Shown here: positions 1 to 64,000 of the stretch, one piece after another
Numbering within the stretch: the first letter of the stretch is position 1
Layout of the letters: each line of letters begins with the position of its first letter
Origin: Polyangiales bacterium
GTDB taxonomy: Bacteria > Myxococcota_A > Polyangia > Polyangiales > Ga0077539
Reading direction: 5' to 3'
Length of the DNA: 64,000 nucleotides
Assembly (NCBI GenBank): GCA_044229975.1
Contig: JBGARZ010000001.1
Location: 640,001 to 704,000, forward strand
Translations under genes and position numbers: made by a program
Notes under the pieces: generated by a model
What the model saw: the letters and a program-made list of their open reading frames with translations, nothing else
Told to the model about the DNA's origin: nothing
Databases searched by the model: none

Positions 1-338
1 AGTTCGTAGATGGCCGGGTGCACGAAGGGCTCGCCGCCCGAAAACGACACCACCTCGACGCCCACCGCGACGGCCTCGTCGAGCGCGCGCTTGCAGACCT
101 CCTTCTCCATGAAGAGCGTCTCGGAGGGCCGACGACACATCTGACAGGTGAGGTTGCAGTACTCGCTCAGCGCGATGTCCATGCGCGCGTACGACGTGAA
201 CAGAACATCCTTCCCGCACGCCGGACACGCCTCGCGCTCCAGCGCCTCGCGGCCCGACATCGTGTGCGTCACCTTCGTCCCGCACGAGCACGCGCGGGTC
301 TTGGTGGCGGTGGTCGACGCGCTTGGGGTAGCGCTCAC
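1..338 (-). CDS. Radical SAM protein with N-terminal Cys-rich extension (5' part only; runs off window edge)
   Basis: Not in the ORF track; my translation from GTG at 338: MSATPS...RACSCGTK...REACPACGKD...SEYCNLTCQMCRRP...VSFSGGEPFVHP. Has CxxxCxxC and GGEP. GTGA overlap with the upstream stop. Confidence 0.9.
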   Translation of the reverse strand, partial: MSATPSASTTATKTRACSCGTKVTHTMSGREALEREACPACGKDVLFTSYARMDIALSEYCNLTCQMCRRPSETLFMEKEVCKRALDEAVAVGVEVVSFSGGEPFVHPAIYE

Positions 339-1354
339 AGCGCGGCCTCGGCGAGCTCCGGCGACGCGGCGACGTGCGCGAAGGTCTCGACGTCCGAGCA
401 GGCCGCGAGGCACCCCGGGCAGCGCTCGGTGAGGGCGAGCACCTGCAACTGCTTGTGGTGCCGCGAGTGCCAGATGTCGCGGATGCTGTCGTTGTAGACG
501 TTGCCCAGGCGGTCGTTGTCCTGGCGCATGAAGAAGCAGGGGTAGACGTCGCCCGTGTAGTTCACGAGGAGAAACTTCGACGGCAGGTAGCAGCCGCCCG
601 GTGGAATGGGCCGCTTGCCGTCGATGAGGTAGTCGGGAATCACCCCGAACATCGCCTCGGTGAAGATCTTCACGCCGCGCTCGCGGGCATGCTCGCGCAA
701 GAACTCCAACCGGCGAATGAGCTCAGCGCGCTGCGGGCGCAGGAGCGAGAAGCGGTTGAGGTCCTTCTCGGGGCCAGAGATCTCCATCTGGAACGGCTGG
801 AACGACACCTCGCCCACGCCGAGCTCGGCCGCGAGATCGACGAGCGCCGTGAGGTGCGGCAGCGTCTCGCGCAGGATCACCCCCGACAGCCCCACCCGCA
901 CGCCGCGCGCGATGGCCTTGCGCACGGTGGCGACGCACTTGTCGTAGACGCCTTCGCCGCGCAGGTCGTCCTGCACTTCGCGCGGGCCGTCGATGGAGAC
1001 GTGGAGCTGCACCGACGGGCACTTCACCAGGCGGTCGAAGTGGGCGTCGGTGAGCATCGTCCCGTTGGTGACGATCTCCTGCATCGTGTAGCCGAGCGCG
1101 TGGGCGTACTCGACGATGTCGAGGAAGTCCTTGCGCATGAACGACTCGGCCCCGCACGGAACGAACGTCCGCGCACCAAGGGCGTAGGCGTCGTCGAGGA
1201 GCTTCTTGGCGAGGTCGAGCGGCACGCCGTGCTCGCGGATCTCCCACACGCTGCACATCTTGCACTGGAGGTTGCAGTACACGGTGAGCTCGACGGCGAG
1301 CTGATCGAGGGGGCGGGTGAGAACGCGTGCCGGGAGCAATGGTGCGAAGGACAT
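335..1354 (-). CDS. Radical SAM protein with SPASM/twitch domain
   Basis: CNLQCKMC, TNG, SIDG, then C-terminal GCYLP...GDVYPC...LGN...CPGC. Start placed at ATG 1354 after GGAG. The GGE motif reads CGAE. Confidence 0.9.
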   Translation of the reverse strand: MSFAPLLPARVLTRPLDQLAVELTVYCNLQCKMCSVWEIREHGVPLDLAKKLLDDAYALGARTFVPCGAESFMRKDFLDIVEYAHALGYTMQEIVTNGTMLTDAHFDRLVKCPSVQLHVSIDGPREVQDDLRGEGVYDKCVATVRKAIARGVRVGLSGVILRETLPHLTALVDLAAELGVGEVSFQPFQMEISGPEKDLNRFSLLRPQRAELIRRLEFLREHARERGVKIFTEAMFGVIPDYLIDGKRPIPPGGCYLPSKFLLVNYTGDVYPCFFMRQDNDRLGNVYNDSIRDIWHSRHHKQLQVLALTERCPGCLAACSDVETFAHVAASPELAEAAL

Positions 1355-1355
1355 C

Positions 1356-2306
1356 TCAGTCTCCAACCGCGCTCGCGGTGTTGTCGCTCGTCGAAGCCGC
1401 GCGGGACTCGCGCTCGCGGTCGCGCCGGCACCACGCGAGCACGAACTCGACGTCGTTGGCGTAGCCGTTTTTCACCCACGCGCCGCGCGCTTCGTCGCGC
1501 ACGAACCACCGCACGTCCTGCCGCACGAGGGCGGCGAGGGCGCGGTCGTGGGGGTACTTGTCCATGAAGTAGACCGAGTTGCGCACGTAGCTGTCGTAGG
1601 TGGGCGCGAGCTGCCGCACCTCGCAGCGAAACGGGTCGCGCGGCTTCGGGTCTTCGAGGTGCAACGCGCGGGCGGTGGGCGCCGCGACGACCTCGTAGCC
1701 CCGGGCGTGGAGCTGGTAGCCGTACTCGATGTCCTCCATGCCCCAGCCGACAAACCCCGAGTCGAAGCGCGGGAGCGAGGCCGACAGCGGCACCGAGAAG
1801 TTGCACGAGTACACGAAGAACCAGGGCGTCGCGTGCGCGGTGACGAGCGCCCCGTCGGCGCCGAGCACCTCGGTGCGGTCGTCGGGCTCGGACACCACGA
1901 TCTCGTCCCAGGTCGGCCGCTCGCGGTCGAACGCGAAGGTGCGATGGCGGTACCCGATGGCGACGCGCGGCGTGCTCGATGCGGCGTGGGCGCGGAGGTG
2001 CGAGGACACGAAGTCGGGCGCGACCAGCACGTCGTCGTCGAGGAAGATCACCACGTCGCCGATGGCGCGGGCGAGGCCCATGTTGCGCGCCTGCCCCGCG
2101 CGGAAGCCGCGGTTCTCCTGATGGCAGTACACGAGCGGGAGCGCGTCTGCGAACGAACGGGCCACGGCCGCGGTGTCGTCGGACGATCCGTCGTCGCAGA
2201 CGACCACGCGGGCGAGCGCGTCGCCGGTCTGCCCCGCGAGACAGCGCAACAGGCGCCCCAGGTGCGCCGAGCGGTTGAAGGTCGGGATGACCACCGTCGC
2301 CTTCAT
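1356..2306 (-). CDS. Family 2 glycosyltransferase
   Basis: VVIPTFNR, VCDDGSSD, ARNMG, FLDDD, GWGMEDIEYGY. Alternative start at 2339. Confidence 0.9.
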   Translation of the reverse strand: MKATVVIPTFNRSAHLGRLLRCLAGQTGDALARVVVCDDGSSDDTAAVARSFADALPLVYCHQENRGFRAGQARNMGLARAIGDVVIFLDDDVLVAPDFVSSHLRAHAASSTPRVAIGYRHRTFAFDRERPTWDEIVVSEPDDRTEVLGADGALVTAHATPWFFVYSCNFSVPLSASLPRFDSGFVGWGMEDIEYGYQLHARGYEVVAAPTARALHLEDPKPRDPFRCEVRQLAPTYDSYVRNSVYFMDKYPHDRALAALVRQDVRWFVRDEARGAWVKNGYANDVEFVLAWCRRDRERESRAASTSDNTASAVGD

Positions 2307-2417
2307 CCCACCGCCTCCGCTCGCCTGACCGTCTTCCATTGGGGTTCGTAGGTGCCGGTGGCCCACCGTCGCCAGCAGCGGCGGCGTTTGTATCACAACC
2401 CCGGTGGTCGTTCGCGG

Positions 2418-4586
2418 CTACGGTCTGACCAGCACCACCGTCGCCCCACTGCCTGCGACGGCCGCCTCCGCGACCGCGAGGTTGCCTTCCCCCACGACGG
2501 CCACCTCGTCGACGCGAACGTCCTCCATGGCGAGCCGCTTGAGGGTCTCGGCCAGCGCCGTCACCGTCTCATCGGCGACGATCACCCGCGCCGTGCGACG
2601 AACGCCCGCCTCCTTCAGCGCCGCGAAGCCCCGCTCGAAGCGCGCAAACGCCTCGGGCCGACGGGTGGCCCGCGCGAAGGTCTCGTGGTCGAAGCCGTAG
2701 ACCTCCACCGTGACCTGATCGAGCCCTGCCTCGCGCGCGGCCTGCGCCAGCGCTCCGTCGCCAAACGGAACGGCCGTCGTCTGCACCGTCGCCCACCGCA
2801 CGCCCGCGCGCCGCGCCTCGCGCAGCAGCGTGAGGAAGCCGGGGTGCTCCGCGGGTTCGCCACCGAGGATGTAGATCTGCGTCGCGCCCACCTTGCGGAC
2901 GTATTCGAGGCGGTCGAGCACCTCGCGCGTCGACATGCCCCCGGGCTGCACCCGGTGCAGCGCGCGGTGAAACGGGACGTCGAGTGACGAAGCGCCACCC
3001 ACCTCGACGCCCACGCACGAGGGTCGCCCGCAGGTCTCGTCGACGTCCGAGAGCGACTGCGCATGGAAGCGCTCGATGACCGGGTCGCCTGGGTGGAGCG
3101 ACCGCAAGCGATCGAGGTTGGTGAGGTATCCCGCGAAGCGCTCGCGCGTCGGTGACGGGTGGCGGAAGGGGTTGCGGGGCGGTCCTTCGGTGGGGTCGAC
3201 GAGGTGGTAGCCGACGGCGAAGCGACCGAAGACCCAGGTGGCGCCGGCGCGGTGCAGTCGATACCCGAGGTCGATGTCTTCGAGGCCCCAGCCCGTGAAG
3301 TCCTGCGCGAACCCGCCGATCTCCGTGAGCAGCGCGCGAGGCAGCGACAGGTTGCCCGTGTACGCGAGGCGCCACGGCTCGGCGAGCCAGTCGATGTTGT
3401 CGAGGCATCCACGCAGCGTGGGCTCGCGCGAGCGATCGGGAATCACCGCCAGCGCTCCGTCGGGGTCGTCGACACCGCGCAGGTCGTCGAGCGTGTGGAC
3501 GAAGCCCGCGTCGTGGAGGTTGTAGCCGGAGAGGTAGCCCAGCACGACGGCGCGCGGCGCGCGGCGATGAACCCAGTCGAGGGCCCATAGGTAGTCGCGG
3601 CCCACCACCACGTCGGCATCGAGGAAGGCCAGCGTGTCGAAGCGTGCTTCCGCCGCGCCTCGCTGCCGCGCGCGCCCCGCGCCGAAGACCCCGCGCTCGC
3701 CCGCATCGGAGACGAGCCGCACGTTGGCGGGTGCGCCCGCGAGCGCCACGGAGAGATCATCGCGCGATCCGTCGTCGACGACGAGCACCTCGAAGCGGTC
3801 GTCGGGGTAGCTCTGCGCGCCCAGACGTCGCACCACTTCGGCGAGAATCTCCACGCGATCACACGCCGGGATCACCACCGAGATGGCCACCGGTGGACCA
3901 TCGAGCGGACGCACCAGGCCGAGCGCCTCCTGCCCATCGAGTCTCGGGATGGCCAGCGCGTCGCCGTCCCAGCGCAGCGTGTCGGAGACGGTGAAGGCAG
4001 CTCGATAGCCAGCGCGTCGCACGGCCTCGCGTGCGGCGGGGGGTGCCTCGCCGTAGGGGTACGCGAAGAGGGCGACGTCGACGCCGAGCTCGCGCTGCAT
4101 CACCTCGCGGGAGCGGGCGCACTCCTCGTCGAGGCGGGCGGCGTACGCGGCGGCGTCTTCGTCGTAGAGGCGCCAGCTCATGCGGGGGTGCGTGACGGTG
4201 TGGGAGCCGAGGGTCCAACCGAGATCGCGCAGGGCGCGGAGCTCGTCCCAGGAGAGAAACTCATCGCTGGTCCCGACGCTCCCGGTCGGCACGAAGAGTG
4301 TCGCGGGGACGTCGAGCGAGCGCAGCAAGGGCGCGGCGTGGGTGAGCACCGAGCGCTGGGCGTCGTCGAAGGCGAGGGCGTAGCGGTCGGCGGAGAGCGG
4401 CGCTCGGAGGTACTCGTCGAGCGCGGCGGGACGGCGGCCCTCGACGGCGAAGCGCTCCACGGCGGCGCGGAGCTGCGCGGGCGTCACCGCGAGGCGACGG
4501 CCGGACGAGGCGGGTTCGACGTAGTGGAGACAGAGGTTGAGCGCGGTGTTCATGGCGACTGCGGAGGGGGCGGACGATGCCGCCAT
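2418..4586 (-). CDS. Fusion: NodB-type polysaccharide deacetylase + GT2 glycosyltransferase + degenerate radical-SAM barrel
   Basis: Deacetylase: AFDDA, GSHTVTH, FAYPYG. GT2: SVVIPA, VVDDGS, FLDAD, GWGLEDIDLGY. C-terminal ILGGEP...QTT...VTVEVYG has no CxxxCxxC. TGATG overlap with the RCC1 gene. Confidence 0.85.
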   Translation of the reverse strand: MAASSAPSAVAMNTALNLCLHYVEPASSGRRLAVTPAQLRAAVERFAVEGRRPAALDEYLRAPLSADRYALAFDDAQRSVLTHAAPLLRSLDVPATLFVPTGSVGTSDEFLSWDELRALRDLGWTLGSHTVTHPRMSWRLYDEDAAAYAARLDEECARSREVMQRELGVDVALFAYPYGEAPPAAREAVRRAGYRAAFTVSDTLRWDGDALAIPRLDGQEALGLVRPLDGPPVAISVVIPACDRVEILAEVVRRLGAQSYPDDRFEVLVVDDGSRDDLSVALAGAPANVRLVSDAGERGVFGAGRARQRGAAEARFDTLAFLDADVVVGRDYLWALDWVHRRAPRAVVLGYLSGYNLHDAGFVHTLDDLRGVDDPDGALAVIPDRSREPTLRGCLDNIDWLAEPWRLAYTGNLSLPRALLTEIGGFAQDFTGWGLEDIDLGYRLHRAGATWVFGRFAVGYHLVDPTEGPPRNPFRHPSPTRERFAGYLTNLDRLRSLHPGDPVIERFHAQSLSDVDETCGRPSCVGVEVGGASSLDVPFHRALHRVQPGGMSTREVLDRLEYVRKVGATQIYILGGEPAEHPGFLTLLREARRAGVRWATVQTTAVPFGDGALAQAAREAGLDQVTVEVYGFDHETFARATRRPEAFARFERGFAALKEAGVRRTARVIVADETVTALAETLKRLAMEDVRVDEVAVVGEGNLAVAEAAVAGSGATVVLVRP

Positions 4587-5743
4587 CACCACGCCGGTGT
4601 CACGGGGGAGTGAGACCTCCCGCCCAGGGTGCCGTTGCCGAGCGCGCCGTACACGTTGCTTCCCCAGCACCGGACCGAGCGATCGCGCAGCAACGCGCAG
4701 GCGAAGCCCTCCGCCGCGACCAGCGTGTCCACGTCGGCACCGAGCTCCACCAGCGTCTCGCGGGGGATCACCTGCTCGTCGACGTCGCCCAGCTGGAGCT
4801 GCCGGGTATCGTTGCGCCCCGCCGCAACCCAACGCCCATCGCGGCCGTGCGCGAAGGTGGAGCCGCCGCCCGCGAACACCTGCGTGACGTCGCGTGCGAA
4901 GTCCGAGCGCGTCGCTCGGAAGGCGTCCGCCACGTTGCCCACCATGAGCTGACCGTACTCGTTGGCCCCCCAGCACCAGAGCACCGACGCGCCGTCGACC
5001 GCGCACGCGTGCTCGCTGCCGCTGGACAACCCGACCGCCCCGGCGAGCCCGTCGACCTCGTTGATGCCGCGGTCGTCGACCGCCGTCACCAGGCCGCGCT
5101 GCCCGCGCTCGTTGCGACCGAAGCACGACACCCGACCGTCTTCCCGCAGCGCGCAGAACCCGTCACGCAGCGCGCCGACATCGCGCACTCGCGGCAGCCC
5201 CGGGAAGGGCTCCGTCGCTGCACCATGGCCCTCCCAGCAGACGACCGCGCCCGTCTCGCGGAGCGCGCACGCCTGGCCCGCACCCACGGCGATCTGCCGT
5301 GCGTCGACGAGACCCGCAACCGTGGTCGGTCCACCGGGAGTGACCTTTCCCGCCGAGGCGTCGGCGAGCCCCCAGCACTGCACGACACCGTCGGCGCGGC
5401 GACCGCAGGTGCGGCCCCAGCCCGCCGTCACCGCGACCGCCGTGACGCCCTCCACCCGCCGCGGTCGGGCGATGGCACTGTCGACGAGGTCGGGCGCCGA
5501 CTCGCCGCGGAGGTTGGACCCCCAGCACCAGACCGCGTGGGCCTCGTCGACGGCGCACACGTGCCTGCCCGACGCCGAGAGTTGCACGATGCGCGGCGCA
5601 CACCCGCATTCCGCCGCGTCGGCGCGCGCGGCGGGGGCGTCGACGGAGGCGTCACCCGCGAGCACCGGGAGCTGCGCGCACGCCGCGACAGTCGCCGCCC
5701 AACCGACGACGGCGAGGCGGAGCGGGCTCGGCCGACGCGACAT
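4586..5743 (-). CDS. RCC1/BLIP-II repeat lipoprotein
   Basis: Lipobox VAAC; repeated H/T-C-A...V-x-CWGxN-xxGQL units. Confidence 0.88.
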   Translation of the reverse strand: MSRRPSPLRLAVVGWAATVAACAQLPVLAGDASVDAPAARADAAECGCAPRIVQLSASGRHVCAVDEAHAVWCWGSNLRGESAPDLVDSAIARPRRVEGVTAVAVTAGWGRTCGRRADGVVQCWGLADASAGKVTPGGPTTVAGLVDARQIAVGAGQACALRETGAVVCWEGHGAATEPFPGLPRVRDVGALRDGFCALREDGRVSCFGRNERGQRGLVTAVDDRGINEVDGLAGAVGLSSGSEHACAVDGASVLWCWGANEYGQLMVGNVADAFRATRSDFARDVTQVFAGGGSTFAHGRDGRWVAAGRNDTRQLQLGDVDEQVIPRETLVELGADVDTLVAAEGFACALLRDRSVRCWGSNVYGALGNGTLGGRSHSPVTPAW

Positions 5744-5795
5744 CGCAGGGATGCTACACGCCGGGGCGCGGCGTCGTGATTCGGGCGTGATAGGT

Positions 5796-6350
5796 ATGCC
5801 GATCATGTCGGCGGCGCGGCTCACGGCTCGGTCTCGGGGTTGGCTTTCGGTGCTGCTGGTGGCGGTCGGGTGCTCGACGGTTCCGACCCTCAGCACGCAG
5901 CGCGCCGACGCGGGCGGGACCGACACGAGCGTGCCAGACGTCGTCACCAAGGACGTCGCGGTCGAGGACACGCCGACACCGACCGTCGACGCACCAGACC
6001 CCTATGGACAGTGCGGGGAGATGGCCTATCAGGCGCTCTGCGCGTGCACGACGATCGCCGACGTGGCGGAGCTCGGGCGCTGCCAGCAGCGGGTGTTCGC
6101 GCGGTTTCCGGAGTGCTCGCGGTGCCTCAGCGTGACCATCTCGCGCGGATGCTGCGAGGAGACCTACGAGGCCACGCAGGCCTGCGCGACGACCCACGCG
6201 TGCGGCGATCAGCCGTGCATCGATGCTCACTGCGGCGAGGAGTCGGCGGCGTTCATCCGGTGCCAGATGACGGCGCAGGCGCTGCCGTCGTGCCAGGCGG
6301 CGCTGCGGGTGTGCATCGCGGACTTCCCACGATTGATGATGTGCCCGTGA
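5796..6350 (+). CDS. Cys-rich lipoprotein (hypothetical)
   Basis: LLVAVGC lipobox, acidic low-complexity linker, 16 Cys in the last ~115 aa. Confidence 0.7.
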   Translation: MPIMSAARLTARSRGWLSVLLVAVGCSTVPTLSTQRADAGGTDTSVPDVVTKDVAVEDTPTPTVDAPDPYGQCGEMAYQALCACTTIADVAELGRCQQRVFARFPECSRCLSVTISRGCCEETYEATQACATTHACGDQPCIDAHCGEESAAFIRCQMTAQALPSCQAALRVCIADFPRLMMCP

Positions 6351-6544
6351 GCGTGGCGCCCACGCCACGACCGACGCGCCGGCGCACCGACGCGCCGACG
6401 TTGATTCCACCGCACACTGCGCGCCCGCGACGGTGGCACGGCCCCTGATGGAGCCGCTCCCATCACAAGCCTGCGAGGACCCCATGAAGCACCCCCCGCC
6501 CTCCCCCATCACCACGCCTCGTCACGCTGCGGGAGTCGCGCGCC

Positions 6545-8563
6545 ATGGATGACGCCGGCACGCTCCCTCCCGGCACCGTGCTCGGCGGCGAGTACGAGAT
6601 CGTGCGCGAGCTGGCGCGCGGCGGCATGGGCGCCCTCTTCGTCGCCCGGCACCGCGGCTCGGACAAGCTCCGCGCCGTCAAGACGATGCATCGGAAGTAC
6701 GTCCCCGATGACATGATGCGCGCCCGCTTCGCCCGCGAGGCGAGGGTGAGCGCGCAGATCGAGAGCGACCACGTCGTCGAGGTGTTCGGCGCCGGCGTCG
6801 ACGACGCAACGGGCGTCCCGTGGATGGCCATGGAACTCCTCGACGGCGAAGACCTCTCGCACCTCATCGATCGCCGCGGCGCGATGGGGGCCGACGAGAC
6901 GGCGACGGTCATGGCGCAGCTCGGTCACTGCCTCGGCGCCGCCCATCGGGTGGGCATCGTTCACCGCGACCTGAAGGCCGCCAACGTCTTCCTCGCGGCG
7001 TCCCGTCGGCAGGGCGCGCCCTTCGTCGCGAAGGTGCTCGACTTCGGCATCGCGAAATTCCTCCACGTCGCCACCACGAGCGCGACGACCAGCGCCATCG
7101 GCTCGCCCTTGTGGATGGCGCCCGAGCAGACCAACCCCGAGTCGCCCATCTCGCCCGCGACGGACGTGTGGTCCATGGGGTTGCTGGCGTTCTTCCTGCT
7201 CACGGGGAAGTGCTTCTGGCTCACGCCCACGCACCCCAACGCGAGCATCGCCGCGCTGCTCGGCGAGCTGCTGATGTTGCCCATCCCCTCGGCGTCGTCG
7301 CGGGCCATCGCGCTTGGTGCGACGGGGCGCATCCCGCCGGGCTTCGACGAGTGGTTCGCCCGGTGTCTCTCGCGAGATCCCGCGCAGCGCTTCGCCGACG
7401 CCAACGCCGCCATCCCCCCGCTGCTCGCGGTGCTCCAGGCCGCCGCGCCCGTCGTCGGCGCCGCGGCCCCGGTGCCGGTCGCGCAGGCCGCGCACTCGGC
7501 GAAGGCGATGCTGAGCGCCACGCAGATGCTCCCGCAGACGCCGGCTCCGCCGACCAGCCCCAACCTCCGCGTCAACGCGCCCGCGACGGTGGCGATGCCC
7601 GTCTCCGCGCTGCCGGGTCACACCACCGGATCGCTCGGGATGCCCTCGTCCCCCGCGCCGCGAGCGATGACCGCGCAGCCGATGACGTTCACGCAAGGGG
7701 TGCCGCGCCCCGAGGCGCCGTCGCGCAGTCCGCGGTCGAGCGCCGCCATCGTCGGCGGCGTGGCCGTCGTGACCATCGCCCTCGCCGCGGTGGGCGTCTG
7801 GGCCTTCCAGAAGCGGAGCGACGATCATCGCAGCGCACCAACGGTCGCCGCCCCGACGCTCGCGCGTCCGGCGCCGGTCGGTCCGCTGCTCGCTGCCGCG
7901 CCGAAGCCTGCGCCGCTGCTGCCTGCTGCACCGATCGCGGCACCCACTGCGACACCGATGATGGCGCCCGGCACGGAGACCGAACCGCGCCGCAGCCTCC
8001 GCGCCAACGAACGCCCGCCGATGCCCGGAGCGCCCACCTACGCCGACGTGCCGGTGTTCCAGATACCGACCACCGGCCCGACGCCAGCGCCGATGCCGAC
8101 GCCCGCGCCAGCCCCTGCGCCGATGCCGACCCCTGCGCCTACGCCAGTCGTCGCGCCGACTCCCGCTCCCGCTCCCGCTCCCGCTCCCGCTCCCGCTCCC
8201 GCTCCCGCTCCCGCTCCCGCTCCCGCTCCCGCGCCGACGCCTGAGCCGACGCCTGCTCCCACACCGACGCCTGCTCCCGCGCCGACGCCCGCTCCTGCTC
8301 CCGCGCCGACGCCGACGCCGACGCCGACGCCCGCGCCCCCACCGGCAGAACCTCCCGCCGACGAGCGCGACGAGCACGGGCGCATCGTGACCTCATCGAC
8401 CTCGCTCCACGGCGGGCAGCGCATCCGCATCCGCTGGGGTGGAGGCTGGTACCCAGGGCGGGTCGTTCACCTCAACGACAACGGAACCGTCTACGTGCAC
8501 TACGACGGATGGAGCGACGGCCAGGACGCCAACGTCTCGCGCTCGGAGTTGCGCCTCCCCTGA
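6545..8563 (+). CDS. Membrane Ser/Thr protein kinase with Pro/Ala stalk and C-terminal Tudor/Agenet-like domain
   Basis: [25 protein letters not shown]; one TM helix; (PA)n linker; C-terminus [10 protein letters not shown]...YVHYDGW. Confidence 0.9.
8165..8230 (+). repeat. (GCTCCC)x11 perfect coding microsatellite (Ala-Pro repeat)
   Basis: Directly visible; flanked by degenerate PTPAPA repeats. Confidence 0.95.
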
Positions 8564-9207
8564 TGCTCCACCTCGACCTCCTCACACCACCACTCCCGCT
8601 GCTCGTCCCCGCCGAGACCTTCGATGGCTTCGGCTGGGCCGCGAGCACCTCCCTCATGTGGCGCTGCCCCGTCGACGCACCCGCGCTCAACGCCTTCGCC
8701 GATCAGCTCCCCCTCGGCATGGCCTTCGTCCTGCGCGCCCCGTGGGGTCTTATCCCCACCGAGCTCGCGTGGCTGCACGTCGGCCGCGCGCGCGCCGCGA
8801 CGCTCGGCCTCACCGACCACCTCGCCCTCGCGCCCTACGCCATCGACGACGCGACCGATCTCCTCTTCGCGGAGAGGCGCCCTCCCGCGGAGACGTTCTG
8901 GCTCGCGGCCGACAACACCAACGCCCTCTACTGGGCGCTCCACGACTGGTCGCACTTCCACAACCACGGCGAGTTCACCGACCGCCCGTCCACCGAGCTC
9001 CAGTGCGACGCCGCGGCCCTCGTGTGGCTCTGGATCAACCGCCAGCGCGTCGGCCTGCCCGACACGCTCTGGGACGACTACCGACGCGACGCGCTGGCCA
9101 ACCACCTCGTGCTGCGAGAGACGCTGCCCGACACGCGCTGCCCGGCGCCGCGGGTGCTCGCCGATGCGGGCGAGCTGCGACGACTCGCCGAGCGGCTCAT
9201 CGGGTAG
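8563..9207 (+). CDS. Hypothetical protein, possibly zinc-metallopeptidase-like (HDxxH...E)
   Basis: TGATG coupling to the kinase; ALHDWSHFHNH...TELQCDAAA. Confidence 0.6.
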   Translation: MLHLDLLTPPLPLLVPAETFDGFGWAASTSLMWRCPVDAPALNAFADQLPLGMAFVLRAPWGLIPTELAWLHVGRARAATLGLTDHLALAPYAIDDATDLLFAERRPPAETFWLAADNTNALYWALHDWSHFHNHGEFTDRPSTELQCDAAALVWLWINRQRVGLPDTLWDDYRRDALANHLVLRETLPDTRCPAPRVLADAGELRRLAERLIG

Positions 9208-9317
9208 ACGCGCCCCTCCGCTTCGCTCCGGGTGAGCGGTGCGCGGGGAGGGGCTGAGCGATGGATTGAAGAGGAGACGGAGGAGGAAGGGAGGGGGCGG
9301 TCAGCGCGGGCGACGGC

Positions 9318-9944
9318 TCAGGGCGAGCCGAAGACCTGAACGCCGATTTCGCCTTCGCCGCGGGCCATGCGGATCTCGAGCTGCGCCGACTGGTTGCCCA
9401 TGCCCGCCGGGAGGCAGAGCTGGCGGTCGAGGCCGATGACCGGGAAGTTGTCGGGCGCGCGATCCTGATCGATCACGTTGCCGGTGAGGTCGCGGAGGTA
9501 GAGGTCGAGGTCGCCCACGCCCGCGCCGCCGACGCCGATGATGCGGTAGCAGTGGCCGCCGACGACGGCCGCGACGACGGTGCGGCGCTCGCCGTGGCGC
9601 ATCGCGCCGCGCACGAGGTCGGTCACCGCGATGAAGCCGTTGGCGAACTGACGCGCGCGCAGCGTCATGTGGTTGGAGACGAAGTCGGAGACGTTGTAGC
9701 CGGTCGCCGTCCAGGTCTGCGTGACCATGGAGCCCGCGCTGCCGGAGCCCGTCGCCGTGGTCGTGGTCTGCATCATCGCGGGACCGGTCTGAACCGGCGC
9801 GGGCGCCACCGTCGCCTGCACCGGCGCGGCCTGCACCGACACGGTCGGCGTCGGCACCGTCGCCGAAGCCGTGCAGCCGGAGATGATGGACCCGCCGAGC
9901 GCGAGGCCCGCACAGACCGACAGAGAGAGCATCGAAGTCTTCAT
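9318..9944 (-). CDS. Lipoprotein with PPC-like beta-sandwich domain
   Basis: Signal ending IISGC; CYRIIGVG...DLDLYLRD...DNFPVI pattern. Confidence 0.7.
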   Translation of the reverse strand: MKTSMLSLSVCAGLALGGSIISGCTASATVPTPTVSVQAAPVQATVAPAPVQTGPAMMQTTTTATGSGSAGSMVTQTWTATGYNVSDFVSNHMTLRARQFANGFIAVTDLVRGAMRHGERRTVVAAVVGGHCYRIIGVGGAGVGDLDLYLRDLTGNVIDQDRAPDNFPVIGLDRQLCLPAGMGNQSAQLEIRMARGEGEIGVQVFGSP

Positions 9945-10098
9945 CGTCACATTTACCTCGTGTTTGGCGCCGGAGGCACTTCCCTGTCCCACCGTTGCGG
10001 CGCGCGATCCTCACACCTCATACGCTCGTCTGTCAAAGCCCTTTGCGACCCTCCGAGGGCCTTCCTTCGATGTGCGTCCAGGTGTTACCTCTTCATGT

Positions 10099-10395
10099 AT
10101 GCCAGTCAGCAAGCGTGACCTCGTCGACGATCTCCGTGGCGCCCACCCGGAGCTCACCCGCAAGCAGGCGACCGCGTTCGTCAACGACCTGCTCTCCACC
10201 GTCACCGCTGCGCTGAAGCGCGGCGACAGCGTGCGCCTCCTCGGCTTCGGGAGCTTCGACGTGCGACCCCGCGCCGCGCGCACCGCGTCCAACCCTGTCA
10301 CCCGGCAACCCGTCGCCGTGCCCGCCAGCAAGGCAGTTCGCTTCCGCGCGTCGACGGCCCTCAAGAAGGCCGTCAACAAGAAGTCGAAGGGCTGA
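10099..10395 (+). CDS. hup: HU/IHF-family histone-like DNA-binding protein
   Basis: SKRDLV...VRLLGFGSF...RAARTASNPVT...VRFRAS.LK. Confidence 0.92.
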   Translation: MPVSKRDLVDDLRGAHPELTRKQATAFVNDLLSTVTAALKRGDSVRLLGFGSFDVRPRAARTASNPVTRQPVAVPASKAVRFRASTALKKAVNKKSKG

Positions 10396-10404
10396 GAGCT
10401 CCTC

Positions 10405-11232
10405 TCACTGCATCATCGGGCGCACGCTCACGCGGCGCTTGCGGATGTCATCGAGCGCCTCGGTCACCTTCGCAGTGTCCTTCGCGTCGGGCCGCGCGTT
10501 GAGGTAGGCGCGCAGGTCCGACGACGCCGCCTCCAGCGCGCCCAGCGCCAGCGCGTGCATCCCGCGATCGCGCCTCGGCTCCGGCGCGCCCGTGAGGTCG
10601 ACGAGACGATCGCACACCACCAGCGCCTTCGCGTGGTCGCCGCGGCGCTCGTGGGTGTTCTTGAGGTTCACCAGCATGCGAACCGCGACGGCGCGCGCAC
10701 CCACCACGGCGGTGTGCTCGTCCTGCAACGCGACGGTCTCGCCGGTCACGCGCTGGAGCAGCTTCGTGAGGTCGTCCATGTGGAGCACCCGCGCCCGGAA
10801 GAACGGGTCGACGTACACCCCCGACGGACCACCGAGGCGCACGAGGAAGTGCCCCGGAAAGCCAACGCCCTCGACGTCCATCCCCGCGCGCCGACCCAGC
10901 GCCGCGAGCAGCACCGCGAGCGTGATGGGGATGCCCCTCCGCCGCGCGATCACCATGGGCAGGTAGCTGTTGCGCGGGTCGTCGTAGGTCTCCTCATCGC
11001 CCGCGAACCCAAGCTCGTCGTAGACGTAGGTCCCGAGCAGCGCGGCCTGGTCGATGGGCCGGTGCAGCAGCGCCCCGCGGCTCTTGAGCGGCGCCGCGAG
11101 CTCATCGAGCGCGAGGGCCTCCCGCTCGGGATCGATGTCGGGCAGCGCGTCGCACGCGATGGCCAGCGCCACGTCCTCCAACGGCGGCTCCGGGTCGATG
11201 GCAAACAGCTCGATCACGTCTCTCGCTCGCAT
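10405..11232 (-). CDS. SirB1/transglutaminase-like core + TPR protein
   Basis: YDDPRNSYL...RRRGIPITL...GVGFPGHFLVR...YVDPF; RDRG TPR tail. Confidence 0.88.
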   Translation of the reverse strand: MRARDVIELFAIDPEPPLEDVALAIACDALPDIDPEREALALDELAAPLKSRGALLHRPIDQAALLGTYVYDELGFAGDEETYDDPRNSYLPMVIARRRGIPITLAVLLAALGRRAGMDVEGVGFPGHFLVRLGGPSGVYVDPFFRARVLHMDDLTKLLQRVTGETVALQDEHTAVVGARAVAVRMLVNLKNTHERRGDHAKALVVCDRLVDLTGAPEPRRDRGMHALALGALEAASSDLRAYLNARPDAKDTAKVTEALDDIRKRRVSVRPMMQ

Positions 11233-11300
11233 GGCGCGCCGAGCATGTGCCCCACGCCTGTCACTTACCAGTGGTGTGTCTTTGGGTACGCTCGCCGACC

Positions 11301-12566
11301 ATGCGCCTCGCCCTCGCCGCCTCCCTCGCGCTCGCCGCCTGCAGCACCACCCCGACGCCCGCGACCGACGCCGCGACCGACGCTCCCACCGTCGCCGACG
11401 CGTCCCCCGAAGACGTCGCGCCCGCACCGCCCTTGTCCGAGCCGGGGCGCCACATCGTCACCGTCACCGAGACCCGCGCGGTGGTCCCCGGCCCGGGGCT
11501 GCCGATGGAGACGCCGCCCGGCAACTCCAACAACAACCTCGACGTCGTGCGCCACGATGGCCGCGTCTACCTCGCCTGGCGCGCTGCCCCCGACCACTTC
11601 GCCTCCGCCTCCACGCGCATCTTCGTCGTGAGCTCCAACGACGAACTCACCTGGCGCTATGAGGCCACCTTCTCGCTCGACACCGACCTGCGCGAGCCGC
11701 GCTTCCTGTCCTTCAACGGGCGCCTCTTCCTCTACGTCGCCCGCCTCGGAACCAACGCCCTCTCCTTCGACCCGCAGGGCATGTCCGTCACCGAGCGCCG
11801 CGCCGACGGAACCTGGTCCACCCTCGACCCCTTCTATCAACCAGGCTTCATTCCCTGGCGCGCCCGCGTCGTGCGCGGAACCCCGTACCTCCTCGCGTAC
11901 GTCGGCGGCGAGCACATCTACCGCTTCGACAACCTGCCCCTCGACGTTCACTTCCTGACCACCACTGACGGCCGCCACTTCACGGGCGTCGACCCCGCGA
12001 TGCCCACCGTCTATCGCGGCGGCGGCAGCGAGACCGACTTCGCCTTGAGCGACGCGGGCGACCTCTTCGCCGTCATCCGCAACGAGGCCGGTGACGAGAC
12101 GGGTTGGGGCTCCAAGGTCTGCCACGCCCCCGCGGGCAACCTCGCGCGGTGGAGCTGCGTGAGCGACCCGCGCAAGTACGACTCACCGGTGATGTTCTGG
12201 CACGACGGCGAGGCCTACCTCATCGGCCGCCGCAACGTCACCGCGACGGGCAACTACGACCTCGGCCAGCGCACCTTCGACCGCACCCGCCAGACGGTGA
12301 ACTACCAGGTCGACTACTCGCGCCAGCCCAAGCGCTGCTCGCTGTGGCGCTACGTCCAGGCCGAGCACCGCATCGCCTTCGTGATGGACCTCCCCTCCCG
12401 CGGCGACACCTGCTTCCCCGCCGTGATGGAGGGCGCGCGACCCGACGAGCGCATCGTCTACAACTACTCCTCGCCGGTCGATGGCCCCGACCTCCCCTGG
12501 TACCTCGGCCAGCGCGGGCTCACGCTCGTCTACCGCCACGTCCTGCGATTCGACCCGCGACGATAG
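11301..12566 (+). CDS. Lipoprotein, probable beta-propeller (sialidase/BNR-like)
   Basis: LALAAC lipobox; SSNDELTW and TTTDGRHF Asp-box-like motifs; DLREP; GDTCFP. Confidence 0.7.
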   Translation: MRLALAASLALAACSTTPTPATDAATDAPTVADASPEDVAPAPPLSEPGRHIVTVTETRAVVPGPGLPMETPPGNSNNNLDVVRHDGRVYLAWRAAPDHFASASTRIFVVSSNDELTWRYEATFSLDTDLREPRFLSFNGRLFLYVARLGTNALSFDPQGMSVTERRADGTWSTLDPFYQPGFIPWRARVVRGTPYLLAYVGGEHIYRFDNLPLDVHFLTTTDGRHFTGVDPAMPTVYRGGGSETDFALSDAGDLFAVIRNEAGDETGWGSKVCHAPAGNLARWSCVSDPRKYDSPVMFWHDGEAYLIGRRNVTATGNYDLGQRTFDRTRQTVNYQVDYSRQPKRCSLWRYVQAEHRIAFVMDLPSRGDTCFPAVMEGARPDERIVYNYSSPVDGPDLPWYLGQRGLTLVYRHVLRFDPRR

Positions 12567-12596
12567 CCACCGCTCTCCCCTAGACTCAGCCTCGCC

Positions 12597-14060
12597 GTGA
12601 ACCCCACCGACGACGCCTCCACCTCGCTGCTCACCGACCTCTACCAGCTCACCATGGCCTGCGGGTACTGGCGCGCGGGCATCGCCGAGCGCGAGGCCGT
12701 CTTCCACCTCCACTTCCGCAAGAACCCCTTCCAGGGCGGCTACGCCATCGCCTGCGGCCTCCACGCGGCCATCGACTGGCTCGACCGGCTGCGCTTCACC
12801 GAGAGCGACATCGCCTTCCTCGCGACCCTCAAGGGCAACGACGACAAGACGCTCTTCCCGGTGGAGTTTCTGGAGTGGCTCGGCCGCATGCCCCTCGCGC
12901 TCGACATATGCGCCATGCCCGAGGGCACGGCCGTCTTCGCGCACGAGCCGCTCATGCGCGTGCGCGGTCCGCTGCTCCAGTGCCAGCTCGTGGAGACGGC
13001 GCTGCTCAACATCCTCAACTTCCAGACGCTCATCGCCACCAAGGCGTCGCGGGTCTGCGCCGCCGCTCAGGGCGATCAGGTGCTGGAGTTCGGCCTGCGT
13101 CGCGCGCAGGGCGTCGATGGATCGCTCGCGGCCAGCTACGCGGCCTACGTCGGCGGCTGCCATGCGACGTCCAACGTGCTGGCGGGCAAGCGCTTCGGCG
13201 TTCCTGTGCGCGGCACCCACGCGCACGCCTGGGTGATGGCCTTCGGCGACGAGCGCGAGTCCTTCCGCGAGTACGCCCGAACGCTCCCCAACAACTGCGT
13301 CTTCCTCGTCGACACCTTCGACACGCTCCAGGGCGTTCGGCATGCGTGCGAGGTCGGCGCGTGGTTGAAGGAGCAGGGACACAAGCTCGGCGGCATCCGA
13401 CTCGACTCGGGCGACCTCGCGTATCTGTCCGTCGAGGCGCGCAAGATCCTCGATGAGCACGGCTTCACCGGCGCCGCCATCGTCGCGAGCAACGACCTCG
13501 ACGAGCGGCTCATCCAGAGCTTGAAGCAGCAGGGCGCGGCCATCACCGTGTGGGGCGTCGGCACCAAGCTGGTCACCGCCTACGATCAGCCCGCGCTCGG
13601 CGGCGTGTACAAGCTCAGCGCCATCCGCGACGAGCGGGGCGCGTGGCAGCACCGCATCAAGCTGAGCGAGCAGGCCGCCAAGGTCTCGACGCCGGGCATC
13701 CATCAGGTGCGGCGCTTCTCCGCGGACGGTCTCTTCACCGGCGACATGATCGTCGACGAGAGCGCGGCGACGGCCCCGACGCGCACCATGATCGACCCGC
13801 TCGACCCGACGCGGCGACGCACCTTCGCGACGGAGCTCGCGCACGAAGACCTGCTGGTTCCCATCTACCAGGGCGGGAAGCGCGTGTACGAGATGCCGAC
13901 CATCCACGAGGCGCGCGCGCGGGCGACGACCCAGGTGGCGTCGCTGCATCCGACCATCCGCCGCTTCGATCATCCGCACGGCTACCCCGTCGGGCTGGAG
14001 CAGGGTCTCCACGCGCTGCGCACGCGGCTCGTGCTCGAAGCGCGCGGGCACGCGGACTGA
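12597..14060 (+). CDS. pncB: Nicotinate phosphoribosyltransferase
   Basis: [55 protein letters not shown]. Confidence 0.97.
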
Positions 14061-14270
14061 GGCTGCACACGACGTCGATTACTTGGCGTCGGCGTCGGCG
14101 TCAGAGGGTGACTCCGCGACCGAGCACGAAGCCGTCGCGAAGCGGGTGCGCAGCGGGGACGAGGCGCGTCTGACTGCGGGTACAACCTGTGAGATGTTCG
14201 CAGGGTCACGGGTCCGTTCGACGACTGCGCGGGATGTGCTGGTCGTCTGCTTCGCCCAACGGAGGACACC

Positions 14271-15227
14271 ATGGGACGGTTCGACGAGAGTTCGGTGCTG
14301 GTCACGCGCGGACCTGCCCCGGCCTGGATCGCGGCGTCAGCGGCGACTGCCGTCACGGTGCTCGTGACGCGGGTGGCCGCCTTCAACGGCGGGGTTGCGC
14401 CCGAGTATCAACGGCACGAGTTCTTCCTGACGGGCGCCCTCTTCGCGGTCACCGCGCTCGGCCACACGGCGCTGCTCGCGCTCGTCGCGCGGTTCCGCTC
14501 GACGGTCGTGGGGGTCGCCGCGCTGGTGTTGGGCGCGATCGCCCTGCCGCGGGTTTCCGACGCGCTCCGGCCCTACACCGGGCGGGCGATGGCGGCCGCG
14601 CTGCCTCGCTACTGCGCCGATCTGCCCGAGCTCTGTCCGCCGCCCGCGTGGGACGTCGCGCAGAGCGTCGTCGCGGCCCTCTGTCTCGCGCCCTTCCTCG
14701 TCGCGCTGATGGAGGTGCGCGCCCGCGACGCGCTCGACGGCCGCGCCCGGGTCGCGTGGGCCTCCGGGCTGATGATGATCGTCGCGGCGGGCGTGATCCC
14801 GTGCTTCGGCAGGGCCTCCCCGGTGGCAGCGCCGGTGACGTACGTCGCGGGCGTCGCGCTCATGGCGCTCGCGACGGCCGAGAACGCGAGGCGCCTCGCG
14901 TGGGTCGCCGCGCGGTTGGGCGACGGCGGCGCGTGGATCGTCGAGCGCACGCCGGGCGCCCACGACGGCCTGCGCCCGCTCTGCGCACCCGAGACGCTCG
15001 ACCTGCAAGACGGCGTGCTGGTGGTGCGTGAGAGGGCGCCCAATGCGATGTACCGCGCGGCGCTCCACGGCACGCCCATCGCGACGCTGAGCGTCGACGG
15101 CGGGTCGACGCTGGACGCGATGCGAGGTCGGTTGAGGAAGCAGCGGCGGGCGCTCGCCGTGGCTGCGGTGGGAGCAACGGCGGTCGGGGTCGCGACGCTG
15201 GTGGTGCGGGTCATCCAGGGCTCATAG
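14271..15227 (+). CDS. Multi-pass membrane protein (hypothetical)
   Basis: GGAGG RBS; about 7 hydrophobic segments; GC3-rich frame. Confidence 0.7.
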   Translation: MGRFDESSVLVTRGPAPAWIAASAATAVTVLVTRVAAFNGGVAPEYQRHEFFLTGALFAVTALGHTALLALVARFRSTVVGVAALVLGAIALPRVSDALRPYTGRAMAAALPRYCADLPELCPPPAWDVAQSVVAALCLAPFLVALMEVRARDALDGRARVAWASGLMMIVAAGVIPCFGRASPVAAPVTYVAGVALMALATAENARRLAWVAARLGDGGAWIVERTPGAHDGLRPLCAPETLDLQDGVLVVRERAPNAMYRAALHGTPIATLSVDGGSTLDAMRGRLRKQRRALAVAAVGATAVGVATLVVRVIQGS

Positions 15228-15540
15228 GAGACTCGGCGGGGCACCACCGTCGGCGTGGATCGGCTCTGGTTGCAGACTGCGCTCGGCCCCTATCGCCTCG
15301 CACGGCGCCACAACGCCGCCAGCGCCAGCGTCCACCACCATCCCGTCTCGCGCGCGGCGCCCACCGCGCGGCAGCCGCAGCCCGACACCACCACCGCGCC
15401 CGTCGGCGACGACCGCGAGATCGCGGCAGCGCTCGTTCGGGCAGCGAGCGTACCCTGGGCGAGCGCGCGATCGCGACGAGGTTGATGCAGGACGTCCGGC
15501 TGGGCTTCGACCTGCGCGCCCCGGCCACCTCGGGAGGACC

Positions 15541-16029
15541 ATGAGCACCAACAACAACGCGACGGTCATGTGGAGGGATCTGGAGGCGGCCTACGATCGG
15601 ATGATCGCGAGGGAGGCCCAGTTCTTCCGCTCCTGGAAGGCGGGCGACCTACCAGTCGCCGACGTCGTCGAGGCGGTGCGTCGCTCGCTCGATGCGGGCT
15701 CGTGGGCCGCGTTTCGCTACGCGGACCAACTGGGGCCCGAGGTCGTTCGTGGACTGCTGCCGACCCTCCTCCGGTTCGCCACGGGCGGCGGGATCGTCGG
15801 GCGGTCACACGAGATCATCCTGACGCTCCCGCGGGAGGTCCTCCTGCGCGACGCGGTGCCGACGATCCGCTCGCTGCTGTTCGACGGCGACGACCAGACC
15901 TACTCGTGCCTCATGTCCTTGTGCGAGAGCATCGACCCGGCGCTCGCCACGGAGCTCGCGGCAGAGGCGAGGTCGCACCCCGACCCGGCGGTCCGCGCGG
16001 TCGCGGAGGAGTACGCCGCAGAGGAGTGA
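15541..16029 (+). CDS. Small all-helical HEAT-like protein, probable orphan toxin-immunity protein
   Basis: GGAGG RBS; EIILTLPRE...YSCLMSL...HPDPAVRAVAEEY resembles immunity genes seen next to polymorphic toxins (inference). Confidence 0.55.
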   Translation: MSTNNNATVMWRDLEAAYDRMIAREAQFFRSWKAGDLPVADVVEAVRRSLDAGSWAAFRYADQLGPEVVRGLLPTLLRFATGGGIVGRSHEIILTLPREVLLRDAVPTIRSLLFDGDDQTYSCLMSLCESIDPALATELAAEARSHPDPAVRAVAEEYAAEE

Positions 16030-16118
16030 CGGAGCTGGTAGCGTGCGTCGTGATCGAGCTCGCGCAGGAAGGTCTGGTGAGCGATTCCCGCGGGCGCTCG
16101 CCTGCCGCAGGGAGCGCG

Positions 16119-16578
16119 ATGAGGCGCCTCGCCGGCTACGCCCTGATCGTGGCGACGTGGTGCGCGTCGCGCACGACGGCGTTCGCGCAGTCGGGCGCGG
16201 TGGAGTGCGACTGCGACGCCGAGGTGTGCGTCGCGTACGGGGACGAGCTCCGCGTCGAAGGGACCGTGTCGCGACGGCGCTACACGCTCCACCATCCGAC
16301 GATCGGGCGGATGCCGCAGGAGGTGTACGTGCTGCGCGTCGCTCGCCCGGTCTGCGGCTTTCGCAACGTCGACGGCGGGAGGGTCGACGACAGACCCCAC
16401 GTCCGCGAGATGGTCATCAGCGCGCGGACGGACGACGACCCGCTGCGTCGGCTCGTCGGGCGGCGTGGGCGGTGGCAGGTGCGCGTGTCGACGCGAGACG
16501 GCGTATCCGCTGACCGCGCTCCTCGCGGAGTTCATTAGGTACGAGGCGGTGCGGCGCGGCGGTGCGGTCTTGCGGTAG
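16119..16578 (+). pseudogene. Secreted DUF4431-like protein, probable frameshift near 16490
   Basis: Signal peptide ending AFA-Q; EVYVLRVARPVC...LVGRR. The +1 frame continues ETAYPLTALLAEFIRYE to TAG 16578; the main frame stops at 16538. Confidence 0.4.
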
Positions 16579-16679
16579 GGGAGCGGCGGAGGAGAGCGGT
16601 CAGGGGGACGGTTCGGGGGCTGGGTGCGGCTGGCTGACGCGGCCAGGCGCGACGGCCAAGCGTCGCCGAGCGGTAGCTG

Positions 16680-18047
16680 CTATCGCCAGCGCATCCGAAG
16701 CGCGACACCGTCGTCGCGCATGTTCGGCATCGGGTTCCCCGTGCGCAGGACTGCGCAGAGCGTATCCGTCGGGTCGGGCAGGTCGGCGTAACGGCAACCG
16801 TCCGCGGGCAGCGAGACGCCTCCGCGTGGCTCGACGCGGTCCCCCCGCGAGACGCGGTACCGCCACATCGCTCGCAGCGCCAGCGCCACGTCCATGCCGG
16901 TGGCGAGTGCGCGACTGTAGCCACCCGTGAGCCACTCGCCGTCGACGCGGAACAACGCCGCGCGTCCCGCTTCGAGACCGAACGACAGCGCCTCACGGAA
17001 GGCGGAGGGGATCGCGGGCACGCGTCGTTCGCGGGCGTGACGCCCCGACAGCCATGTCACGCACCGGCCCATGTATCCCCATGGGTGCAAGCGTTCCATG
17101 AGCTCCCGGGCGAGGCGGTCGGCTTCCATCAACGACGGCAGACACCCGGCCACCAGCCACGCGTCGCGCACCGTGCACGGGGTCGTTCCGCGGACCCAGC
17201 CGTCCCGCCCGCACTCCGGGCACGACTCCGCGCGATCGACGGGCGACGCCCATCGGTGGGGCCGATCACGACGCAGCGGACACACCACGCCGATCGCGCG
17301 GGCGTCGCCGTCGAACAGGTCCAGCGGCACGTCACCCTGGCGCGCGAGCTGCTGCCAGTACGCGCCCGCGTCGCCCCGCCACTCCGGGTGCTCGACGCGG
17401 CGGGAGATGGGCGTACGGAGTCGGCGGGACCGCGGTCGATCGGCCGCCGTCTCCTCGATGAGCGCGACGAGGCGGTGGCCCTCGCGGAGCGCCCCGTCGA
17501 GCCACGACTCGAACCACGCGAAGAAGCCTTGCTCGCCATGGGTCCCGCCGAGTGGCTCGCTGTGCTCCTCCCAGAAGGTCCAGATGTGACCGCGCGTGGG
17601 GCCGTCGAGGACGATCCCGTCGAAGCCGGCGCAGCCGTGGTGGGCGAGCAGGAGCACTCCGGCATCGAGGGTGCCGACGAAGGGCGCTGCGAGGCGGGAG
17701 GGTGGCCGAAGCGGCACGTCCAGGGCTGTGTTCGGGGCGAGGCGGTGGCTGTCCTTCGGGGAGGTCACCTCCCCGACCCGGCCGAGCTGGAAGAGGCCGT
17801 AGCCGGGGCCTGCGATGCCGTCCGCCACTTCGGTGACGAAGCGTCGGTACTCCGCCGGGAGCTCGACGCCGACCGCACGCTCGAAGGCCGCCACGTCGCC
17901 CTCGGGGAGCGGCGGTCGGAACCGGAACCGGTGCCCCTCCCACCCGTGGTCGAAGCTCGGGGAGAGGGTCGCCGCGCCCGCCCGCGCGACCAGGCGGAGC
18001 AACTCGTCACGCTTGTCGCGAATCCGCCCAATCGCTCCGTCGGTCAT
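16680..18047 (-). CDS. SMI1/KNR4 (SUKH) immunity-family protein with extra C-terminal Cys-containing domain
   Basis: PPLPEGDVAAFERAVGVELPAEYRRFV...GPGYGL...LAHHGC...GHIW...FFAWFESWLD; later CPECG. Confidence 0.82.
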   Translation of the reverse strand: MTDGAIGRIRDKRDELLRLVARAGAATLSPSFDHGWEGHRFRFRPPLPEGDVAAFERAVGVELPAEYRRFVTEVADGIAGPGYGLFQLGRVGEVTSPKDSHRLAPNTALDVPLRPPSRLAAPFVGTLDAGVLLLAHHGCAGFDGIVLDGPTRGHIWTFWEEHSEPLGGTHGEQGFFAWFESWLDGALREGHRLVALIEETAADRPRSRRLRTPISRRVEHPEWRGDAGAYWQQLARQGDVPLDLFDGDARAIGVVCPLRRDRPHRWASPVDRAESCPECGRDGWVRGTTPCTVRDAWLVAGCLPSLMEADRLARELMERLHPWGYMGRCVTWLSGRHARERRVPAIPSAFREALSFGLEAGRAALFRVDGEWLTGGYSRALATGMDVALALRAMWRYRVSRGDRVEPRGGVSLPADGCRYADLPDPTDTLCAVLRTGNPMPNMRDDGVALRMRWR

Positions 18048-18222
18048 CCGCGAATGAGGATGCCCCAGGTCGTCGAGCACGTATCGCAACAGCCCGCGTT
18101 GATTGCATGGACAGCCCCCGCGCCGTGGTCCATCGCTTGGCGCGCCGACGAGCACCGCCCTCCGCGACGCCCCGCAGCGCGCTTGCCTTCATGCTGACGG
18201 CCGCCGGGTGCTTCGCGCTCAT

Positions 18223-18297
18223 GAACCCAGAGTGCGACGTGCCCCTCTCGGTGACGTCTGTCGGAAACTCCACGCGCACCCGTTGGAGAGCTCGCTG
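18223..18297 (+). repeat. Dispersed intergenic repeat, copy A
   Basis: GACGTCTGTCGGAAACTCCACGCGCACCCGTTGGAGAGCTCGCTG; aligns with copies B-E. Confidence 0.8.
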
Positions 18298-18311
18298 AGC
18301 GACACGACCCG

Positions 18312-18884
18312 TCACCCGCCCGCGTCGTCACCCTCGTACACGTCGTCGACCGCGAGCCTCCCCCCGAACTCCGGCAACGCGAGAACCTCGCCCGCCGTGA
18401 CGACGGTGAGCGTCCAGGTGCCGTCGGGGTTGCGGCGGTAGTGCTCGATGCGGCGCCGCCCGACGGACACCATCAGGTAGTGCCGCAGCGACTCGAGGAG
18501 CTGGTAGTCGGCGAACTTGTCGCCGCGGTCGAAGCGTTCGGTCGAGGGCGAGAGCACCTCGACGATCAGGGTCGGGTTGGTGACGGCGACCGTGTCGACG
18601 GCATCGCGTGCGAGGGGGCCGCATACGACCGTGCCGTCGGCGTAGTAGGCGTTGCCTGACGCGGGGACGCGCACCTTGAGGTCGGACGAGAAGACGCGGC
18701 ACGGCCCGCCCCGCATGAGCTGCCGCAGCTCCGCGCCGACGGAGAGCGCGAGCCGCGCGTGCTCCGGCTCGCCGCCGGCCATCGCGCACGCGAAGCCGCC
18801 GACGAACTCGTGACGCACACCCGACGAGCGCTCCAGCGCGAGGTACTCGGCGTAGGTGGTCCTCAACTTCTCCGCCGCGCTCGT
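18312..18884 (-). CDS. Uma2 (DUF820) family endonuclease, apparent ACG start
   Basis: YAEYLALE...RHEF...MAGG..EH...SDLKV...YADGTVVC...IVEVLSPSTERFDRGDKF. TACCAT lies 8 nt before ACG 18884; TTG 18866 is the alternative start. Confidence 0.88.
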   Translation of the reverse strand, partial: TSAAEKLRTTYAEYLALERSSGVRHEFVGGFACAMAGGEPEHARLALSVGAELRQLMRGGPCRVFSSDLKVRVPASGNAYYADGTVVCGPLARDAVDTVAVTNPTLIVEVLSPSTERFDRGDKFADYQLLESLRHYLMVSVGRRRIEHYRRNPDGTWTLTVVTAGEVLALPEFGGRLAVDDVYEGDDAGG

Positions 18885-19078
18885 CGGCCGCGATGGTAGG
18901 CGACGCGCGTGGTGGTGAACAGTCGCAGGGCGACGACTCGCCCGCGAGACCGACGGTCGGCCCCCATCAACAACCTGGCGTCGATCTCCAGCAGGTCGAC
19001 CAGCGGCCCAGGGAAGGTCACGCGCCAGCGGAACCACCTCACCCGCCCGTCGCGGCTCTGCCTCGCCTCAAGCATCGC

Positions 19079-19603
19079 CTACGGCACGCCCGCGGGGCGC
19101 GGGGGGAGAGTCGCCTCCCAGTCGGCGATGTGGATGTGTCGCATCCGTTCTCCGGGGCGGAGCGTGATCACGATCGACACGTGATGCGCGCCGCGGCAGC
19201 AATCGCCGCGATGCCCGCATGTCGCCATGCACGCAACCGAATCGGTGAATCCACCCGCACGCGTTCGTCCGGCGGCGTCGAGCGCGTAGCCGACGAGCAC
19301 ATAGGTTCCGGCGGGTAGGCCCCGCACGGCGAATCGATTGTCCCGGGCGATCGTGACGAAGTACGCGCACGATCCGGGTGCGTCCTGACGGATCGCGACG
19401 ACCTGCACCGGGAGCCGAACGCCGACCGGGCGATAGAACGACCCTTCGATGGTTGCAGTGTCCGCTGGCGTGCGCGGCGTGCACGTCGTCGTGGCGGTGG
19501 CCATCGCAGTCGCGCTCGGCGAAGGCGACTGCGCCCACGCGGGTGCCGCCCGTTGCAGGGAGAGCAACACGACCGAGGCGACGGGCAGCGGCTGGGTGTT
19601 CAC
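19079..19603 (-). CDS. Secreted protein with carboxypeptidase-regulatory-like (prealbumin) fold
   Basis: Signal peptide AWA-Q; IEG...FAVRGLPAGTYVL; Cys-rich insert. Confidence 0.6.
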   Translation of the reverse strand: MNTQPLPVASVVLLSLQRAAPAWAQSPSPSATAMATATTTCTPRTPADTATIEGSFYRPVGVRLPVQVVAIRQDAPGSCAYFVTIARDNRFAVRGLPAGTYVLVGYALDAAGRTRAGGFTDSVACMATCGHRGDCCRGAHHVSIVITLRPGERMRHIHIADWEATLPPRPAGVP

Positions 19604-19752
19604 GAAGCGAGGGTGACATCGCTGCGGCGAGGAGGTTCCGCGAGGCCGCGCATCACGGCGCCGCTCGGGCGCTCACGCACGCGTTGCGGGCGAGCGCACT
19701 CGACCTGCGCCGAGTGCGGGACGAACACGTCGAAGTCGCGCTCGTCATCGCG

Positions 19753-19834
19753 GACCGAACTCCCATGTCTACGAAGTACCTCTCTCGTTGACGTGCGCCG
19801 GGAACTCCGCGCGCACCGTTGGAGAGTTCGCTGG
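19753..19834 (+). repeat. Dispersed intergenic repeat, copy B
   Basis: GACCGAAC...CTCTCGTTGACGTGCGCCGGGAACTCCGCGCGCACCGTTGGAGAGTTCGCTGG. Confidence 0.8.
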
Positions 19835-19884
19835 CTCCTGCCACCAGCCTCGATCGGTTCATGGTCACTCGCCCGCGACGCCTC

Positions 19885-20940
19885 CTACGCCACGCTCCCG
19901 CGGACGGCCGTCGCGACCTTCACCCACTCGCCGCCCGCCGAGCGCTTGTAGATCACCGACTGCCACACCGTGCGGTCGTCCTCCTCCGCGACGATCTCCG
20001 GAAACCCGTCGCCGTCCAGGTCGAACACCGCGATCGGGCGGACGAACGACCCGTCGCTGCGGGGCCTCACGCGCTCGACCTGCCAGTCGCCCCTCTCCCA
20101 CCGCGCGATGATGATGCCGGCCCGCCCGAACACCAGCCGGACGGTCGGCGCCCCGTCGTCCCGGCCGCGCGGCGCGTCGGACGCCCGGAAGAAGAGCGCC
20201 CGGCTGTGCAGCGGAAGGGGCACCGGGTCGTGGTCGCCCGTCTCCTGCGCGTGGAGGCGGTCGTCCAGGGTGAGCGCCGCGGCCCACTGGTCGAGATCGG
20301 GGTCGTGCCGCGCCGAGGGCGGCGGGCGCCACGGCCCGGACGTCGACGCGAACAGCCCCGACGACCCGTGGTGCTCTGGAACCAGCGTGAGCTCGTCGCA
20401 GTTGGTGACGTCGTAGTACTGGCCGTCCCAGAGCGTCGACTCGCCGACGACCTGACCCCAGCGGTCGATCTCGCGCCAGCGGGTTCCGTGGACGGCGAAG
20501 GGCTCGCAGCAGGGCTGACCCGCGCGCTCGATGCCGCGCGCCGTGACGCGCGCCAGCGGGACGTGCGGCGCGTGCGACAGCCACATCGTCACGCCCGCGC
20601 CGACGGGGCACCGCGGCGAAGCGGGCCGCGACGTCGGTAGCGTCGGGGGCCACTCCGCGTAGAGGAAGTCGTCGCCGTCGAAGAGGGACATCGGGTGCCG
20701 CAGGGTGCGCGGGTTGAGGTCGATCGCCGCGGCCAGACCGCCGTCCACCGCGGAGGCGTCAGGGGCCGACGCGTCGCTCGCGGGCGCGACGGCGACCGAC
20801 GCGTCGACCCGCTGGACGCGGCGCGCGGGCGACCGGTGGGGGTGACAGCCGACGGCTACCAGCGCGAGCCACGCCCCGACGCCCGCGACGCTGAGGGCGC
20901 AGGGCATTCCGGTGCGTAGGCTCTCCCGGCGCGCGTCCAT
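19885..20940 (-). CDS. Lipoprotein with FG-GAP/VCBS-like motif
   Basis: VAVGC lipobox; DLDGDGFPEIV; TACCGT 6 nt upstream of ATG 20940. Confidence 0.7.
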   Translation of the reverse strand: MDARRESLRTGMPCALSVAGVGAWLALVAVGCHPHRSPARRVQRVDASVAVAPASDASAPDASAVDGGLAAAIDLNPRTLRHPMSLFDGDDFLYAEWPPTLPTSRPASPRCPVGAGVTMWLSHAPHVPLARVTARGIERAGQPCCEPFAVHGTRWREIDRWGQVVGESTLWDGQYYDVTNCDELTLVPEHHGSSGLFASTSGPWRPPPSARHDPDLDQWAAALTLDDRLHAQETGDHDPVPLPLHSRALFFRASDAPRGRDDGAPTVRLVFGRAGIIIARWERGDWQVERVRPRSDGSFVRPIAVFDLDGDGFPEIVAEEDDRTVWQSVIYKRSAGGEWVKVATAVRGSVA

Positions 20941-21124
20941 CGGCCGACGGTACACCGCGCCCCCCGATCGCCTGGCACGAACCGGATCGGCCCGCTGCGA
21001 GTGGTCGAGCCGCTGCTGCTTGCCGGGCTGCGATGGGGCTGTGCGGCTTCGAGCAGTGAGCCACGCGCGAGGGCCGATCGGAGGTCCAGCGGGGCACGAT
21101 CATCGGCACGGATCTGCTGCGGTT

Positions 21125-21207
21125 GACCGAACGCCCAGACCGCGAGGTTCACCTGTCAGCGACGTACACCGGGAGCTCAGCGCCCGCCCGCTGGAGAGCT
21201 ACGCTGG
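21125..21207 (+). repeat. Dispersed intergenic repeat, copy C
   Basis: GACCGAAC...AGCGACGTACACCGGGAGCTCAGCGCCCGCCCGCTGGAGAGCTACGCTGG. Confidence 0.85.
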
Positions 21208-21273
21208 CCGCCGCCAGGCCCGCCGACGCGGTGTGCTCCGACGCCAACGCGCTCGTCTGCCGCTCGCGACCCG

Positions 21274-22266
21274 CTACGCCCCGCGCTCGAACCGCAGGCG
21301 CAGCACCTCGTCGTCGAGCTCGCGAGCGATCGCGAGCGCCCGCCGCCGCGCGTCGGCCCCCTCCTCGCCGCCGACGATGCGCCCGAGCATCTGGAGCGCC
21401 ATCGCGCGCATGCGGATGTGGCCACCGTCGCCCGCGTGCCGACACGCCTCGCGGGCCAGCGCCGCGCCCTCATCGGCGAAGCCCTGCTTCCAGCGCGCGT
21501 AGGCGAGCCCGTTCGCCCGTCGACAGCGCGCGAAGGCCGGCGCCCCCTCCGTCGGGATCAGGTGGTACAGCGCCTCCGCGGCGGCCGGGTCGGGCGGTCG
21601 ACCGCCGCGGGCGCGGTTGCGCTCGTACGCGTGGTGGTCGATCCAGCGGGCGTGCAGGCACGCGCGGTCGTGCGCGGGCATCGGGTGCGCGAGCAGGGGC
21701 TCGGCCTCGGCCAGCAGCGATGGCACGCGCGCGGGGTCGTCGCGGCTCGCGAGGAAGGCCTCGACGAGGAGGTGCTCGGCGCGCGCGTCGGCGGGCGCCC
21801 GCGACAGCACCGGGCGGACGCGGGCGAGGTGCGCGCGGGCGGCGTCGCGGTCGTCCGAGCGCAGCGCGCAGGTGACGTGGGCGAGCGCGAGGAAGACGTG
21901 CGAGGCGAGCTCCTCGCTCACGGGCGGACGGTCCCAGAGGCGCACGAGGTCGACGCACAGCGGCACCGGGAGGTCGGTGTAGCGCGAGTGGTACGAGCCC
22001 ATCCAGCGGGCACGCTCGGAGAGGGCGCCGGGCAGACCGAAGGCCGCCAGCGCCCGCGCGCCCCACGCGCCGCCGTCGCCCTGGCCGCGGGTGCGCAGGC
22101 GGCGCAGGGCGCGCTCGATCGAGGCCACGTCGTCCTCGTAGCCGCGGAGCGCCGAAAGGCGCCCGGCCACGGCGGCCAGCGAGCCCTCGCGGGCGACGAG
22201 CCACGCGACGTATTCGCCCCAGGAGAAGCCGGCGGCGTAGCCATGTCCGAAATCGTGTCCGGGCAT
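21274..22266 (-). CDS. Hypothetical helical protein (possible N-terminal HTH + TPR-like repeats)
   Basis: GC3-rich ORF, Ala/Leu/Arg helical pattern, TPR-like C-terminus; divergent from the exonuclease. Confidence 0.65.
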   Translation of the reverse strand: MPGHDFGHGYAAGFSWGEYVAWLVAREGSLAAVAGRLSALRGYEDDVASIERALRRLRTRGQGDGGAWGARALAAFGLPGALSERARWMGSYHSRYTDLPVPLCVDLVRLWDRPPVSEELASHVFLALAHVTCALRSDDRDAARAHLARVRPVLSRAPADARAEHLLVEAFLASRDDPARVPSLLAEAEPLLAHPMPAHDRACLHARWIDHHAYERNRARGGRPPDPAAAEALYHLIPTEGAPAFARCRRANGLAYARWKQGFADEGAALAREACRHAGDGGHIRMRAMALQMLGRIVGGEEGADARRRALAIARELDDEVLRLRFERGA

Positions 22267-22319
22267 CGGGGAGGCCCGGAGGATATCAACGGTCCGGGCG
22301 CACGAAGGAGCGCCATCGC

Positions 22320-22883
22320 ATGACCACCCGACCCGCCTTCTTCCTCGTCATCGACCTCGAGGCGACCTGCGACGACACCGGTGCCATCCCCCCGAAGATC
22401 ATGGAGATCATCGAGATCGGCGCCGTGCTCGTCGACGCCGCCTCCCTCGCGCCCGTCGCGGAGTTCTGGACCTTCGTGCGTCCGGTGATCCGCCCGACGC
22501 TCACGCGGTTCTGCACCGGGCTCACGACCATCGCGCAGGCCGACGTCGACGCGGCGCCGACCTTCCCCGCGGCCGTCGAGGCGCTCGGCCGCTTCGTCGG
22601 CGACCGCGACGCGCTCTTCTGCTCGTGGGGCGACTACGACCGCAACCAGTTCGCCATCGACGCGGCGCGCTGGGGCGTCACCCTCCCGCTCCGCGGCCAC
22701 ATGAACGTCAAGAAGCGCTTCTCCGCCGCCCTCGGCGAGACCCAGCGTTACGGCATGTCGGCCGCTCTCGAGCGGCTCGGGCTCCCGCTCGTCGGCACGC
22801 ACCACCGGGGCATCGACGACGCCCGCAACATCGCGCGCATCCTCCCGTACGGCGTCGGCCGGGTTCCCATTCCCGGCCGGTGA
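22320..22883 (+). CDS. DEDDh 3'-5' exonuclease, ERI-1/KapD family
   Basis: VIDLEATC, EIIEIGAV, FVRP, LTRFCTGLTTI, SWGDYD, HHRGIDDARN. Confidence 0.93.
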   Translation: MTTRPAFFLVIDLEATCDDTGAIPPKIMEIIEIGAVLVDAASLAPVAEFWTFVRPVIRPTLTRFCTGLTTIAQADVDAAPTFPAAVEALGRFVGDRDALFCSWGDYDRNQFAIDAARWGVTLPLRGHMNVKKRFSAALGETQRYGMSAALERLGLPLVGTHHRGIDDARNIARILPYGVGRVPIPGR

Positions 22884-23166
22884 GCGCCCGCGTCGAGGCC
22901 GAGCACCCGCTCGCGCGTCTCGCCGAGCGCGGTGAGCATGAGGATGGGCGTGCTCACTCCGGCGCGCCGCAGCTCGCGGCAGACGGAGAGGCCATCGAGG
23001 TCGGGCAGCATCCAGTCGAGGGCGATGACGTCGTAGAGGCCGTCCGCGGCCTGGGCGAGGGCGTCGGCGCCGCGGCGCAGGTGTCGGCCGCGAAGCCCTC
23101 CTCGGCGAACACCCTGGCGAGGAAGCGCGCGACCTTCCGGTCGTCCTCGACGACGAGCAGCTTCAT
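22884..23166 (-). pseudogene. OmpR-family response regulator remnant (frameshifted, truncated)
   Basis: MKLLVVEDDRKVARFL...ADTC, frameshift near 23075, then GADAL...LDWMLPDLDG...PILMLTA...LGLDAGA. Homology ends at the exonuclease stop. Confidence 0.88.
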
Positions 23167-23383
23167 CGCGCCGACCTTGGCGCCTGTTCGAACCCTGCAC
23201 AGGTGCACCATGCACCTTGCACACGTGTCACGGACTCCGCGCTGACTCGTCGCCGCAGCGCTGCCGCGCACCTTCGCCCACGCGCCCGTATGCGAGTCAC
23301 CTTCGCGCCGGTCACCCAACGCGCACCTGCGGCATCCGTGGACGCGTACGTCGGCCCGGCGTTCGCTGTGCACACGGATCGTT

Positions 23384-24559
23384 GTGAAGAACTTGCTCGC
23401 ACCCAGGTGGCCGCGTCGCTTCGCGCTCGCCGCCCTCATGTCCGTGACGGCCGCTTGTGGCAACGAGGTTGAGCCCATGCGCGACCACGGGTGGCAGGAC
23501 GACTCGGGCGGCGGCAACCCCGACATGGAGGCCACCGGGAGCGCCACCGTGGGACCTCCCATGCAGCGCGACGCGGGGCAGGTCCCCGATCAGCCCGCGG
23601 TCGACCCTGCGGACGCGTCGCCCAACGGCAACAACCCGGGGCCGGACGCAAACGCCGTCGCGAGCATCGCGGGGCGGTCGTGTGGGCGCGGCCTCATGTG
23701 CAACGGCCACTCGTGCTGCGAGACCATCTCCGTCCCTGGCGGAACGCTCCTCTACGGTCGCTCGGTCGCAGGCCAGGACGCGTACAACGTCCCCAACCCG
23801 GAGGAGCTGCCCGAACACCCCGTGACGATCCCGGACTTCTATCTCGACCGCTACGAGGTGACGGTCGGGCGCTTCCGCAAGTTCGTCGAGGCGTGGACGG
23901 GTGCCCCCATTCCGGCTGGCGCTGGCGCCCACCCCGCGGTGCCCGGCAGCGGCTGGCAGGCCGAGTGGAACCGTCAGCTCCCGCCGGACCGCGACGCCTT
24001 TATCGGTGCGCTCCACTGCGCCGGGGGCCTTGAGTCGTGGCACGACGAGGAGGGACCCGACGACGCGCGGCCCATCGGTTGTCTCGACTGGTACGAAGCG
24101 TTCGCGTTCTGCATCTGGGATGGTGGTCGCCTGCCCGTCGAGTCGGAGTGGGAGTACGCCGCGGCCGGCGGCTCGCAGAACCGCCTGTACCCCTGGGGCT
24201 CCGACGAGCCCGACTGCACCCGGGTTCGCCCCTTCGGCAACTGCGCCGGGGCGTCGGACATCCTCGCTCCGGTCGGCACCCGCCCCGCGGGCGCGGGCCT
24301 CTGGGGTCACGAAGACTTCGCGGGCGGTGCCATGGAGTGGGTGCTCGACTACTACGAGAACTACGTCGTCGACCTGCCCGGCCTGCACGCCCGCCTCGAC
24401 CCGCCGTACCGCGCCATGTCGCGGCGCGCGCTGCGGGGTCTGAGCTTCCACGGAGGCGGCGGCGACATGCGCAACACCGACCGCGGCAACGCGCTGCCCA
24501 GCTCCCGCTACGAGCGCTTCGGTGTCCGCTGCGCGCGCAACGTCGCGCCGACCCCGTAG
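23384..24559 (+). CDS. Formylglycine-generating-enzyme (SUMF1/PvdO) family lipoprotein
   Basis: TAAC lipobox; EHPVT..FYLDRYEVT, WYEAFAFC.W..GRLPVESEWEYAA, YPWG, GVRCAR. Confidence 0.9.
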   Translation: MKNLLAPRWPRRFALAALMSVTAACGNEVEPMRDHGWQDDSGGGNPDMEATGSATVGPPMQRDAGQVPDQPAVDPADASPNGNNPGPDANAVASIAGRSCGRGLMCNGHSCCETISVPGGTLLYGRSVAGQDAYNVPNPEELPEHPVTIPDFYLDRYEVTVGRFRKFVEAWTGAPIPAGAGAHPAVPGSGWQAEWNRQLPPDRDAFIGALHCAGGLESWHDEEGPDDARPIGCLDWYEAFAFCIWDGGRLPVESEWEYAAAGGSQNRLYPWGSDEPDCTRVRPFGNCAGASDILAPVGTRPAGAGLWGHEDFAGGAMEWVLDYYENYVVDLPGLHARLDPPYRAMSRRALRGLSFHGGGGDMRNTDRGNALPSSRYERFGVRCARNVAPTP

Positions 24560-24584
24560 CGCGAGCTCGGTTGCATCACCCATG

Positions 24585-24638
24585 AGCGACGTACACCGGG
24601 AGCGCCCCGCCCGGCCGCCCGCTGGAGAGCTACGCTGG
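24585..24638 (+). repeat. Dispersed intergenic repeat, copy D
   Basis: AGCGACGTACACCGGGAGC...CCGCCCGCTGGAGAGCTACGCTGG, nearly identical to copy C. Confidence 0.9.
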
Positions 24639-24683
24639 ATCTTCAGATACGATCACAGGTAGGCGTCGTCCCGGATCCGAGTC

Positions 24684-25253
24684 ATGACTTCCAGCGATCT
24701 CGACGAGCAGCTTAGCAGCAAGGAGAGTCTCTTCCCGGAGCTGTTCAAACACTTCCGGGCTGGAGGTTGGTCTGAGACGTGGCGCGCCCGACCCTCCGAG
24801 GTTGAACGCGAGCCTGTCGACTGGGTAGTCCCATTCCCGATGCACGAACTCGCGAGGGCAATACTGGAACGCTTCCTTGGGCGGCAGTTCCGGACTGTGG
24901 ACGTGCATTTTGGGACTTCGCATCACTGCACGGCCAAGAGCCTGCAGGTGATCAAGCCCTATGAGGTCGAGGAGTACCTCTTGGGAGAGCGCCCCCCTAC
25001 GAAGAGTCGCCCTCCGGCGTTCCCCGTGTGCATGTCGAACTCTTTCGTCATGTTCCTGCGCGAGGACTGGTCGACGGTCATGGTGAGCTACTGCTGGGCG
25101 GAGTTCGTAGTCGTCGACAACCTGTTCGAGATTCTGAACGCGTTCACCACCCACACGTCTCCGTTCCTTCGCGACACGACCCTCTGGACTCTCATCACGG
25201 AGCCCAGCCAGGTTCCGGACCGCGTCCAGAAGACCATCTACCTCACGCCCTGA
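24684..25253 (+). CDS. Divergent SUKH-3-like immunity protein (lower GC)
   Basis: FRAGGW...R, MHELARAILERFLG, PAFPV...FLREDWSTV, NLFEILNAF follow the SUKH-3 pattern by eye; codon usage atypical for the window. Confidence 0.55.
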   Translation: MTSSDLDEQLSSKESLFPELFKHFRAGGWSETWRARPSEVEREPVDWVVPFPMHELARAILERFLGRQFRTVDVHFGTSHHCTAKSLQVIKPYEVEEYLLGERPPTKSRPPAFPVCMSNSFVMFLREDWSTVMVSYCWAEFVVVDNLFEILNAFTTHTSPFLRDTTLWTLITEPSQVPDRVQKTIYLTP

Positions 25254-25432
25254 CTGCACGCGTGCCCTGACGATCCGGGACCGAGAACCCCGAGCCGAGC
25301 GTGAGCTGCTCGACGTCGCGCAGGCCGGGGATCTCCCTCGGCGAGGCTCTCCAGCGGCAGTCAGTTGGTAGGGGGAGAGTCGTACATTGCCGGGCTGTTG
25401 CGGCGATCGCGCGGGAGCATGCAACAACAACT

Positions 25433-25476
25433 GGGAGCGCCGCGCCCGCCCGTTGGAGCGCTGGAGAACTCGCTGG
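25433..25476 (+). repeat. Dispersed intergenic repeat, copy E (partial inverted copy at about 25340-25357)
   Basis: GGGAGCGCCGCGCCCGCCCGTTGGAGCGCTGGAGAACTCGCTGG; upstream GCGAGGCTCTCCAGCG is its near reverse complement. Confidence 0.7.
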
Positions 25477-25521
25477 CGCGTCGAACGGAAAGCGCGTCCT
25501 CGGGGCCCCGCCGAAAAGCGA

Positions 25522-25706
25522 CCGCCCACGCCCGCGGTACGCGGACTTACCCGGAGGGACGCACCCGCCCACGCCCGCGGTCGTCGACTCCGTCGTAGGG
25601 TTAAGGGTGCGGGGAGCAGACGACCGCGGGCGTGGACGGGCGCTTCCCTCCGGGTAAGTCCGCGTACCGCGGGCGTGGACGGGCGCGTCCCTCCGGGTAA
25701 GTCCGC
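25522..25706. repeat. Palindromic element built from 43-bp tandem units
   Basis: Left arm 25522-25585 (about 1.5 units) and right arm 25619-25706 (about 2 units, inverted) around a 33-nt centre. Unit: CCGCGGGCGTGGACGGGCGC(T/G)TCCCTCCGGGTAAGTCCGCGTA. Confidence 0.92.
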
Positions 25707-25868
25707 ATTGGGAGGCGTGAGTGGAGCGCGCCGGAGCGTCCCCGCTGCTCCGTCCGCACCTTCCGCCCTCTCGCGAAGCCCCCGTCGCCCGCCGTCCATC
25801 CCGTCCGACGTCCTCCGTCCACTCCGCGGCCCGTCCCCACTCGCCGCCATCGGCCACCGGAGCGTCCG

Positions 25869-25899
25869 GGACGCGATGGAAGCCCCTCCCATCGCGTCC
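25869..25899 (-). terminator. 11-bp stem hairpin downstream of the helical-protein gene
   Basis: GGACGCGATGG-N9-CCATCGCGTCC, 27 nt after the stop at 25927; no U tract. Confidence 0.5.
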
Positions 25900-25926
25900 A
25901 GAACACATCCACCTACATCCGCAGGA

Positions 25927-26685
25927 CTACCCCTTGGCGGGACCATCGACCGGCGGGGTCACGGGCTCATCCTCGGTCGCCGCGGTGGCCCGGCCGATGG
26001 CCTTGTGCACCCGCGCGGCGCTCTCCGCGTCGCCCAGGAACTCGTACAGCCCCTGGAGGATCCGCGCGAGCCCCACGCGCCGGGCGCGCGCCACTCGCAG
26101 CGTCTTGTCGCGCTTCACCAGCGCGGCCGACTCCTCGCGCGCCTCGCGGGCGAGCGCCTTCAGCGTCTTGTCGAGCGCCGCGGCGTCGTCGGCGATGCCC
26201 GCGACGAGCTTCGGCACGTCGAGCGTCACGCCGCCGCGGGTGGCCTTCGGCGGGTGTGTCTTCACCCGCGCCAGAACGCTTCCTGCCAGCGCGATGAGCG
26301 CGGCCTCGCGCTCGGGGGTGGCGCCGACGAAACCGAGCTCCGTGACGACGGTCTCGTCGCACACCGAGTCGATGGTCTTGCGCAGGCCCACGAGGCGCGC
26401 CGAGAGGGAACCACGCTGCCGTTCGCGGTCGGCGAGGAGGGGCGCGTCGTCGGCGCGCTCGGCCTCCAGCGCGCGCTGCGCCACCTCGGCGTCGCGCGCG
26501 GCGGCGTCGGTGGAGCGGGCGAGCCACGCGAGCACGGGGCCCAGCAACGGGACGCGCTCCTTGGCGTGGGCGACCTCGGCGAAGATCTCGGCGACCTCGT
26601 CGGCGACGCGATCGCCCGCGGTCTCCACGAGCTTCGACAGGTCGAGCGAGGCTTCGGCCGTGCGTGCGGTGTCCTTGGCAGTCAT
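25927..26685 (-). CDS. All-alpha coiled-coil hypothetical protein
   Basis: GGGAGG RBS; ERADDAP...LGFVGATP...LAREAREE...GLYEFLG pattern, a family I recall from myxobacterial genomes (unverified). Confidence 0.75.
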   Translation of the reverse strand: MTAKDTARTAEASLDLSKLVETAGDRVADEVAEIFAEVAHAKERVPLLGPVLAWLARSTDAAARDAEVAQRALEAERADDAPLLADRERQRGSLSARLVGLRKTIDSVCDETVVTELGFVGATPEREAALIALAGSVLARVKTHPPKATRGGVTLDVPKLVAGIADDAAALDKTLKALAREAREESAALVKRDKTLRVARARRVGLARILQGLYEFLGDAESAARVHKAIGRATAATEDEPVTPPVDGPAKG

Positions 26686-27006
26686 CGATGCACCTCCCAG
26701 TGTGTGAGCGCCGCAGCTCCCTCGCGCGGACGCTTGTCGAGTAAAGCGGTAACAGGGAGACGCGGCGCTGGTGAAGGGCGAACGCGCCAACGGGGCACTT
26801 CGTGGGGGCGCTGTGGGAGCGGCGGGGCGTGGGCCTACATCGAAAGCGGTGGTGTCCGTTGTGACCTTGAGAGGCAGGCCATTCAGGGGCAGTTGAGTCG
26901 CGCCGCCTCGTCCGGTCGCAGACCTCCCACCCGTGACGTTGCAGTCCCTCATACCCCGACGCACCCGATAGAGCCCTGCGCCGATCCGTGCTCCCCTCCA
27001 ACGCGC

Positions 27007-27684
27007 ATGCGCCGCTTCAACTTCGCGACCATCACCCTGGACGACCTCCGCAGCGCCGTCACCCTCCACGATCGCGGGTTGCAGCGTGCCCCGTAGGATG
27101 AGTTCGCCCGCGGTGACCTCTCCGTCGAGGAGCAGCAGACCGTCGACCGACTGAGCGCTGACCTCCGGCGCTACCAGCCCAGCCTCGTCAACGAGGCCAC
27201 GGTCTTCGCGCGCTCCGTGTACCCACTCCTCGTGCTCGCTGAGGCCAACGGGGTGCAGGCGTTGGCATGCGTCGCCCTCTCGGCGCAGGTGGGCGACGTC
27301 GAGTTCGCCGGACTCGCCGACGCTGCGATCGGTCGACCGATGGCGGGAGAGCTACGCGCGCCCTTCCTGGTGGTCGTCGAAGCAAAGCGCGGCGTCGAAG
27401 GCGCCAACCCCGTCGCACAACTGTACGCAGAGCTGCTCGCGGCCGCGTGCCTCAATGCGCGCGAGACACCACCGGCGACCGGTCCGGTCTACGGCTCCTA
27501 CACCGTCGCCGACAGTTGGACCTTCGTCGAGCTCACCGCGGAGGGCATCGACACGCCCCGCCCCACGATCTCCATGGTCACTTCACCCGAGTACAGCGAG
27601 AAGGTCGAGGCAGGAACCATCGCGCGCATCCTCAAGTCCGTCGTCGCTGCCTGGCCGCGGCCGACGTACCCACCGCTCGCCTGA
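27007..27684 (+). pseudogene. PD-(D/E)XK nuclease-like gene with in-frame TAG at 27094-27096
   Basis: MRRFNF...QRAP*DEFARG...NEATV... continues in frame into ADAAIG...VVEAKRG...AQLYAELLAA...YGSYT..DSWTF. Confidence 0.8.
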
Positions 27685-27693
27685 CCCCCACCG

Positions 27694-29163
27694 CTACCGA
27701 TCGCTCGCGAAGACCACCTTCCCCAGCCGCGCCTCCGCCTCCGTCGCCGCCTCGCGGTCCTGCGCCGCGGCCGCGTCGTCGGCCTCCATCTCGGCGAACC
27801 GATACTGCACCTCGCCCGCCTCGCTCACCACCGCGTCGCCCCCGAGCTCCGCCACGCGCACGGACACCTCGCGCGACGTCGGCTCGCGCCCCGTCGCCAC
27901 GCGCACCGCCGTCCGCAGCGCGGCGTCGTCCACCGCCTCGCCCTTCGCGGCGTGCGTGACCACCTCGCGCAGCACACCCAGCCGCGCCTTCTCTTCGTCG
28001 AGCGCCTGCTGCTCTCGCCGACGCCACAGCGCCCGTGCGATGGGCAACACGAACAGCGCCGCCGAGAACACCACCGGAACCAACCCCAGCACCAGCGGAA
28101 CCCCACCCGGCACCGGAACGTACGGCTGCGTACGATCGAGCATGCGCGCGAGGTTCTCAAGCGTGACGTCGTTGGCGATGGCCCACAGACCCGCCAGCAG
28201 GTTGAAGCCGTTGAGCGCGGCGATGCCCGCGTTGGCGCCGCCGCTGTTGCCCGTGAGCGGTGGCAGCACGGTGGGGCGCTGCCACGCCGGGGCCGGTCGA
28301 GCCGTCGGCGCGCCGTCTGACGCAGCGGTCTTCCGCAGCGCTTCGAAGCGGTAGTAGATGCCGCCGCTCTCGCTGACCTCGACGGTTCCGTCGTGGTCGA
28401 GCATCAGCCTCGCCATCAGCGGGTCGGCCTCCGAGCGCGGGAGACCCGTCACACGCATCACGTCGGCGAGGGCGATGCGCCCCTTCAGCGCGCGCACCTC
28501 GGCGAGCACACGCGCCCTCTCCGCGTGGGGATCGGGCGCCGTCGCCGGAGGTCCCCACACGAAGCGGTTGACCTTCTCGTAGAGCGGAACCTCCTCCTCT
28601 TCGGCCGCCGCCCGCATGCGCCGCTGCGCGCGAGGCGAGACCACGCCGTAGTCGTCGTAGCGGTGGTAGGCGAGCGGCGAGAACGGGTGAAACGTCCACC
28701 ACGCCGCCTCGGCGATCAGCCGCAGCAGGCCACCAATGATCGAGGAGCCCGGTCCGTCGTCGCGGTCGCTGCCGCGCCCCGAGGAGAGCGCGATGCCGAT
28801 GGCGACGAAGGCCAGCGCGTAGCCGACGATCGCGATGAGCAGCCACGCGCGCACCAGCAGCCGCCCCGCCGCCGCGAGCACCGAGCCCGCGCGCGCCATC
28901 CAGCGCCCGACGGTCTCCTTCGTCTCCCAGGGCTTCGTGAACCCGTGCGGAAACACATGCACGAGGTCGCCCGCCTCGGTCACCCGATACTGCCCACGGT
29001 ATTCGCTCGCGAGCCACGTGAGGCCGGCCTCCGCGTCGCGTAGCGCGAGGCCGCTCCGCACCGAAGCGTCGGCCACCGTGAGCAACGGAAGCGGTTGGGG
29101 CAGCGTGCGTCGCAGCACCGCGGCCGCGGCGGCGGGGTCCATCGAAGAGGGGGCGTCAGGCAT
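27694..29163 (-). CDS. Membrane protein with three repeated modules (At5g03900-like, cyanobacteria/plastid family)
   Basis: TVADA...GL..A...L...G...V(T/S)E.G...(F/Y).F module three times; TM segments; FVWGP; LTGN. Confidence 0.7.
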   Translation of the reverse strand: MPDAPSSMDPAAAAAVLRRTLPQPLPLLTVADASVRSGLALRDAEAGLTWLASEYRGQYRVTEAGDLVHVFPHGFTKPWETKETVGRWMARAGSVLAAAGRLLVRAWLLIAIVGYALAFVAIGIALSSGRGSDRDDGPGSSIIGGLLRLIAEAAWWTFHPFSPLAYHRYDDYGVVSPRAQRRMRAAAEEEEVPLYEKVNRFVWGPPATAPDPHAERARVLAEVRALKGRIALADVMRVTGLPRSEADPLMARLMLDHDGTVEVSESGGIYYRFEALRKTAASDGAPTARPAPAWQRPTVLPPLTGNSGGANAGIAALNGFNLLAGLWAIANDVTLENLARMLDRTQPYVPVPGGVPLVLGLVPVVFSAALFVLPIARALWRRREQQALDEEKARLGVLREVVTHAAKGEAVDDAALRTAVRVATGREPTSREVSVRVAELGGDAVVSEAGEVQYRFAEMEADDAAAAQDREAATEAEARLGKVVFASDR

Positions 29164-29259
29164 CGGAGGTCCGGGCCCGATCGTGCCCGCTCCCGGGCTG
29201 CGAAGCCCGTGCAACCGCCTTGACACTGCGTTCGCCCGCGAGATAGGTCGGCCATGGCG

Positions 29260-29280
29260 TTGTGAGAACGGCTCCCACAA
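29260..29280. promoter_or_regulatory. Palindromic operator TTGTG-N11-CACAA (Fur-like), site 1
   Basis: TTGTGAGAACGGCTCCCACAA lies between TTGACA (29220) and the AGGAG RBS. Confidence 0.65.
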
Positions 29281-29317
29281 TCAGCCGACGCCCCTTTCCG
29301 CCTCAGGAGAATTGTTG

Positions 29318-31450
29318 ATGCACTTTGCGCCATCGCTCACCGAGGCCGTCACGGCGCTCGGCCGACCGCTCTCCTCGTTGCTCGACCCGAGCACGCGCGT
29401 GTTCGGGCCCTTTCTGCTGGGCGCGGCGGGCATCGCGCTCGTCGCGTTGGTGCTGCGCGGGATGAGCCTCGGCCTGGCCGCGCGCGAGCTGCTGTCGCCG
29501 CGGGTGTGGCTGCACCGATCGGCCCTCGCGGACTACCGGCTCATCGCCGCCCGCGCCGCGCTGCGGGCGCTCCTCGTCGGCGTGCGCGGTGTGTCGACGC
29601 TGGTGGTCGCGGCCCTCGTGATGTCGTGGCTGCGGCGTCACCTCGGGCTGCCCGGCGTGCACGCGTCGGCGGTGCTGGTGGGCGCGGCGTTCGTGCTGGC
29701 GGCCTTCGTCGCGGAGGACGCGGTGCGCTTCGCACTGCACCGGGTGATGCATCGGGTGTCGTGGCTGTGGGAGTTTCACAAGGTGCACCACTCGGCGGAG
29801 GTGCTCACGCCCTTCACCCTCTACCGAACGCACCCCGTCGAGGCGGCCATCAACGGCGCCGGCAACACCCTCGCCGTCGGCCTCGTCACGGGCCTCTTCG
29901 CGTGGACCTTCGGGCCGTCCATCCGCGCCTGGGAGATCTTCGGCGTCGACGCCATCGGCTTCGTGTGGACCCTCTGCGGCGCCAACCTCCGCCACTCGCA
30001 CGTCTGGCTCTCGTACGGCCCGCGCGTCGAGCGCTTCTTCCTCAGCCCCGCCCAGCACCAGGTGCACCACAGCACCGACCCCCGCCACGTCGATCGCAAC
30101 TTCGGCACCGCGCTCTCCCTCTGGGACCGCCTCGCCGGTTCGCTCTACGTGACTTCTCCCCAGCCCGAGGCGCTCACCTTCGGTCTGCCCGCGGGTGAGG
30201 CAGGCCCCGCGCACACCGTCGGGTCGCTGCTGCTCTCGCCCTTCGCCGCCGTGGCCCGTCGCGCTCGCGCCGTGATCGCTCCGCGCCCGTCGCCGGTGCG
30301 CCTCGGGATCGCCCAGCGCTTCGCCCTCGTCGCCGCCGCGATGGTGATGTCCGCCTGCACCAAAGAGGAGCCCTTCGACCGCGTCACGCTCCTCCAGGCC
30401 TTCGGGCGTTGCACCGTCACGACGTACGACCAGTTCCAGGCGACGACGCCGGGGCTCGTGGCCGCGACGACCGCCTACGCCGCCGCGCCGACCGACGCCA
30501 ACCGCGCCGCCGCTCGCACGGCGTGGGAGCGCGCCATCGACCTCTGGGAGCAGGCCGAGCTGCTGCGCTACGGGCCCGCGGCGACCTTCGACACCATCGG
30601 CGGTCAGAACCTCCGCGAGGGCATCTACGCGTGGCCCGACGTCAACCGCTGCCTCATCGAGCAGCAGGTCGTCTCGCGCGCCTACGACACGGCGATGTTC
30701 AGCAGCCTCTCCACCAGCACCCGCGGCCTCGCGGCGCTCGAGTACCTGCTCTTCTACGAGGGCGCCGACAACGCCTGCCAGGCCACCGACGCCATCAACG
30801 CGATGGGAACCTGGGCGGCCCTCTCGCCCGACGAGCTGCGACAGCGCAAGGCCGCGTACGCGCGCGCCATCGCCGTCGACGTCGAGGCCAACGCGCAGCG
30901 CCTCATCGCGGCGTGGCACCCCAACGGCTTCCAGAACCAGATCGAGACCGCCGGGCTCGGCAGCTCGCTCTTCGCGACGCAGCAGGTCGCCTTCAGCGTC
31001 ATCGCGGAGGGTGCGTTCTACCTCGACACCGACGTGAAGGACCTGCGCCTCGGGCGCCCGCTCGGCCTCGTCAACTGCACCACGGGCACCTGCCCCGGCG
31101 CGCTCGAATCGCAGTGGGCCGACCGCGGCCGCGAGCACCTCCGCAACAACATGCGCGGCCTGCGCACGCTCATGGAGGGCTGCGCCGCGGGCAACAACCA
31201 GGGCTTCGACGACCGCCTCGAGGCCGCCGGCGCGGGTGCGCTCGCGACGCAGCTGCGCGCCGACCTCGACGCCGCCGACGCCGCGATCAACGCCATCCCC
31301 GGCACCAGCCTGCGCGATGCGCTCGCCAACAACCCCGCCTCGCTGATGCGCGTGCACACCGCCATCAAGGAGCTCACCGACTTCCTGAAGATGGAGTTCT
31401 CGACGACGCTCCAGATCACCTCGGAGCGGGTCGCTGGGGACAACGATTGA
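29318..31450 (+). CDS. Sterol desaturase/fatty-acid hydroxylase fused to an imelysin-family domain
   Basis: His boxes HRVMH, HKVHH, RHSH, HQVHH; internal lipobox VMSAC (Cys 30356); ARTAW, YAWP, RGLAALEYLLF, ESQWA, GDND end typical of imelysins. Confidence 0.85.
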   Translation: MHFAPSLTEAVTALGRPLSSLLDPSTRVFGPFLLGAAGIALVALVLRGMSLGLAARELLSPRVWLHRSALADYRLIAARAALRALLVGVRGVSTLVVAALVMSWLRRHLGLPGVHASAVLVGAAFVLAAFVAEDAVRFALHRVMHRVSWLWEFHKVHHSAEVLTPFTLYRTHPVEAAINGAGNTLAVGLVTGLFAWTFGPSIRAWEIFGVDAIGFVWTLCGANLRHSHVWLSYGPRVERFFLSPAQHQVHHSTDPRHVDRNFGTALSLWDRLAGSLYVTSPQPEALTFGLPAGEAGPAHTVGSLLLSPFAAVARRARAVIAPRPSPVRLGIAQRFALVAAAMVMSACTKEEPFDRVTLLQAFGRCTVTTYDQFQATTPGLVAATTAYAAAPTDANRAAARTAWERAIDLWEQAELLRYGPAATFDTIGGQNLREGIYAWPDVNRCLIEQQVVSRAYDTAMFSSLSTSTRGLAALEYLLFYEGADNACQATDAINAMGTWAALSPDELRQRKAAYARAIAVDVEANAQRLIAAWHPNGFQNQIETAGLGSSLFATQQVAFSVIAEGAFYLDTDVKDLRLGRPLGLVNCTTGTCPGALESQWADRGREHLRNNMRGLRTLMEGCAAGNNQGFDDRLEAAGAGALATQLRADLDAADAAINAIPGTSLRDALANNPASLMRVHTAIKELTDFLKMEFSTTLQITSERVAGDND

Positions 31451-31520
31451 CGCCATGGACGTCGAAGCGCGCCTCGTGAACCTCCACCTCGACTGAGCTC
31501 CCGCCCTCCCCTTCCGAGCC

Positions 31521-33827
31521 ATGAACACAACCCGCCGCCTCGGCCTTCTGGCGCTCGTCGTCTCCGGCGCCACCGCCCTGCCCGCGTCCGTCCTCGCGCA
31601 GCCCGTGCCCGCCAACCCGCCGCCCGCCGACCCGCCGCCCGCCGACCCGCCTCCGCCCGCGAGCCCGCCTCCGCCCGCCGACCCCGCGTCGCCGGACACG
31701 GGCGAAGTCCTCCCCAGCCAGGAGTACTATGTGCGGGGCCGGCGCACGCTCGACCAGGTCCCCGGCAGCCACACGCTCATCCGCCGCGAGGACATCCAGC
31801 AGCTCGCCCCGCAGAGCGGCGGCGACGTCCTGCGCACCGTCCCCGGCGTCAACGTCGTGAGCGAAGACCCGATGGGCCTGCGGCTCAACATCAGCATCCG
31901 CGGCCTCGACCCCAACCGCTCGCGCAAGGTGCTCGTCCTCGAAGACGGGATGCCCGTCTCGCTCAACCCCTACGGCTCCCCCGAGCTCTATTACACGCCG
32001 CCCATCGAGCGCATGGACCGCGTCGAGGTCGTCCGCGGCAGCGGCCAGATTCTCTGGGGTCCGCAGACCATCGGCGGCGTCATCAACTACATCACGCGCG
32101 AGCCGCCGCGCCGCCCCACGGCGGGCGTCGACCTCCGCTACGGAACCTACGGCTACCTCCTCGCGCAAGCCTTCGCGGGCGCCACGCAAGGCCCCATCGG
32201 GTGGCGCCTCGACGTGATCCACCGCCGCTTCGACGGGCCGCGCAACCTCAACCTCGCGCTCACGGACATCGCCGGTCGGCTGCGGCTCCAGATCTCCCCG
32301 CGCTCGATCGTCCAGCTCAAGCTCAACTACTACGACGAGTCGTCGAACGCGACGTACCTCGGCGTCACGTCGCCGCAGTTCGCCCTCGACCCGACCATCA
32401 ACGTGGCCGGCAACGACCACTTCCAGATCCGCCGCTACGCGCTCGCGCTCATGCACCAGTTCACCGCGTCGCCGACGGTGATGCTGCGCACCAACGTCTA
32501 CGCCTACCAGACCAACCGCGCGTGGCGCCGCCAGGAGTACGACCGCAGCGACACGGGCGCGGACTACGAGCGCGTGTGCGACCCGATGGGCCGCTGCGGC
32601 GCGCCCGGCGCCTCCGGCATCGCCCCCACCAACAACGGCGGGAGCGTCTTCCTGCGTCGCACCGCGGCCACCAACGACCGCTCCTTCGACGTCTTCGGCG
32701 TCGAGCCCCGCCTCACCTGGAACTGGACCCGCGGCACCGTCTCCGGCGAGCTCACGACCCTCGTGCGCTTCCACTACGAGAGCGCCAACGACGCGCGCTT
32801 CATCTCGTCGTTTCCGACCGGGCGCTCGGGGGTGCCCATCGCCGACGAGATCCGCAACGGCTACGCGCTCGCCGCCGCGGTGCAGCATCGCTTCGGCTTC
32901 AACGACCGCTTCTTCGTCACGCCGGGCGTGCGCTTCGAGGGCTTCTGGAGCAACCGACGCGTGACGCGCGAGTCGTTCATCGACCCGATGGGTCAGACGG
33001 CCTACCGCGACGTCGACGTCTTCGGCAGCTCATCGAGCGCGGCCCTCATCCCGGGCCTCGGCCTCTCCTACCGCTTCGGCTCCGCGCTCACGATCTTCGC
33101 GGGCGTGCACCGCGGGTACGCCCCGCCGCGCACCAAGGACGCCGTCTCCCCCGCGGGCGCCAACCTCCAGCTCGACCCCGAGCTCTCCTGGAACACCGAG
33201 CTCGGCTTCCGCACGCGCCTCGGCCGCTGGCTCAACGCCGAGGTCGCGGCCTTCCACCTGGAGTTCGAGAACCAGATCATCCCCCCGAGCGAGTCGGGCG
33301 GCGCGGTCTCGGCCGCGGGCTTCAACACCGGCCACAGCCGCCACGTCGGCCTCGAAGGCAGCCTCACCTTCGACGTCGCACCCGTGTTTCAGCGCGGCGC
33401 GTCGACCTTCTCGCTGCCGCTGACGGTCAACTACACCTATCTCCCCGTCGCGGACTTCGTGGGCGGGCTCTTCGGCGGCAACCGCCTGCCGTACGCGCCC
33501 GAGCACATGCTCTTCGCGCAGCTCCGCTTCGTGCACCGCGCGGGCTTCTCCGCGCAGGTGAGCGCCACCTACGTGGCCAGCCAGTTCGCCGACAAGGAGA
33601 ACACCGTCGCCCAGTCCGTCGATGGCGTGGTGGGACGCCTCGACGGCTACCTCACCATCGACGCTCGCGTCGGCTACACGATCCGCGTCCCCAACCTCAC
33701 GGTCTACGTCGCGGGCCGAAACCTCACCGACCAGATCTACGTGGCCAATCGCGCCCCGCAAGGCATCCAGCCCGCCGGGTGGCGACAGGTCTTCGTCGGC
33801 CTGGAGTGGTCCTGGCCCCGTTCGTAG
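31521..33827 (+). CDS. TonB-dependent receptor, FecA-like
   Basis: Signal peptide; plug VLRTVPGV...NISIRG...VLEDG...VEVVRGSG...GGVINYIT; LDPELSWNTELG; NRLPYAP; RNLTD. Confidence 0.95.
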   Translation: MNTTRRLGLLALVVSGATALPASVLAQPVPANPPPADPPPADPPPPASPPPPADPASPDTGEVLPSQEYYVRGRRTLDQVPGSHTLIRREDIQQLAPQSGGDVLRTVPGVNVVSEDPMGLRLNISIRGLDPNRSRKVLVLEDGMPVSLNPYGSPELYYTPPIERMDRVEVVRGSGQILWGPQTIGGVINYITREPPRRPTAGVDLRYGTYGYLLAQAFAGATQGPIGWRLDVIHRRFDGPRNLNLALTDIAGRLRLQISPRSIVQLKLNYYDESSNATYLGVTSPQFALDPTINVAGNDHFQIRRYALALMHQFTASPTVMLRTNVYAYQTNRAWRRQEYDRSDTGADYERVCDPMGRCGAPGASGIAPTNNGGSVFLRRTAATNDRSFDVFGVEPRLTWNWTRGTVSGELTTLVRFHYESANDARFISSFPTGRSGVPIADEIRNGYALAAAVQHRFGFNDRFFVTPGVRFEGFWSNRRVTRESFIDPMGQTAYRDVDVFGSSSSAALIPGLGLSYRFGSALTIFAGVHRGYAPPRTKDAVSPAGANLQLDPELSWNTELGFRTRLGRWLNAEVAAFHLEFENQIIPPSESGGAVSAAGFNTGHSRHVGLEGSLTFDVAPVFQRGASTFSLPLTVNYTYLPVADFVGGLFGGNRLPYAPEHMLFAQLRFVHRAGFSAQVSATYVASQFADKENTVAQSVDGVVGRLDGYLTIDARVGYTIRVPNLTVYVAGRNLTDQIYVANRAPQGIQPAGWRQVFVGLEWSWPRS

Positions 33828-33878
33828 CCTGACGCCCCGTCACGCGACGGGTGCCCCACGATGCCCCGAATTCGATGA

Positions 33879-33899
33879 TTGTGGTCTTCACTTTCACAA
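33879..33899. promoter_or_regulatory. Palindromic operator TTGTG-N11-CACAA (Fur-like), site 2
   Basis: TTGTGGTCTTCACTTTCACAA in an AT-rich patch, overlapping a second palindrome TCACAA-N5-TTGTGA. Confidence 0.65.
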
Positions 33900-33924
33900 T
33901 TGGTTTGTGATAGCCAACCCGGCC

Positions 33925-35511
33925 ATGAAGCTCCGGCACACCTCTTCTTGGCGTTCGATCATCTCCCTCTGCTCGCTCGGCCTGCTGCTCGCGGCCGGCT
34001 GCGACGACACCGCCGCGACGACCGACGCCGCGACCGACTCCGGGGTCATCAACGACACCGGCACGACCCCGACCGACGTCGGCACCCAGCCGACCGACGC
34101 GGGCACCCAGCCGACCGACGTGGGCACCCCGACCGACGTGGGCACCCAGCCGACCGACGTGGGCACCCCGACCGACGTGGGCACCTCCCCGACCGACGCG
34201 GGCACCCCGGCCGCGACGCCGCAGATCGTCCCGGTGTCGGCCACCGGCCACGACCGCTTCTTCGGCGTGACCTATGAGCCCGGCGGGAGCTTCTACGCGG
34301 TGGGCGTGGTCTCCAACGGCAACGTCGCCGCGACGGCCGACTTCGAGACCGTGGTCGCGAAGTTCACCCCGGCGGGCGCGCTCGACACCACCTTCGGAAC
34401 CGGTGGCTACGCCCGGCGCAACCTCGCGGTGGGCCTCGGCGGCGAGGTCGCCCGCGGCATCGTCGTGCAGGCGAGCGGCAAGATCGTCGTCGTCGCCACC
34501 GTCGAGCACGCCGGCGCCACCGACCCTCGCGACCGCGACATCGCCCTCATCCGCTTCAACACCGACGGAACCGTCGACTCCACCTTCGGCACCGCGGGCG
34601 TGGTCACCCTCGACCTGAGCGCGGGCGAGGTCGTCGGCACCAGCTACGTCGCCGACTCCGCCTGGAGCCTGCGCAACTACCCCGGTGACCGCCTCGTACT
34701 CAGCGGCTCGCAGAAGCGCTCGGGCGCCACGGACAGCGACTTCGTGGTCGTGCGCCTCACCACCGACGGCGCGCGCGACACCACCTTCGGCACCAACGGC
34801 GTCGCGTCCGTGGACATCAACAACCGCAACGCCAGCGCGCGCGGCCTGACGGTGCTCGCCGACGGAAGCATCCTCGGCGGCGGCTACATGGAAGAGGGCG
34901 GCGTGACCAACCCGGTGGTCTTCAAGCTCACCGCGGCGGGCGTGCTCGACACCTCGTTCAACACCACCGGCATCTTCGCGCGCCCCGTGCTCGCGGCGGT
35001 GACCGAGGTCTATGGGACCATCGCCCAGGGCGCCAACGTCGTGACCGTGGGCTACGGCCGCGGCGCCACCACCGACGCGGGCGTCCCCAGCATCGACATC
35101 GTCTCGCTGCGCCTCTCGGCGACGGGCGTGCTCGACACCACCTACGGCAACACCGGCGCCACCGGCGCGGCGCAGGTCGACTTCATGGGCCAGAGCGACC
35201 AGGCCCGTAACCTCATCGGCCTCCCCGACGGCCGCACGCTGTACGTGGGCGGCGCGCGCCCCACCGCGTCCAACGTCAACGGCATGTTGGGCGTCCTCAC
35301 CGCCGGTGGCATGCCCGACGCCACCTTCGGGACCAACGGCCTCCGCACCTTCGACTTCGGCGGCGTGGGCGACTTCTTCTGGGACGTCGCCATCAACCCG
35401 GCCGGCACCCGCGCCGCTGTCGTCGGCGTCCGCGGCGTGGCCGTCCCCGCGGCCGACGCGGGCGTGAGCACCGAGAACGACGACGGCGTCGTCTACGTCC
35501 TCCCGCTCTGA
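33925..35511 (+). CDS. Delta-60 repeat beta-propeller lipoprotein
   Basis: LAAGC lipobox; repeated G.LDTTFGT.G motif; VQASGKIVV. Confidence 0.9.
   Translation: MKLRHTSSWRSIISLCSLGLLLAAGCDDTAATTDAATDSGVINDTGTTPTDVGTQPTDAGTQPTDVGTPTDVGTQPTDVGTPTDVGTSPTDAGTPAATPQIVPVSATGHDRFFGVTYEPGGSFYAVGVVSNGNVAATADFETVVAKFTPAGALDTTFGTGGYARRNLAVGLGGEVARGIVVQASGKIVVVATVEHAGATDPRDRDIALIRFNTDGTVDSTFGTAGVVTLDLSAGEVVGTSYVADSAWSLRNYPGDRLVLSGSQKRSGATDSDFVVVRLTTDGARDTTFGTNGVASVDINNRNASARGLTVLADGSILGGGYMEEGGVTNPVVFKLTAAGVLDTSFNTTGIFARPVLAAVTEVYGTIAQGANVVTVGYGRGATTDAGVPSIDIVSLRLSATGVLDTTYGNTGATGAAQVDFMGQSDQARNLIGLPDGRTLYVGGARPTASNVNGMLGVLTAGGMPDATFGTNGLRTFDFGGVGDFFWDVAINPAGTRAAVVGVRGVAVPAADAGVSTENDDGVVYVLPL
34069..34207 (+). 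repeat. 18/21-bp coding tandem repeat PTD(V/A)GT(Q/S)
   Basis: About 7 copies of CCGACCGACG(T/C)(G/C)GGCACC forming a lipoprotein stalk. Confidence 0.9.
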
Positions 35512-35589
35512 TCGCCCTCCCTTCGCGGCCGATGGCGACGACGTTCGATCGTCACCCGCCGCGCCCCTTCGGGTAACGTGCCCGTCGCC

Positions 35590-37152
35590 ATGACGGACGC
35601 CCTCTGGAGTCTCCCCGCCACCACGCTCTGTGACCTGCTCGCCCGGGGAGAAGTCTCCTCTCGCGAGGTCGTCGACGCCCACCTCGATCGCATCGCCACC
35701 CTCGACCCGACGCTGCGGGCGTTCACGCAGGTGTTCGTCGCCGAGGCCCGCGCCGAGGCCGACCTGCGCGACGACGAGCGACGACGCGGCATCTCGCGCG
35801 GCCTGCTCCACGGCCTCCCGATGACCATCAAGGAGTGCTTCGACCTGGCGGGGCTCCCCACCACCCTCGGCATCCGCGCCCGGCTCTCCCACCGCGCCGC
35901 GCGCGACGCCGCCATGGCCACGCTGCTGCGCGAGTCGGGGGCGGTGCTCCTCGGGCGCACCAACCTCTCGCAGACGATGCTCTTCGCCGAGAGCCGCAAC
36001 CCCATCTATGGGCAGACGGCCAACCCCTTCAGCCTCGCCCACTCCTCCGGCGGATCGTCGGGCGGCGAAGCCTCCGCCGTCGCCGCGGGTCTCTCACCCC
36101 TCGGCGTTGGAACGGACATCGGCGGCTCCATCCGCTCGCCCGCCAGCTTCACCGGCATCGTGGGCTTCAAGCCCACGCTCGACCGCCTCCCCACGCGCGG
36201 CCAGGGCAGCGTGCTCAAGGGGCAGGAGGCCGTTCGCTCACAGGGCGGCCCCCTCGCCCGCACCGTCGCCGACCTCGACCTCTTCTTCCGCGCCATGGAC
36301 CCCAACCGCATGAGCGCGCTCGACCCCAAGGTCGCCCCCATCCCGTGGCGCCCGCTCGGCTCCATCGCCGTCCGCGGCCTGCGCGTCGGCTACTACGCCA
36401 ACGACGGCGTGCTGCCCGTCTCGGCCTCCATCGCGCGCGGCATCGAGATCGCCCGCAGCGCCCTCTCCGCGGCGGGCTGCGAGACGGTGCCGTTCACGCC
36501 GCCCGACGTCGCGTCGCTCTTCGACGAGTACCTCGCGGCCATGAGCGCGGACGGCGGCGAAGGGCTCCTCGATGCCCTCCGCGAAGACCCCATCGACCCG
36601 ACGCTCGCCCCGCTGCTCAGCCTCGCGCGGGTTCCTGACTCGGTTCGCAAGGGCATGGCCCGGGCCGCGCGCCTCGCCGGTCAGGGCTCTCTCGCGCGCA
36701 TGCTCGACTCCATGGGAGCGAAGACGGCGCGGGCGTTCTGGGGGCACATCGACGCGCTCCGCAGCTACCGCGTCGAGCTGCTCGACATGATGGATGCCGT
36801 CGGCGTCGACGTGATCCTGTGTCCGGCCTACGCGACGCCCGCCCTGCCGCACGGGATGTCCAGGAACTTCACGGCGGCTTCGACCCCGGCGCTGCTCTAC
36901 AACGCCGTGCAGTTTCCGGGTGGTGTGGTTCCGGTGACGAAGGTTCGCACCGACGAGACGAAGCGCACCTCGCCGCAGGGCCTCGTCGAGCGCCACGCCG
37001 CGAAGGTCGACGCGAAGAGCGCGGGCCTCCCGGTGGGCGTGCAGATCGTCGCGCGTCCGTGGCAGGACGAGGTGGCGATGGCCGTGATGGCGGCGCTCGA
37101 AGGGGCAGTGCGCGGTCGGCCGGACGTGCCGCTTACGCCGGTGACGCCGTGA
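35590..37152 (+). CDS. Amidase signature family (fatty-acid amide hydrolase-like)
   Basis: [37 protein letters not shown]. Alternative start GTG 35578. Confidence 0.93.
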
Positions 37153-39731
37153 CCGACGGCGTGCTCGCGAAGCACCTCCCGGAGACGCCCGGCGAGGTGA
37201 CCTCCGACGAGGTCTTCTCACGCTTCCTGGAGTACGTCGGCGAGAAGGGCCTCTCGCTCTACCCCGCGCAGGAAGACGCCCTCCTGGAGATCATCGCGGG
37301 CAAGAACGTCATCCTCAACACCCCCACCGGCTCGGGGAAGTCGCTCGTCGCGACGGCGATGATCTTCCGCGCGATGAGCCTCGGGCTGCGCGCGGTCTAC
37401 ACCTGCCCCATCAAGGCGCTGGTGAGCGAGAAGTTCTTCGCGCTGTGCGACGACTTCGGGCCCGACAACGTCGGGATGCTCACGGGCGACGCGAGCATCA
37501 ACCGCGACGCGCCCATCCTCTGCTGCACGGCGGAGATCTTGATGAGCATGTGCCTGCGCGAAGGGCACCTGGCGCGGGCTGACGTCGTGGTGATGGACGA
37601 GTTCCACTACTACGCCGACAAGGAGCGCGGGGTGGCGTGGCAGGTGCCGCTGCTTACGCTGTCGAGCGCGACCTTCCTGCTGATGAGCGCGACGCTCGGG
37701 GAGACGGAGTTCTTCGAGCGCGAGCTGACCAGGGTGACGGGCCGGCCGTCGGTGACGGTGCGCTCGATGAAGCGGCCGGTGCCGCTCAACTTCAGCTACT
37801 CGGAAGACCCGCTGCACGAGGCCGTCGCCGAGCTCGTGAAGCTCAACCGGCATCCCATCTACCTGGTCAACTTCACCCAGCGGGCCTGCGCCGAAGAGGC
37901 GCAGAACCTCATGAGCGTCGACTACTGCTCCAAGGAGGAGAAGAAGGCCCTGCGCGACGCGATGCGCGGTGAGCCCTTCGAGAGCCCCTACGGCAAGGAG
38001 CTGCAGAAGTTTCTCCAGCACGGCATCGGGCTGCACCACGCGGGCCTGCTCCCGCGCTACCGGCTGCTGGTGGAGAAGCTCGCGCAGCAGGGGATGCTGA
38101 AGATCATCTGCGGGACCGACACCCTCGGCGTCGGGGTGAACATCCCGCTGCGCACGGTGCTCTTCACCAAGCTGTGCAAGTACGACGGCGAGAAGACCGC
38201 CATCCTCACGGCGCGCGACTTCCACCAGATCGCGGGCCGCGCCGGTCGCAAGGGCTTCGACGACGAGGGCTGGGTCGTCTGCCAGGCGCCCGCGCACGTC
38301 ATCGAGAACTTGAAGGCCGAGATCAAGGCGGGCGGCGACGCGAAGAAGCTGCGCAAGCTGGTGAAGCACAAGCCCCCGGAGAAGGGCTACGTGCACTGGG
38401 ACCGCGCGACCTTCGATCGACTCGTGAGCGCGTTGCCGGAGCCGCTGGTGTCGCGCTTCAGCGTCAACCACGCGATGGTGCTCGCGATGTTGCAGCGACC
38501 GGGGCGGCTGCACGACGGGTGTCGCGCGATGCGGCGGCTCATCAAGAGCGCGCACGCGGGGCCGAAGGAGAAGCGGCGGCACGGGCAGATGGCGTGGACG
38601 ATGTTCCGCTCGCTGGTGGGCGCGGGGATCGTGCAGAAGGTGCCCGCGGTCGATGCGGCGGGTGAGCGCTTCGAGGTGCGCGGAGACCTCCAGGTGGACT
38701 TCAACCTCCACAACACGCTGTCGCTGTGGCTCATCGACACGCTGCCGAAGCTCGACCCCGAGTCGCCGATGTGGGCGCTCGACGTGCTGACGTTGTGCGA
38801 GAGCATCGCGGAGAACCCCGACGCGATCCTCTTCCGTCAGGTCGACATGCTGAAGCGCGAGGCGATGGCGCGCATGAAGGCCGAGGGCGTCGAGTTCGAC
38901 AAGCGCATCGAGGAGCTGGAGAAGATCACCTACCCGAAGCCCGGCGCGGACTTCATCTACGAGACCTTCAACGCCTTCGCCGAGGCGCACCCCTGGGTCG
39001 GCACCGAAAACATCCGCCCGAAGGCCATCGCGCGGGAGATGTTCGAGAACTACAGCACCTTCGCGGACTACGTCCGGGAGTACGAGCTCCAGCGCAGCGA
39101 GGGCGTGCTGCTGCGGTACCTCTCCGACGTCTACAAGGTGCTGTCGCAGACCGTCCCGGTGACCGACCGAACCGTCGAGCTCACGGAGATCCTGGTCTTC
39201 CTGCGGGCGCTGGTGCGGGACGTGGATTCGAGCCTGCTCGACGAGTGGGAGCGGCTCCGCGCGCCTGATCCCGACGAGGCGTTGGCGCCTCCGCCCATCG
39301 ATGAAAACGCGCTGCCGCCGGACGTCACGCGCAACCGCCGGGCGTTTACGGCGATGGTGCGGAAGGCGATCTTCTCGCTGGTGCGCGCCATCGCCAACGG
39401 CGACTGGAACTACGCGTCGCGGCAGATCGACGCGCCCGAGGGAGAAGGCTCGCCGTGGTCGCCGTCCAACCTCCAGGCGGAGATGTGGCGGTACTTCGAG
39501 GTGCACCCACGCCTGCGCGTCGACATGGAGGCACGGGCCCCGAAGAACACCCAGGTGCTCCGCGAGACCGACGCGGTGTGGGACATCCAGCAGACCCTGG
39601 TCGACGACGAGGGCGACCTGGATTGGTTCCTCGACGTGGAGGTCGACCTGAAGCGGTCGCGCGCGGCGGGGCGGCCGGTGATGCTGCTCAAGCGGCTGGG
39701 CGACCGACCGATGGAGGACGGGACGGACTGA
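37149..39731 (+). CDS. Ski2-like DEAD/DEAH helicase with DUF3516 domain
   Basis: [43 protein letters not shown] overlap with the amidase. Confidence 0.93.
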
Positions 39732-39785
39732 ACGACCGCCCGTCGCCTGCGACGGAGCCCAGGCGGCGAGCATCAAAGGGACACG

Positions 39786-40217
39786 ATGCACCCGACGCAA
39801 GCGCCGATGGAGGATGGGAAGGTCGTCGAGGTGTTCTTCGACGGCGAGTGTCCGCTGTGCACGCGCGAGGTCGACATGCTCCGTCGGCTCGATCGTCACG
39901 GGCGCGTGCAGTTTACCGACATCGCCGCGCCCGACTTCGTGGCGGCGGTGACGCCCGAGGAGCACGCCGACTTCATGGCGCGCATCCGCGGTCGCCTGCC
40001 CGATGGGACGATGCTCGAAGGCGTCGAGGTGTTTCGTCGGCTGTACGCCGCCGTGGGGTTCGGTCCGATCGTCGCGGTGACGCGGGCGCCCGGCGTGGCG
40101 CAGCTCCTCGACCTTGGCTACCGGGCGTTTGCACGCAACCGGCTGCGGCTCACCGGGCGTTGCTCCCCCGACGGAGTCTGCGCCGTGCCAGTGGCCGAGA
40201 AGGCGCACCACGGATAG
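39786..40217 (+). CDS. DCC1-like thiol-disulfide oxidoreductase (DUF393)
   Basis: FFDGECPLC...GYRAFARNR. Confidence 0.9.
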
Positions 40218-40254
40218 CGGCGCCATCGACGACGCGTCGTCGTACCGTCGCCCG

Positions 40255-41295
40255 ATGCTCCCACCGTCCCGCGCGCTGCTCGCCGCCGTCCTCGCGCCGA
40301 CCCTGGCCGCCTGCCACCGCACGACCAACGCACCGCGCCCCACCGTCGCCGTCGCTGTCGCCGCGCCTCCGCCCGCGACCGGGCCTGCGCCCGCGCCCGC
40401 GGTCGATGTGTGCGAGCGCGTCGCCGAAGCACAACGCACGCTGCGAGCCGCCATCCCGACGCCGCCCGAAGGAACCGAAATCCCCGATGACTTCGCGGCC
40501 TGCATCCCGACGCCGCACGGCGCGTGGTCGCTGGAGTTCGACTCGCTACGCGTCACCGACAGCGGCTCGTGGCGCGGGCACTGGTCCGTCGCGCACTACG
40601 ATGGTGCGGGTCGACGTGTCGCGATCGCGCTCACGCAGCCGGGCGACGAGCGCGCCGAAGACCTCACCCCCGCGGCCGACAACCTCGACGTGAGCCCGCC
40701 CTACTCCGCGCTCCGCCCCAACACCGAGACCTTCGACTACGACGGCGACGGCGAACCCGAGCTCGCGCTCGTCCTCACCCTCGGACAGAACGAAGCCGAA
40801 GACCCGGTGCGCGGCCGCGTCTGGACCTTCCGCGACGGCGCCATCGCCGCCTTCGCGCCCGCGATCAACGTCGAGGTGACCAACATCGAGGACGTCGACC
40901 GCGACGGGCGACCCGACCTGCTCACGCCCATCCCCTTCAGCACCACCGCGGAGGCACCGGGATCGGGCTTCACCTACGCGATCGACGGTCCCATGTGGGT
41001 GTTTCACAGCCTCGCGGGCGGGGCCTTCTCGTCGACCGACACCGTCGCCGTCGGCGCCGCGCGCACCGCCTGCCCGAGCGCCCCCGGCCGCGCCCTCCGC
41101 ACGCCCACCGAGGTGGCCTGCGCGCGCGCCTGGAGCCTCCCGATCGCCGCCGTCCGGGCCGCGATCACCCGCGGCTGTCGGCGCCCGGTCAGTGGTGCCA
41201 GCGGTGACCCGTGCACCGAGGTCGAAGCGATGAACACCTTCGCCCCGCTCGACGCGCCCACCCACCTCGGCCCCGCGACGGCCGGAACACCCTGA
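40255..41295 (+). CDS. Lipoprotein with FG-GAP/VCBS-like motifs
   Basis: LAAC lipobox; DYDGDGEPEL, DVDRDGRPDL. Confidence 0.75.
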   Translation: MLPPSRALLAAVLAPTLAACHRTTNAPRPTVAVAVAAPPPATGPAPAPAVDVCERVAEAQRTLRAAIPTPPEGTEIPDDFAACIPTPHGAWSLEFDSLRVTDSGSWRGHWSVAHYDGAGRRVAIALTQPGDERAEDLTPAADNLDVSPPYSALRPNTETFDYDGDGEPELALVLTLGQNEAEDPVRGRVWTFRDGAIAAFAPAINVEVTNIEDVDRDGRPDLLTPIPFSTTAEAPGSGFTYAIDGPMWVFHSLAGGAFSSTDTVAVGAARTACPSAPGRALRTPTEVACARAWSLPIAAVRAAITRGCRRPVSGASGDPCTEVEAMNTFAPLDAPTHLGPATAGTP

Positions 41296-43580
41296 TGCCG
41301 CGCACACCCCCATCACGCTCGTGCGCCGCGTGCTTCGCCGCCGCGATGCTGCTCACCACGGGGTCGGCGGTCGCCCAGATGCGCGCCATCCCGCCGGGCC
41401 AGGAGGCGCTCGTCGCCACGATGCTCGGAAGCCGCGCGACCTTCCCTGCGGGCTGCCGTCTTACCGGCGCCGAGATCCGCGCGACGGCCATCCGCGCGCG
41501 CTACGCCTGCGACGCCGGGCGCTCTCCGACGCTGGAGCTGCGCGACGTCGAGGGCTCACCCGAGGGATCGCTCCGCGCGGGCCCCTTCGCGATCACCACC
41601 CCCGACGGTCCGGCGCCCGACGGGCTCACCGACGCCGTCGCCGCGCTCGTCCGCGCCAACGCCGGCGCGTGGCGCTGGCAGACCCTCGGCGGCCGAACCC
41701 CTCCCCCGGCGATCAGCACCTTCGATGGGCGCCTCTTCAATGGGCCGCTCGCCGTCCTCCTGCTGGTGCTCCTCGCGGTGGCGGTCGGTCGCAGGCGCGC
41801 GCCTCGTGACCTCGCGGCCGCGCTCGCGGTGATGGCCGTCACTGCGCTCGTGCTGCGGGCTCGCCACGTCGGCGTCCCGCTCCACCCCGACACCGTGCGC
41901 GACATGCTGTATGCGCGGGACTGCGTCGACGCCCGCGCCTGCCACGCGCTCGGCCCCCCCGCGAGCTTCGCCGGGCTCACGCACGGAACCTCCTGGCTAC
42001 GCCTGTTGGAGTTCGTGGGTCGCCGGGGCTTCGGCCCCGACGGTGCGCGCACCGCGGTCGACCTCCTCGCCACCCTCGCCGCGGGCGTCGTCTTCCTCGC
42101 CGCCCGACGTCGCGCTGCCACCGGCCTCGCCGCGCTCGCCGGCGTGGCCTTCGTCGTCACCAGCGCCCAGGCCTCCGGCCGCCCGCTGCTCTGGAACCCC
42201 TCCGCCCTCTCCCTCCCCACCGCGATCTTCTTCGCGCTGGCCTCCTCCGCGGCCGCCACCGGCGCCACCGCCACCTGGGTCGCCGCGGCGGCGGCGCTCG
42301 CCTTCTCGGTCGACCTCCACGTCGCCAGCGGCGCGCTCATCCCGCCCTTCGTCGCCGCGCTCGTCGCGTGGAGCCACACTCCCCGCCGCGCCATCCCTTT
42401 GGCGGTGGTGAGCCTGCTCGGCACCCTCGCGCTCCTCTCCCACGTGACCCTCGCGCGCAACCTCGCGGTCGCCGGGAGGCACTGGGAGTTTCTGCTCGCC
42501 CTCGCGCTCTCCATCGCGGTCGGTGCCGCCGCGCGCCGCCGCGCCCTCGCGCTCGCCGAAGGCCCACGCGTCGCCCTCGCGCTCACGACCCTCGTCGTCC
42601 CGTTTGCGCTCGCGCTCGCCCTCGCCTCGGCGCCGTCGCGCCCCTTCGCCAACCGCTACCTCCTCCCCATGCTGCCGGGTCTGGCGCTGCTCGTAGCGAT
42701 CGCCCTCGACGCCTTCGCAGCGCGCGTCGCAGCCATCACCCGTCGCCCCGCGGCGCAATCCCCCATCGCGTGGGCGCTCGCGGCGGCCACCATCGCGGTC
42801 GTCCTCACGCGCCCCGGTGCTCCGGTGCCGCGCGGCTGGCAACTGGGCGAACTGCGCCCGCTGGCGACGCACCTCGACGCGCGCGGCTGGCGCTGGCCCG
42901 ACCTCTACGTCCACCTCCAGGGCCCCGGAAACTGGGCGCTGCTCTCGGGCCTCGGGGTCTTCCAGCGAGACGTCAGGACGAGCGGTCGCGACGACGACGT
43001 GGTGATCGTCCGTGCGCCGCGCGCGAGCCTGCCGCCGAGCATTCCGCCGCGCTGGGACGTGGCGACCATCGGACCTGGGATGGTGGCCGTGGTGCGCTCG
43101 CTGCCGTCCTTCATTGACCGGAGCCGCGTGCGCGCGTGCCTCGCTCATGACTGCGTCGAGGTCGACCCCGCGGCCGAGGCGCACGAGCCTGGCATGGGGC
43201 CGTTCATCCGGCGCGCGTACCTGTCGTGGTCGGCCGCGGCGCGACGCTTCGCTCGCGGTGGACCAGCGCGCGATGGGGCGGGGCCCAGCTATGAGTTCGC
43301 GGTGCGCGTTCCGGGTGGAGGGGCGCCGCATGAGTTTGCGCTGTGCGCCTCGGCGGGGTGGCGCATCGAGGGCGTCGCGGGTGACCTCACGGCGACCGTG
43401 GCGGGCCCGCACCGCGTCGTGATCGACGGAGCGAGCGCCGGTCGCGGGCGAATCATCCTCTCACTGGAATCGGGCGCCAACACGAACGGATGGCCGCCCG
43501 AGATGCTGGAGACCGACGACGACGATGACGGCCTCCGGCGATTGATCCGCGCGACGGACGATCGTCGCTGCCGCTGGTGA
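41295..43580 (+). CDS. Polytopic membrane protein, possibly GT-C/ArnT-like
   Basis: TGATG coupling; about 11 TM helices; HPDTVRD, GPPAS, LWNPS, RYLLP motifs. Confidence 0.6.
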   Translation: MPRTPPSRSCAACFAAAMLLTTGSAVAQMRAIPPGQEALVATMLGSRATFPAGCRLTGAEIRATAIRARYACDAGRSPTLELRDVEGSPEGSLRAGPFAITTPDGPAPDGLTDAVAALVRANAGAWRWQTLGGRTPPPAISTFDGRLFNGPLAVLLLVLLAVAVGRRRAPRDLAAALAVMAVTALVLRARHVGVPLHPDTVRDMLYARDCVDARACHALGPPASFAGLTHGTSWLRLLEFVGRRGFGPDGARTAVDLLATLAAGVVFLAARRRAATGLAALAGVAFVVTSAQASGRPLLWNPSALSLPTAIFFALASSAAATGATATWVAAAAALAFSVDLHVASGALIPPFVAALVAWSHTPRRAIPLAVVSLLGTLALLSHVTLARNLAVAGRHWEFLLALALSIAVGAAARRRALALAEGPRVALALTTLVVPFALALALASAPSRPFANRYLLPMLPGLALLVAIALDAFAARVAAITRRPAAQSPIAWALAAATIAVVLTRPGAPVPRGWQLGELRPLATHLDARGWRWPDLYVHLQGPGNWALLSGLGVFQRDVRTSGRDDDVVIVRAPRASLPPSIPPRWDVATIGPGMVAVVRSLPSFIDRSRVRACLAHDCVEVDPAAEAHEPGMGPFIRRAYLSWSAAARRFARGGPARDGAGPSYEFAVRVPGGGAPHEFALCASAGWRIEGVAGDLTATVAGPHRVVIDGASAGRGRIILSLESGANTNGWPPEMLETDDDDDGLRRLIRATDDRRCRW

Positions 43581-43736
43581 GCTCGTCGGCCCGGCGCTCG
43601 AAGTAGTGCGCGCCATCGAGGTCGGAACCATGGTTCGCCGCGCGCCGCGATGGGGCAGACCTGGCGGATTGCTCGTCGCTTCGGGTGCGCCAAGAACGCC
43701 CAAGCCCGGACTCCGCTCGCGCCGTATGATCGCCCG

Positions 43737-44573
43737 GTGCCCCACCTCAACGAGCAGCGTCGCGGCAGTCGGGTGGTGGTCCACGTGCCCACGTCGTTGC
43801 GCGGCGTGGCGGTGATTCGCACGACCAACAGCGGCGAGCTCCTGCGCGCGCTCCCCGAGAGCTTCTCCAGCGTCCTGCAGATCGGCGGTCGCGCGGAGTG
43901 GACGATGCGCGGTGCGGCGTGGTCGAGCGCACCCGGGATGGTCAGCGTGAAGATCCCGGGCGAGGTCTACGCCGAGCGCAAGCGGGACGGCGTCGGCCGT
44001 TGCCAGGTCGTGAAGTTCGACGACTCGCTGGTCGAGGATGTGCGCTTTGCTCTCGGCCGCCACCTCGGCGCACCAGCGGACCACGCGATGGACGGCCGCG
44101 ACCCGCGCGTCGCCGCGCTCGCGACGTTGCACAGGCGCCTCCTCGACGACGATGCAACGCCGGCGGCATTGGAGCAGGGCCTCTGCGAAGCGCTCACGGC
44201 GCTCGTCGAGCTGACGAGCGTGGAGCGCGGTGCTCGCCGCATCCCGAGCGCATCGACCGCGGCCGTGGCCCGCGCTCGCGCGATGCTCGAAGAGCGACTC
44301 ACGGAGGCGGTCACGCTCGACGAGCTGGCAGCGCACGCGCGCCTCGACAAGTACCGTCTGTGCCGGGCCTTTCGCGACGAGCTCGGCCTGCCGCCACACG
44401 CGTACGTCACGCACCGTCGCATCGGTCGCGCGCAGGGTCTGCTCGCCCGTGGGCTCTCGCAGGGCGAGGTCGCGGCGCGCGTCGGGTTGTACGACCAGAG
44501 CCAGTTGCACCGGCACTTCAAGCGCATCGTCGGGGTCACGCCGGGCGCGTATGCGCGCGCCGTTCGCGGGTGA
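43737..44573 (+). CDS. AraC-family transcriptional regulator
   Basis: TLDELA...LCRAFR...GLPPHAY...GLYDQSQLHRHFKRIVGVTPGAY; TATGAT 6 nt before GTG. Confidence 0.93.
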   Translation: MPHLNEQRRGSRVVVHVPTSLRGVAVIRTTNSGELLRALPESFSSVLQIGGRAEWTMRGAAWSSAPGMVSVKIPGEVYAERKRDGVGRCQVVKFDDSLVEDVRFALGRHLGAPADHAMDGRDPRVAALATLHRRLLDDDATPAALEQGLCEALTALVELTSVERGARRIPSASTAAVARARAMLEERLTEAVTLDELAAHARLDKYRLCRAFRDELGLPPHAYVTHRRIGRAQGLLARGLSQGEVAARVGLYDQSQLHRHFKRIVGVTPGAYARAVRG

Positions 44574-44594
44574 CGTCGGTAGACTCGGCGCACC

Positions 44595-44882
44595 ATGCCG
44601 AAGGCCCACCATGCGAGCGAGGTCCGCGCCTTTACCGACATCCCCAACGTGGGCAAGGCGATGACGCGGGACTTCCAACTGCTCGGCTTCCAGACGCCGC
44701 AAGCGCTCGCGGGTCAGGACGCCTTCAAGCTCTACCAGCGGCTCTCGAAGCTCACCGCGACGCGGCAGGACCCGTGCGTGCTCGACACCTTCATGGCGGT
44801 GGTCGACTTCATGGACGGCGGAACCCCGAAGGCGTGGTGGGAGTTCACCGAAGCGCGCAAGAAGCGGCACCCGGACCTGTGA
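44595..44882 (+). CDS. Helix-hairpin-helix Cdd1/mitomycin-resistance-like protein
   Basis: DIPNVGKA...L.GQD...LY...QDPCVLDTF...WWEF. Confidence 0.88.
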   Translation: MPKAHHASEVRAFTDIPNVGKAMTRDFQLLGFQTPQALAGQDAFKLYQRLSKLTATRQDPCVLDTFMAVVDFMDGGTPKAWWEFTEARKKRHPDL

Positions 44883-44930
44883 AGGCACACGTCTGGAAGG
44901 CTCTCGTGAGCTGACGTACGATCACGGGTG

Positions 44931-45806
44931 ATGGACCCGAAACCGCCCGCGGGAAGTGTCTGGACCGCCCCCGGTCGTAGGACGGGACCGTTCGGTGAGC
45001 CTCTGGAAGACCAGCGACCGCGCGTCGATGAGCGGCTCGTCGAGCCGGAGTCGCGTTACGAGATCGTGCGCGGCGAGCGCGTCGAGGCGTCGCCGTCGTT
45101 GCCCGATCACGCTGACCCGCACATCCAGCTCGACGCCGTGGTCTTCGCGCACCTGCGCCCCGGCTGGCGCGGCGCCACCGACCTGTTGACCCGCGCCCAG
45201 GAGCAGTCGGACTTTGCCACCGACACCAGTGTGCGGCGCGAGGGCGTCGACCCGTCGACGGGCGCCCGCTACCTGGAGGAAATCGCCTTCGAAGTGGTCA
45301 ACCCCCAGCGCGCGGGCGACCTCACCTCGAAGGCGCAGGACCTCGTCGCGCGAGGCGTCCGTCGGGTGTTCGCGCTGTGGCCGCGGCAGAAGCGCGTCTG
45401 CGAGTGGCGCCATGGTCTGTGGGAGGTGCTTCCGATCGCGGGCGCCATCGACGACCCGTGCTTCGCGCGACCGATCCCGGTGCAGGCGCTGCTCGACGCG
45501 TCGAGCGCCGACGACGCGATGGCCGAGGCGCTCCTCGCGCGCGGAAACTCGCGACTCGCCGCCGTCATCGCGGCGGCGGCGCAGACCGGCGAGACACGCG
45601 GAGAGGCACGCGGAGAGGCGCGCGGAGAGGCGCGCGGGCGGGCCGAGGCGTTGTTGATGATGCTGGAGGCGCGCGGGCTTCCCATCGAAGACTCGGCGCG
45701 GGCTCGCATCTTGAGGTGTGATGACCCGACGGTGCTCGCGGCGTGGATCGGCCGCGCCCTGTCGGCGGCGAGCGTCGCCGACGTACTCGCCGACGCCACC
45801 CCCTGA
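44931..45806 (+). CDS. Uma2-family endonuclease-like protein with GEAR repeats and DUF4351-like tail
   Basis: RYEIVRGE...H...FATD...IAFEVV...K...RGVRRV; (GEAR)n; LEARG...L..W..RA. Alternative start GTG 44928. Confidence 0.85.
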   Translation: MDPKPPAGSVWTAPGRRTGPFGEPLEDQRPRVDERLVEPESRYEIVRGERVEASPSLPDHADPHIQLDAVVFAHLRPGWRGATDLLTRAQEQSDFATDTSVRREGVDPSTGARYLEEIAFEVVNPQRAGDLTSKAQDLVARGVRRVFALWPRQKRVCEWRHGLWEVLPIAGAIDDPCFARPIPVQALLDASSADDAMAEALLARGNSRLAAVIAAAAQTGETRGEARGEARGEARGRAEALLMMLEARGLPIEDSARARILRCDDPTVLAAWIGRALSAASVADVLADATP

Positions 45807-46010
45807 TCGAGGGACCCTACCGCGCTGCCCGCGACAGCCTCCCTCACACGCGAGTTGCCCCGTTGCGCGCGCCGCGACGGCCTCCCTCCGCCTACATCCC
45901 CCGCCCATTGCTCGCGGCCCCACTGGATTTCGATCGAGTCGACCGGGACCGCCCCGCGAGACTCCCACCTGCCGCGGCGCCCGATCACGCCCCGCCCCCG
46001 GAACCCGCCG

Positions 46011-46919
46011 TCAGACCGCCGTAAACACCTCGTCGAGCGACACCTGCAGCACCCGCGCGTCGGCGTAGCGCGTCGCGAGATCCCGATCGAGGCACCGCTT
46101 GATCACCGCCCACGCGCCCGCGCGCACCAGCCCCTGTGCGGCCAGCGACTCGGGCTCCTTCGAGGCGATCTCCACCATGATGCCGTAGAGCGTCTGCGCG
46201 CCGATGCCGAAGGGCGCCTTGCCCGCGATCATCTCGTACAGGATCACCCCGAGCGCCCACACGTCCGTCCGCGCGTCGACGTTGCGGGCGTTCATGAACG
46301 ACTCCGGGGACATGTACGCGGGCGTCCCCATGATGTCCGACGAGCCGGTGAGCCGCGCGTCGCTGAGCTGCGCCGTCCCGAAGTCCAGCACCTTGGCGAT
46401 CGGGCGACCGTCGCCCTCGACCATGAAGATGTTCTCGGGCTTCAAGTCGCGATGCACCACGCCCGCTTCATGGGCGCAGGCCACTGCGTCGATCACGGGC
46501 ATCAAGAGCGCGAAGGCTTCGACCGCCGACACGCGATGCCCCGGAATCTGATCGAGGTACGCATCGAGCGTCTCGCCGCGGAGAAACTCCTGCACCGTGA
46601 AGAAGCGCCCCGAGTCGCGGTCGCGCCCGACGTCCACGCAGTCGACCACGTTGGGGTGGATCTTCCCGCCGAGGCGCACGCGGTTGGCGATCTGCGCCTC
46701 GCGCACGAAGCGCTGGAGGGCCATCTCGCGGTTTTCGCCCTCGTAGTGGAACACCTTCACGGCGCACTCGCGGCCGGCCCACACGTTGGTCGCGCGGTAC
46801 ACCGCCCCGGTCGCGCCCGCCCCCAGGAACGAATCCAGACGGTACTTCCCGTCGATGAGCGAACCCACCCTGGCCGCGCACAGCTTCGCGAGCTGGCTTG
46901 CGTCGTTGGCCTTCAACAT
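46011..46919 (-). CDS. Stand-alone Ser/Thr protein kinase
   Basis: LGAGATGAVY, AVK, HRDLKPEN, DFG, GTPAYMSPE, DVWALG. Confidence 0.93.
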   Translation of the reverse strand: MLKANDASQLAKLCAARVGSLIDGKYRLDSFLGAGATGAVYRATNVWAGRECAVKVFHYEGENREMALQRFVREAQIANRVRLGGKIHPNVVDCVDVGRDRDSGRFFTVQEFLRGETLDAYLDQIPGHRVSAVEAFALLMPVIDAVACAHEAGVVHRDLKPENIFMVEGDGRPIAKVLDFGTAQLSDARLTGSSDIMGTPAYMSPESFMNARNVDARTDVWALGVILYEMIAGKAPFGIGAQTLYGIMVEIASKEPESLAAQGLVRAGAWAVIKRCLDRDLATRYADARVLQVSLDEVFTAV

Positions 46920-46941
46920 CCCGGCACCACTGTCTCGGACA

Positions 46942-48213
46942 CTACACCGTCAGGTGGGCGTTCAACAGGGCGATCAACCGCGGGTGATCGTCAGCCGCAG
47001 CGCACTCGCGCGCCGAGTGCATCGACAGCATCGGGTTGCCGAGGTCGACCACAGGCATCCCGAGCCGCGACGCGCAGATGGGCCCGATGGTCGAGCCACA
47101 CCCGATGTCCGTGCGGGTGACGAAGTCCTGAAGCGTGACACCCACCTTGTCGGCCATGACCCGCAGCGCCGCCGCGGTCCCCGCGCTCGACCCGTACCGA
47201 AGATTGAAGTTGGTCTTGAGCACGGGCCCACCACCGAGGGTCGGCTTGTGCCGCGGCTCATGCTTGTCGCCGTAGTTGGGGTGCGCCGCGTGGGCCATGT
47301 CCGCCGACAACATCAAGCTCGACGCGATGGACGCGTGCCAGGCGCTGCGGGTGAGGCCGCGCTCCGTGGCGATGCGCTCCAGCACCACGGAGAGCAGGGT
47401 CCCGTCGGCGCCGTCGAGGCTCGACGAGCCGACCTCTTCGTGGTCGAAGCACGCGAGCACGCCGCAGGTGTCATCGCGCCCCACCTCCGCGGCCTCCATC
47501 GCGGCGAGCCCCGCGTGGGAGCACGCGAGGTTGTCGAGCCGCGGCGCGAACACCAGCGACTCGTCGAGGCCACCGAGCGCCGATGGGGTGAGGTCGTAGA
47601 GCGAGACGTCGTGCGCGCGGATGGCCTTGGCGTCGACCCCGGCGGCGTCGGCGAGCAGTGCGAAGAGGGCCTCTGGCGCGTCGAGCCCGTTGCGCGCGAG
47701 CCCCCAGGTGGGCGCGAGGTGGAGCTGCGGGTTGAGCTTGAGCCCGTCGGTGTTGACCCCGCGATCGAGGTGGATGGCGAGCTGCGAGACACGCGCGATG
47801 GGGCGATGAACGCGCAGCGGGTGGGCCACGCCATCGTGGGTGAACACCACGCCGGCGAGGCCGAGGTCGCGGTCGAGCCAGGAGTTCCAGAGGGCTCCAC
47901 CGTAGACCTCGACGCCGAGCTGGAGGCAGCCCTCCGAGGTGTACGCCGCGCGTGGTTTGAGCCGGAGGTTGGGCGAGTCGGTGTGGGCGCCGACGACGGC
48001 GAAGCGCTTGAGGGCGCCGCCGCGCAACCGCCACGCGATGACGGTTCCGTTGCGGTGGACGAACCAGTTACCGGGTTCGAGGTCCCACGACGGGGCGGTG
48101 AGGTCGAGGCGGCGGAAGCCTGCCGCGACGAGGCGGTCGGCGAGGGTGTAGGCGGCATGCCAGGGCGACGGCGAGGCGTCGACGAAGGCGCAGAGGTCGC
48201 GAGCGGCGTGCAT
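46942..48213 (-). CDS. apeB: M18 family aspartyl aminopeptidase
   Basis: SPSPWHA, GAHTDSP, RLDNL, DHEEVGS, SADMAH, CGSTIGP, LSMHSARE. Confidence 0.95.
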   Translation of the reverse strand: MHAARDLCAFVDASPSPWHAAYTLADRLVAAGFRRLDLTAPSWDLEPGNWFVHRNGTVIAWRLRGGALKRFAVVGAHTDSPNLRLKPRAAYTSEGCLQLGVEVYGGALWNSWLDRDLGLAGVVFTHDGVAHPLRVHRPIARVSQLAIHLDRGVNTDGLKLNPQLHLAPTWGLARNGLDAPEALFALLADAAGVDAKAIRAHDVSLYDLTPSALGGLDESLVFAPRLDNLACSHAGLAAMEAAEVGRDDTCGVLACFDHEEVGSSSLDGADGTLLSVVLERIATERGLTRSAWHASIASSLMLSADMAHAAHPNYGDKHEPRHKPTLGGGPVLKTNFNLRYGSSAGTAAALRVMADKVGVTLQDFVTRTDIGCGSTIGPICASRLGMPVVDLGNPMLSMHSARECAAADDHPRLIALLNAHLTV

Positions 48214-48335
48214 GGGTTGGTAGGGGGAGGAGAAACCAGCGCGGGGTGTGACTTGTCAACGTCGACCGTCAAGACGGGCTTTGCGTCGCGGGGACTACCC
48301 GTTAGTGTCGCTCTCCTCCCGCCCGAATCCACCGC

Positions 48336-48815
48336 GTGATGAACGAACAACTCGACCACGTCCACTCGGGTCTCCTCCGCGACGCCGAGGCGCGGCGTGA
48401 GGTGCTGGCTCTCTGCGAGGGTGTTCGCGAGGCGATGGAGGCGGTCGACGGCGCCCGCCTGCTCGACGACGACACGCCCGAGATCGCCCTCGACGCGCTC
48501 TCCCGCTGGAGCGACGGCTACGCGAGCACCGAAGAGCTCGACGGGCTGGTGCATCAGCTCAGCGGTCGTGCGCGCTCGATGCAGGACGAGGCATCGGGTG
48601 CCGCGCCCGCGCTGGTGGCGCTGGTGCACGCCGTCGACTCGGTGGCGCGGGTGGCGAAGGACGTAGCGTCGGCGGAGGGTCGTCCCGTGGCGGTCGACCG
48701 CACCGCGCTGTGGTGGGCCGAGACCGCGCTCGAACTGCTGGGTGAAGCGGCGGACGCGGCCGTGGCCCGGGTGGCCATGCGCTGGGACGCTGCGCTCCGA
48801 CAACGCGAGCACTGA
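48336..48815 (+). CDS. Hypothetical helical protein
   Basis: GC3-rich ORF, divergent from apeB. Confidence 0.6.
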   Translation: MMNEQLDHVHSGLLRDAEARREVLALCEGVREAMEAVDGARLLDDDTPEIALDALSRWSDGYASTEELDGLVHQLSGRARSMQDEASGAAPALVALVHAVDSVARVAKDVASAEGRPVAVDRTALWWAETALELLGEAADAAVARVAMRWDAALRQREH

Positions 48816-48819
48816 CCCG

Positions 48820-49857
48820 GTGCCTTCGCGGCGACGAGGGCTGACGGCGGCGGCGACGCTCGCCGGGTTGCTGGCGATGGCCCCCGCGGTGAGCGCGCAG
48901 AGTCTCGGCACCGAGCCGTTGCCACCGGCCCCCAGCGACGCGGCCTGGGAGCGCGCGGTGCTCGACCAGGTGACGTCGCTCCTTGGTAGTGGTCGAGCGA
49001 GCGACGCGAGGTCGCTGGCGGAGGGAGAGCTCCGTCGGAGGCGGGAGAGCGTCGACGGATACTCGACGCTCGCGGTGCTCCTGCGGGTGGCGCGGACGAT
49101 GGAGGGCGTCGCGCCCACGGCGACGCTGCCGCCGCCCACGCTGGCGCCGCGGCGCGATCGCTACGAGGCGGTGACGCTCTACGGGAGCACCATCGTGTAC
49201 GGGGCGGCGGTGGGTCTGTGGGTCGACGCGCTCGCGGGCCTCGACCGGCCCGAGACGGCGCCGTGGCTCCCGGCGGTCGGCGCAGCGGCCGGGGCGGTGA
49301 CGGCGTGGGCGATCGACCGGAGGCCGGTGCGGGCGGGCCTCGGGGCGGCGGTCAATGCGGGGCTGGTCGCGGGCACGCTCGCGGGCGCCGGGCTCGCGCT
49401 GGAGCTGACCGGGGGCGCGCCGTGGGGGGAGGTTCCGCTGGCGTCGTCGGCGATGCTGGGCGGGATGACGCTGGGTCTGGGGCTCGGGGTCGCGCTCGGG
49501 CTCGGGGTGCAACCGCGGCCGGGGACGGGGTCGTTCGTGGTGTCGGGGTCGGTGTGGGGCACGGCGCTGGGTCTCGTGACGGGCATCGCGGCGCAGTCCG
49601 ACGAGCACCTCGGGGTGTTCGCGCTGTCGGGCACGGTGCTGGGGACGGCCGCGGCGATGATCACCGCGGGCGCGCTGGAGCCGACCCCGGCGCAGACCCG
49701 ATGGCTCGACCTCGGCGCGCTCGGGGGCGGACTGCTGGGCTTCGGTCTGGGTCTGCTGCTCTTCGAGGCGGCGGCCCCACCTGCCGCGCGGATGGCGGTG
49801 ACCGAGCTGGGGATCATCGGCGGAGGGGTTGCGGGCTTCATGTTTGGTCGCAGATGA
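48820..49857 (+). CDS. Gly/Ala-rich multi-pass membrane protein
   Basis: Signal peptide VSA-Q and 8 or more glycine-zipper-like TM segments. Confidence 0.65.
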   Translation: MPSRRRGLTAAATLAGLLAMAPAVSAQSLGTEPLPPAPSDAAWERAVLDQVTSLLGSGRASDARSLAEGELRRRRESVDGYSTLAVLLRVARTMEGVAPTATLPPPTLAPRRDRYEAVTLYGSTIVYGAAVGLWVDALAGLDRPETAPWLPAVGAAAGAVTAWAIDRRPVRAGLGAAVNAGLVAGTLAGAGLALELTGGAPWGEVPLASSAMLGGMTLGLGLGVALGLGVQPRPGTGSFVVSGSVWGTALGLVTGIAAQSDEHLGVFALSGTVLGTAAAMITAGALEPTPAQTRWLDLGALGGGLLGFGLGLLLFEAAAPPAARMAVTELGIIGGGVAGFMFGRR

Positions 49858-49974
49858 GCGACATGGCTCCGACCGTCGACGTCATGGTCGCGATGAATGC
49901 ACCGCCCCCCAACGGACACCCATCCTCCGGCGACCGAGACGATGACCCACCGGCCCGTCGGCTCGCGCGCAGCG

Positions 49975-50002
49975 TTGACATCTTGGTGATGGTCGGTAGA
50001 GT
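49975..50002 (+). promoter_or_regulatory. Sigma-70-type promoter
   Basis: TTGACA-N16-TAGAGT, followed by AAGGA RBS and the start at 50042. Confidence 0.7.
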
Positions 50003-50041
50003 GGCGGCCCTGATTCCTCAGGGTCGTAGGAAGGATGACGC

Positions 50042-50626
50042 GTGATGATTCTAGCGGTACGACGGGTTGCGTTCGGTGCGGTGCTCGCACTCGGACTCTC
50101 CGTAGGGGGTGCCGACGCGCAGACGGTGACGCCTCAGGCGCGACCCGACGCAGAGGTCGGCAGTCGGCGCACGGCGAACCTCTCGGGAGCTGATCAGCTT
50201 CGCGAGGCTACTTCGACCATGGACTCGATCACGGGGTCGCGCCGTCGGGTGAGTGACCTCCTCGATCGGGCTCGCACCGACCGGGACATCATCAAGGTCA
50301 ACTGCCTCAACGACAAGCTGACCCAGGTCGACGTGACGCTGCGCTCCGCGCGCGAGCACCAGGAGCTGCTGCAGAACGCGGTGGGGCTCAACAACGACGG
50401 GCAGCGCAACCACGAGTTCCAGCTGATGAACATCTTCCGATCGCGGTCGGAGGTGTTGGAGACCGAGGCACGGCAGTGCATCGGCGAGGAGACGGGCACC
50501 TTCGATCCGACGCGCACGGTGCTCCGGGTGACGATCGATCCGAGCATCCCCGAAGAGGACCCGACACAGTTGACGCCGGACTCGCTCGCCCCCGAGCGGC
50601 CGTTGGTCACCAGCCCGGTCCTGTGA
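50042..50626 (+). CDS. Secreted alpha-helical protein with two Cys
   Basis: Signal ADA-Q; DIIKVNCLNDKL...NHEF...EARQCIGEE. Confidence 0.75.
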   Translation: MMILAVRRVAFGAVLALGLSVGGADAQTVTPQARPDAEVGSRRTANLSGADQLREATSTMDSITGSRRRVSDLLDRARTDRDIIKVNCLNDKLTQVDVTLRSAREHQELLQNAVGLNNDGQRNHEFQLMNIFRSRSEVLETEARQCIGEETGTFDPTRTVLRVTIDPSIPEEDPTQLTPDSLAPERPLVTSPVL

Positions 50627-50687
50627 CGGCTCGTGGGGTGGTTGGGTTCGGATCGGTGGAGCCTTCGCGGAAAACGGGTTGGGAACG

Positions 50688-52049
50688 ATGAATCGTAGAT
50701 CGCTGGCAGCGCTCGCGGCGGGCATGGTGTTTGGTCTCGCAGCGCCCGCTTCGGCGCAGGTCTGGCTGCAAGACCGGCAGCTCACGCAGGGTCGCGGCAT
50801 CCGCGCCGGCAACTTCGAGCTCCACCCCGGAGTCGGCGCGGAGTTCGGGTACGACTCCAACGTCTTCTACTCGCCCGCCCTCCCGGTCAGCGCGCTCCGG
50901 CTGCGCGTGACCCCGAGCTTCACCGTCAACAGCCTGGGGCCGCAGCGCAGCGCCAACTCCGACGCCCCGGCGACGGCCCTCCCCACGGTCAACTTCCGCG
51001 GCGGCGTGGCGCTCATCTACCACGAGTTCATCTCGCTCGACTCGACCCGCTCGACGAGCAACCTCCGCAACCTCGGCGTCGAGGGCAACCTCCGCTTCGA
51101 GTTCTTCCCGGGGCGCACGTGGCAGTTCGTGCTGGCCGACGACTTCACCCGCACGATCCAGCCGGGCGCGCAGACCGCCGCTGGTACGGACGTCGACGCG
51201 CTGCCCAACCAGACCTTCAACCGCAACTACAACATGGCGACCGTCGAGCTCGCCTACGCGCCGCCGCGGGGCACGCTGGAGTTTCGCCTCGGCTACAACT
51301 TCATCGCCAACCTCTTCGATAGCGGCAACTACACCTTCTACAACTACCTCGGGCACCAGGCGTATGCGCGCATGCGCTGGCGCTTCCTGCCGAAGACCGC
51401 GTTGATCTGGGAGGGGTCGATCAACCCCACCAGCTACATCAACACCACCGGCGCCACCACGGGGTTGTTCTCGTCGTTTCCGGTGCGGACGCGCGTGGGG
51501 CTCAACGGCCTGCTCACGGAGAAGATCTCGCTGCTCGCCCTCGTGGGCTACGAAGCGACCTTCTTCGACCAGGGCGACAACGCCGACACCGTCATCGGTC
51601 AGGCCGAGCTGCGCTGGCTCATCAACCCAAGGGCCAACCTGCGCTTCGGCTTCAACCGCGACATCCAGAACAGCTTCTTCAGCAACTACTACATCCGCAA
51701 CCGCGGGTACCTGAGCTACTCGCAGTCCTTCAACGGGCGCTTCCTGCTGTCCGTCGAGGGCGGCGTCGGGCTCTACCAGTTCGGCTACCTCGCCACCACC
51801 TCCGGCGGCGTCAGCCGGGCGGGCTCTGGCTTCGACGCCGACGGTCGCTACTCCGCCGTGCGCGTCGACGGCACCGTGTTTGGCGAGTACCGCGTGAGCG
51901 AGGTGTTTGGCATCAACGCCACGCTCCGCGCGCTCTCCAACATCTCCGACGCGCGGCTCGGCACCAGCACCGGCCTCGACGGCCAGCCCGGCCAGTCCGT
52001 TGCGTGGACGCGCTTCGAGGCCTTCCTCGGCGTCCGCGCTGCCTGGTAG
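50688..52049 (+). CDS. Outer-membrane beta-barrel of the polysaccharide-export type (BBP2; EpsX/Wzp-like)
   Basis: Signal peptide; GIRAGNFELHPGVGAEFGYDSNVF; alternating aromatic strands; C-terminal W. Confidence 0.75.
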   Translation: MNRRSLAALAAGMVFGLAAPASAQVWLQDRQLTQGRGIRAGNFELHPGVGAEFGYDSNVFYSPALPVSALRLRVTPSFTVNSLGPQRSANSDAPATALPTVNFRGGVALIYHEFISLDSTRSTSNLRNLGVEGNLRFEFFPGRTWQFVLADDFTRTIQPGAQTAAGTDVDALPNQTFNRNYNMATVELAYAPPRGTLEFRLGYNFIANLFDSGNYTFYNYLGHQAYARMRWRFLPKTALIWEGSINPTSYINTTGATTGLFSSFPVRTRVGLNGLLTEKISLLALVGYEATFFDQGDNADTVIGQAELRWLINPRANLRFGFNRDIQNSFFSNYYIRNRGYLSYSQSFNGRFLLSVEGGVGLYQFGYLATTSGGVSRAGSGFDADGRYSAVRVDGTVFGEYRVSEVFGINATLRALSNISDARLGTSTGLDGQPGQSVAWTRFEAFLGVRAAW

Positions 52050-52144
52050 TCCTTCTCCCCTCCCCTGACATCCTCTCTGGTTGCCCGGTCGCTCCTGCGC
52101 GGGGCGTGACAACCTGCGCGATCCGATGCTAGGCAGCCGCGGCG

Positions 52145-54007
52145 ATGAAGACCCGCTACGCCCTCGCGCTCCTTTGCATCCTCGGCTGCAACAAGCCCCC
52201 CCCCGTCACCGCCCGCGCGGACGTCCCGGCGACCCACGCCGACGCCGCGGTCGAGGCCGCCGACCTGACGGTGCCGGAGGTTCCCGGAGCGGCGCTGCTC
52301 GCTCTGCGAGGCAGCAACCTCCGCAAGGTGCTGGGGCTCGTCGCGCCGGGCGTCCCGACCCGCGTCGCGCTCGGCCAGGTCGCGCCGGGGCTCTCGCCCG
52401 GCATCGGCGAACACGGCGTCGACATCGACCCCGACGCTCCCTTCTCGGCCATCTTCGCGACGGTCGGTGACGGCACCAGCGGGCGGGTCGTTCCCATCAT
52501 CGCGTGGCCCATCCGCCCTGGGATGGAGGTCGTTCGCGAGGCGCAGGCGGGGCACGGGTATCGCGACACGGGCGGCGGGCTGTACGAGCCCACCGGCACG
52601 GCGCGCGACGTCCTCAACGCGGCCGACGGTGGCGCCGCGGGTGCCCCGTGCTGGGTCGCCCGGCGCGCGTCGGCGGGCTGGCTGATGCTCTGCGGTCCCA
52701 CCGAGCACGTGCGGCCGCTCTCGCGCTGGCTCATCCGTGCCGCTTCGAGCGCGCCGGCCAACAGCGCCCTCCTCGACGCCGTCGTGCGACCGCAGTCGGT
52801 GCGGCAGCTCCTCGACACGCAGCTCGCGGCGCTCGAAGCGCAAGACCCGCGTCGCCACGACGCCGGCACCAACCGCCCGCTCGTGGCCCAGTACGAGGCC
52901 GTCCACGAGAGCGCGCAGAACATGAAGCAGCTCTTCACCGACCTCTCCAACGCCCACGCCGCGCTCGTGCTCGACGAGGCCAACTACCACCTGCGCGCCG
53001 AGGTCGAGTTCGCCAACGCCACGGGCGCCAGCACCCGCGCCATCGTCGGCTCGTCCGTCGGACAGCGCGCCGCGCTCGACCTGCTGCGCCGCCTCCCGGC
53101 CAGCGCCACGGCCTACTTCGCGACGGGCTTCGACGTCGCCTCGCTCTCTCCGCTGCTCTCCGAAGATCCGCCCGACCCGCGCCTCGCCGCCGCCTTCGGC
53201 CCCGAGATGGCGCGCTTCCAGGAGGCCCTCAAGCGCCTCACCGGCTTCCGCGATCACGGCCAGCGCGCGATGGGCTTCATCCCCGCCGAGGGCATGTCGC
53301 GCATCGAGATCGTGCGCGTCCCCGGCGCCGCCGCCGCCATCGCCGCCCTTCGCACCAGCGCCACCGCGGTGCCCCGCACGCCGCGTCCCTCCGGGGCCAA
53401 CCCGGCCGACCAGTTCGCCATCCTCCCGTCGCCCGCGGGCATCCCCGCCGGATCGCTCCGCCTGCGCCTCGGGCCCGACCCGGCGCGGCTGCCGCCCAAC
53501 GTCCCCGCCGAGGTGCGCGCCCAGTACCAGCGCACCGTGCTGCTCGTGCCCGACGGCGACACCCTCGTGCTCGTCGACGCGCTCGACCCCGTGGCCCGCT
53601 ACCGCGAGATGCAGTCCGGCGCCCACCTCGCGCCGACCGCGCCCGAAGACCGCGCGGCGCTCATCCACCTCACGCCCGCCGCCCTCATCTCGCTCCTCGG
53701 CGCGCCGCCGCCCGCGGACACCAACAGCACCGACGCCATCGACGGCTCGCTCCAGTCGACGCGCGTGGGCGACACCGGCGCGCGCTTCGAGCTCGACCTC
53801 ACGGCCCCCATCGTGGCCGTCAACAGCGTGCGCGACACCCTCGCGGCGCTCCAGGCCCAGCAGCAGCAGATGATGCAGCAGGCCCGTCAGGCGCAGCAGC
53901 AGGCCATCGCGGCCCAACGACGCATGCAGCAGCAGGGAGGGCGACCGGTTCCGCCGTCGCCGTCGATGCTCCCCGACCCCGACTTCCAGCTTCAGCCGCC
54001 GCGGTAG
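52145..54007 (+). CDS. Lipoprotein, hypothetical, with Gln-rich C-terminus
   Basis: ILGC lipobox; GC3-rich ORF; QAQQQQMMQQ tail. Confidence 0.7.
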   Translation: MKTRYALALLCILGCNKPPPVTARADVPATHADAAVEAADLTVPEVPGAALLALRGSNLRKVLGLVAPGVPTRVALGQVAPGLSPGIGEHGVDIDPDAPFSAIFATVGDGTSGRVVPIIAWPIRPGMEVVREAQAGHGYRDTGGGLYEPTGTARDVLNAADGGAAGAPCWVARRASAGWLMLCGPTEHVRPLSRWLIRAASSAPANSALLDAVVRPQSVRQLLDTQLAALEAQDPRRHDAGTNRPLVAQYEAVHESAQNMKQLFTDLSNAHAALVLDEANYHLRAEVEFANATGASTRAIVGSSVGQRAALDLLRRLPASATAYFATGFDVASLSPLLSEDPPDPRLAAAFGPEMARFQEALKRLTGFRDHGQRAMGFIPAEGMSRIEIVRVPGAAAAIAALRTSATAVPRTPRPSGANPADQFAILPSPAGIPAGSLRLRLGPDPARLPPNVPAEVRAQYQRTVLLVPDGDTLVLVDALDPVARYREMQSGAHLAPTAPEDRAALIHLTPAALISLLGAPPPADTNSTDAIDGSLQSTRVGDTGARFELDLTAPIVAVNSVRDTLAALQAQQQQMMQQARQAQQQAIAAQRRMQQQGGRPVPPSPSMLPDPDFQLQPPR

Positions 54008-54029
54008 CGCGGCGAGCATCTCACCTCCC

Positions 54030-54932
54030 ATGCGAGTCGGCGTGATCGGTGCGACGGGCTTCGTGGGCAAGGCGCTGACGGCGGCCCTCGTGGCCCGCGG
54101 CGACGAGGTGGTGGCCTTCGGGCGCGAGGCCGGGCGCGTGCGCGCAGCCCTGCCCGCGGCGAAGGAGGCGTGGTCGCTCGACGAGCTCTCGGGGCCTCGG
54201 GTCGCGAGCCTCGATGCGGTCGTCAACCTGGCGGGCGAGTCGGTCGCCGCGAAGCGCTGGAGCCCCGCCCAGAAGGCCGCGATCCGTGACAGCCGGGTGC
54301 GCACCACGCGCAAGGTGGTCGACGCCATTGCCGCCGGCGACAAGCGACCGCGGGTGCTCGTCAACGCCTCGGCGGTGGGCTTCTACGGGCCGCACGGCGA
54401 CGAGGAGGTCACCGAGGCGACGCCCGCGGGCCAGGACTTCCTGGCGGGCGTGTGCCGCGACTGGGAGGCCGAGGCGCTGCGGGTCGTCGCGCTCGGCGTG
54501 CGCGAGGTGCGGCTGCGTACGGGGCTCGTGCTCGGCGACGCGGGCGGTCCGCTCGAACAGATGATGCTGCCCTTCAAGATGTTTGTCGGAGGAGCGGTGG
54601 GCGACGGGCGACAGTGGTTTCCGTGGGTGCACCTCGCCGACGTCGTGGGCGCCATCCTCTGGGCCATCGACCACGAGACCCTGTCGGGACCGGTCAACGT
54701 CACGGCCCCGAAGCCGGTGCGCTACGGGGAGTTTGCGGCGGCGCTGGGTCAGCGGCTCCGGCGGCCGTCGTGGGTGACGGTGCCGGAGTTCGCGCTGCGC
54801 CTGGCGGTGGGTGAGATGGCGGAGGTGCTGGTGACGGGGCAGCGCGCCGTGCCGACGGCGCTGCAAGCGGACGGTTACGTGTTCAGGTATGCCCGCGTGG
54901 AAGACGCGCTCGCGGACGTCGTCAGGACGTGA
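54030..54932 (+). CDS. TIGR01777 family NAD-dependent epimerase/oxidoreductase
   Basis: GATGFVG, VNLAGE, KRWS, SRV, ASAVGFYG, FLAGVC.DWE, GRQWFPWVH. Confidence 0.95.
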   Translation: MRVGVIGATGFVGKALTAALVARGDEVVAFGREAGRVRAALPAAKEAWSLDELSGPRVASLDAVVNLAGESVAAKRWSPAQKAAIRDSRVRTTRKVVDAIAAGDKRPRVLVNASAVGFYGPHGDEEVTEATPAGQDFLAGVCRDWEAEALRVVALGVREVRLRTGLVLGDAGGPLEQMMLPFKMFVGGAVGDGRQWFPWVHLADVVGAILWAIDHETLSGPVNVTAPKPVRYGEFAAALGQRLRRPSWVTVPEFALRLAVGEMAEVLVTGQRAVPTALQADGYVFRYARVEDALADVVRT

Positions 54933-55332
54933 CGCGGGGCGAGCGGCTCCAGCCGTAGAACACCGGCAGGCGCACCGAGGCCCACGAGCGCCCCGTGTCG
55001 AGCGCCTCCCAGTCCTTCTTCAAGCGCTCCTCCAGCACGGCGTCCCACGCGATGTGGTCGTGGTAGTCGGGCGAGAGCGCGGCGCCGTAGCCGTAGCGCA
55101 CGGCGGCTTCGTCCGACCACTCGACCGGGTTGGCGACGTGCTTCGGCGGAATGGGGTCGGCGCCCGCGGCCTGGCGAACGGTGTCGGTGAGGTCCTGGTT
55201 GAGGTCCTGGCCGTACTCCATGCCGAAGTCGTGGCGGGTCTGATCCCAGTCGCGGCGGAGTGCTTCCTTCACGCGGTCCCAGGTGTCGGTCTGTTGCGCG
55301 GTCCACCAGGCGGGTTGTTGAGCTGCGTTCAT
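54922..55332 (-). CDS. Small Trp-rich hypothetical protein
   Basis: GAGGAGG RBS; WDRVKEALRRDWDQT...RYGYGA...LKKDW...YGW. Confidence 0.75.
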   Translation of the reverse strand: MNAAQQPAWWTAQQTDTWDRVKEALRRDWDQTRHDFGMEYGQDLNQDLTDTVRQAAGADPIPPKHVANPVEWSDEAAVRYGYGAALSPDYHDHIAWDAVLEERLKKDWEALDTGRSWASVRLPVFYGWSRSPRVTS

Positions 55333-55345
55333 ATCAGCGACCTCC

Positions 55346-56766
<1,421 letters not shown>

Positions 56767-56770
<4 letters not shown>

Positions 56771-57702
56771 GGGGTCGCCCCGGCCGCGACGAGCGGCTTC
56801 TCGATGAGCTCGACGACCTCCGCGGTGCGCTCGAACTGGGGCATGCCCAGCGTCGGCGCCACGCGATGGGCCGAGATGAGTGGGTTGGCCTGCGTGAGCG
56901 CGTCGAGGCGGTCGAAGCTGCTGTACGCGTCGCGGTCGTAGACCACCCGCGTCGGCACCTTCAGCGGCGAGTAGAGCGAGCCGAAGGCGTCGGCGTCGAA
57001 GAGGTCACCGCGCACGAAGGCGACGGGCGCGTGCTGGGCCTCGGGCACGGCCGCGGTCTGGAGCGCGTAGCGGACGAGGCCCTCGTCGGGGCGACCGACG
57101 AAGGACTTCGCGAGGAAGTACCGGATGGACCCTTCGGTGTGGAGCAGGCGGAAGATCCCGGAGGCGACGGGGCCGACGCCGAGCGCGCCGCAGAAGATGC
57201 CGCGGGCCGCGCCGCCCGAAGCGCGCGGTTTGCCGAGGCCCGTCGGCGAGAGGAGCGTCAGCGCGCGGAAGAGCGCGGGCGAGCGGTTGGCGGCGAGGGC
57301 GGCGAACTCCGACGAGAGGGAGAGCGCGACGAGGTCGACGGGCTGACCCTGCGGGCTGGCGACGTCGATGATGAAGCGCTCGATGGCCTCGGCGTAGAGG
57401 GCCGGGGTGTACGCGCGGGCGCCGCGCTGGGAGCGGCCGAAGCCGGGGAGATCAAGCGCGAAGACGCGGCGCCGCCCGCGGAGCGCCTCGAAGAGCGGGC
57501 GCATCTCATAGGACGAGGCGGCGGCGTTGATCGAGTGCAGGAGCACCACGGCCGGGCCCTCACCCGTGGTGTCCTGGTAGTAGCCGAGGGTTCCGACGCC
57601 GCGGACGGCGAGCGAGCCGGTGTCGGCGCCGATGGCGGCGGGAAGACCAGGGGCCGCAGCGCCGTGCTGGGGACCCGCGAAGACCGAAGCGGTGTTTTGC
57701 AT
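56767..57702 (-). CDS. Alpha/beta-hydrolase fold protein, catalytic His apparently absent
   Basis: VVLLHS, DLPGFGRS, ALSLS elbow, LGMPQFE; ATGA overlap with the regulator. Confidence 0.85.
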
Positions 57703-57716
57703 GGGAGGGCTGCATC

Positions 57717-57731
57717 GCACCGACCGTGCCG
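57717..57731 (-). promoter_or_regulatory. Sigma-54 promoter
   Basis: CGGCACGGTCGGTGC (GG-N10-GC), 14 nt upstream of ATG 57702. Confidence 0.65.
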
Positions 57732-57823
57732 AAGCCGCGAAGGTCGGGAGATGCGTCGTTCGCGGGAATTCAAGGCAATCGAGGCCCCGTGGCGGGCCGC
57801 CACACCTGGGGTGCGATGGCCGT

Positions 57824-58999
57824 TCAGGGTGCGCGTTGGAGGGTTCCGCCGGGCGCAATGCGGAGGGTTCGACCGCGCCAGCGCACCGAGCGGGTGGAGA
57901 GCGCCTTCGCCCACGCCATCCCGAGCAGCAGGTCCGCGAAGACCGCGTCGATGACCCACGCGACCACTCCACTCGATCGACCCGACGCACGCGCCGCGGC
58001 CCAGGCCACCGCCAGCCGGGCGAGCACCGCGGCTCCTTCGGCCGCGAGTGACGCTCCGCCGCCGAGGCCCGCGGTCACCGCGAGCGTCGAGAGGAGCACC
58101 AGCAGCGGCGTCGCGAAGAACAACGCCGGGTAGCTCACCAGCAGCGCCGGTCGCTGCGCGCGGATCACCGTCAGCCAACGCCCGTAGCGGGCCACCACCG
58201 CCCGCAGGTCGCGCCCCGAAGCCCGCGACAGCGCCACCCCGGTCGAGGCCCTGACGGAGGCTCCGGAGGCCACCAAACGGCGGGCGAGCTCGGCGTCTTC
58301 CCCGAGGTGTTCGCGCAGTGCAGCGAAGCCCCCGACGGCGTCCAGTGCGCTTCGTCGCAGGGCCACGACCTTGCCCACCATCCCATCGCGATCGATACCC
58401 GCGAGCAGCGCGAACGCGTGCAGCGACCCGCCCAGCAGCGCCTCGGACGCGCGGTCGGCGACGGTCTCGCCGGGGGCCTCGGAGGGAGGCGCCCACACCG
58501 CGGCGAGGCGTGGGTTGGAGAGCGGGGCGAGGAGAGCGTTCCAGTCGAAGGCGGTGAGGTCGACGTCGCTGTCGACGTTGACCACCACCGGGGCGTCGGG
58601 CTCGGCGGCGATGACCCGCGCGAGTTGCTCGCTCTTCTGGTTGGGCGCGGTCGCGTCGGTGACCACCATCCGGGCGTCGACGCCGCGAGCGAGGAGACCC
58701 TCGACGGCCGCGGTGATCGCGGGCACCGCGGGGTCATCGGTGGTGGCGACGGCGAAGCGCACGCGGACGAGCGCGCGGTGGGCAGGATCGTCAACGAGGG
58801 CGCCGAGGCCCGCGAGGTTGCGGGCGAGCGAGGGCTCCGAACCGGCGCAGGGGCGCACCACGAGGAGGGCAGCGGTGAGAGCAGGGGCGACAGAGGTGGG
58901 CGACGGGCGCGGGCGGCGGAGCGAGCGTCGGACTGCGACGAGGGAGACGACGGAGACGACGGCGCTCCAGGCAAGCAGGGCGGCGTCGACCGGGGTCAC
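57824..58999 (-). CDS. GT-A glycosyltransferase (ceramide glucosyltransferase/HpnI-like), probably acting on carotenoids
   Basis: VRPCAG, PNQK, VDSD, GK, LGED, RW; GTGA coupling to crtC. Confidence 0.8.
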   Translation of the reverse strand: MTPVDAALLAWSAVVSVVSLVAVRRSLRRPRPSPTSVAPALTAALLVVRPCAGSEPSLARNLAGLGALVDDPAHRALVRVRFAVATTDDPAVPAITAAVEGLLARGVDARMVVTDATAPNQKSEQLARVIAAEPDAPVVVNVDSDVDLTAFDWNALLAPLSNPRLAAVWAPPSEAPGETVADRASEALLGGSLHAFALLAGIDRDGMVGKVVALRRSALDAVGGFAALREHLGEDAELARRLVASGASVRASTGVALSRASGRDLRAVVARYGRWLTVIRAQRPALLVSYPALFFATPLLVLLSTLAVTAGLGGGASLAAEGAAVLARLAVAWAAARASGRSSGVVAWVIDAVFADLLLGMAWAKALSTRSVRWRGRTLRIAPGGTLQRAP

Positions 59000-60036
59000 G
59001 CGCCGCGTCGCATGCGAAACGGAATCAGGAAGCGCACCCACGACGAGGCGAAGCGATCGAGGTCGACGCTCTCGTGGACGGCCTTCACGCGGGTCTTGAG
59101 CAGCTCGGTGGAGAGCACGCTGCGAGCATAGAACGGCGCGTCCTCCAGCGTGCGGTGCACCGTCACGTCGGCGCCACGATCGGCCCGCGTGTCGCGGCGG
59201 ACGCCCCAGCGCGAGCGGGGCAGCGAGACCTCGCGGGCGACCTCGATGAGGTCTTCGGTTCCGTCGGGGCGGTAGCGGCGGGCCATCCGCTCGCGGGTGC
59301 GCCGACCATCGCGCATCGTGGCGTCGTAGAGAACGACAGGGCTGCCATCGACGTCGGCGCGCGACCAGTCCCAGCCGTGGAAGGTGTCCTCCAACGGACC
59401 ATCGCCCGCGTTGGCGTCGTGGTAGCCCGTGCCCGACCAGCGCAGCGCGGGTTCGGTGAGCTCGACCTCGACACGCGCCAGCGGAGCGACGGCCCACCAC
59501 AGGTGACGGCCCTTGCCATCGAGCGCGTGGGGTCGGCCGTGAACCACCTGCGGGATGAGACGGATCTTGCCCACGATGCGGCCGGGGATGGGCGACGGAA
59601 AGGGCGAGGTGCTCTCGCAGAGGTCGACGTGAAGCTCACCGCGCTCCCAGCGGAGGTTGCTCGCGCCGATGGAGAGCTGCGACGACGTGCGGTGGACGTC
59701 CTTCGCGCCGCGCTCGGTGAGCGCCCAGGTCGAGGCGCGCGGGCCGTAGAGGGCGACGTTCATCGTGCAGTGCGACAGCGGGTTGGCGCGCGGGCCGCCG
59801 TCGCGGGCGATGCCACGCGCCCGGGCGTACCAGGGCGAGAACACGTTGCCCACCATGCCGATGAGGGTGACGCCGTGCTGGCCGTCGTCGCTCAGCGCGT
59901 CGAGGTACCACCACGCGTAGCCGCCATCGGGGACGGCGCGGTCGAAGCGAGGTCCGAGAGCACGCTCTCCGCTGCCAGCAGGCCGCTCCTCGTGACCATC
60001 GGAACCCCTGCCCCCGGGTGCGTGCTCCCCCCGCAC
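58996..60036 (-). CDS. crtC: Carotenoid 1,2-hydratase (hydroxyneurosporene synthase); start uncertain
   Basis: PRFD...GGYAWWYLDALSDDG, GNVFSPWY, NVALYG, GYHDANAGD, LEDAPFY, LIPFRMRR. Confidence 0.92.
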   Translation of the reverse strand: MRGEHAPGGRGSDGHEERPAGSGERALGPRFDRAVPDGGYAWWYLDALSDDGQHGVTLIGMVGNVFSPWYARARGIARDGGPRANPLSHCTMNVALYGPRASTWALTERGAKDVHRTSSQLSIGASNLRWERGELHVDLCESTSPFPSPIPGRIVGKIRLIPQVVHGRPHALDGKGRHLWWAVAPLARVEVELTEPALRWSGTGYHDANAGDGPLEDTFHGWDWSRADVDGSPVVLYDATMRDGRRTRERMARRYRPDGTEDLIEVAREVSLPRSRWGVRRDTRADRGADVTVHRTLEDAPFYARSVLSTELLKTRVKAVHESVDLDRFASSWVRFLIPFRMRRGA

Positions 60037-61460
60037 AGGTAGAGCCCCGGCACCTTCGAGCGCGACGGCGCGCGGGCGAGCGGGGACGTCCACCCGTGCG
60101 ACGGCGGGCCGTACAGCGCGCCCTCCGTCGACGGGAACCTCCGCGCGAAATCCGTGGGCGTGGTGATCACGCGCCGGGAGGAGTCCCAGTCCAGGCGCAG
60201 CCCCATGGAGTCCAAAGTTCGTCGGGTCGTGGTCTCGCATCGATCGATCTCCTCCGCGGAGAACGGGCGTCGGTCTCCGCGGGCGGGGGCGTTGACGATC
60301 AGGAACATCCGCTCCCTCCCGTCATCGGTGGCAGGAGCGAGGGCCGCGTCGTCGCGGTCCTGCGCGCAGAGGTAGACGGTCGGATCGGAGGGGAGCGTGT
60401 CCCCGTCGGTGAGGTCGCGAAACTCGCGGTGGTAGTCGCGGCTGAAGAAGACGTTGTGCCGCGCGAGGGGGAAGCCCTCGGCCTTTGCCACCACGCTGAA
60501 GGTTACCGCCGACAACGAGCGCTCGACCTTCGCGTCGACGGTCCACGCCTTCTTTGCGGCCGTCCCGAGGCGCCCGCTCGCCAACGCATGGACGTCTCCA
60601 TTGAACACCACCGCGTCGGCGTCGAGGGTCGTCCCGTCTTCGAGACGAACGCCCGTGGCGCGATCGCGCTCGATGAGCACCTCGTCGACGCCGCGGCCGA
60701 GCGAGAGGGTCACGCCGCGCTCGGTCGCGAGGCGGGCCATCGCTTCGGCGAGGCGGGCCATGCCACCACGAACGACCCAGACGCCTTCGCGCTCGACGTG
60801 GGCGATGACGTTGAGGGTTCCGGGGGCGAGGAAGGGCGACGAGCCGCAATAGGTCGCGTAGCGCCCGAAGAGCTGGAGCAAGCGCGGGTCGCGGAAGAAG
60901 TCACCGAGCGACGACCACATGGTCTTGAGCGCGTCGATGCGCGTGAGGGCGACCATCCCCCGCAGCCCCTGCTCTCGCAGAACGCTCCCGAGCGTCGGGC
61001 GCTGCGAGCGCATGAAGGGGCCCTCGACGTTTTCGTGGATGGCCTTCGAGTGCGCGCAAAACGCCCGGTACCCTTTGGCCTCCTTCGCCCCGGCGAAGAC
61101 CCCGATGGCGTCGGCGGTGCGGTCGATGTCGCGGTAGAGGTCGAGGCGCGACCCGTCGGGCCAGGCGTGGCGGGCGAGCACCTCCACCGGGTCGAGCGTC
61201 ACGTAGTCGGAGAGCGAGGCGCCCGCGCTGGCGAAGAGCTCCTCGAAGACGGCGCGCACCGTGAGCACCGTGGGGCCCGAGTCGATGAGCCGACCGGCGA
61301 CCTCGACCTCGCGCATCTTGCCGCCGACGTTCGGTGCCCGATCAACCACGGTCACCGCGACGCCGCGGCCCGCGAGGGCGATCGCTGCGCTGAGTCCCCC
61401 GACGCCGGCGCCGACGACGATCGCGCGGTGGGAGTGCCTGGTGGTTCCGTCTGCCATCAT
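59892..61460 (-). CDS. crtD: 1-hydroxycarotenoid 3,4-desaturase (phytoene desaturase family)
   Basis: GAGVGG, GGKMR, DSGPTVLT, QLFGRYATYCGSSPF, PTVYLCAQDR, GGSTHPGAGVPM; adjacent to crtC. Confidence 0.9.
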   Translation of the reverse strand: MMADGTTRHSHRAIVVGAGVGGLSAAIALAGRGVAVTVVDRAPNVGGKMREVEVAGRLIDSGPTVLTVRAVFEELFASAGASLSDYVTLDPVEVLARHAWPDGSRLDLYRDIDRTADAIGVFAGAKEAKGYRAFCAHSKAIHENVEGPFMRSQRPTLGSVLREQGLRGMVALTRIDALKTMWSSLGDFFRDPRLLQLFGRYATYCGSSPFLAPGTLNVIAHVEREGVWVVRGGMARLAEAMARLATERGVTLSLGRGVDEVLIERDRATGVRLEDGTTLDADAVVFNGDVHALASGRLGTAAKKAWTVDAKVERSLSAVTFSVVAKAEGFPLARHNVFFSRDYHREFRDLTDGDTLPSDPTVYLCAQDRDDAALAPATDDGRERMFLIVNAPARGDRRPFSAEEIDRCETTTRRTLDSMGLRLDWDSSRRVITTPTDFARRFPSTEGALYGPPSHGWTSPLARAPSRSKVPGLYLCGGSTHPGAGVPMVTRSGLLAAESVLSDLASTAPSPMAATRGGTSTR

Positions 61461-61503
61461 GCGGTGTGATGCCTCATGAGAGCGTTTGGGCGCACCAACA
61501 ACG

Positions 61504-63135
61504 TCACTGCCCCCTCGCGACCTCCCAGGTCAGCTTGTAGCGCGCGAGGTATTTCCGTAGGCGATCAGCGTCGTTGACCGAGGTCTTGCCGGTGCGCGAG
61601 ACCGCGAAGAGAGCGCGACCCGCGGCCGAGAGTGTCGGCGAGGCCCGACAGACGCGGATCACCTCCGCGAGCTGCGGGCGGTCGAAGCGGTCGAGCGACG
61701 CGGCGCCATCGTCCCCGAGCGCCGAGCGCAGGAGGTCGTCGTCGGCCGATGGTTCGGTGGGCGAACGACCGCCTGCGATGCGCCAGCGGGCGCGGAGGCG
61801 AGCGACCTCCTCGTCGACGCCATCGACGTCGATGCGGCCGCCGCGAGACAGCGTCGCGAGGCGCGTGACGGCGGCCGAGAAGTCGCGGAAGTTTCCGGTC
61901 CAGAGAGCGTCGGCAGAGGTGGCGAAGGCGACGAAGCGGGCGCGGGCCTCGCGGCTCATGGTGACGTTGACGCCCAACGCGCGGCCGCACTGGGCGAGCT
62001 CGAAGTCGAGGTTGGGGTCGATGTCCTCGGGACGATCACGCAGGCCGGGGAGCGCGAAGGTCCACAGCTCGATGCGCGCGAGCAGGTCTTCGCGGAAGCG
62101 GCCCTCGGCGACGCGGGCGACGAGGTCGCGGTGGGTTCCGGCGATGAGCTGGAAGTCGCTCTTCACCTCGCGGTCGCTGCCCATGGGGCGGAAGCTCTTC
62201 TCCTCGACCGCGCGCAGGAGCATCGCCTGCTCGTCGAGACCGAGCTCGGCGATCTCGTCGAGGAAGAGCACGCCGCCGTCGGCCTTGCGGAGGAGGCCCT
62301 CGCGCTCGGACGCCGCGCCGGTGAAGGCGCCCTTGGCGTGGCCGAAGAGCGTCGACATCGCGCCGTCGCCCCGCAGCGTCGCGCAGTTGACCTCGACAAA
62401 CTCCCCGGCGACCTGCCGCCTGGTCTTCTTGAGTGCGTAGATGCGGCCTGCGAGCTGGGACTTCCCGGCGCCCGTCGGGCCGGTGAGCAGCATCGGGGCG
62501 CGCGAGGCGACGGCCACGCGCTCGATGCGGTCGATGAGCGTGTTGAAGGCGGCGTTGCGGGTGTCGATGCCGGCCTTGAGGAGCCCGGTGCGGGCGCGGG
62601 CCTCGGCGGCGAAGCGCGACGCGAGGCGGTCGTAGCGGGAGAGGTCGAGGTCGATGGCGCGCCAGGTTCCGACGAGGCCGGCGTCGCGGGTGGCGCGGGT
62701 GGGGGGCGCGGTCTGGAGCAGGGTCGCCGGGAAGTGTCGCGACTCGGTGAGCAGGAAGAGAACGATCTGCGCGACGTGCGTGCCCGTCGTGATGTGAACG
62801 AGGTAATCCTCGCGCTCGGGGTCGAAGGGGTAGGCGCGCGCGAAGTCATGGAGGGCGGCGTAGACCTGTTCGAGGTCCCACGGGTCGGCGATGTCGAGGG
62901 GGACGAGGTTGACCGCCGTCTCGGGGGAGACGGAGCCGATGTCGCGGCGGATGGTCTTGGCGAGGTTGAGGTAGTGCGGCTGGTGCAGGAGCTCGAAGCG
63001 CGAGACCAGCAGGTCGGGGTGCTGACAGACGGCGACGGAGGGGCGCCAGCGCTCCCAGCGCTTGTCCTGGGCGCCCGAGTCGAGCATCGGGCCGATCAGA
63101 CCGAGGACCACGGTGGGCTTCTTCGTCTTCGCCAT
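61504..63135 (-). CDS. rtcR: RNA repair transcriptional activator (CARF-like + AAA+)
   Basis: RWERWRPSV, DPWD, HITTGTHVAQI, IDLDLSRYD, GPTGAGKS, GAFTGA, NDADRLRKYL. Confidence 0.96.
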   Translation of the reverse strand: MAKTKKPTVVLGLIGPMLDSGAQDKRWERWRPSVAVCQHPDLLVSRFELLHQPHYLNLAKTIRRDIGSVSPETAVNLVPLDIADPWDLEQVYAALHDFARAYPFDPEREDYLVHITTGTHVAQIVLFLLTESRHFPATLLQTAPPTRATRDAGLVGTWRAIDLDLSRYDRLASRFAAEARARTGLLKAGIDTRNAAFNTLIDRIERVAVASRAPMLLTGPTGAGKSQLAGRIYALKKTRRQVAGEFVEVNCATLRGDGAMSTLFGHAKGAFTGAASEREGLLRKADGGVLFLDEIAELGLDEQAMLLRAVEEKSFRPMGSDREVKSDFQLIAGTHRDLVARVAEGRFREDLLARIELWTFALPGLRDRPEDIDPNLDFELAQCGRALGVNVTMSREARARFVAFATSADALWTGNFRDFSAAVTRLATLSRGGRIDVDGVDEEVARLRARWRIAGGRSPTEPSADDDLLRSALGDDGAASLDRFDRPQLAEVIRVCRASPTLSAAGRALFAVSRTGKTSVNDADRLRKYLARYKLTWEVARGQ

Positions 63136-63218
63136 TGGGATAGGGCGGCTTGATACCATGGGATCAGACCGGGACGCTCGCGCGGCTCGATGGGCGGGAA
63201 GCATAGAGATTCGAGAGG

Positions 63219-63234
63219 TGGCACGAGGGCTGCG
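63219..63234 (+). promoter_or_regulatory. Sigma-54 promoter of rtcB
   Basis: TGGCACGAGGGCTGCG (GG-N10-GC), then AGGAGG RBS. Confidence 0.85.
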
Positions 63235-63263
63235 ATGGGGGTTGCCCAGGAGGCACACGAGCC

Positions 63264-64000
<737 letters not shown>

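Follow-up and report, generated by a model that had tools for sequence, protein, structure and literature searches.

Radical-SAM sugar chemistry of the BlsE type is familiar from actinomycete antibiotic pathways, and BlsE itself has reportedly been reinterpreted as a dehydratase. Triads embedding a GT2 glycosyltransferase, a deacetylase, and a radical-SAM enzyme are known for hopanoids (HpnI/HpnK/HpnJ), pactamycin (PtmJ/G/C), and butirosin/neomycin (BtrN/NeoN); to our knowledge, none of them is accompanied by GT-C transferases. In the GPI and the mycobacterial PIM-LAM and PpgS-Rv3779 pathways, a cytoplasmic GT4 and a de-N-acetylase are followed by flipping and by GT-C extension from polyprenyl-phosphate sugars, and we know of no radical-SAM step in any of them. 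Streptococcal Pgf protein O-glycosylation (PgfS, PgfE, PgfM1, PgfM2) combines a GT2 with an epimerase and a pair of GT-C transferases (PMC12041528), and BlsE acts on cytosylglucuronic acid (PMC3715490).

The window analyzed in this work, a stretch of 64,000 nucleotides from a Polyangiales bacterium, begins with five genes that the initial annotation described as co-oriented and tightly spaced at three of their four junctions. This was confirmed, all the ORFs lying on the minus strand, and the domain assignments are in agreement with Pfam. The features are as follows:

5743-4586, minus strand: RCC1-repeat predicted lipoprotein (P0005)
4589/4586-2418, minus strand: three-domain fusion (P0001), 711-723 aa
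3915..4547 (approximate bounds), minus strand: CE4 deacetylase domain within the fusion (Pfam, motifs, PDB)
2418..3017 (approximate bounds), minus strand: pseudo-radical-SAM domain within the fusion (Pfam, motifs)
2306 (or 2339)-1356, minus strand: GT2b (P0002; Pfam)
1354-335, minus strand: rSAM1 (P0003; Pfam, motifs, AlphaFold model)
338 to genome position C32:639160, minus strand: rSAM2 (P0004), 392 aa, the 5' part (1..338) being in the window
C32:639167-638346, off-window: GH5-like gene (P0006), with an 8-nt overlap with rSAM2

The RCC1 gene and the fusion overlap by 4 nt (GTG start) or 1 nt (ATG start), and rSAM1 and rSAM2 by 4 nt; GT2b and rSAM1 are separated by 1 nt, and the fusion and GT2b by 78-111 nt. 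GC3 ranges from 0.88 to 0.95 in the five window ORFs, none of the window enzymes carries a strong transmembrane segment, and a promoter/terminator scan gave no signal above shuffles. The idea that the cluster continues past the edge holds for one gene only, i.e., the GH5-like ORF beyond rSAM2, downstream of which an AAA_21 ATPase/DUF3226 pair is located.

The fusion embeds, in this order, an IcaB/PgaB-type CE4 deacetylase, a GT2 domain (GT2a, KfoC/chondroitin-synthase-like, with GWGxED), and a degenerate radical-SAM barrel. It matches PF01522, PF00535, PF02709, and PF04055; its best PDB matches are 2z86 (E 1e-27) and 4wcj, 3vus also being matched by the CE4 domain, and no signal peptide, strong transmembrane segment, or strong N-terminal hydrophobic segment was found in it. 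On the basis of the known functional roles of the CE4 motifs, this domain is predicted to be active, its metal triad and N-terminal His being intact: the Asp-Asp, His-x3-His, YP, and N-terminal His motifs of the IcaB/PgaB type are all present, and H22, D75, D76, H130, H134, and Y177-P178 are invariant in 14/14 fusions, as are D324-x-D326 and W434-G-x-E437-D438. Its scores lie below the IcaB/PgaB family cut-offs (44 bits where 248 are required, and 42 where 322 are), and it lacks the export signal and the PNAG synthase partner of these enzymes. The third domain retains GGEP and has a decayed cluster motif, since none of 45 motif reads (some of which may share one organism, two spurious regex matches having been removed) contains CxxxCxxC and 10 keep CxxxCxxH; it is truncated in L044/L045. 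GT2b is a soluble GT2 and a paralogue of GT2a, a relationship suggested earlier from a C-terminal motif and now supported by 32% identity over 281 columns and by the occurrence of [DN]PF[RK]...N in 33/33 GT2b and 15/16 fusion ORFs; genome-wide, GWGxED...[DN]PF[RK] was found only in the fusion and in GT2b. In other organisms GT2b is fused to rSAM1: each of the 14 longer relatives of rSAM1 that were found is a GT2b-rSAM1 fusion.

Both rSAM1 and rSAM2 belong to the radical SAM superfamily, with PF04055 above cut-off and the CxxxCxxC cysteines invariant in 43/43 and 37/37 sequences, respectively. The twitch pattern consists of about four C-terminal Cys for one auxiliary cluster, and the two enzymes appear to be twitch-type, with about four conserved C-terminal Cys that would fit one such cluster. 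In rSAM1, which also has CxxxCxxC, PxGAE replaces GGEP, E191 is invariant, and the invariant twitch-type residues C255/C273/C312/C315 are joined by a fifth invariant one, C319; rSAM2 has an N-terminal four-Cys ribbon, CxxxCxxC, GGEP, and invariant C285/C302/C335/C338. The two proteins are full-length paralogues (hhalign 99.9%, 24% identity). The top structural match of the rSAM1 AlphaFold model (pLDDT 88.3) is BlsE (7vob; Z 27.4, rmsd 2.9, 302 aligned), while BtrN reaches Z 16.3. The initial annotation had cited BtrN and NeoN for comparison, but BlsE is the closer structure. As for rSAM2, SkfB (Z 24.2) and BlsE (Z 24.0) are tied. Both proteins are far below every NCBIfam cut-off; for the BlsE family TIGR04466, rSAM2 scores 63.2 bits vs. 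a cut-off of 400, and the family does not appear among the best 25 matches listed for rSAM1.

In MAGs of Polyangiales/Sandaracinaceae, the fusion, GT2b, rSAM1, rSAM2, and the GH5-like gene are conserved as a unit. The RCC1 lipoprotein, previously counted as part of the cluster, is instead a bystander, which adjoins and overlaps the fusion outside the conserved unit: among 48 genome loci (where only two 26% matches were seen) and 33 metagenome loci, none has an RCC1 ortholog next to the cassette, RCC1-like places number 24 in this genome, and a search of 5 genomes, performed without a positive control, gave no close ortholog. The GH5-like copy beside the window has lost the NEP motif, and an intact NEP copy is present at C20:66897-67886; NEP also occurs in most relatives, the nucleophile is lost in most Binatia-type copies, and the GH5-like profile matches mannanases.

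Seven further genes track the unit: a GT4, a GDP-mannose-dehydrogenase-like gene, an ABC exporter, a putative polyprenyl-phosphate GT2, an epimerase, and two GT-C membrane transferases. They are located on two other contigs (C20:58880-68689 and C11:419989-423295), the window unit being on C32. The resulting 12-gene set (four window genes plus eight) was found in about 40 uncultured myxobacteria and relatives, in agreement with the early suggestion of an undescribed sugar-tailoring pathway whose genes co-occur elsewhere; no named cultured host of the cassette was found. All twelve genes are contiguous in G093, in G079 and G107 they fit into about 30 kb, and eight are co-oriented in the metagenome loci L143 and L144. 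Co-inheritance was assessed in 48 rSAM1-bearing genomes and 28 cassette-free relatives, and genome-wide profiling covered six of the seven tracking genes. These six genes occur in 34-40/48 vs. 0-1/28 genomes, counts that are not independent because the genomes are related: polyprenyl-phosphate GT2, 40 vs. 1 (a weak match); YfhO-like GT-C, 39 vs. 0; GT4, 38 vs. 0; PMT-like GT-C, 37 vs. 0; dehydrogenase, 35 vs. 0; and ABC exporter, 34 vs. 0. The dehydrogenase counts were obtained with a profile built from a typical member instead of this genome's copy, whose divergence explains why a profile at 1e-75 found 6/77. The corresponding values are 42/48 vs. 0/28 for the GH5-like gene, 41/48 vs. 0/28 for rSAM2, and 28/48 vs. 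12/28 for the control HxsB; the fusion is present in 40/48 rSAM1-bearing genomes. In two Bacteroidota that harbor the window module of five genes, the thresholds used gave no match for GT4, GT-C, dehydrogenase, or ABC, and six Binatia-type genomes possess rSAM1 and GH5 only; therefore, the window module can work without the lipid-carrier half. The rSAM1 tree is a quick one with an unstable outgroup, and no transfer claims are based on it. The nearest GT4 clusters in the Atlas are viral. A phage origin was rejected, viral contigs having given only relatives of 19-30% identity.

Concerning the tracking genes, the dehydrogenase (P0127) scores best in the PDB against GDP-mannose dehydrogenase, with 388 bits, while UDP-glucose dehydrogenase reaches 214. 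The putative polyprenyl-phosphate GT2 (P0133) has no PDB match at 1e-5, and its best NCBIfam matches, all far below cut-off, are PpgS (56 vs. 370), AglJ, and dolichyl-phosphate hexose transferase. Both GT-Cs show about nine hydrophobic segments, with a W-D after the first one that at least 90% of the sequences share in sets of 15 and 22, that is, an acidic residue after TM1 as in three-component/Pgf systems; their Pfam scores in this genome are just under cut-off (25 vs. 28.5 and 22.3 vs. 22.7), and the L049 copy reaches 43 bits with YfhO. The ABC protein gave no specific flippase match, its PDB search being uninformative, and neither an initiating phosphoglycosyl transferase nor a GtrA/GtcA-type flippase was found among the recurring neighbor families.

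The presence of the putative lipid-carrier GT2, the GT-Cs, the GT4, the dehydrogenase, the epimerase, and the ABC exporter on the other contigs, a half of the pathway that the initial annotation missed, points to a cell-envelope glycoconjugate, and we consider it rather probable that the 12 genes represent a single cell-envelope glycosylation pathway that uses a lipid carrier and tailors sugars by radical chemistry. The data concern which genes are present, how they are co-inherited and fused, and their motifs and folds; the reactions, their order, and the product given below are proposals. The dehydrogenase might make an NDP-hexuronate (GDP-mannuronate-like) and the epimerase NDP-Gal/GalNAc; the soluble GT4, GT2a, and GT2b would then build a short lipid-linked chain at the inner face of the membrane, from which the fused CE4 domain would take off an N-acetyl group. 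The GT2b product would be the substrate of rSAM1, and rSAM1 and rSAM2 might abstract a hydrogen from a sugar C-H bond, leading to dehydration, decarboxylation, or epimerisation of a residue; by analogy, we tentatively suggest that this step could be BlsE-like chemistry on a uronate. The dead rSAM behind GT2a may be the vestige of a second GT2-rSAM module. The product would be flipped by the ABC exporter, and the two GT-Cs would transfer sugar outside the membrane from polyprenyl-phosphate donors; the GH5 protein might trim or recycle, the methyl-, carbamoyl-, and SGNH enzymes being possible optional extras. The acceptor might be secreted proteins or lipoproteins (Pgf-like) or, about equally likely, a membrane lipid (GPI/PIM-like logic). 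Lipid A as an obligatory acceptor, as in modification of the Arn/Flm type, was rejected: LpxC and KdtA were not found in G000 (93% complete), G094, and G087, where controls were detected; LpxC is present in G079. Besides the Bacteroidota and Binatia-type genomes, the GT-C scores under cut-off, and the negative results for an initiating transferase and a flippase reported above, it counts against the lipid-carrier reading that the sequence-best solved relatives of the rSAMs are the peptide maturases SkfB, CteB, and SuiB, and that for rSAM2 BlsE only ties with SkfB.

Different explanations have to be considered. The window module might synthesize a soluble glycoside natural product (blasticidin-, aminoglycoside-, or Nod-factor-like), in which a small aglycone would be glycosylated by the GT2s, and the product tailored by the CE4 and the rSAMs, completed by methyl- and carbamoyltransferases, and exported by the ABC protein. 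BlsE as the closest fold, window enzymes devoid of strong transmembrane segments, a methyltransferase recurring in 7 loci, a carbamoyltransferase within the G079, G107, and L029 clusters, the Bacteroidota version devoid of the GT-C half, and the patchy distribution of the fusion (5/61 genomes, 0/8 same-genus relatives) are all in agreement with this idea. We regard it as unlikely, however, in that the two GT-Cs and the polyprenyl-phosphate GT2 track the module in 37-39/39 genomes outside Bacteroidota, Binatia-type, and Tropicimonas, and no aminotransferase, aglycone-supplying enzyme, or resistance gene occurs among the recurring neighbor families. Distinctly unlikely, in our opinion, is the existence of two sub-pathways, with the window module making an unusual activated (nucleotide- or lipid-linked) monosaccharide and a three-component system adding single decorations to an existing polymer (exopolysaccharide, peptidoglycan). 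In its favor, YfhO-family enzymes put single sugars on existing polymers (PMC7389260), the two halves are often apart in genomes, and SGNH proteins recur beside cassette genes; nevertheless, three soluble transferases and an ABC exporter exceed the needs of monosaccharide decoration, and the families that recur in the neighborhoods include neither a polymerase nor Wzx/Wzy.

Very improbable is a role of the rSAMs as RiPP maturases that yield a glycosylated peptide, a product the initial annotation had admitted, with a possible link to the His-Xaa-Ser system of contig C30. Beside the PDB matches mentioned above, Pfam SPASM matches rSAM1 and an ABC exporter is present; yet the search for a precursor peptide, advised in that annotation, revealed no small ORF common to more than 3/49 loci (531 intergenic ORFs), and the hallmark of two-cluster SPASM maturases (7-8 Cys, co-encoded precursor) is absent, rSAM1 and rSAM2 having 4-5 C-terminal Cys and rSAM1 lacking an N-terminal extension. 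The link to the HXS system was rejected, HxsB being absent in 20/48 rSAM1 genomes and thus not tracking the cassette. A role of the rSAMs in a cofactor pathway (heme b/d1, PQQ, mycofactocin) with a glycosylated product has a negligible probability: AhbD, NirJ, MftC, and PqqE are the top NCBIfam names and the GT2s match MftF, but membership in NirJ/AhbC/AhbD, PqqE, or MftC, on which the initial annotation had made its proposal depend, is largely refuted by rSAM scores that do not exceed 87 bits where the cut-offs lie at 265-650 (MftF, 62 vs. 280), and none of the partner genes of such pathways is recurrent in the vicinity.

Returning to a lipid-carrier pathway, three unlinked loci are inherited together or not at all within one family, which suggests that a surface trait comes and goes as a unit; one may speculate about a phage receptor, kin recognition, or an outer-membrane component. 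If the pathway is real, two such rSAMs tied to a polyprenyl-phosphate/GT-C system would extend BlsE-like chemistry to cell-surface glycobiology, and new sugars and two new enzyme activities would be predicted; the defined 12-gene set, contiguous in G093, is open to synthesis and assay. A bolder and somewhat unlikely scenario is that in uncultured Polyangiales, some without lipid A genes, tandem GT2-rSAM modules remodel each added sugar, giving a GPI/PIM-like or protein-O-glycan surface glycoconjugate with an undescribed monosaccharide through radical chemistry on a lipid-linked glycan. No description of a sugar chain, two radical enzymes, and a lipid carrier in combination was found in a search beyond which most subscription journals lie.

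The comparison with the known systems can be summarized as follows. The locus resembles the hopanoid, pactamycin, and butirosin/neomycin triads in the logic of HexNAc transfer, deacetylation, and then radical remodeling, but it relies on different families (CE4, twitch-type), the Z score with BtrN being only 14-16. The GPI/PIM-LAM pathways share the same step logic, and PpgS is the top NCBIfam match of P0133; given the scores reported above, this is an analogy only. With BlsE, which works with the glucuronyltransferase BlsD, the locus shares the closest fold to rSAM1 (for rSAM2 there is a tie), the presence of a partner transferase, and a probable supply of uronate; it differs in the 18-24% identity, in the lack of nucleoside pathway genes, in PxGAE for GGEP in rSAM1, and in the four-Cys ribbon of rSAM2. 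Finally, a GT2 of putative polyprenyl-phosphate type, an epimerase, and two GT-Cs, one of them YfhO-like, correspond to parts of the Pgf and CsbB/GtcA/YfhO three-component systems (PMC12041528, PMC7389260). In contrast to those systems, the host is Gram-negative, no GtrA/GtcA flippase recurs among the neighbor families, and the genes concerned come together with three soluble transferases, a CE4 deacetylase, two live rSAMs, a dehydrogenase that would form a uronate, an ABC exporter, and a GH5 protein.

The five ORFs described in the initial annotation, with their strand and junctions, are borne out by the window sequence, and the cluster does run past the edge: reading beyond it revealed the remainder of the second radical SAM gene (rSAM2) and one further, GH5-like gene, whose ORF overlaps rSAM2 by 8 nt and is followed by an AAA_21/DUF3226 pair. 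The paralogy proposed for the two GT2 domains also holds, since GT2a (in the deacetylase-GT2a-dead rSAM fusion) and GT2b share 32% identity, and their common motif, present in 33/33 GT2b and 15/16 fusion ORFs, has no further occurrence in this genome (G000, where the window is C32:640001-704000). Membership has to be withdrawn for the RCC1 lipoprotein gene, which has no orthologue beside the cassette in relatives; the 51 rSAM1 loci yielded only two matches (26% identity, opposite strand). Because it was not found at 33 metagenome loci and the genome contains 24 RCC1-like places, we regard it as a bystander. The flagged cluster is real, conserved and larger than first thought. The adjoining pair, possibly a toxin with its antitoxin or a defence system, whose ATPase has a lower GC3 (0.82), and the ordinary neighbours are:

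L001:10345-12242, AAA_21 ATPase and DUF3226 pair, just downstream of the cassette
window 6545-8563, Ser/Thr kinase with a long Pro-rich repeat
window 10408-11232, transglutaminase-like TPR protein
window 31521-33824, TonB-dependent receptor
window 61507-63135, RtcR regulator

The scan performed with rSAM1 as query, one genome per species, retrieved 51 loci, 48 of them with at least 50% identity. Most come from Polyangiales/Sandaracinaceae MAGs, and the others from six genomes of Binatia type, two of Bacteroidota and a few labelled Proteobacteria; the nearest relative of the G000 copy (71% GC genome) carries the label Polyangiales. The co-occurrence on which the initial annotation had made its proposal depend is conserved: matches of at least 60 bits were found for rSAM2 in 41 loci, GT2b in 34, the GH in 25, and the deacetylase and GT2a in 18, many of the contigs being short. 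The cassette is patchy, the fusion occurring in 5/61 genomes (G000 included) and in 0/8 same-genus relatives. The Binatia-type variant (L028, L031, L038, L039, L046, L050) has rSAM1 and a GH5-like protein, mostly devoid of the nucleophile, together with other GT2s and a pentapeptide-repeat gene, and lacks rSAM2. In the Bacteroidota variant (L040, L041, L080) GT2b is fused to rSAM1; in one such genome (G099) the region upstream of the fusion gene encodes a cytidylyltransferase and a 2-hydroxyacid dehydrogenase.

Gene families recurring next to the cassette in other genomes have their G000 orthologues on three other contigs:

C20:58880-68689 (L054), ABC exporter, GT4, dehydrogenase, YfhO-like GT-C, intact GH5, methyltransferase
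C11:419989-423295 (L056), PMT-like GT-C, polyprenyl-phosphate-type GT2, epimerase
C27:48829-49917 (L055), SGNH protein

In G093 the twelve genes form one uninterrupted run; in both G079 and G107 they fall within a stretch of about 30 kb, and eight of the twelve are co-oriented at two metagenome loci (L143, L144). The GT4 (L054:6718-7704), whose nearest Atlas clusters are 94-100% viral, has Gln at the first position of the usual E-x7-E motif. A myo-inositol-1-phosphate synthase (L056:13214-14527), 4 kb from the C11 locus, does not recur beside the pathway in other loci.

Co-inheritance was profiled in 48 rSAM1 genomes, G013, and 28 relatives (larger, mostly more complete genomes) from 56 fusion-negative ones. 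Profile searches detected rSAM2 in 41/48 rSAM1 genomes, GH5 in 42, GT4 in 38, and the YfhO-like and PMT-like GT-Cs in 39 and 37, each against 0/28 relatives; the polyprenyl-phosphate GT2 was found in 40 (three weak) against 1/28 (weak), the dehydrogenase in 35 against 0/28 with a typical member as query (6/77 genomes with the divergent G000 copy), and the ABC exporter in 34 against 0/28 (E 1e-190). The fusion was present in 40/48, its own 0/28 being circular because the relatives were drawn from fusion-negative genomes. These genomes are akin, hence not independent, and thresholds vary by gene. G013 has every profiled gene, and absences cluster in the six Binatia-type, two Bacteroidota and one Tropicimonas genome. 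G075 (L017, flagged unpublished) is counted in the tallies and in alignments A1-A4; no claim rests solely on it. The control HxsB occurred in 28/48 rSAM1 genomes and in 12/28 negatives, which are therefore not simply poor assemblies; the same counts speak against a tie of the pathway to the His-Xaa-Ser system. As a separate observation, contig C30 of G000 (150 kb; L057 = 40001-60000) has CxxxCxxC in 28 called ORFs, including a carbamoyltransferase, a deacetylase, sugar enzymes and the two listed here; a second HxsB lies at C20:550712.

C30:125551-126957, HxsB, ORF with CxxxCxxC
C30:56045-58234, GT2-rSAM fusion, ORF with CxxxCxxC

rSAM1 and rSAM2 are paralogues over their full length. Four or five of their C-terminal cysteines are invariant, as is a Glu that falls in the same region of each (E191, E223); rSAM2 has an additional four-Cys ribbon. 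The initial annotation had considered that they might belong to a characterised cofactor family; both fall well short of every NCBIfam cut-off, and a cofactor pathway is extremely improbable. Among solved folds, BlsE is nearest to the predicted model of rSAM1 (pLDDT 88.3; Z 27.4, rmsd 2.9, 302 aligned), followed by SkfB (25.2), with BtrN at 16.3; for the rSAM2 model (pLDDT 87.5), SkfB (24.2) and BlsE (24.0) are tied. Since sequence-based ranking put peptide maturases first in three comparisons and BlsE in one, we lean towards kinship to BlsE and do not take it as proof. The 14 rSAM1 relatives of 602-2000 aa found are all GT2b-rSAM1 fusions, which would tie rSAM1 to the product of GT2b; they also suggest that GT2a and the dead radical-SAM barrel (motif decayed from CxxxCxxH to nothing) are the relic of a second GT2-rSAM module. 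In the fusion, the deacetylase has a complete IcaB/PgaB-type motif set in 14/14 sequences, and a search for an export signal found none; the closest solved relative of GT2a is chondroitin synthase. The G000 dehydrogenase is nearest to GDP-mannose dehydrogenase and the GH5 profile to beta-mannanases; the GH5 copy beside the window lacks the NEP motif, and the C20 copy is intact. Each GT-C shows about nine hydrophobic segments, the first of which is followed by a conserved W-D.

What was observed directly is the gene content, the motifs, the fusions and the co-inheritance; every reaction is what we infer from genes of a pathway that, somewhat probably, builds a cell-envelope glycoconjugate. Nucleotide sugars, a uronate among them, would be produced, and soluble transferases would assemble a short chain; the CE4 domain would deacetylate, two radical enzymes would remodel the sugars, an ABC protein would flip or export, and outside, the two GT-Cs would transfer from polyprenyl-phosphate donors. 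That radical remodelling of a lipid-linked glycan yields a so far undescribed surface sugar is a tentative idea, and less likely than not. Against the envelope reading are the Bacteroidota and Binatia-type variants without the GT-C half and the failure to find a recurring initiating phosphoglycosyl transferase in cassette neighbourhoods. A secreted glycoside is an unlikely product, and an activated monosaccharide for decorating a polymer is less likely still; a glycosylated peptide is very improbable, as no small ORF is common to more than 3 of 49 loci.

As for the acceptor of the envelope glycoconjugate, lipid A is ruled out as an obligatory one, because searches of 3/3 cassette carriers tested (G000, G094, G087) detected neither LpxC nor KdtA; the two were likewise not found in G001 and G012. 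An intact LpxC occurs in G079, and a split one in both G102 and G103. LPS loss has reportedly occurred in Sorangium So ce56. Protein and lipid appear about equally likely as acceptors.

Parallels can be drawn to HpnI/K/J, PtmJ/G/C, GPI and PIM, and by cut-off the pathway is a member of none of the systems to which we liken it. For the combination of enzymes, the literature searched, thin in its coverage of chemistry journals, contained nothing relevant. The membrane half would work like streptococcal Pgf and three-component systems (PMC12041528, PMC7389260), and the radical half like BlsD/BlsE (PMC3715490).

Follow-up and report, generated by a model that had tools for sequence, protein, structure and literature searches.

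The 64,000-nt stretch of DNA analysed here (the window) contains five copies of a short repeat, all on the same strand and separated by unrelated genes, which raises the question what these repeats are and what brought them between the genes. The first-pass annotation took them for a candidate cassette system of a new class, with attC- or REP-like single-strand sites or a ~140-bp MITE, and named remnants of one paralogous coding segment as the alternative. The copies themselves were borne out at their places by a search with CCGYTGGAGAGYT (at most 1 mismatch), which gave 8 matches versus 0.27 expected, with 0 of 100 shuffles reaching 8; each of the five lies between called genes. The core consensus given there is a real repeat, but spans only one half of a 133-nt unit, and only copy C is complete (Table 1).

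Identity of the repeat unit

Judged from sequence and position, the repeat unit is the oriIS-bearing right end of a rolling-circle insertion sequence of the IS91/ISCR type, namely its terminal ~133 nt; the proposal of a new class is not supported. An intact gene with Y2_Tnp and Zn_Tnp_IS91 domains (C14:204879-206390) has the unit downstream on the same strand, as has a transposase fragment on C15; on the contig of the window (C32) no transposase was found. The unit begins ~110 nt after the transposase stop and ends in an oriIS resembling that of ISCR1. A profile from this genome alone found the unit after transposases in other genomes. It was present at 18 of the 38 distinct transposase loci reaching the C-terminus (the other 20 had no profile match), a tally for which the profile was partly seeded on those same loci, and at 17 of 25 transposase loci with at least 60% identity.

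The best plasmid matches of the transposase are ISCR1 transposases (38% identity over its length, E 7e-83; LERLCRY…RPAV and HxH motifs in common). The right end matches the oriIS of ISCR1, for which direct reading gave …TTCCTATACCC at 232 nt from the stop, and that of ISCR27. In the present family, the origin motif GTTGG…CCTAT-NNN-C lies 235-270 nt after the transposase stop; for ISCR27, the oriIS is located 236 nt after the stop (PMC8894482). Upstream of the transposase no terIS could be defined, and conservation there stops at a promoter-like box. A CCGCCGCCAC box in front of the transposase gene was considered as terIS and rejected, since it is also found before many unrelated genes; its relaxed pattern is unspecific (10 real vs 5 control matches).

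The start of the unit past a stop codon also bears on the idea of a paralogous coding segment. One frame on the + strand of the window is open in 27 of 30 copies, but none of 17 non-zero net indels is a multiple of three and conservation lacks codon periodicity (0.71, 0.76, 0.75), so that this origin of the repeats is refuted.

According to the junction lists, the element has two dissimilar ends and differing flanks, with neither terminal inverted repeats nor a short target duplication. This speaks against REP-like sequences or a classical inverted-end MITE, moved by a RAYT/Y1 or DDE transposase, to which the four Y1_Tnp matches in the genome and the arrangement of copy E with its inverted partner might otherwise point. 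The Y1_Tnp matches are on C23, C26 and C34, none on C32 or adjoining a copy, and no copies occur as paired palindromes flanking a Y1 transposase. The partner of copy E is real, but the arrangement consists of two left-end fragments. The degenerate partner assigned to copy A (18158-18179) is coding DNA, part of a truncated EamA-like gene start with 83% identity to C28:11087-11174, and not an element arm. We consider a REP or MITE origin highly improbable. Where the first-pass annotation had suggested looking for a linked HUH or RAYT transposase, copies follow the Y2 HUH gene on C14 and the transposase fragment on C15.

Copies and cargo in the window

The cluster in the window is a decayed, fossil instance of the family on a contig without a transposase. 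To the five copies, which had been taken as the full set, a sixth co-oriented piece has to be added, an origin half that provides the stop codon for the ORF at 14271-15227. Four of the six pieces have no origin, and their mutual likeness is only about 67-90%. Copy C starts at GC↓CAGCG (arrows mark the ends of the unit or cuts) and ends in CCGATCGGC↓, a degenerate version of the consensus CCTAT-NNN-C; it is 82% identical to a transposase-linked copy (C14:206498-206632). Copies C and D have a one-base insertion in common and are 90% alike. Copy A, which is preceded by a T like the transposase-linked copies, is joined to the EamA-like gene start via a short GAAC microhomology. An Rfam search of the window gave no match.

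Table 1. Element pieces and neighbouring genes in the window
Feature	Position	Strand	Remarks
Sixth co-oriented piece, origin half	15220..15272	-	origin end CTCCTATGAGC↓
Truncated EamA-like gene start	18109..18225	+	contains supposed partner of copy A
Copy A	18225..18297	-	left half only, without origin
Uma2-family endonuclease gene adjoining copy A	18312..18890	-	Pfam PF05685, E 1e-33
Cargo: unknown protein gene	19079..19603	-	96% identical DNA in G005:C706
Copy B	19753..19833	-	left half only, without origin
Copy C	21073..21206	-	complete miniature right end; model positions 1-132, E 2e-24
Cargo chunk: response-regulator fragment and FGE-sulfatase gene	22884..24575	.	ends at copy D
Copy D	24576..24637	-	left half only
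Cargo: SUKH/SMI1-like protein gene between D and E	24684..25253	+	GC 0.60; ESM features
Left-end fragment, "inverted partner" of E	25339..25357	+	1 mismatch; downstream of SUKH-like gene
Copy E	25430..25475	-	short left-end remnant, internal 8-nt insertion; E 0.07, weak alone

The response-regulator/sulfatase chunk is 88-93% identical to C3:33878-35502, and copy D starts exactly where the similarity to this paralogue ends. The low-GC gene between D and E (0.604 vs 0.70-0.77 in its neighbours), described earlier as SUKH-3-like, does encode a SUKH/SMI1-like protein according to ESM features (0.94), but has no match in Pfam or PADLOC; its only homologue in 150 other genomes also sits between two complete copies. 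Likewise, the G005:C706 counterpart of the unknown gene lies between two copies, downstream of transposase pieces. Window cargo thus recurs between copies in other genomes; the same cargo with both boundaries the same was not found in two arrays. Contrary to the earlier proposal, the cargo does not consist mainly of defence genes: of nine window proteins tested from the element span (15220-25476), two matched generic PADLOC models, and truncated metabolic genes are among the array cargo. In a synteny comparison of gain and loss, each of the 8 congeners had the window genes dispersed on different contigs, which left no orthologous empty locus for comparison.

Junctions and folding

Both ends of the unit are fixed to the base. 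With copies classed as linked or stand-alone by tblastn to the transposase, position -1 before the left end is T in 20/21 transposase-linked copies; in the 96 unlinked ones it is C in 87, preceded by G at -2 in 74. On the origin side, +1 is a pyrimidine in 108 and +2 is C or G in 96 of 127 junctions; only such looser base preferences were seen, and the strict tetranucleotide rule of IS91, IS801 and IS1294 did not hold in these 127. A 231-bp, 99% identical Uma2 duplicate defines both junctions to the base, and two head-to-tail origin/left-end dimers match the predicted circle junction. Two junctions for which the uninterrupted allele is known have a G before the origin-side cut, and the target rule is therefore not uniform. 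In contigs of six shallow sequencing runs, coverage of the region is limited to short pieces, and none of the joints listed is a credible union of two element ends.

An imperfect subterminal hairpin with weak covariation lies beside the internal left end. The inner stem said to co-vary in the first-pass annotation is 74% paired over 20 copies and does contain one both-sided pair (4 cells), but a slid control outscores it (0.145 vs 0.121) and RNAalifold does not recover it. Folding of the whole element revealed no unusual stability (z -2.0 to +2.1, 16 copies) and no consensus fold.

These data also bear on atypical attC sites, with a cassette array moved by the IntI of this genome. An attC site has paired R''/R' boxes and a crossover at G↓TT. 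An IntI above the curated cut-off is indeed encoded (C4:248132), some copies contain CCAAC…GTTGG boxes, and the spacing of 0.6-5 kb resembles cassette arrays. The breakpoints, however, do not coincide with G↓TT but lie 11 nt from the left box on its outer side and 17 nt past the G of GTT, an AAC/GTT or AGC/GCT box pair is present in only 4/30 copies, and the long imperfect hairpin of the attC bottom strand, with its extrahelical bases, is lacking. No copy is near intI, the genes between copies are cut and on either strand instead of being complete co-directional ORFs, and the unit is located behind transposases. The attC reading is largely refuted and, in our estimate, very unlikely.

Arrays in the genus and a proposed model of DNA capture

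The family is not confined to the island: 11 contigs of this genome (G000) carry 35 copies, full or partial (0 matches in the reversed genome). The unit is present in 8 of 8 congeners; copy numbers reach 82 or more per genome, and a dominant left end gives units of ~120-135 nt. Copies are clustered in one orientation: in G000 there are 14 neighbour pairs within 10 kb versus 1.1 expected, 11 of them co-oriented, and in the congeners 41/45 neighbour pairs are co-oriented. Replichore bias was considered as a cause and is not convincing (23/35). Many congeners have co-oriented arrays in which copies 97-100% identical separate DNA chunks that are often truncated and host-foreign; the idea of a cassette-like arrangement is supported to this extent. 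Copies within one stretch have a median identity of 0.90, compared with 0.62 across contigs and 0.59 across genomes; in G002:C9, an array of five lies downstream of an intact transposase.

As had been noted, the copies sit at breakpoints between unrelated DNA. The two flanks of a copy usually derive from unrelated loci, many one-sided flank matches end at the junction, and copies are abutted by truncated rhomboid, aminotransferase, Lon, phosphoesterase and aldolase genes. Among 68 stand-alone copies no clean empty site was found, even in the 97-100% identical arrays; the spans of joined flanks that tblastx gave were for the most part self-matches or 28-44% identical and were not accepted as empty sites, and a few simple insertions may exist. 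Array cargo is often truncated and lies on both strands. In a young G002 array it is 81-92% identical to resident paralogues, and neighbouring pieces match six different resident contigs. In older arrays (G007, G000), cargo and element have diverged to a similar degree, as would be expected equally if resident DNA had been captured; identical duplicates are hidden in short-read assemblies.

Taken together, the repeats are probably decayed 133-nt non-autonomous ISCR-like right ends (oriIS), likely marking joints where a trans-acting Y2 HUH transposase stitched captured DNA into co-oriented arrays. The earlier suggestion of single-strand sites served by an enzyme encoded elsewhere is thus supported, with an HUH transposase as the predicted enzyme. 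We propose that the transposase would nick oriIS and often terminate at T↓CA, 133 nt inside the element, to release a miniature whose left end would be joined to target DNA at (G)C↓. The latter step is unseen, since no empty/filled pair shows a simple insertion. A later round from the miniature origin would read into the flank and stop at a loose pyrimidine-led site, yielding a cargo-plus-miniature circle. Such circles would enter at a resident copy, via the transposase at the origin junction or via RecA, so that arrays would grow in one direction.

Alternatively, miniatures may insert simply by one-ended transposition, flank mismatches and arrays arising later by origin-anchored deletions and homologous recombination, and blocks moving between species by other means, with no capture platform. 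We regard this as a serious but rather unlikely scenario. IS801 deletions have a fixed origin border and IS801 fragments are recombination substrates, according to the cited passages of PMC6354349 and PMC3189936; half copies are common in G000 (6 left-only and 6 origin-only versus 18 full), cargo is often truncated, and cargo 81-92% identical to residents would likewise result if a block had come in from a congener. Against it stand the lack of clean simple insertions and the matches of neighbouring cargo pieces in one young array to six resident contigs; replichore bias does not account well for the co-orientation. Bardaji et al. attribute most genomic IS801 fragments to rearrangements and not to one-ended transposition (PMC3189936, in the part cited). 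The origin-less copies A, B, D and E fit such IS801-style rearrangement, and the capture model does not predict them.

Among the closest known systems, as far as described in the cited parts of PMC3189936 and PMC6354349, are the miniature right-end derivatives (229, 360 and 679 nt) and ori801 fragments of IS801 in Pseudomonas syringae. The two families are alike in their unbroken right-end fragments, in which the origin is intact and the left end is internal and defined, in a transposase acting in trans, in recruited upstream DNA and in the recurrence of origins (one to eight per plasmid for IS801). The present family differs from IS801 in its single dominant left end, its high copy number, its co-oriented chromosomal arrays of near-identical copies, and its (G)C↓ left and pyrimidine right preferences in place of a strict tetranucleotide. 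For ISCR1 in complex class 1 integrons, a circle-and-rescue model is quoted in PMC6834847, and the oriIS region is treated in PMC6218425. ISCR1 has the same origin motif and stop-to-origin distance and variable DNA joined at oriIS, whereas here it is the 133-nt end that repeats and not the entire 2-kb element together with the integron 3' segment, there is no linked integron, and the cargo does not consist of resistance genes. In an ISCR28 "sandwich" (Yuan et al. 2024, as described in an excerpt of PMC12772301), a single gene lies between two origins that follow one another and of which one is a remnant; the present family is genus-wide, with arrays of three to six units. Integron cassette arrays and CALINs similarly have co-oriented homogeneous sites between accessory DNA, sometimes downstream of the enzyme gene, but depend on a tyrosine recombinase instead of an HUH transposase; here, the attC fold is absent and cargo ends are not gene-precise.

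Gene capture by ISCR elements is a long-standing open question with a model built on clinical sequences, and no ISCR transposition had been demonstrated according to a 2018 paper. The cluster in the window is itself just a worn example. The family as a whole, with over 100 natural junctions, ends defined to the base, an intact transposase, a minimal substrate of 133 nt and dimers that agree with the predicted circle junction, makes initiation, termination and array growth directly testable. As a tentative and rather speculative extension, the ISCR-like HUH transposase of this Myxococcota genus and its fixed origin miniature might form a platform that is integron-like but free of an integrase, captures incoming foreign DNA in pieces and adds these one by one at a resident origin, with the transposase co-regulated with DNA uptake and repair and having a sigma-54-like upstream box in common with recA, radC and comEC. 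Integron-like arrays can arise without an integrase, and integron and IS annotation would miss them.

The repeat unit in the window and the genome

The five same-strand repeats reported in the first-pass annotation (copies A to E) are present in the window as described, and their core is matched there eight times versus 0.27 expected. A profile built from these copies gave many further matches in the genome (G000), and extension of the copies revealed a common unit of ~135 nt, which runs from a left end starting with CA to a right (origin) end. The final profile yielded 33 genome matches at E ≤ 0.05, besides copies D and E, and none in the reversed genome; at E < 0.01, full copies number 18, and left-only and origin-only copies 6 each. 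The element is a real feature of the window that has decayed there (see Table), and the copies there that lack the origin most plausibly reflect deletions or nested insertions of later date; at locus L021, an origin has inserted into a copy on the opposite strand. Regarding the proposed inverted partners, that of copy E is a short piece of the element's left end on the opposite strand, and the site assigned to copy A's partner falls within a truncated EamA-like gene start.

Coordinates of repeat copies and other features in the window and on further contigs (C) of the same genome
Feature	Location	Strand	Remark
Copy C	window 21125	minus	full element
Copies A, B, D, E	window 18223, 19753, 24585, 25433	minus	left part only retained
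Origin-only piece	window 15220-15272	minus
Intact transposase	C14:204879-206390	same as element	Y2_Tnp + Zn_Tnp_IS91; element follows
Transposase fragment	C15	same as element	element follows
CCGCCGCCAC box sites	C14:204770, C36:66263, C25:22596, C38:981166 and 15 others
Three copies	C15:183170-192315		87-95% identical
Second IS91-type transposase (L010)	C19:433729-435814		paired with tyrosine recombinase gene; without element
Integron integrase (L183)	C4:248132-249067		exceeds TIGR02249 cut-off
Palindrome, ~190 nt	window 25507-25697		85-nt arms 86% complementary; second, unrelated repeat family, many genome copies
Paralogous segment	window 25516-26955		92%, C33:394221-395614
Paralogous segment	window 22884-24575		88-93%, C3:33878-35502
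Response regulator	window 22884-23170		frameshifted fragment
Fatty-acid hydroxylase and imelysin domains	window 28835-31450		one open frame
Coding tandem repeats	window 8048-8370, 34045-34224		low-complexity, Pro/Ala-rich and Thr/Asp-rich

The identities considered earlier for the repeat did not hold. Paralogous coding remnants are contradicted by the lack of codon periodicity and by the indels, none of the 17 non-zero ones keeping the frame. Integron attC sites cross over at G|TT; the element has its breakpoints elsewhere and lacks the long fold, and of 30 copies examined, 4 have perfectly paired boxes. No copy is found in the vicinity of the genome's intI. As to a REP/RAYT element or an inverted-repeat MITE of ~140 bp, a Y1 transposase is never adjacent and the two ends are unlike. 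The stem noticed in the first-pass annotation is a real, imperfect subterminal hairpin resembling the palindrome beside terIS outlined in PMC13181058; covariation support for it is weak.

Relation to IS91/ISCR-type transposases

G000 encodes IS91-family transposases; one intact gene and one gene fragment each have the element behind them (see Table). A profile from G000 copies alone also located the element after related transposases of further Myxococcota/Deltaproteobacteria records. It follows 18 of 38 distinct transposase loci (17 of 25 at ≥60% identity, 1 of 13 below), a tally of loci that reach the C-terminus with enough downstream DNA, short and duplicate loci being dropped; some of the seeds of the later profile came from these same loci, and several loci come from shared genomes. 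The closest annotated relative of the transposase is that of ISCR1 (38%). The element's end, GTTGG…CCTAT-NNN-C, lies 235-270 nt past the transposase stop; on a plasmid, the ISCR1 end reads …TTCCTATACCC and lies 232 nt past the stop, and that of ISCR27 is reportedly at 236 nt (PMC8894482). By its position and end, the element is thus a right end bearing oriIS.

Sorting by tblastn position into transposase-linked and unlinked copies uncovered a difference at the left end, which is T|CA in 20 of 21 linked copies and C|CA in 87 of 96 unlinked ones (G at -2 in 74), a rule to which the CAGCG and the CAAGG sequence subfamily both conform. Of 127 bases directly following the origin, 108 are pyrimidines. 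Two head-to-tail dimers (loci L140 and L136) have the origin joined directly to the left end, the junction that a circular miniature would carry. On C15, a Uma2 gene is split and has a 231-bp, 99% duplicate; the left end bounds one copy and the origin end the other, both cuts being fixed against uninterrupted sequence. Both ends of the element are exact, and the fixed internal left end distinguishes it from random decay.

Repeated CCGCCGCCAC forms a box at 19 sites in G000 versus 1 in each control. It is followed at 15 of the 19 (5% background) by GGCAC[GA], which we take to be a sigma-54-like site, and precedes the ISCR-like transposase gene as well as recA, radC, comEC and Uma2-like ones, which may together form a regulon for DNA uptake/repair. 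That the transposase shares the box with recA, radC and comEC is no more than suggestive of a promoter link; the SOS control described for ISCR transposases (PMC13393415) is a precedent for stress coupling.

Distribution, arrays and cargo

Scanning relatives with a sequence-only model, we found the element in all eight congeners (from 3 copies up to 82 or more), as a single copy in 3 of 16 further genomes from the same family, and in none of the 16 other families scanned; related transposases were present in 29 of the 41 genomes scanned. G000 has 14 neighbour pairs ≤10 kb apart versus 1.1 expected, 11 of them co-oriented, and so are 41 of 45 pairs in the congeners (140 congener rows among the 150 matches listed of 397). 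Spacing of co-oriented copies is mostly 0.6-5 kb. For 20 stretches picked for holding several copies, median identity is 0.90 within a stretch versus 0.62 to other contigs and 0.59 to other genomes. On contig C9 of genome G002, five stand-alone copies lie behind an intact transposase, four being 97-100% identical to the transposase's own end; contig C230 of G008 has the same layout.

The DNA between successive copies (cargo) is 81-92% identical to resident loci in the young G002 array, several matches ending at the element's base; in the young arrays of G008 and G004, a resident match is lacking for most cargo. One piece of G007 cargo is colinear with a resident locus at 87-90% identity and bounded by the two ends, but the elements there have diverged to the same degree. 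The one match from G001 (98%) lies where a contig ends. For G000 junction flanks that resemble a resident locus closely, identity is 79-95%, the 99% Uma2 case excepted. Joined flanks of 68 stand-alone copies, compared with G000 and the fetched loci, disclosed no clean empty site (the spans obtained were a weak one of 70% and two artefacts from dimers). Many flank matches end at the junction, left and right flanks mapping to unrelated loci in this limited database.

Cargo ORFs numbered 65, of which 59 were scanned and 21 had a Pfam match, five being partial domains adjoining the element. Array cargo at loci L143, L157 and L152 includes BrnT, a ParE-Phd pair and GmrSD besides ordinary metabolic fragments. 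The window gene at 19079-19603 is 96% identical in genome G005, between two copies behind transposase pieces; the sole long neighbouring gene found there is 78% identical. For the SUKH-like gene between copies D and E, 150 other genomes of the order held one homologue (44%), in G004, between two full copies.

Possible mode of spread

For IS91/IS801, it is established that initiation takes place at oriIS, that circles of the bottom strand form, that termination ahead of time yields miniatures of the right end, that read-through captures DNA lying upstream, that there is activity in trans, and that deletions occur with the origin as their fixed border (PMC13181058, PMC3189936, PMC6354349, PMC5737581). 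Rescue of ISCR1 circles is thought to proceed via homologous recombination (PMC6834847); according to PMC6218425, ISCR1 transposition had not been shown. In the present case, termination at T|CA may release the miniature, whose left end would then be linked to the target at (G)C|, and read-through would produce cargo circles, for which a resident copy would be the point of entry. An initial insertion on transient foreign DNA would account for the lack of simple insertions and for the foreign cargo. These data are also explained if the arrays were imported ready-made from a donor. An integrase-free platform capturing foreign DNA is a reading that we put forward with considerable doubt.

Miniature IS801 ends and multiple ori801 copies are already in print, as is the ISCR28 sandwich (described in PMC12772301). 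Searches of the open literature turned up no account of oriIS miniatures of fixed length arrayed on chromosomes, nor of the present Myxococcota family; subscription papers, ISfinder, figures and supplements may contain one. The present case contributes an internal left end that is exact to the base and follows the T/C rule, as well as the dimers, the young foreign-cargo arrays and the suggested promoter link.

Follow-up and report, generated by a model that had tools for sequence, protein, structure and literature searches.

Within the window analysed here, which is the whole stretch of 64,000 nucleotides, one gene joins a membrane hydroxylase of the type filed as 'sterol desaturase' to an imelysin, and it raises the questions of whether this fusion is real, how its two halves would be separated and what the hydroxylase contributes. 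The gene is a single open frame of 710 codons on the forward strand (29318 to 31450). The surrounding stop-to-stop frame is longer, with an ATG at 28835, and homology starts only at 29318; the uninterrupted frame described in an earlier sequence-only reading was confirmed. Pfam searches detected FA_hydroxylase (PF04116) at residues 127 to 274 (E 9.5e-25; 88 bits versus a curated cut-off of 31) and Peptidase_M75 (PF09375) at residues 367 to 688 (E 6.5e-39; 134.6 bits versus 23.5), with the parts arranged as fatty-acid-hydroxylase domain, Arg-rich linker, short hydrophobic stretch, Cys347 and imelysin. An AF2 model of the whole chain had a mean pLDDT of 88, with both domains confident and residues 321 to 350 uncertain. 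A 798-codon frame on the opposite strand was rejected as a GC-rich shadow, every family and homologue match being on the forward strand.

The idea that a sequencing or assembly artefact deleted a stop codon between the hydroxylase and the imelysin has already been refuted and now carries practically no weight. Among the matches listed (the best 120 of 207), 85 of 120 homologues contained both domains and 81 were near-full-length fusion clusters (counted by eye) with 35 to 91% identity to the query; the named carriers were Myxococcales, Polyangia and Kofleriaceae. Matches were found in 17 of the 31 genomes searched from the window's family, the fused frame being present in 16 while the 17th ends at a contig end. 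Public sequencing runs also contained the junction in frame: a 151-base contig from run X1, which may be the source sample of the window, matched 30206 to 30356 with zero differences and zero gaps, and contigs of relatives in runs X11 and X15 spanned the junction with indels that add up to multiples of three. The searches for the two-domain architecture and for a stop codon in relatives and reads, both proposed in the sequence-only reading, therefore came out in favour of the fusion. One of these 16 genomes (G021; L010/L023) had a frameshift late in the imelysin, after about residue 623, due to sequencing error or decay. At the level of the phylum, 74 of 251 genomes gave a match, and this imelysin usually has a gene to itself, with most open frames near 400 codons.

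Table 1. Positions in the window of the fusion gene's parts, its upstream signals and the genes that follow
Feature	Positions	Strand	Basis
TTGACA, likely -35 element of the operon promoter	29220..29225	+	sequence
Imperfect palindrome, 7-1-7 core at 29263-29277; candidate Fur-type operator	29260..29280	+	position shared with relatives
Ribosome-binding site AGGAG (29305-29309) and ATG start codon	29305..29320	+	anti-SD duplex energy -7.4
Membrane His-box di-metal hydroxylase/desaturase domain, residues 1 to about 320	29318..30277	+	PF04116
Basic, indel-rich linker; putative n-region of internal signal	30242..30319	+	alignment of relatives
Putative h-region F335-M344 and lipobox M-S-A/C347	30320..30358	+	Cys invariance in 43 fusions; anatomy of 86 junctions
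Imelysin-like domain, GxxxxE type; predicted mature lipoprotein of 364 residues	30356..31450	+	PF09375
TonB-dependent receptor	31521..33827	+	PF07715 and PF00593
Delta-60 repeat (DUF5122) protein, likely lipoprotein	33925..35511	+	TIGR02608, PF17164; start inferred from sequence

The hydroxylase domain has the complete set of His-box metal ligands (H141/H145, H154/H157/H158, H172, N223/H226/H228 and H247/H250/H251), its His boxes lying where the sequence-only reading had placed them. These His/Asp/Asn ligands were 99 to 100% conserved in 154 subfamily members (91% for H228), a conservation that is partly circular, the loci having been fetched with two His-box patterns. An AF2 model of the N-terminal domain alone reached a pTM of 0.83, and its best fold match, Scs7p (4zr1), was weak (Z 5.1, rmsd 5.0, 175 aligned; Foldseek E 3.7). 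An atlas search returned PF04116 clusters only. The label OlsE was rejected, as NF052566, the sole NCBIfam match of the hydroxylase, gave 38 bits against a cut-off of 475.

For the imelysin domain, Foldseek searches with the AF2 model retrieved 4ecg, ICMP (7xrx) and IPPA (3pf0) with E values of 2e-7 to 6e-7, 3pf0 giving the best target TM-score (0.76). The domain has conserved cysteines and a C-terminal G-D-x-D tail, and carries GLAALE at residues 470 to 475 (30725 to 30742). Membership of the ICMP, IrpA and EfeO families was rejected, as the GxHxxE motif is missing. The replacement of GxHxxE by GLAALE was correctly read from the sequence and is not a novelty, GxxxxE being a described imelysin variant in the accessible part of Xu 2011 (PMC3143127). 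By its motif and its modelled IPPA-like fold the domain fits the IPPA/PA4372 family, an assignment based on motif and fold and not on clustering against that family. The same accessible text reports no binding of haem or ferric ion by purified PIBO or IPPA, and states that the genomic partner of imelysins is almost always an EfeB/DUF1111 peroxidase. Elsewhere in this genome a second system forms a separate operon of a GxHxxE imelysin, a DHOR gene and a second imelysin (G000:C32:27522-31052), with a related TonB receptor about 9 kb beyond it (about 40.1 to 42.2 kb); a fourth imelysin match is present at C36:431007-431765.

Between the two domains, the stretch RFALVAAAMVMSA-C ends at Cys347 (30356 to 30358). 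The lipobox that had been noticed about 345 residues into the chain was therefore found, its cysteine being invariant in 43 of 43 aligned fusions, with the Pro308-Cys347 linker as the most variable stretch. Junctions could be parsed for 86 of 89 proteins. All 86 lacked charge in the 11 residues that precede the cysteine, 82 had G/S/T/A at -1, and the n-region had a median charge of +3. Pro308 and the cysteine were 26 to 62 residues apart, leaving aside a mis-parsed row with a value of 94. As judged from sequence, the junction has the anatomy of a lipoprotein signal, namely a basic n-region, an uncharged h-region, a small residue and an invariant cysteine, at residue 347 of the chain and not in the N-terminal position of such signals. 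The window's own box (MSA/C) departs from the strict consensus at -3. This consensus was matched by 21 of the 86 fused junctions and by 6 of 25 stand-alone relatives (parsed from 27 loci), the median h-region hydropathy being 2.35 in the former and 2.53 in the latter. As the lipoboxes of the stand-alone relatives are equally loose, the junction appears to be the ordinary signal of the imelysin, now located within a longer chain. Both lspA and lgt are present in the genome, with several lgt-like genes.

The imelysin was one of several partners of this hydroxylase. Among the 120 matches listed, 18 were hydroxylase-TonB-receptor fusions and 5 were fusions to Fe3+-binding proteins of the FbpA/FutA kind, the fused binding proteins matching FbpA/FutA structures with an E value of 1e-47. 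The signal type tracked the partner (by eye): a Cys lipobox before imelysins and Ala-ended, Cys-free junctions of the signal-peptidase-I type before TonB receptors and FutA. The TonB-receptor fusions are about 1,000 to 1,250 residues long (P0098-P0121, L032, L062, L114, L130, L153, L194, L199-L209, L255), and about 20 frames of this length, part of them checked, were present among 69 places in a class search. More distant members were fused to creatininase-family domains via a signal-like or membrane segment (P0198, P0213, P0234, P0244, P0245, P0253, L178), and in two more fusions (P0133, P0139) an internal lipobox was followed in one case by a protein of no clear family and in the other by a solute-binding protein. 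At least four kinds of downstream partner are thus fused to the same hydroxylase subfamily, and in every mapped locus the fused partner was the next gene. In a tree of 154 rows, for which 60 of 112 unfused rows were kept at random, the label changes needed were 4 for imelysin, 6 for receptor and 4 for FutA; a single clade of imelysin fusions was rejected in a test on 44 hand-picked rows (p-AU 3e-5), the trees being unrooted, so that repeated gain and later splitting look alike. Members of the subfamily would represent different steps in the formation of a polyprotein, from genes still apart through fusions that retain the internal start to fusions that have lost it.

The sequence-only reading had left the choice between a cut at the internal cysteine and a second in-frame start. 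For this gene a cut is favoured on the sequence evidence, a second start being well supported only in the FutA fusions. We consider it probable that the precursor is made as one chain, that Lgt lipidates Cys347 and that LspA then cuts, leaving the hydroxylase in the inner membrane and freeing the imelysin as a lipoprotein. The starting point, one frame encoding both domains and conserved in relatives, is observed. The basic linker and the known topology of Scs7p suggest that the hydroxylase tail ends in the cytoplasm, so that the h-region would form an extra membrane helix threading the imelysin outwards. Such a fusion may have arisen through loss of the stop codon that separated the hydroxylase from its neighbour. 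Since the partner carries a signal that is cleaved off once export is complete, the joined form would have been tolerated, and the partner's start codon could then have decayed in many lineages. In favour of cutting, the anatomy of the junction is kept although its length and sequence vary, and the partner in the TonB-receptor fusions (3 of 14 with no start codon within the linker) is an outer-membrane barrel, which could not function as long as it stayed joined to a protein of the inner membrane. We found no paper on an LspA cut behind a polytopic domain or on an internally cut lipoprotein, in a search that misses most subscription journals.

In the alternative reading of a nested in-frame gene, most of the imelysin would come from a second start within the linker and carry a normal N-terminal signal, the long frame being secondary. 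The FutA fusions fit this arrangement clearly. In those from marine Alphaproteobacteria and metagenomes (L044, L053, L060, L068 and 21 more) all 25 had an internal ATG, which lay at Pro+19 to +21 in 23 of them, and in 20 a start codon of some type came with a fair ribosome site; these fusions likely hold a nested gene giving extra FutA. An ATG with a ribosome site was also kept in six imelysin fusions (L007, L014, L022, L102, L185, L197), and the window's linker has in-frame GTGs at 30251, 30272 and 30296, which lie 35, 28 and 20 codons before the cysteine. These GTGs lack a ribosome site (anti-SD duplex energies of +1.9, -1.5 and +1.2) and are not conserved in close relatives. While stand-alone genes had an ATG 12 to 40 codons before the cysteine in 23 of 25 cases, fused loci had one in only 12 of 28, at scattered positions (11 of 28 with the anchor Pro corrected in L006 and L188), a difference with a Fisher p value of 1.6e-4 that is overstated, several loci being close kin. 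Some start-type codon was present in the linker of 21 of the 28 fused loci, 9 of 28 with a fair ribosome site; the other 7 had no ATG, GTG or TTG after the conserved Pro, and L003 and L013 had none even when 6 codons before the Pro were added. Linker Met residues occurred in 24 of 86 proteins, which is at the level of chance (20.4 expected). Translation from 29318 runs through without a stop, which obliges the cell to deal with a full-length chain in any case, and a nested start is an improbable main source of the imelysin in this gene. It is similarly improbable that no cut occurs and that the h-region is a permanent anchor tethering the imelysin in the periplasm, perhaps lipidated, in the manner of EfeU-EfeO fusions. 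Such fusions exist, GxxxxE imelysins are mostly predicted to be periplasmic (accessible part of PMC3143127), residues 326 to 345 were modelled by AF2 as a helix, with low confidence, and no precedent for internal LspA cleavage was found in the literature searched. Against a permanent anchor, the stretch is short and weakly hydrophobic (19-residue hydropathy of 1.64), an anchor has no need of an invariant cysteine preceded by a small residue and the sister fusions to outer-membrane barrels must be separated. Lipidation and cutting at Cys347 thus remains the preferred reading.

Genomic loci of the subfamily were examined as the best 80 of at least 532 related stretches in species genomes, many of them marine. 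A same-strand gene for an imelysin, a TonB receptor, a DUF4856 protein, FutA or FutB was present within 7 kb in 64 of these 80 loci and missing in 16; in metagenomes a same-strand partner was found in 57 of 80 loci, many of which are short. The genome's 7 other PF04116 genes were all without such neighbours. The commonest order was DUF4856, imelysin, receptor and hydroxylase (32 loci), the hydroxylase being mapped alone in 36 loci. In most loci the first gene of the cassette encodes a DUF4856-like exported protein (a cluster of 47 loci, L021-L100); it had no solved relative and no NCBIfam family, and DUF4856 was not found in the literature searched, most subscription journals being outside reach. 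The cassette spans Pseudomonadota, Myxococcota, Bdellovibrionota and Nitrospirota in several gene orders, with cultured carriers that include Colwellia, Pseudoalteromonas and Thalassotalea. The hydroxylase subfamily therefore belongs, by genomic association, to a cassette made up of a DUF4856 protein, an imelysin and a TonB receptor, or of FutABC. No paper on the fusion of a 'sterol desaturase' with an imelysin or on the cassette was found in a search that misses most subscription journals. The sequence-only reading had treated the fusion as a Rosetta stone for a partnership with the imelysin. The tie of the hydroxylase to genes of an iron-uptake type was upheld and its specificity for the imelysin was not: at least four kinds of partner occur, in the mapped loci always as the next gene, and the fused forms are not one clade. 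Because the hydroxylase is fused to several next-gene partners, the Rosetta-stone logic points to the cluster rather than to the imelysin.

In the window the closest solved relative of the receptor is FecA (PDB E 1e-39), with 169 bits for the FecA model, far below its cut-off of 1100. A complex prediction for the receptor (113-768) with the imelysin (21-364 of the mature part) scored 0.02, which has no bearing either way. The delta-60 protein accompanies the fusion in Polyangiales, its cluster being present in 6 of 80 loci. An AT-rich stretch at 33870 to 33915, before the delta-60 gene and in otherwise GC-rich DNA, is a possible second regulatory site with a poor match to the Fur consensus. 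On the other side of the fusion a divergent gene (27694 to about 29163, reverse strand) encodes a membrane protein of about 490 residues without a Pfam or NCBIfam match.

Upstream of the fusion gene, hexamers of the TTGAC/TTGAA type were found in 14 of 16 fusion loci that head an operon and in none of 10 internal ones. A promoter scanner made no call on the window, being silent on the TTGACA because the -10 element is poor. Behind these elements, Fur-like 7-1-7 boxes, scored against the Fur consensus, beat 95% of shuffles in 12 of the 16 operon-heading loci versus 1 of the 10 internal ones. The window's copy is degenerate (6 mismatches, 26% of shuffles) and is not significant alone, while relatives have much better boxes in the same place. 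Of 45 regions lying upstream of a DUF4856 gene, 20 scored better than shuffled sequence against the Fur consensus, and Fur-family genes are present in the genome. From these sequence patterns the cassette would often be under a Fur-like box, which suggests iron regulation.

The function of the enzyme is the least certain step. The earlier proposal that the 'sterol desaturase' is a component of iron uptake was borne out in so far as it lies beside iron-uptake-type genes in most genome loci, and failed as an imelysin-specific role. Tentatively, the enzyme could be the cassette's cytoplasm-facing redox step on an imported iron ligand, replacing the di-haem DHOR/EfeB partner usual with imelysins. 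The separate imelysin-DHOR-imelysin operon counts against such a replacement, because a DHOR protein could be supplied in trans from there. A rival reading, also compatible with cleavage, is a conventional OlsE-like hydroxylase of membrane lipids that is under the same control as iron uptake, remodels the envelope and is no part of uptake itself. Characterised members of the fatty-acid hydroxylase family act on lipids, the only NCBIfam match is OlsE, even if far below its cut-off, the variety of fusion partners speaks against a single dedicated physical partner and more distant relatives are located in polysaccharide or secondary-metabolite contexts. Against lipid remodelling, the gene is kept in the cassette across four phyla and several gene orders, and no lipid-synthesis gene cluster recurred in 4 or more of the 80 loci. 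The redox step is favoured over lipid remodelling, which we regard as rather unlikely; a sensor or other role makes up the rest. The accessible parts of PMC1698941, PMC7190382, PMC11069385 and PMC3790847 contain no mention of the subfamily and no expression link to iron, and the organisms of PMC7190382 may not carry the cassette. A 'sterol desaturase' of Caulobacter is reported as cold-induced (PMC8552747), and no tie to this subfamily was found.

Two claims taken jointly, that Lgt and LspA run on a lipobox 350 residues inside a polytopic protein and that the precursor brings to light a widespread and so far undescribed cassette for iron acquisition (DUF4856 protein, imelysin and TonB receptor, or FutABC) with a His-box di-iron inner-membrane step filed as 'sterol desaturase', are put at slightly under an even chance. 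As lipoprotein prediction presumes an N-terminal signal, precursors with internal signals are missed. The gene offers a clean test of Lgt and LspA on an internal lipobox, for which the family supplies natural controls in its junctions of the signal peptidase I as opposed to the II type and in fusions that have or lack the internal start, and a common bacterial 'sterol desaturase' subfamily moves into a likely iron-uptake cassette.

Among known systems, IPPA/PA4372 shares with the window's imelysin the fold, the GxxxxE motif, a lipoprotein signal and an iron-uptake-type context, as far as the accessible part of PMC3143127 goes; here the signal is internal, and a TonB receptor and the hydroxylase take the place of the adjacent, upstream GxHxxE imelysin-DHOR pair, no DHOR being present in the window's operon. 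EfeUOB and PA4370-PA4373 (IcmP/IrpA-DHOR) likewise combine an imelysin domain with a redox-type partner and Fur-type control, the latter two being candidate features in the cassette; here, however, no EfeU permease was seen among the recurring neighbours, a DHOR gene occurred in 2 of 160 loci and an operon of that kind lies elsewhere in the genome (G000:C32:27.5-31 kb). With the PF04116 superfamily (Scs7p, ERG3/ERG25, OlsE) the hydroxylase has the His-box metal site in common, and probably the membrane fold, its top structural match being Scs7p at a weak score, whereas it forms a distinct bacterial subfamily tied to transport genes and far under the OlsE cut-off.

The arrangement of a polytopic domain, an internal signal and an exported domain, present here, is that of LtaS and FbcH. 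LtaS of Staphylococcus aureus has five membrane helices followed by an outer domain that is cut off by the signal peptidase SpsB (accessible part of PMC4065355). Within the scope of that text it differs in being one enzyme that sheds its outer domain through a type I peptidase, with no lipid anchor. Signal-peptidase cuts behind membrane domains are already known, and no paper on an internal-lipobox version was found in the literature searched. FbcH of Bradyrhizobium japonicum, reportedly described by Thony-Meyer and colleagues in 1991, is said to be a cytochrome b/c1 precursor. Its single gene reportedly encodes an inner-membrane protein with several helices, then a signal-like linker inside the chain and then an exported protein, the products being separated after export as proposed here; the cut lies at a site of the signal-peptidase-I type, both halves staying in one complex. 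In the present gene, by contrast, the junction is a lipobox, which would be processed by Lgt and LspA, and one N-terminal module has been joined to a variety of unrelated partners.
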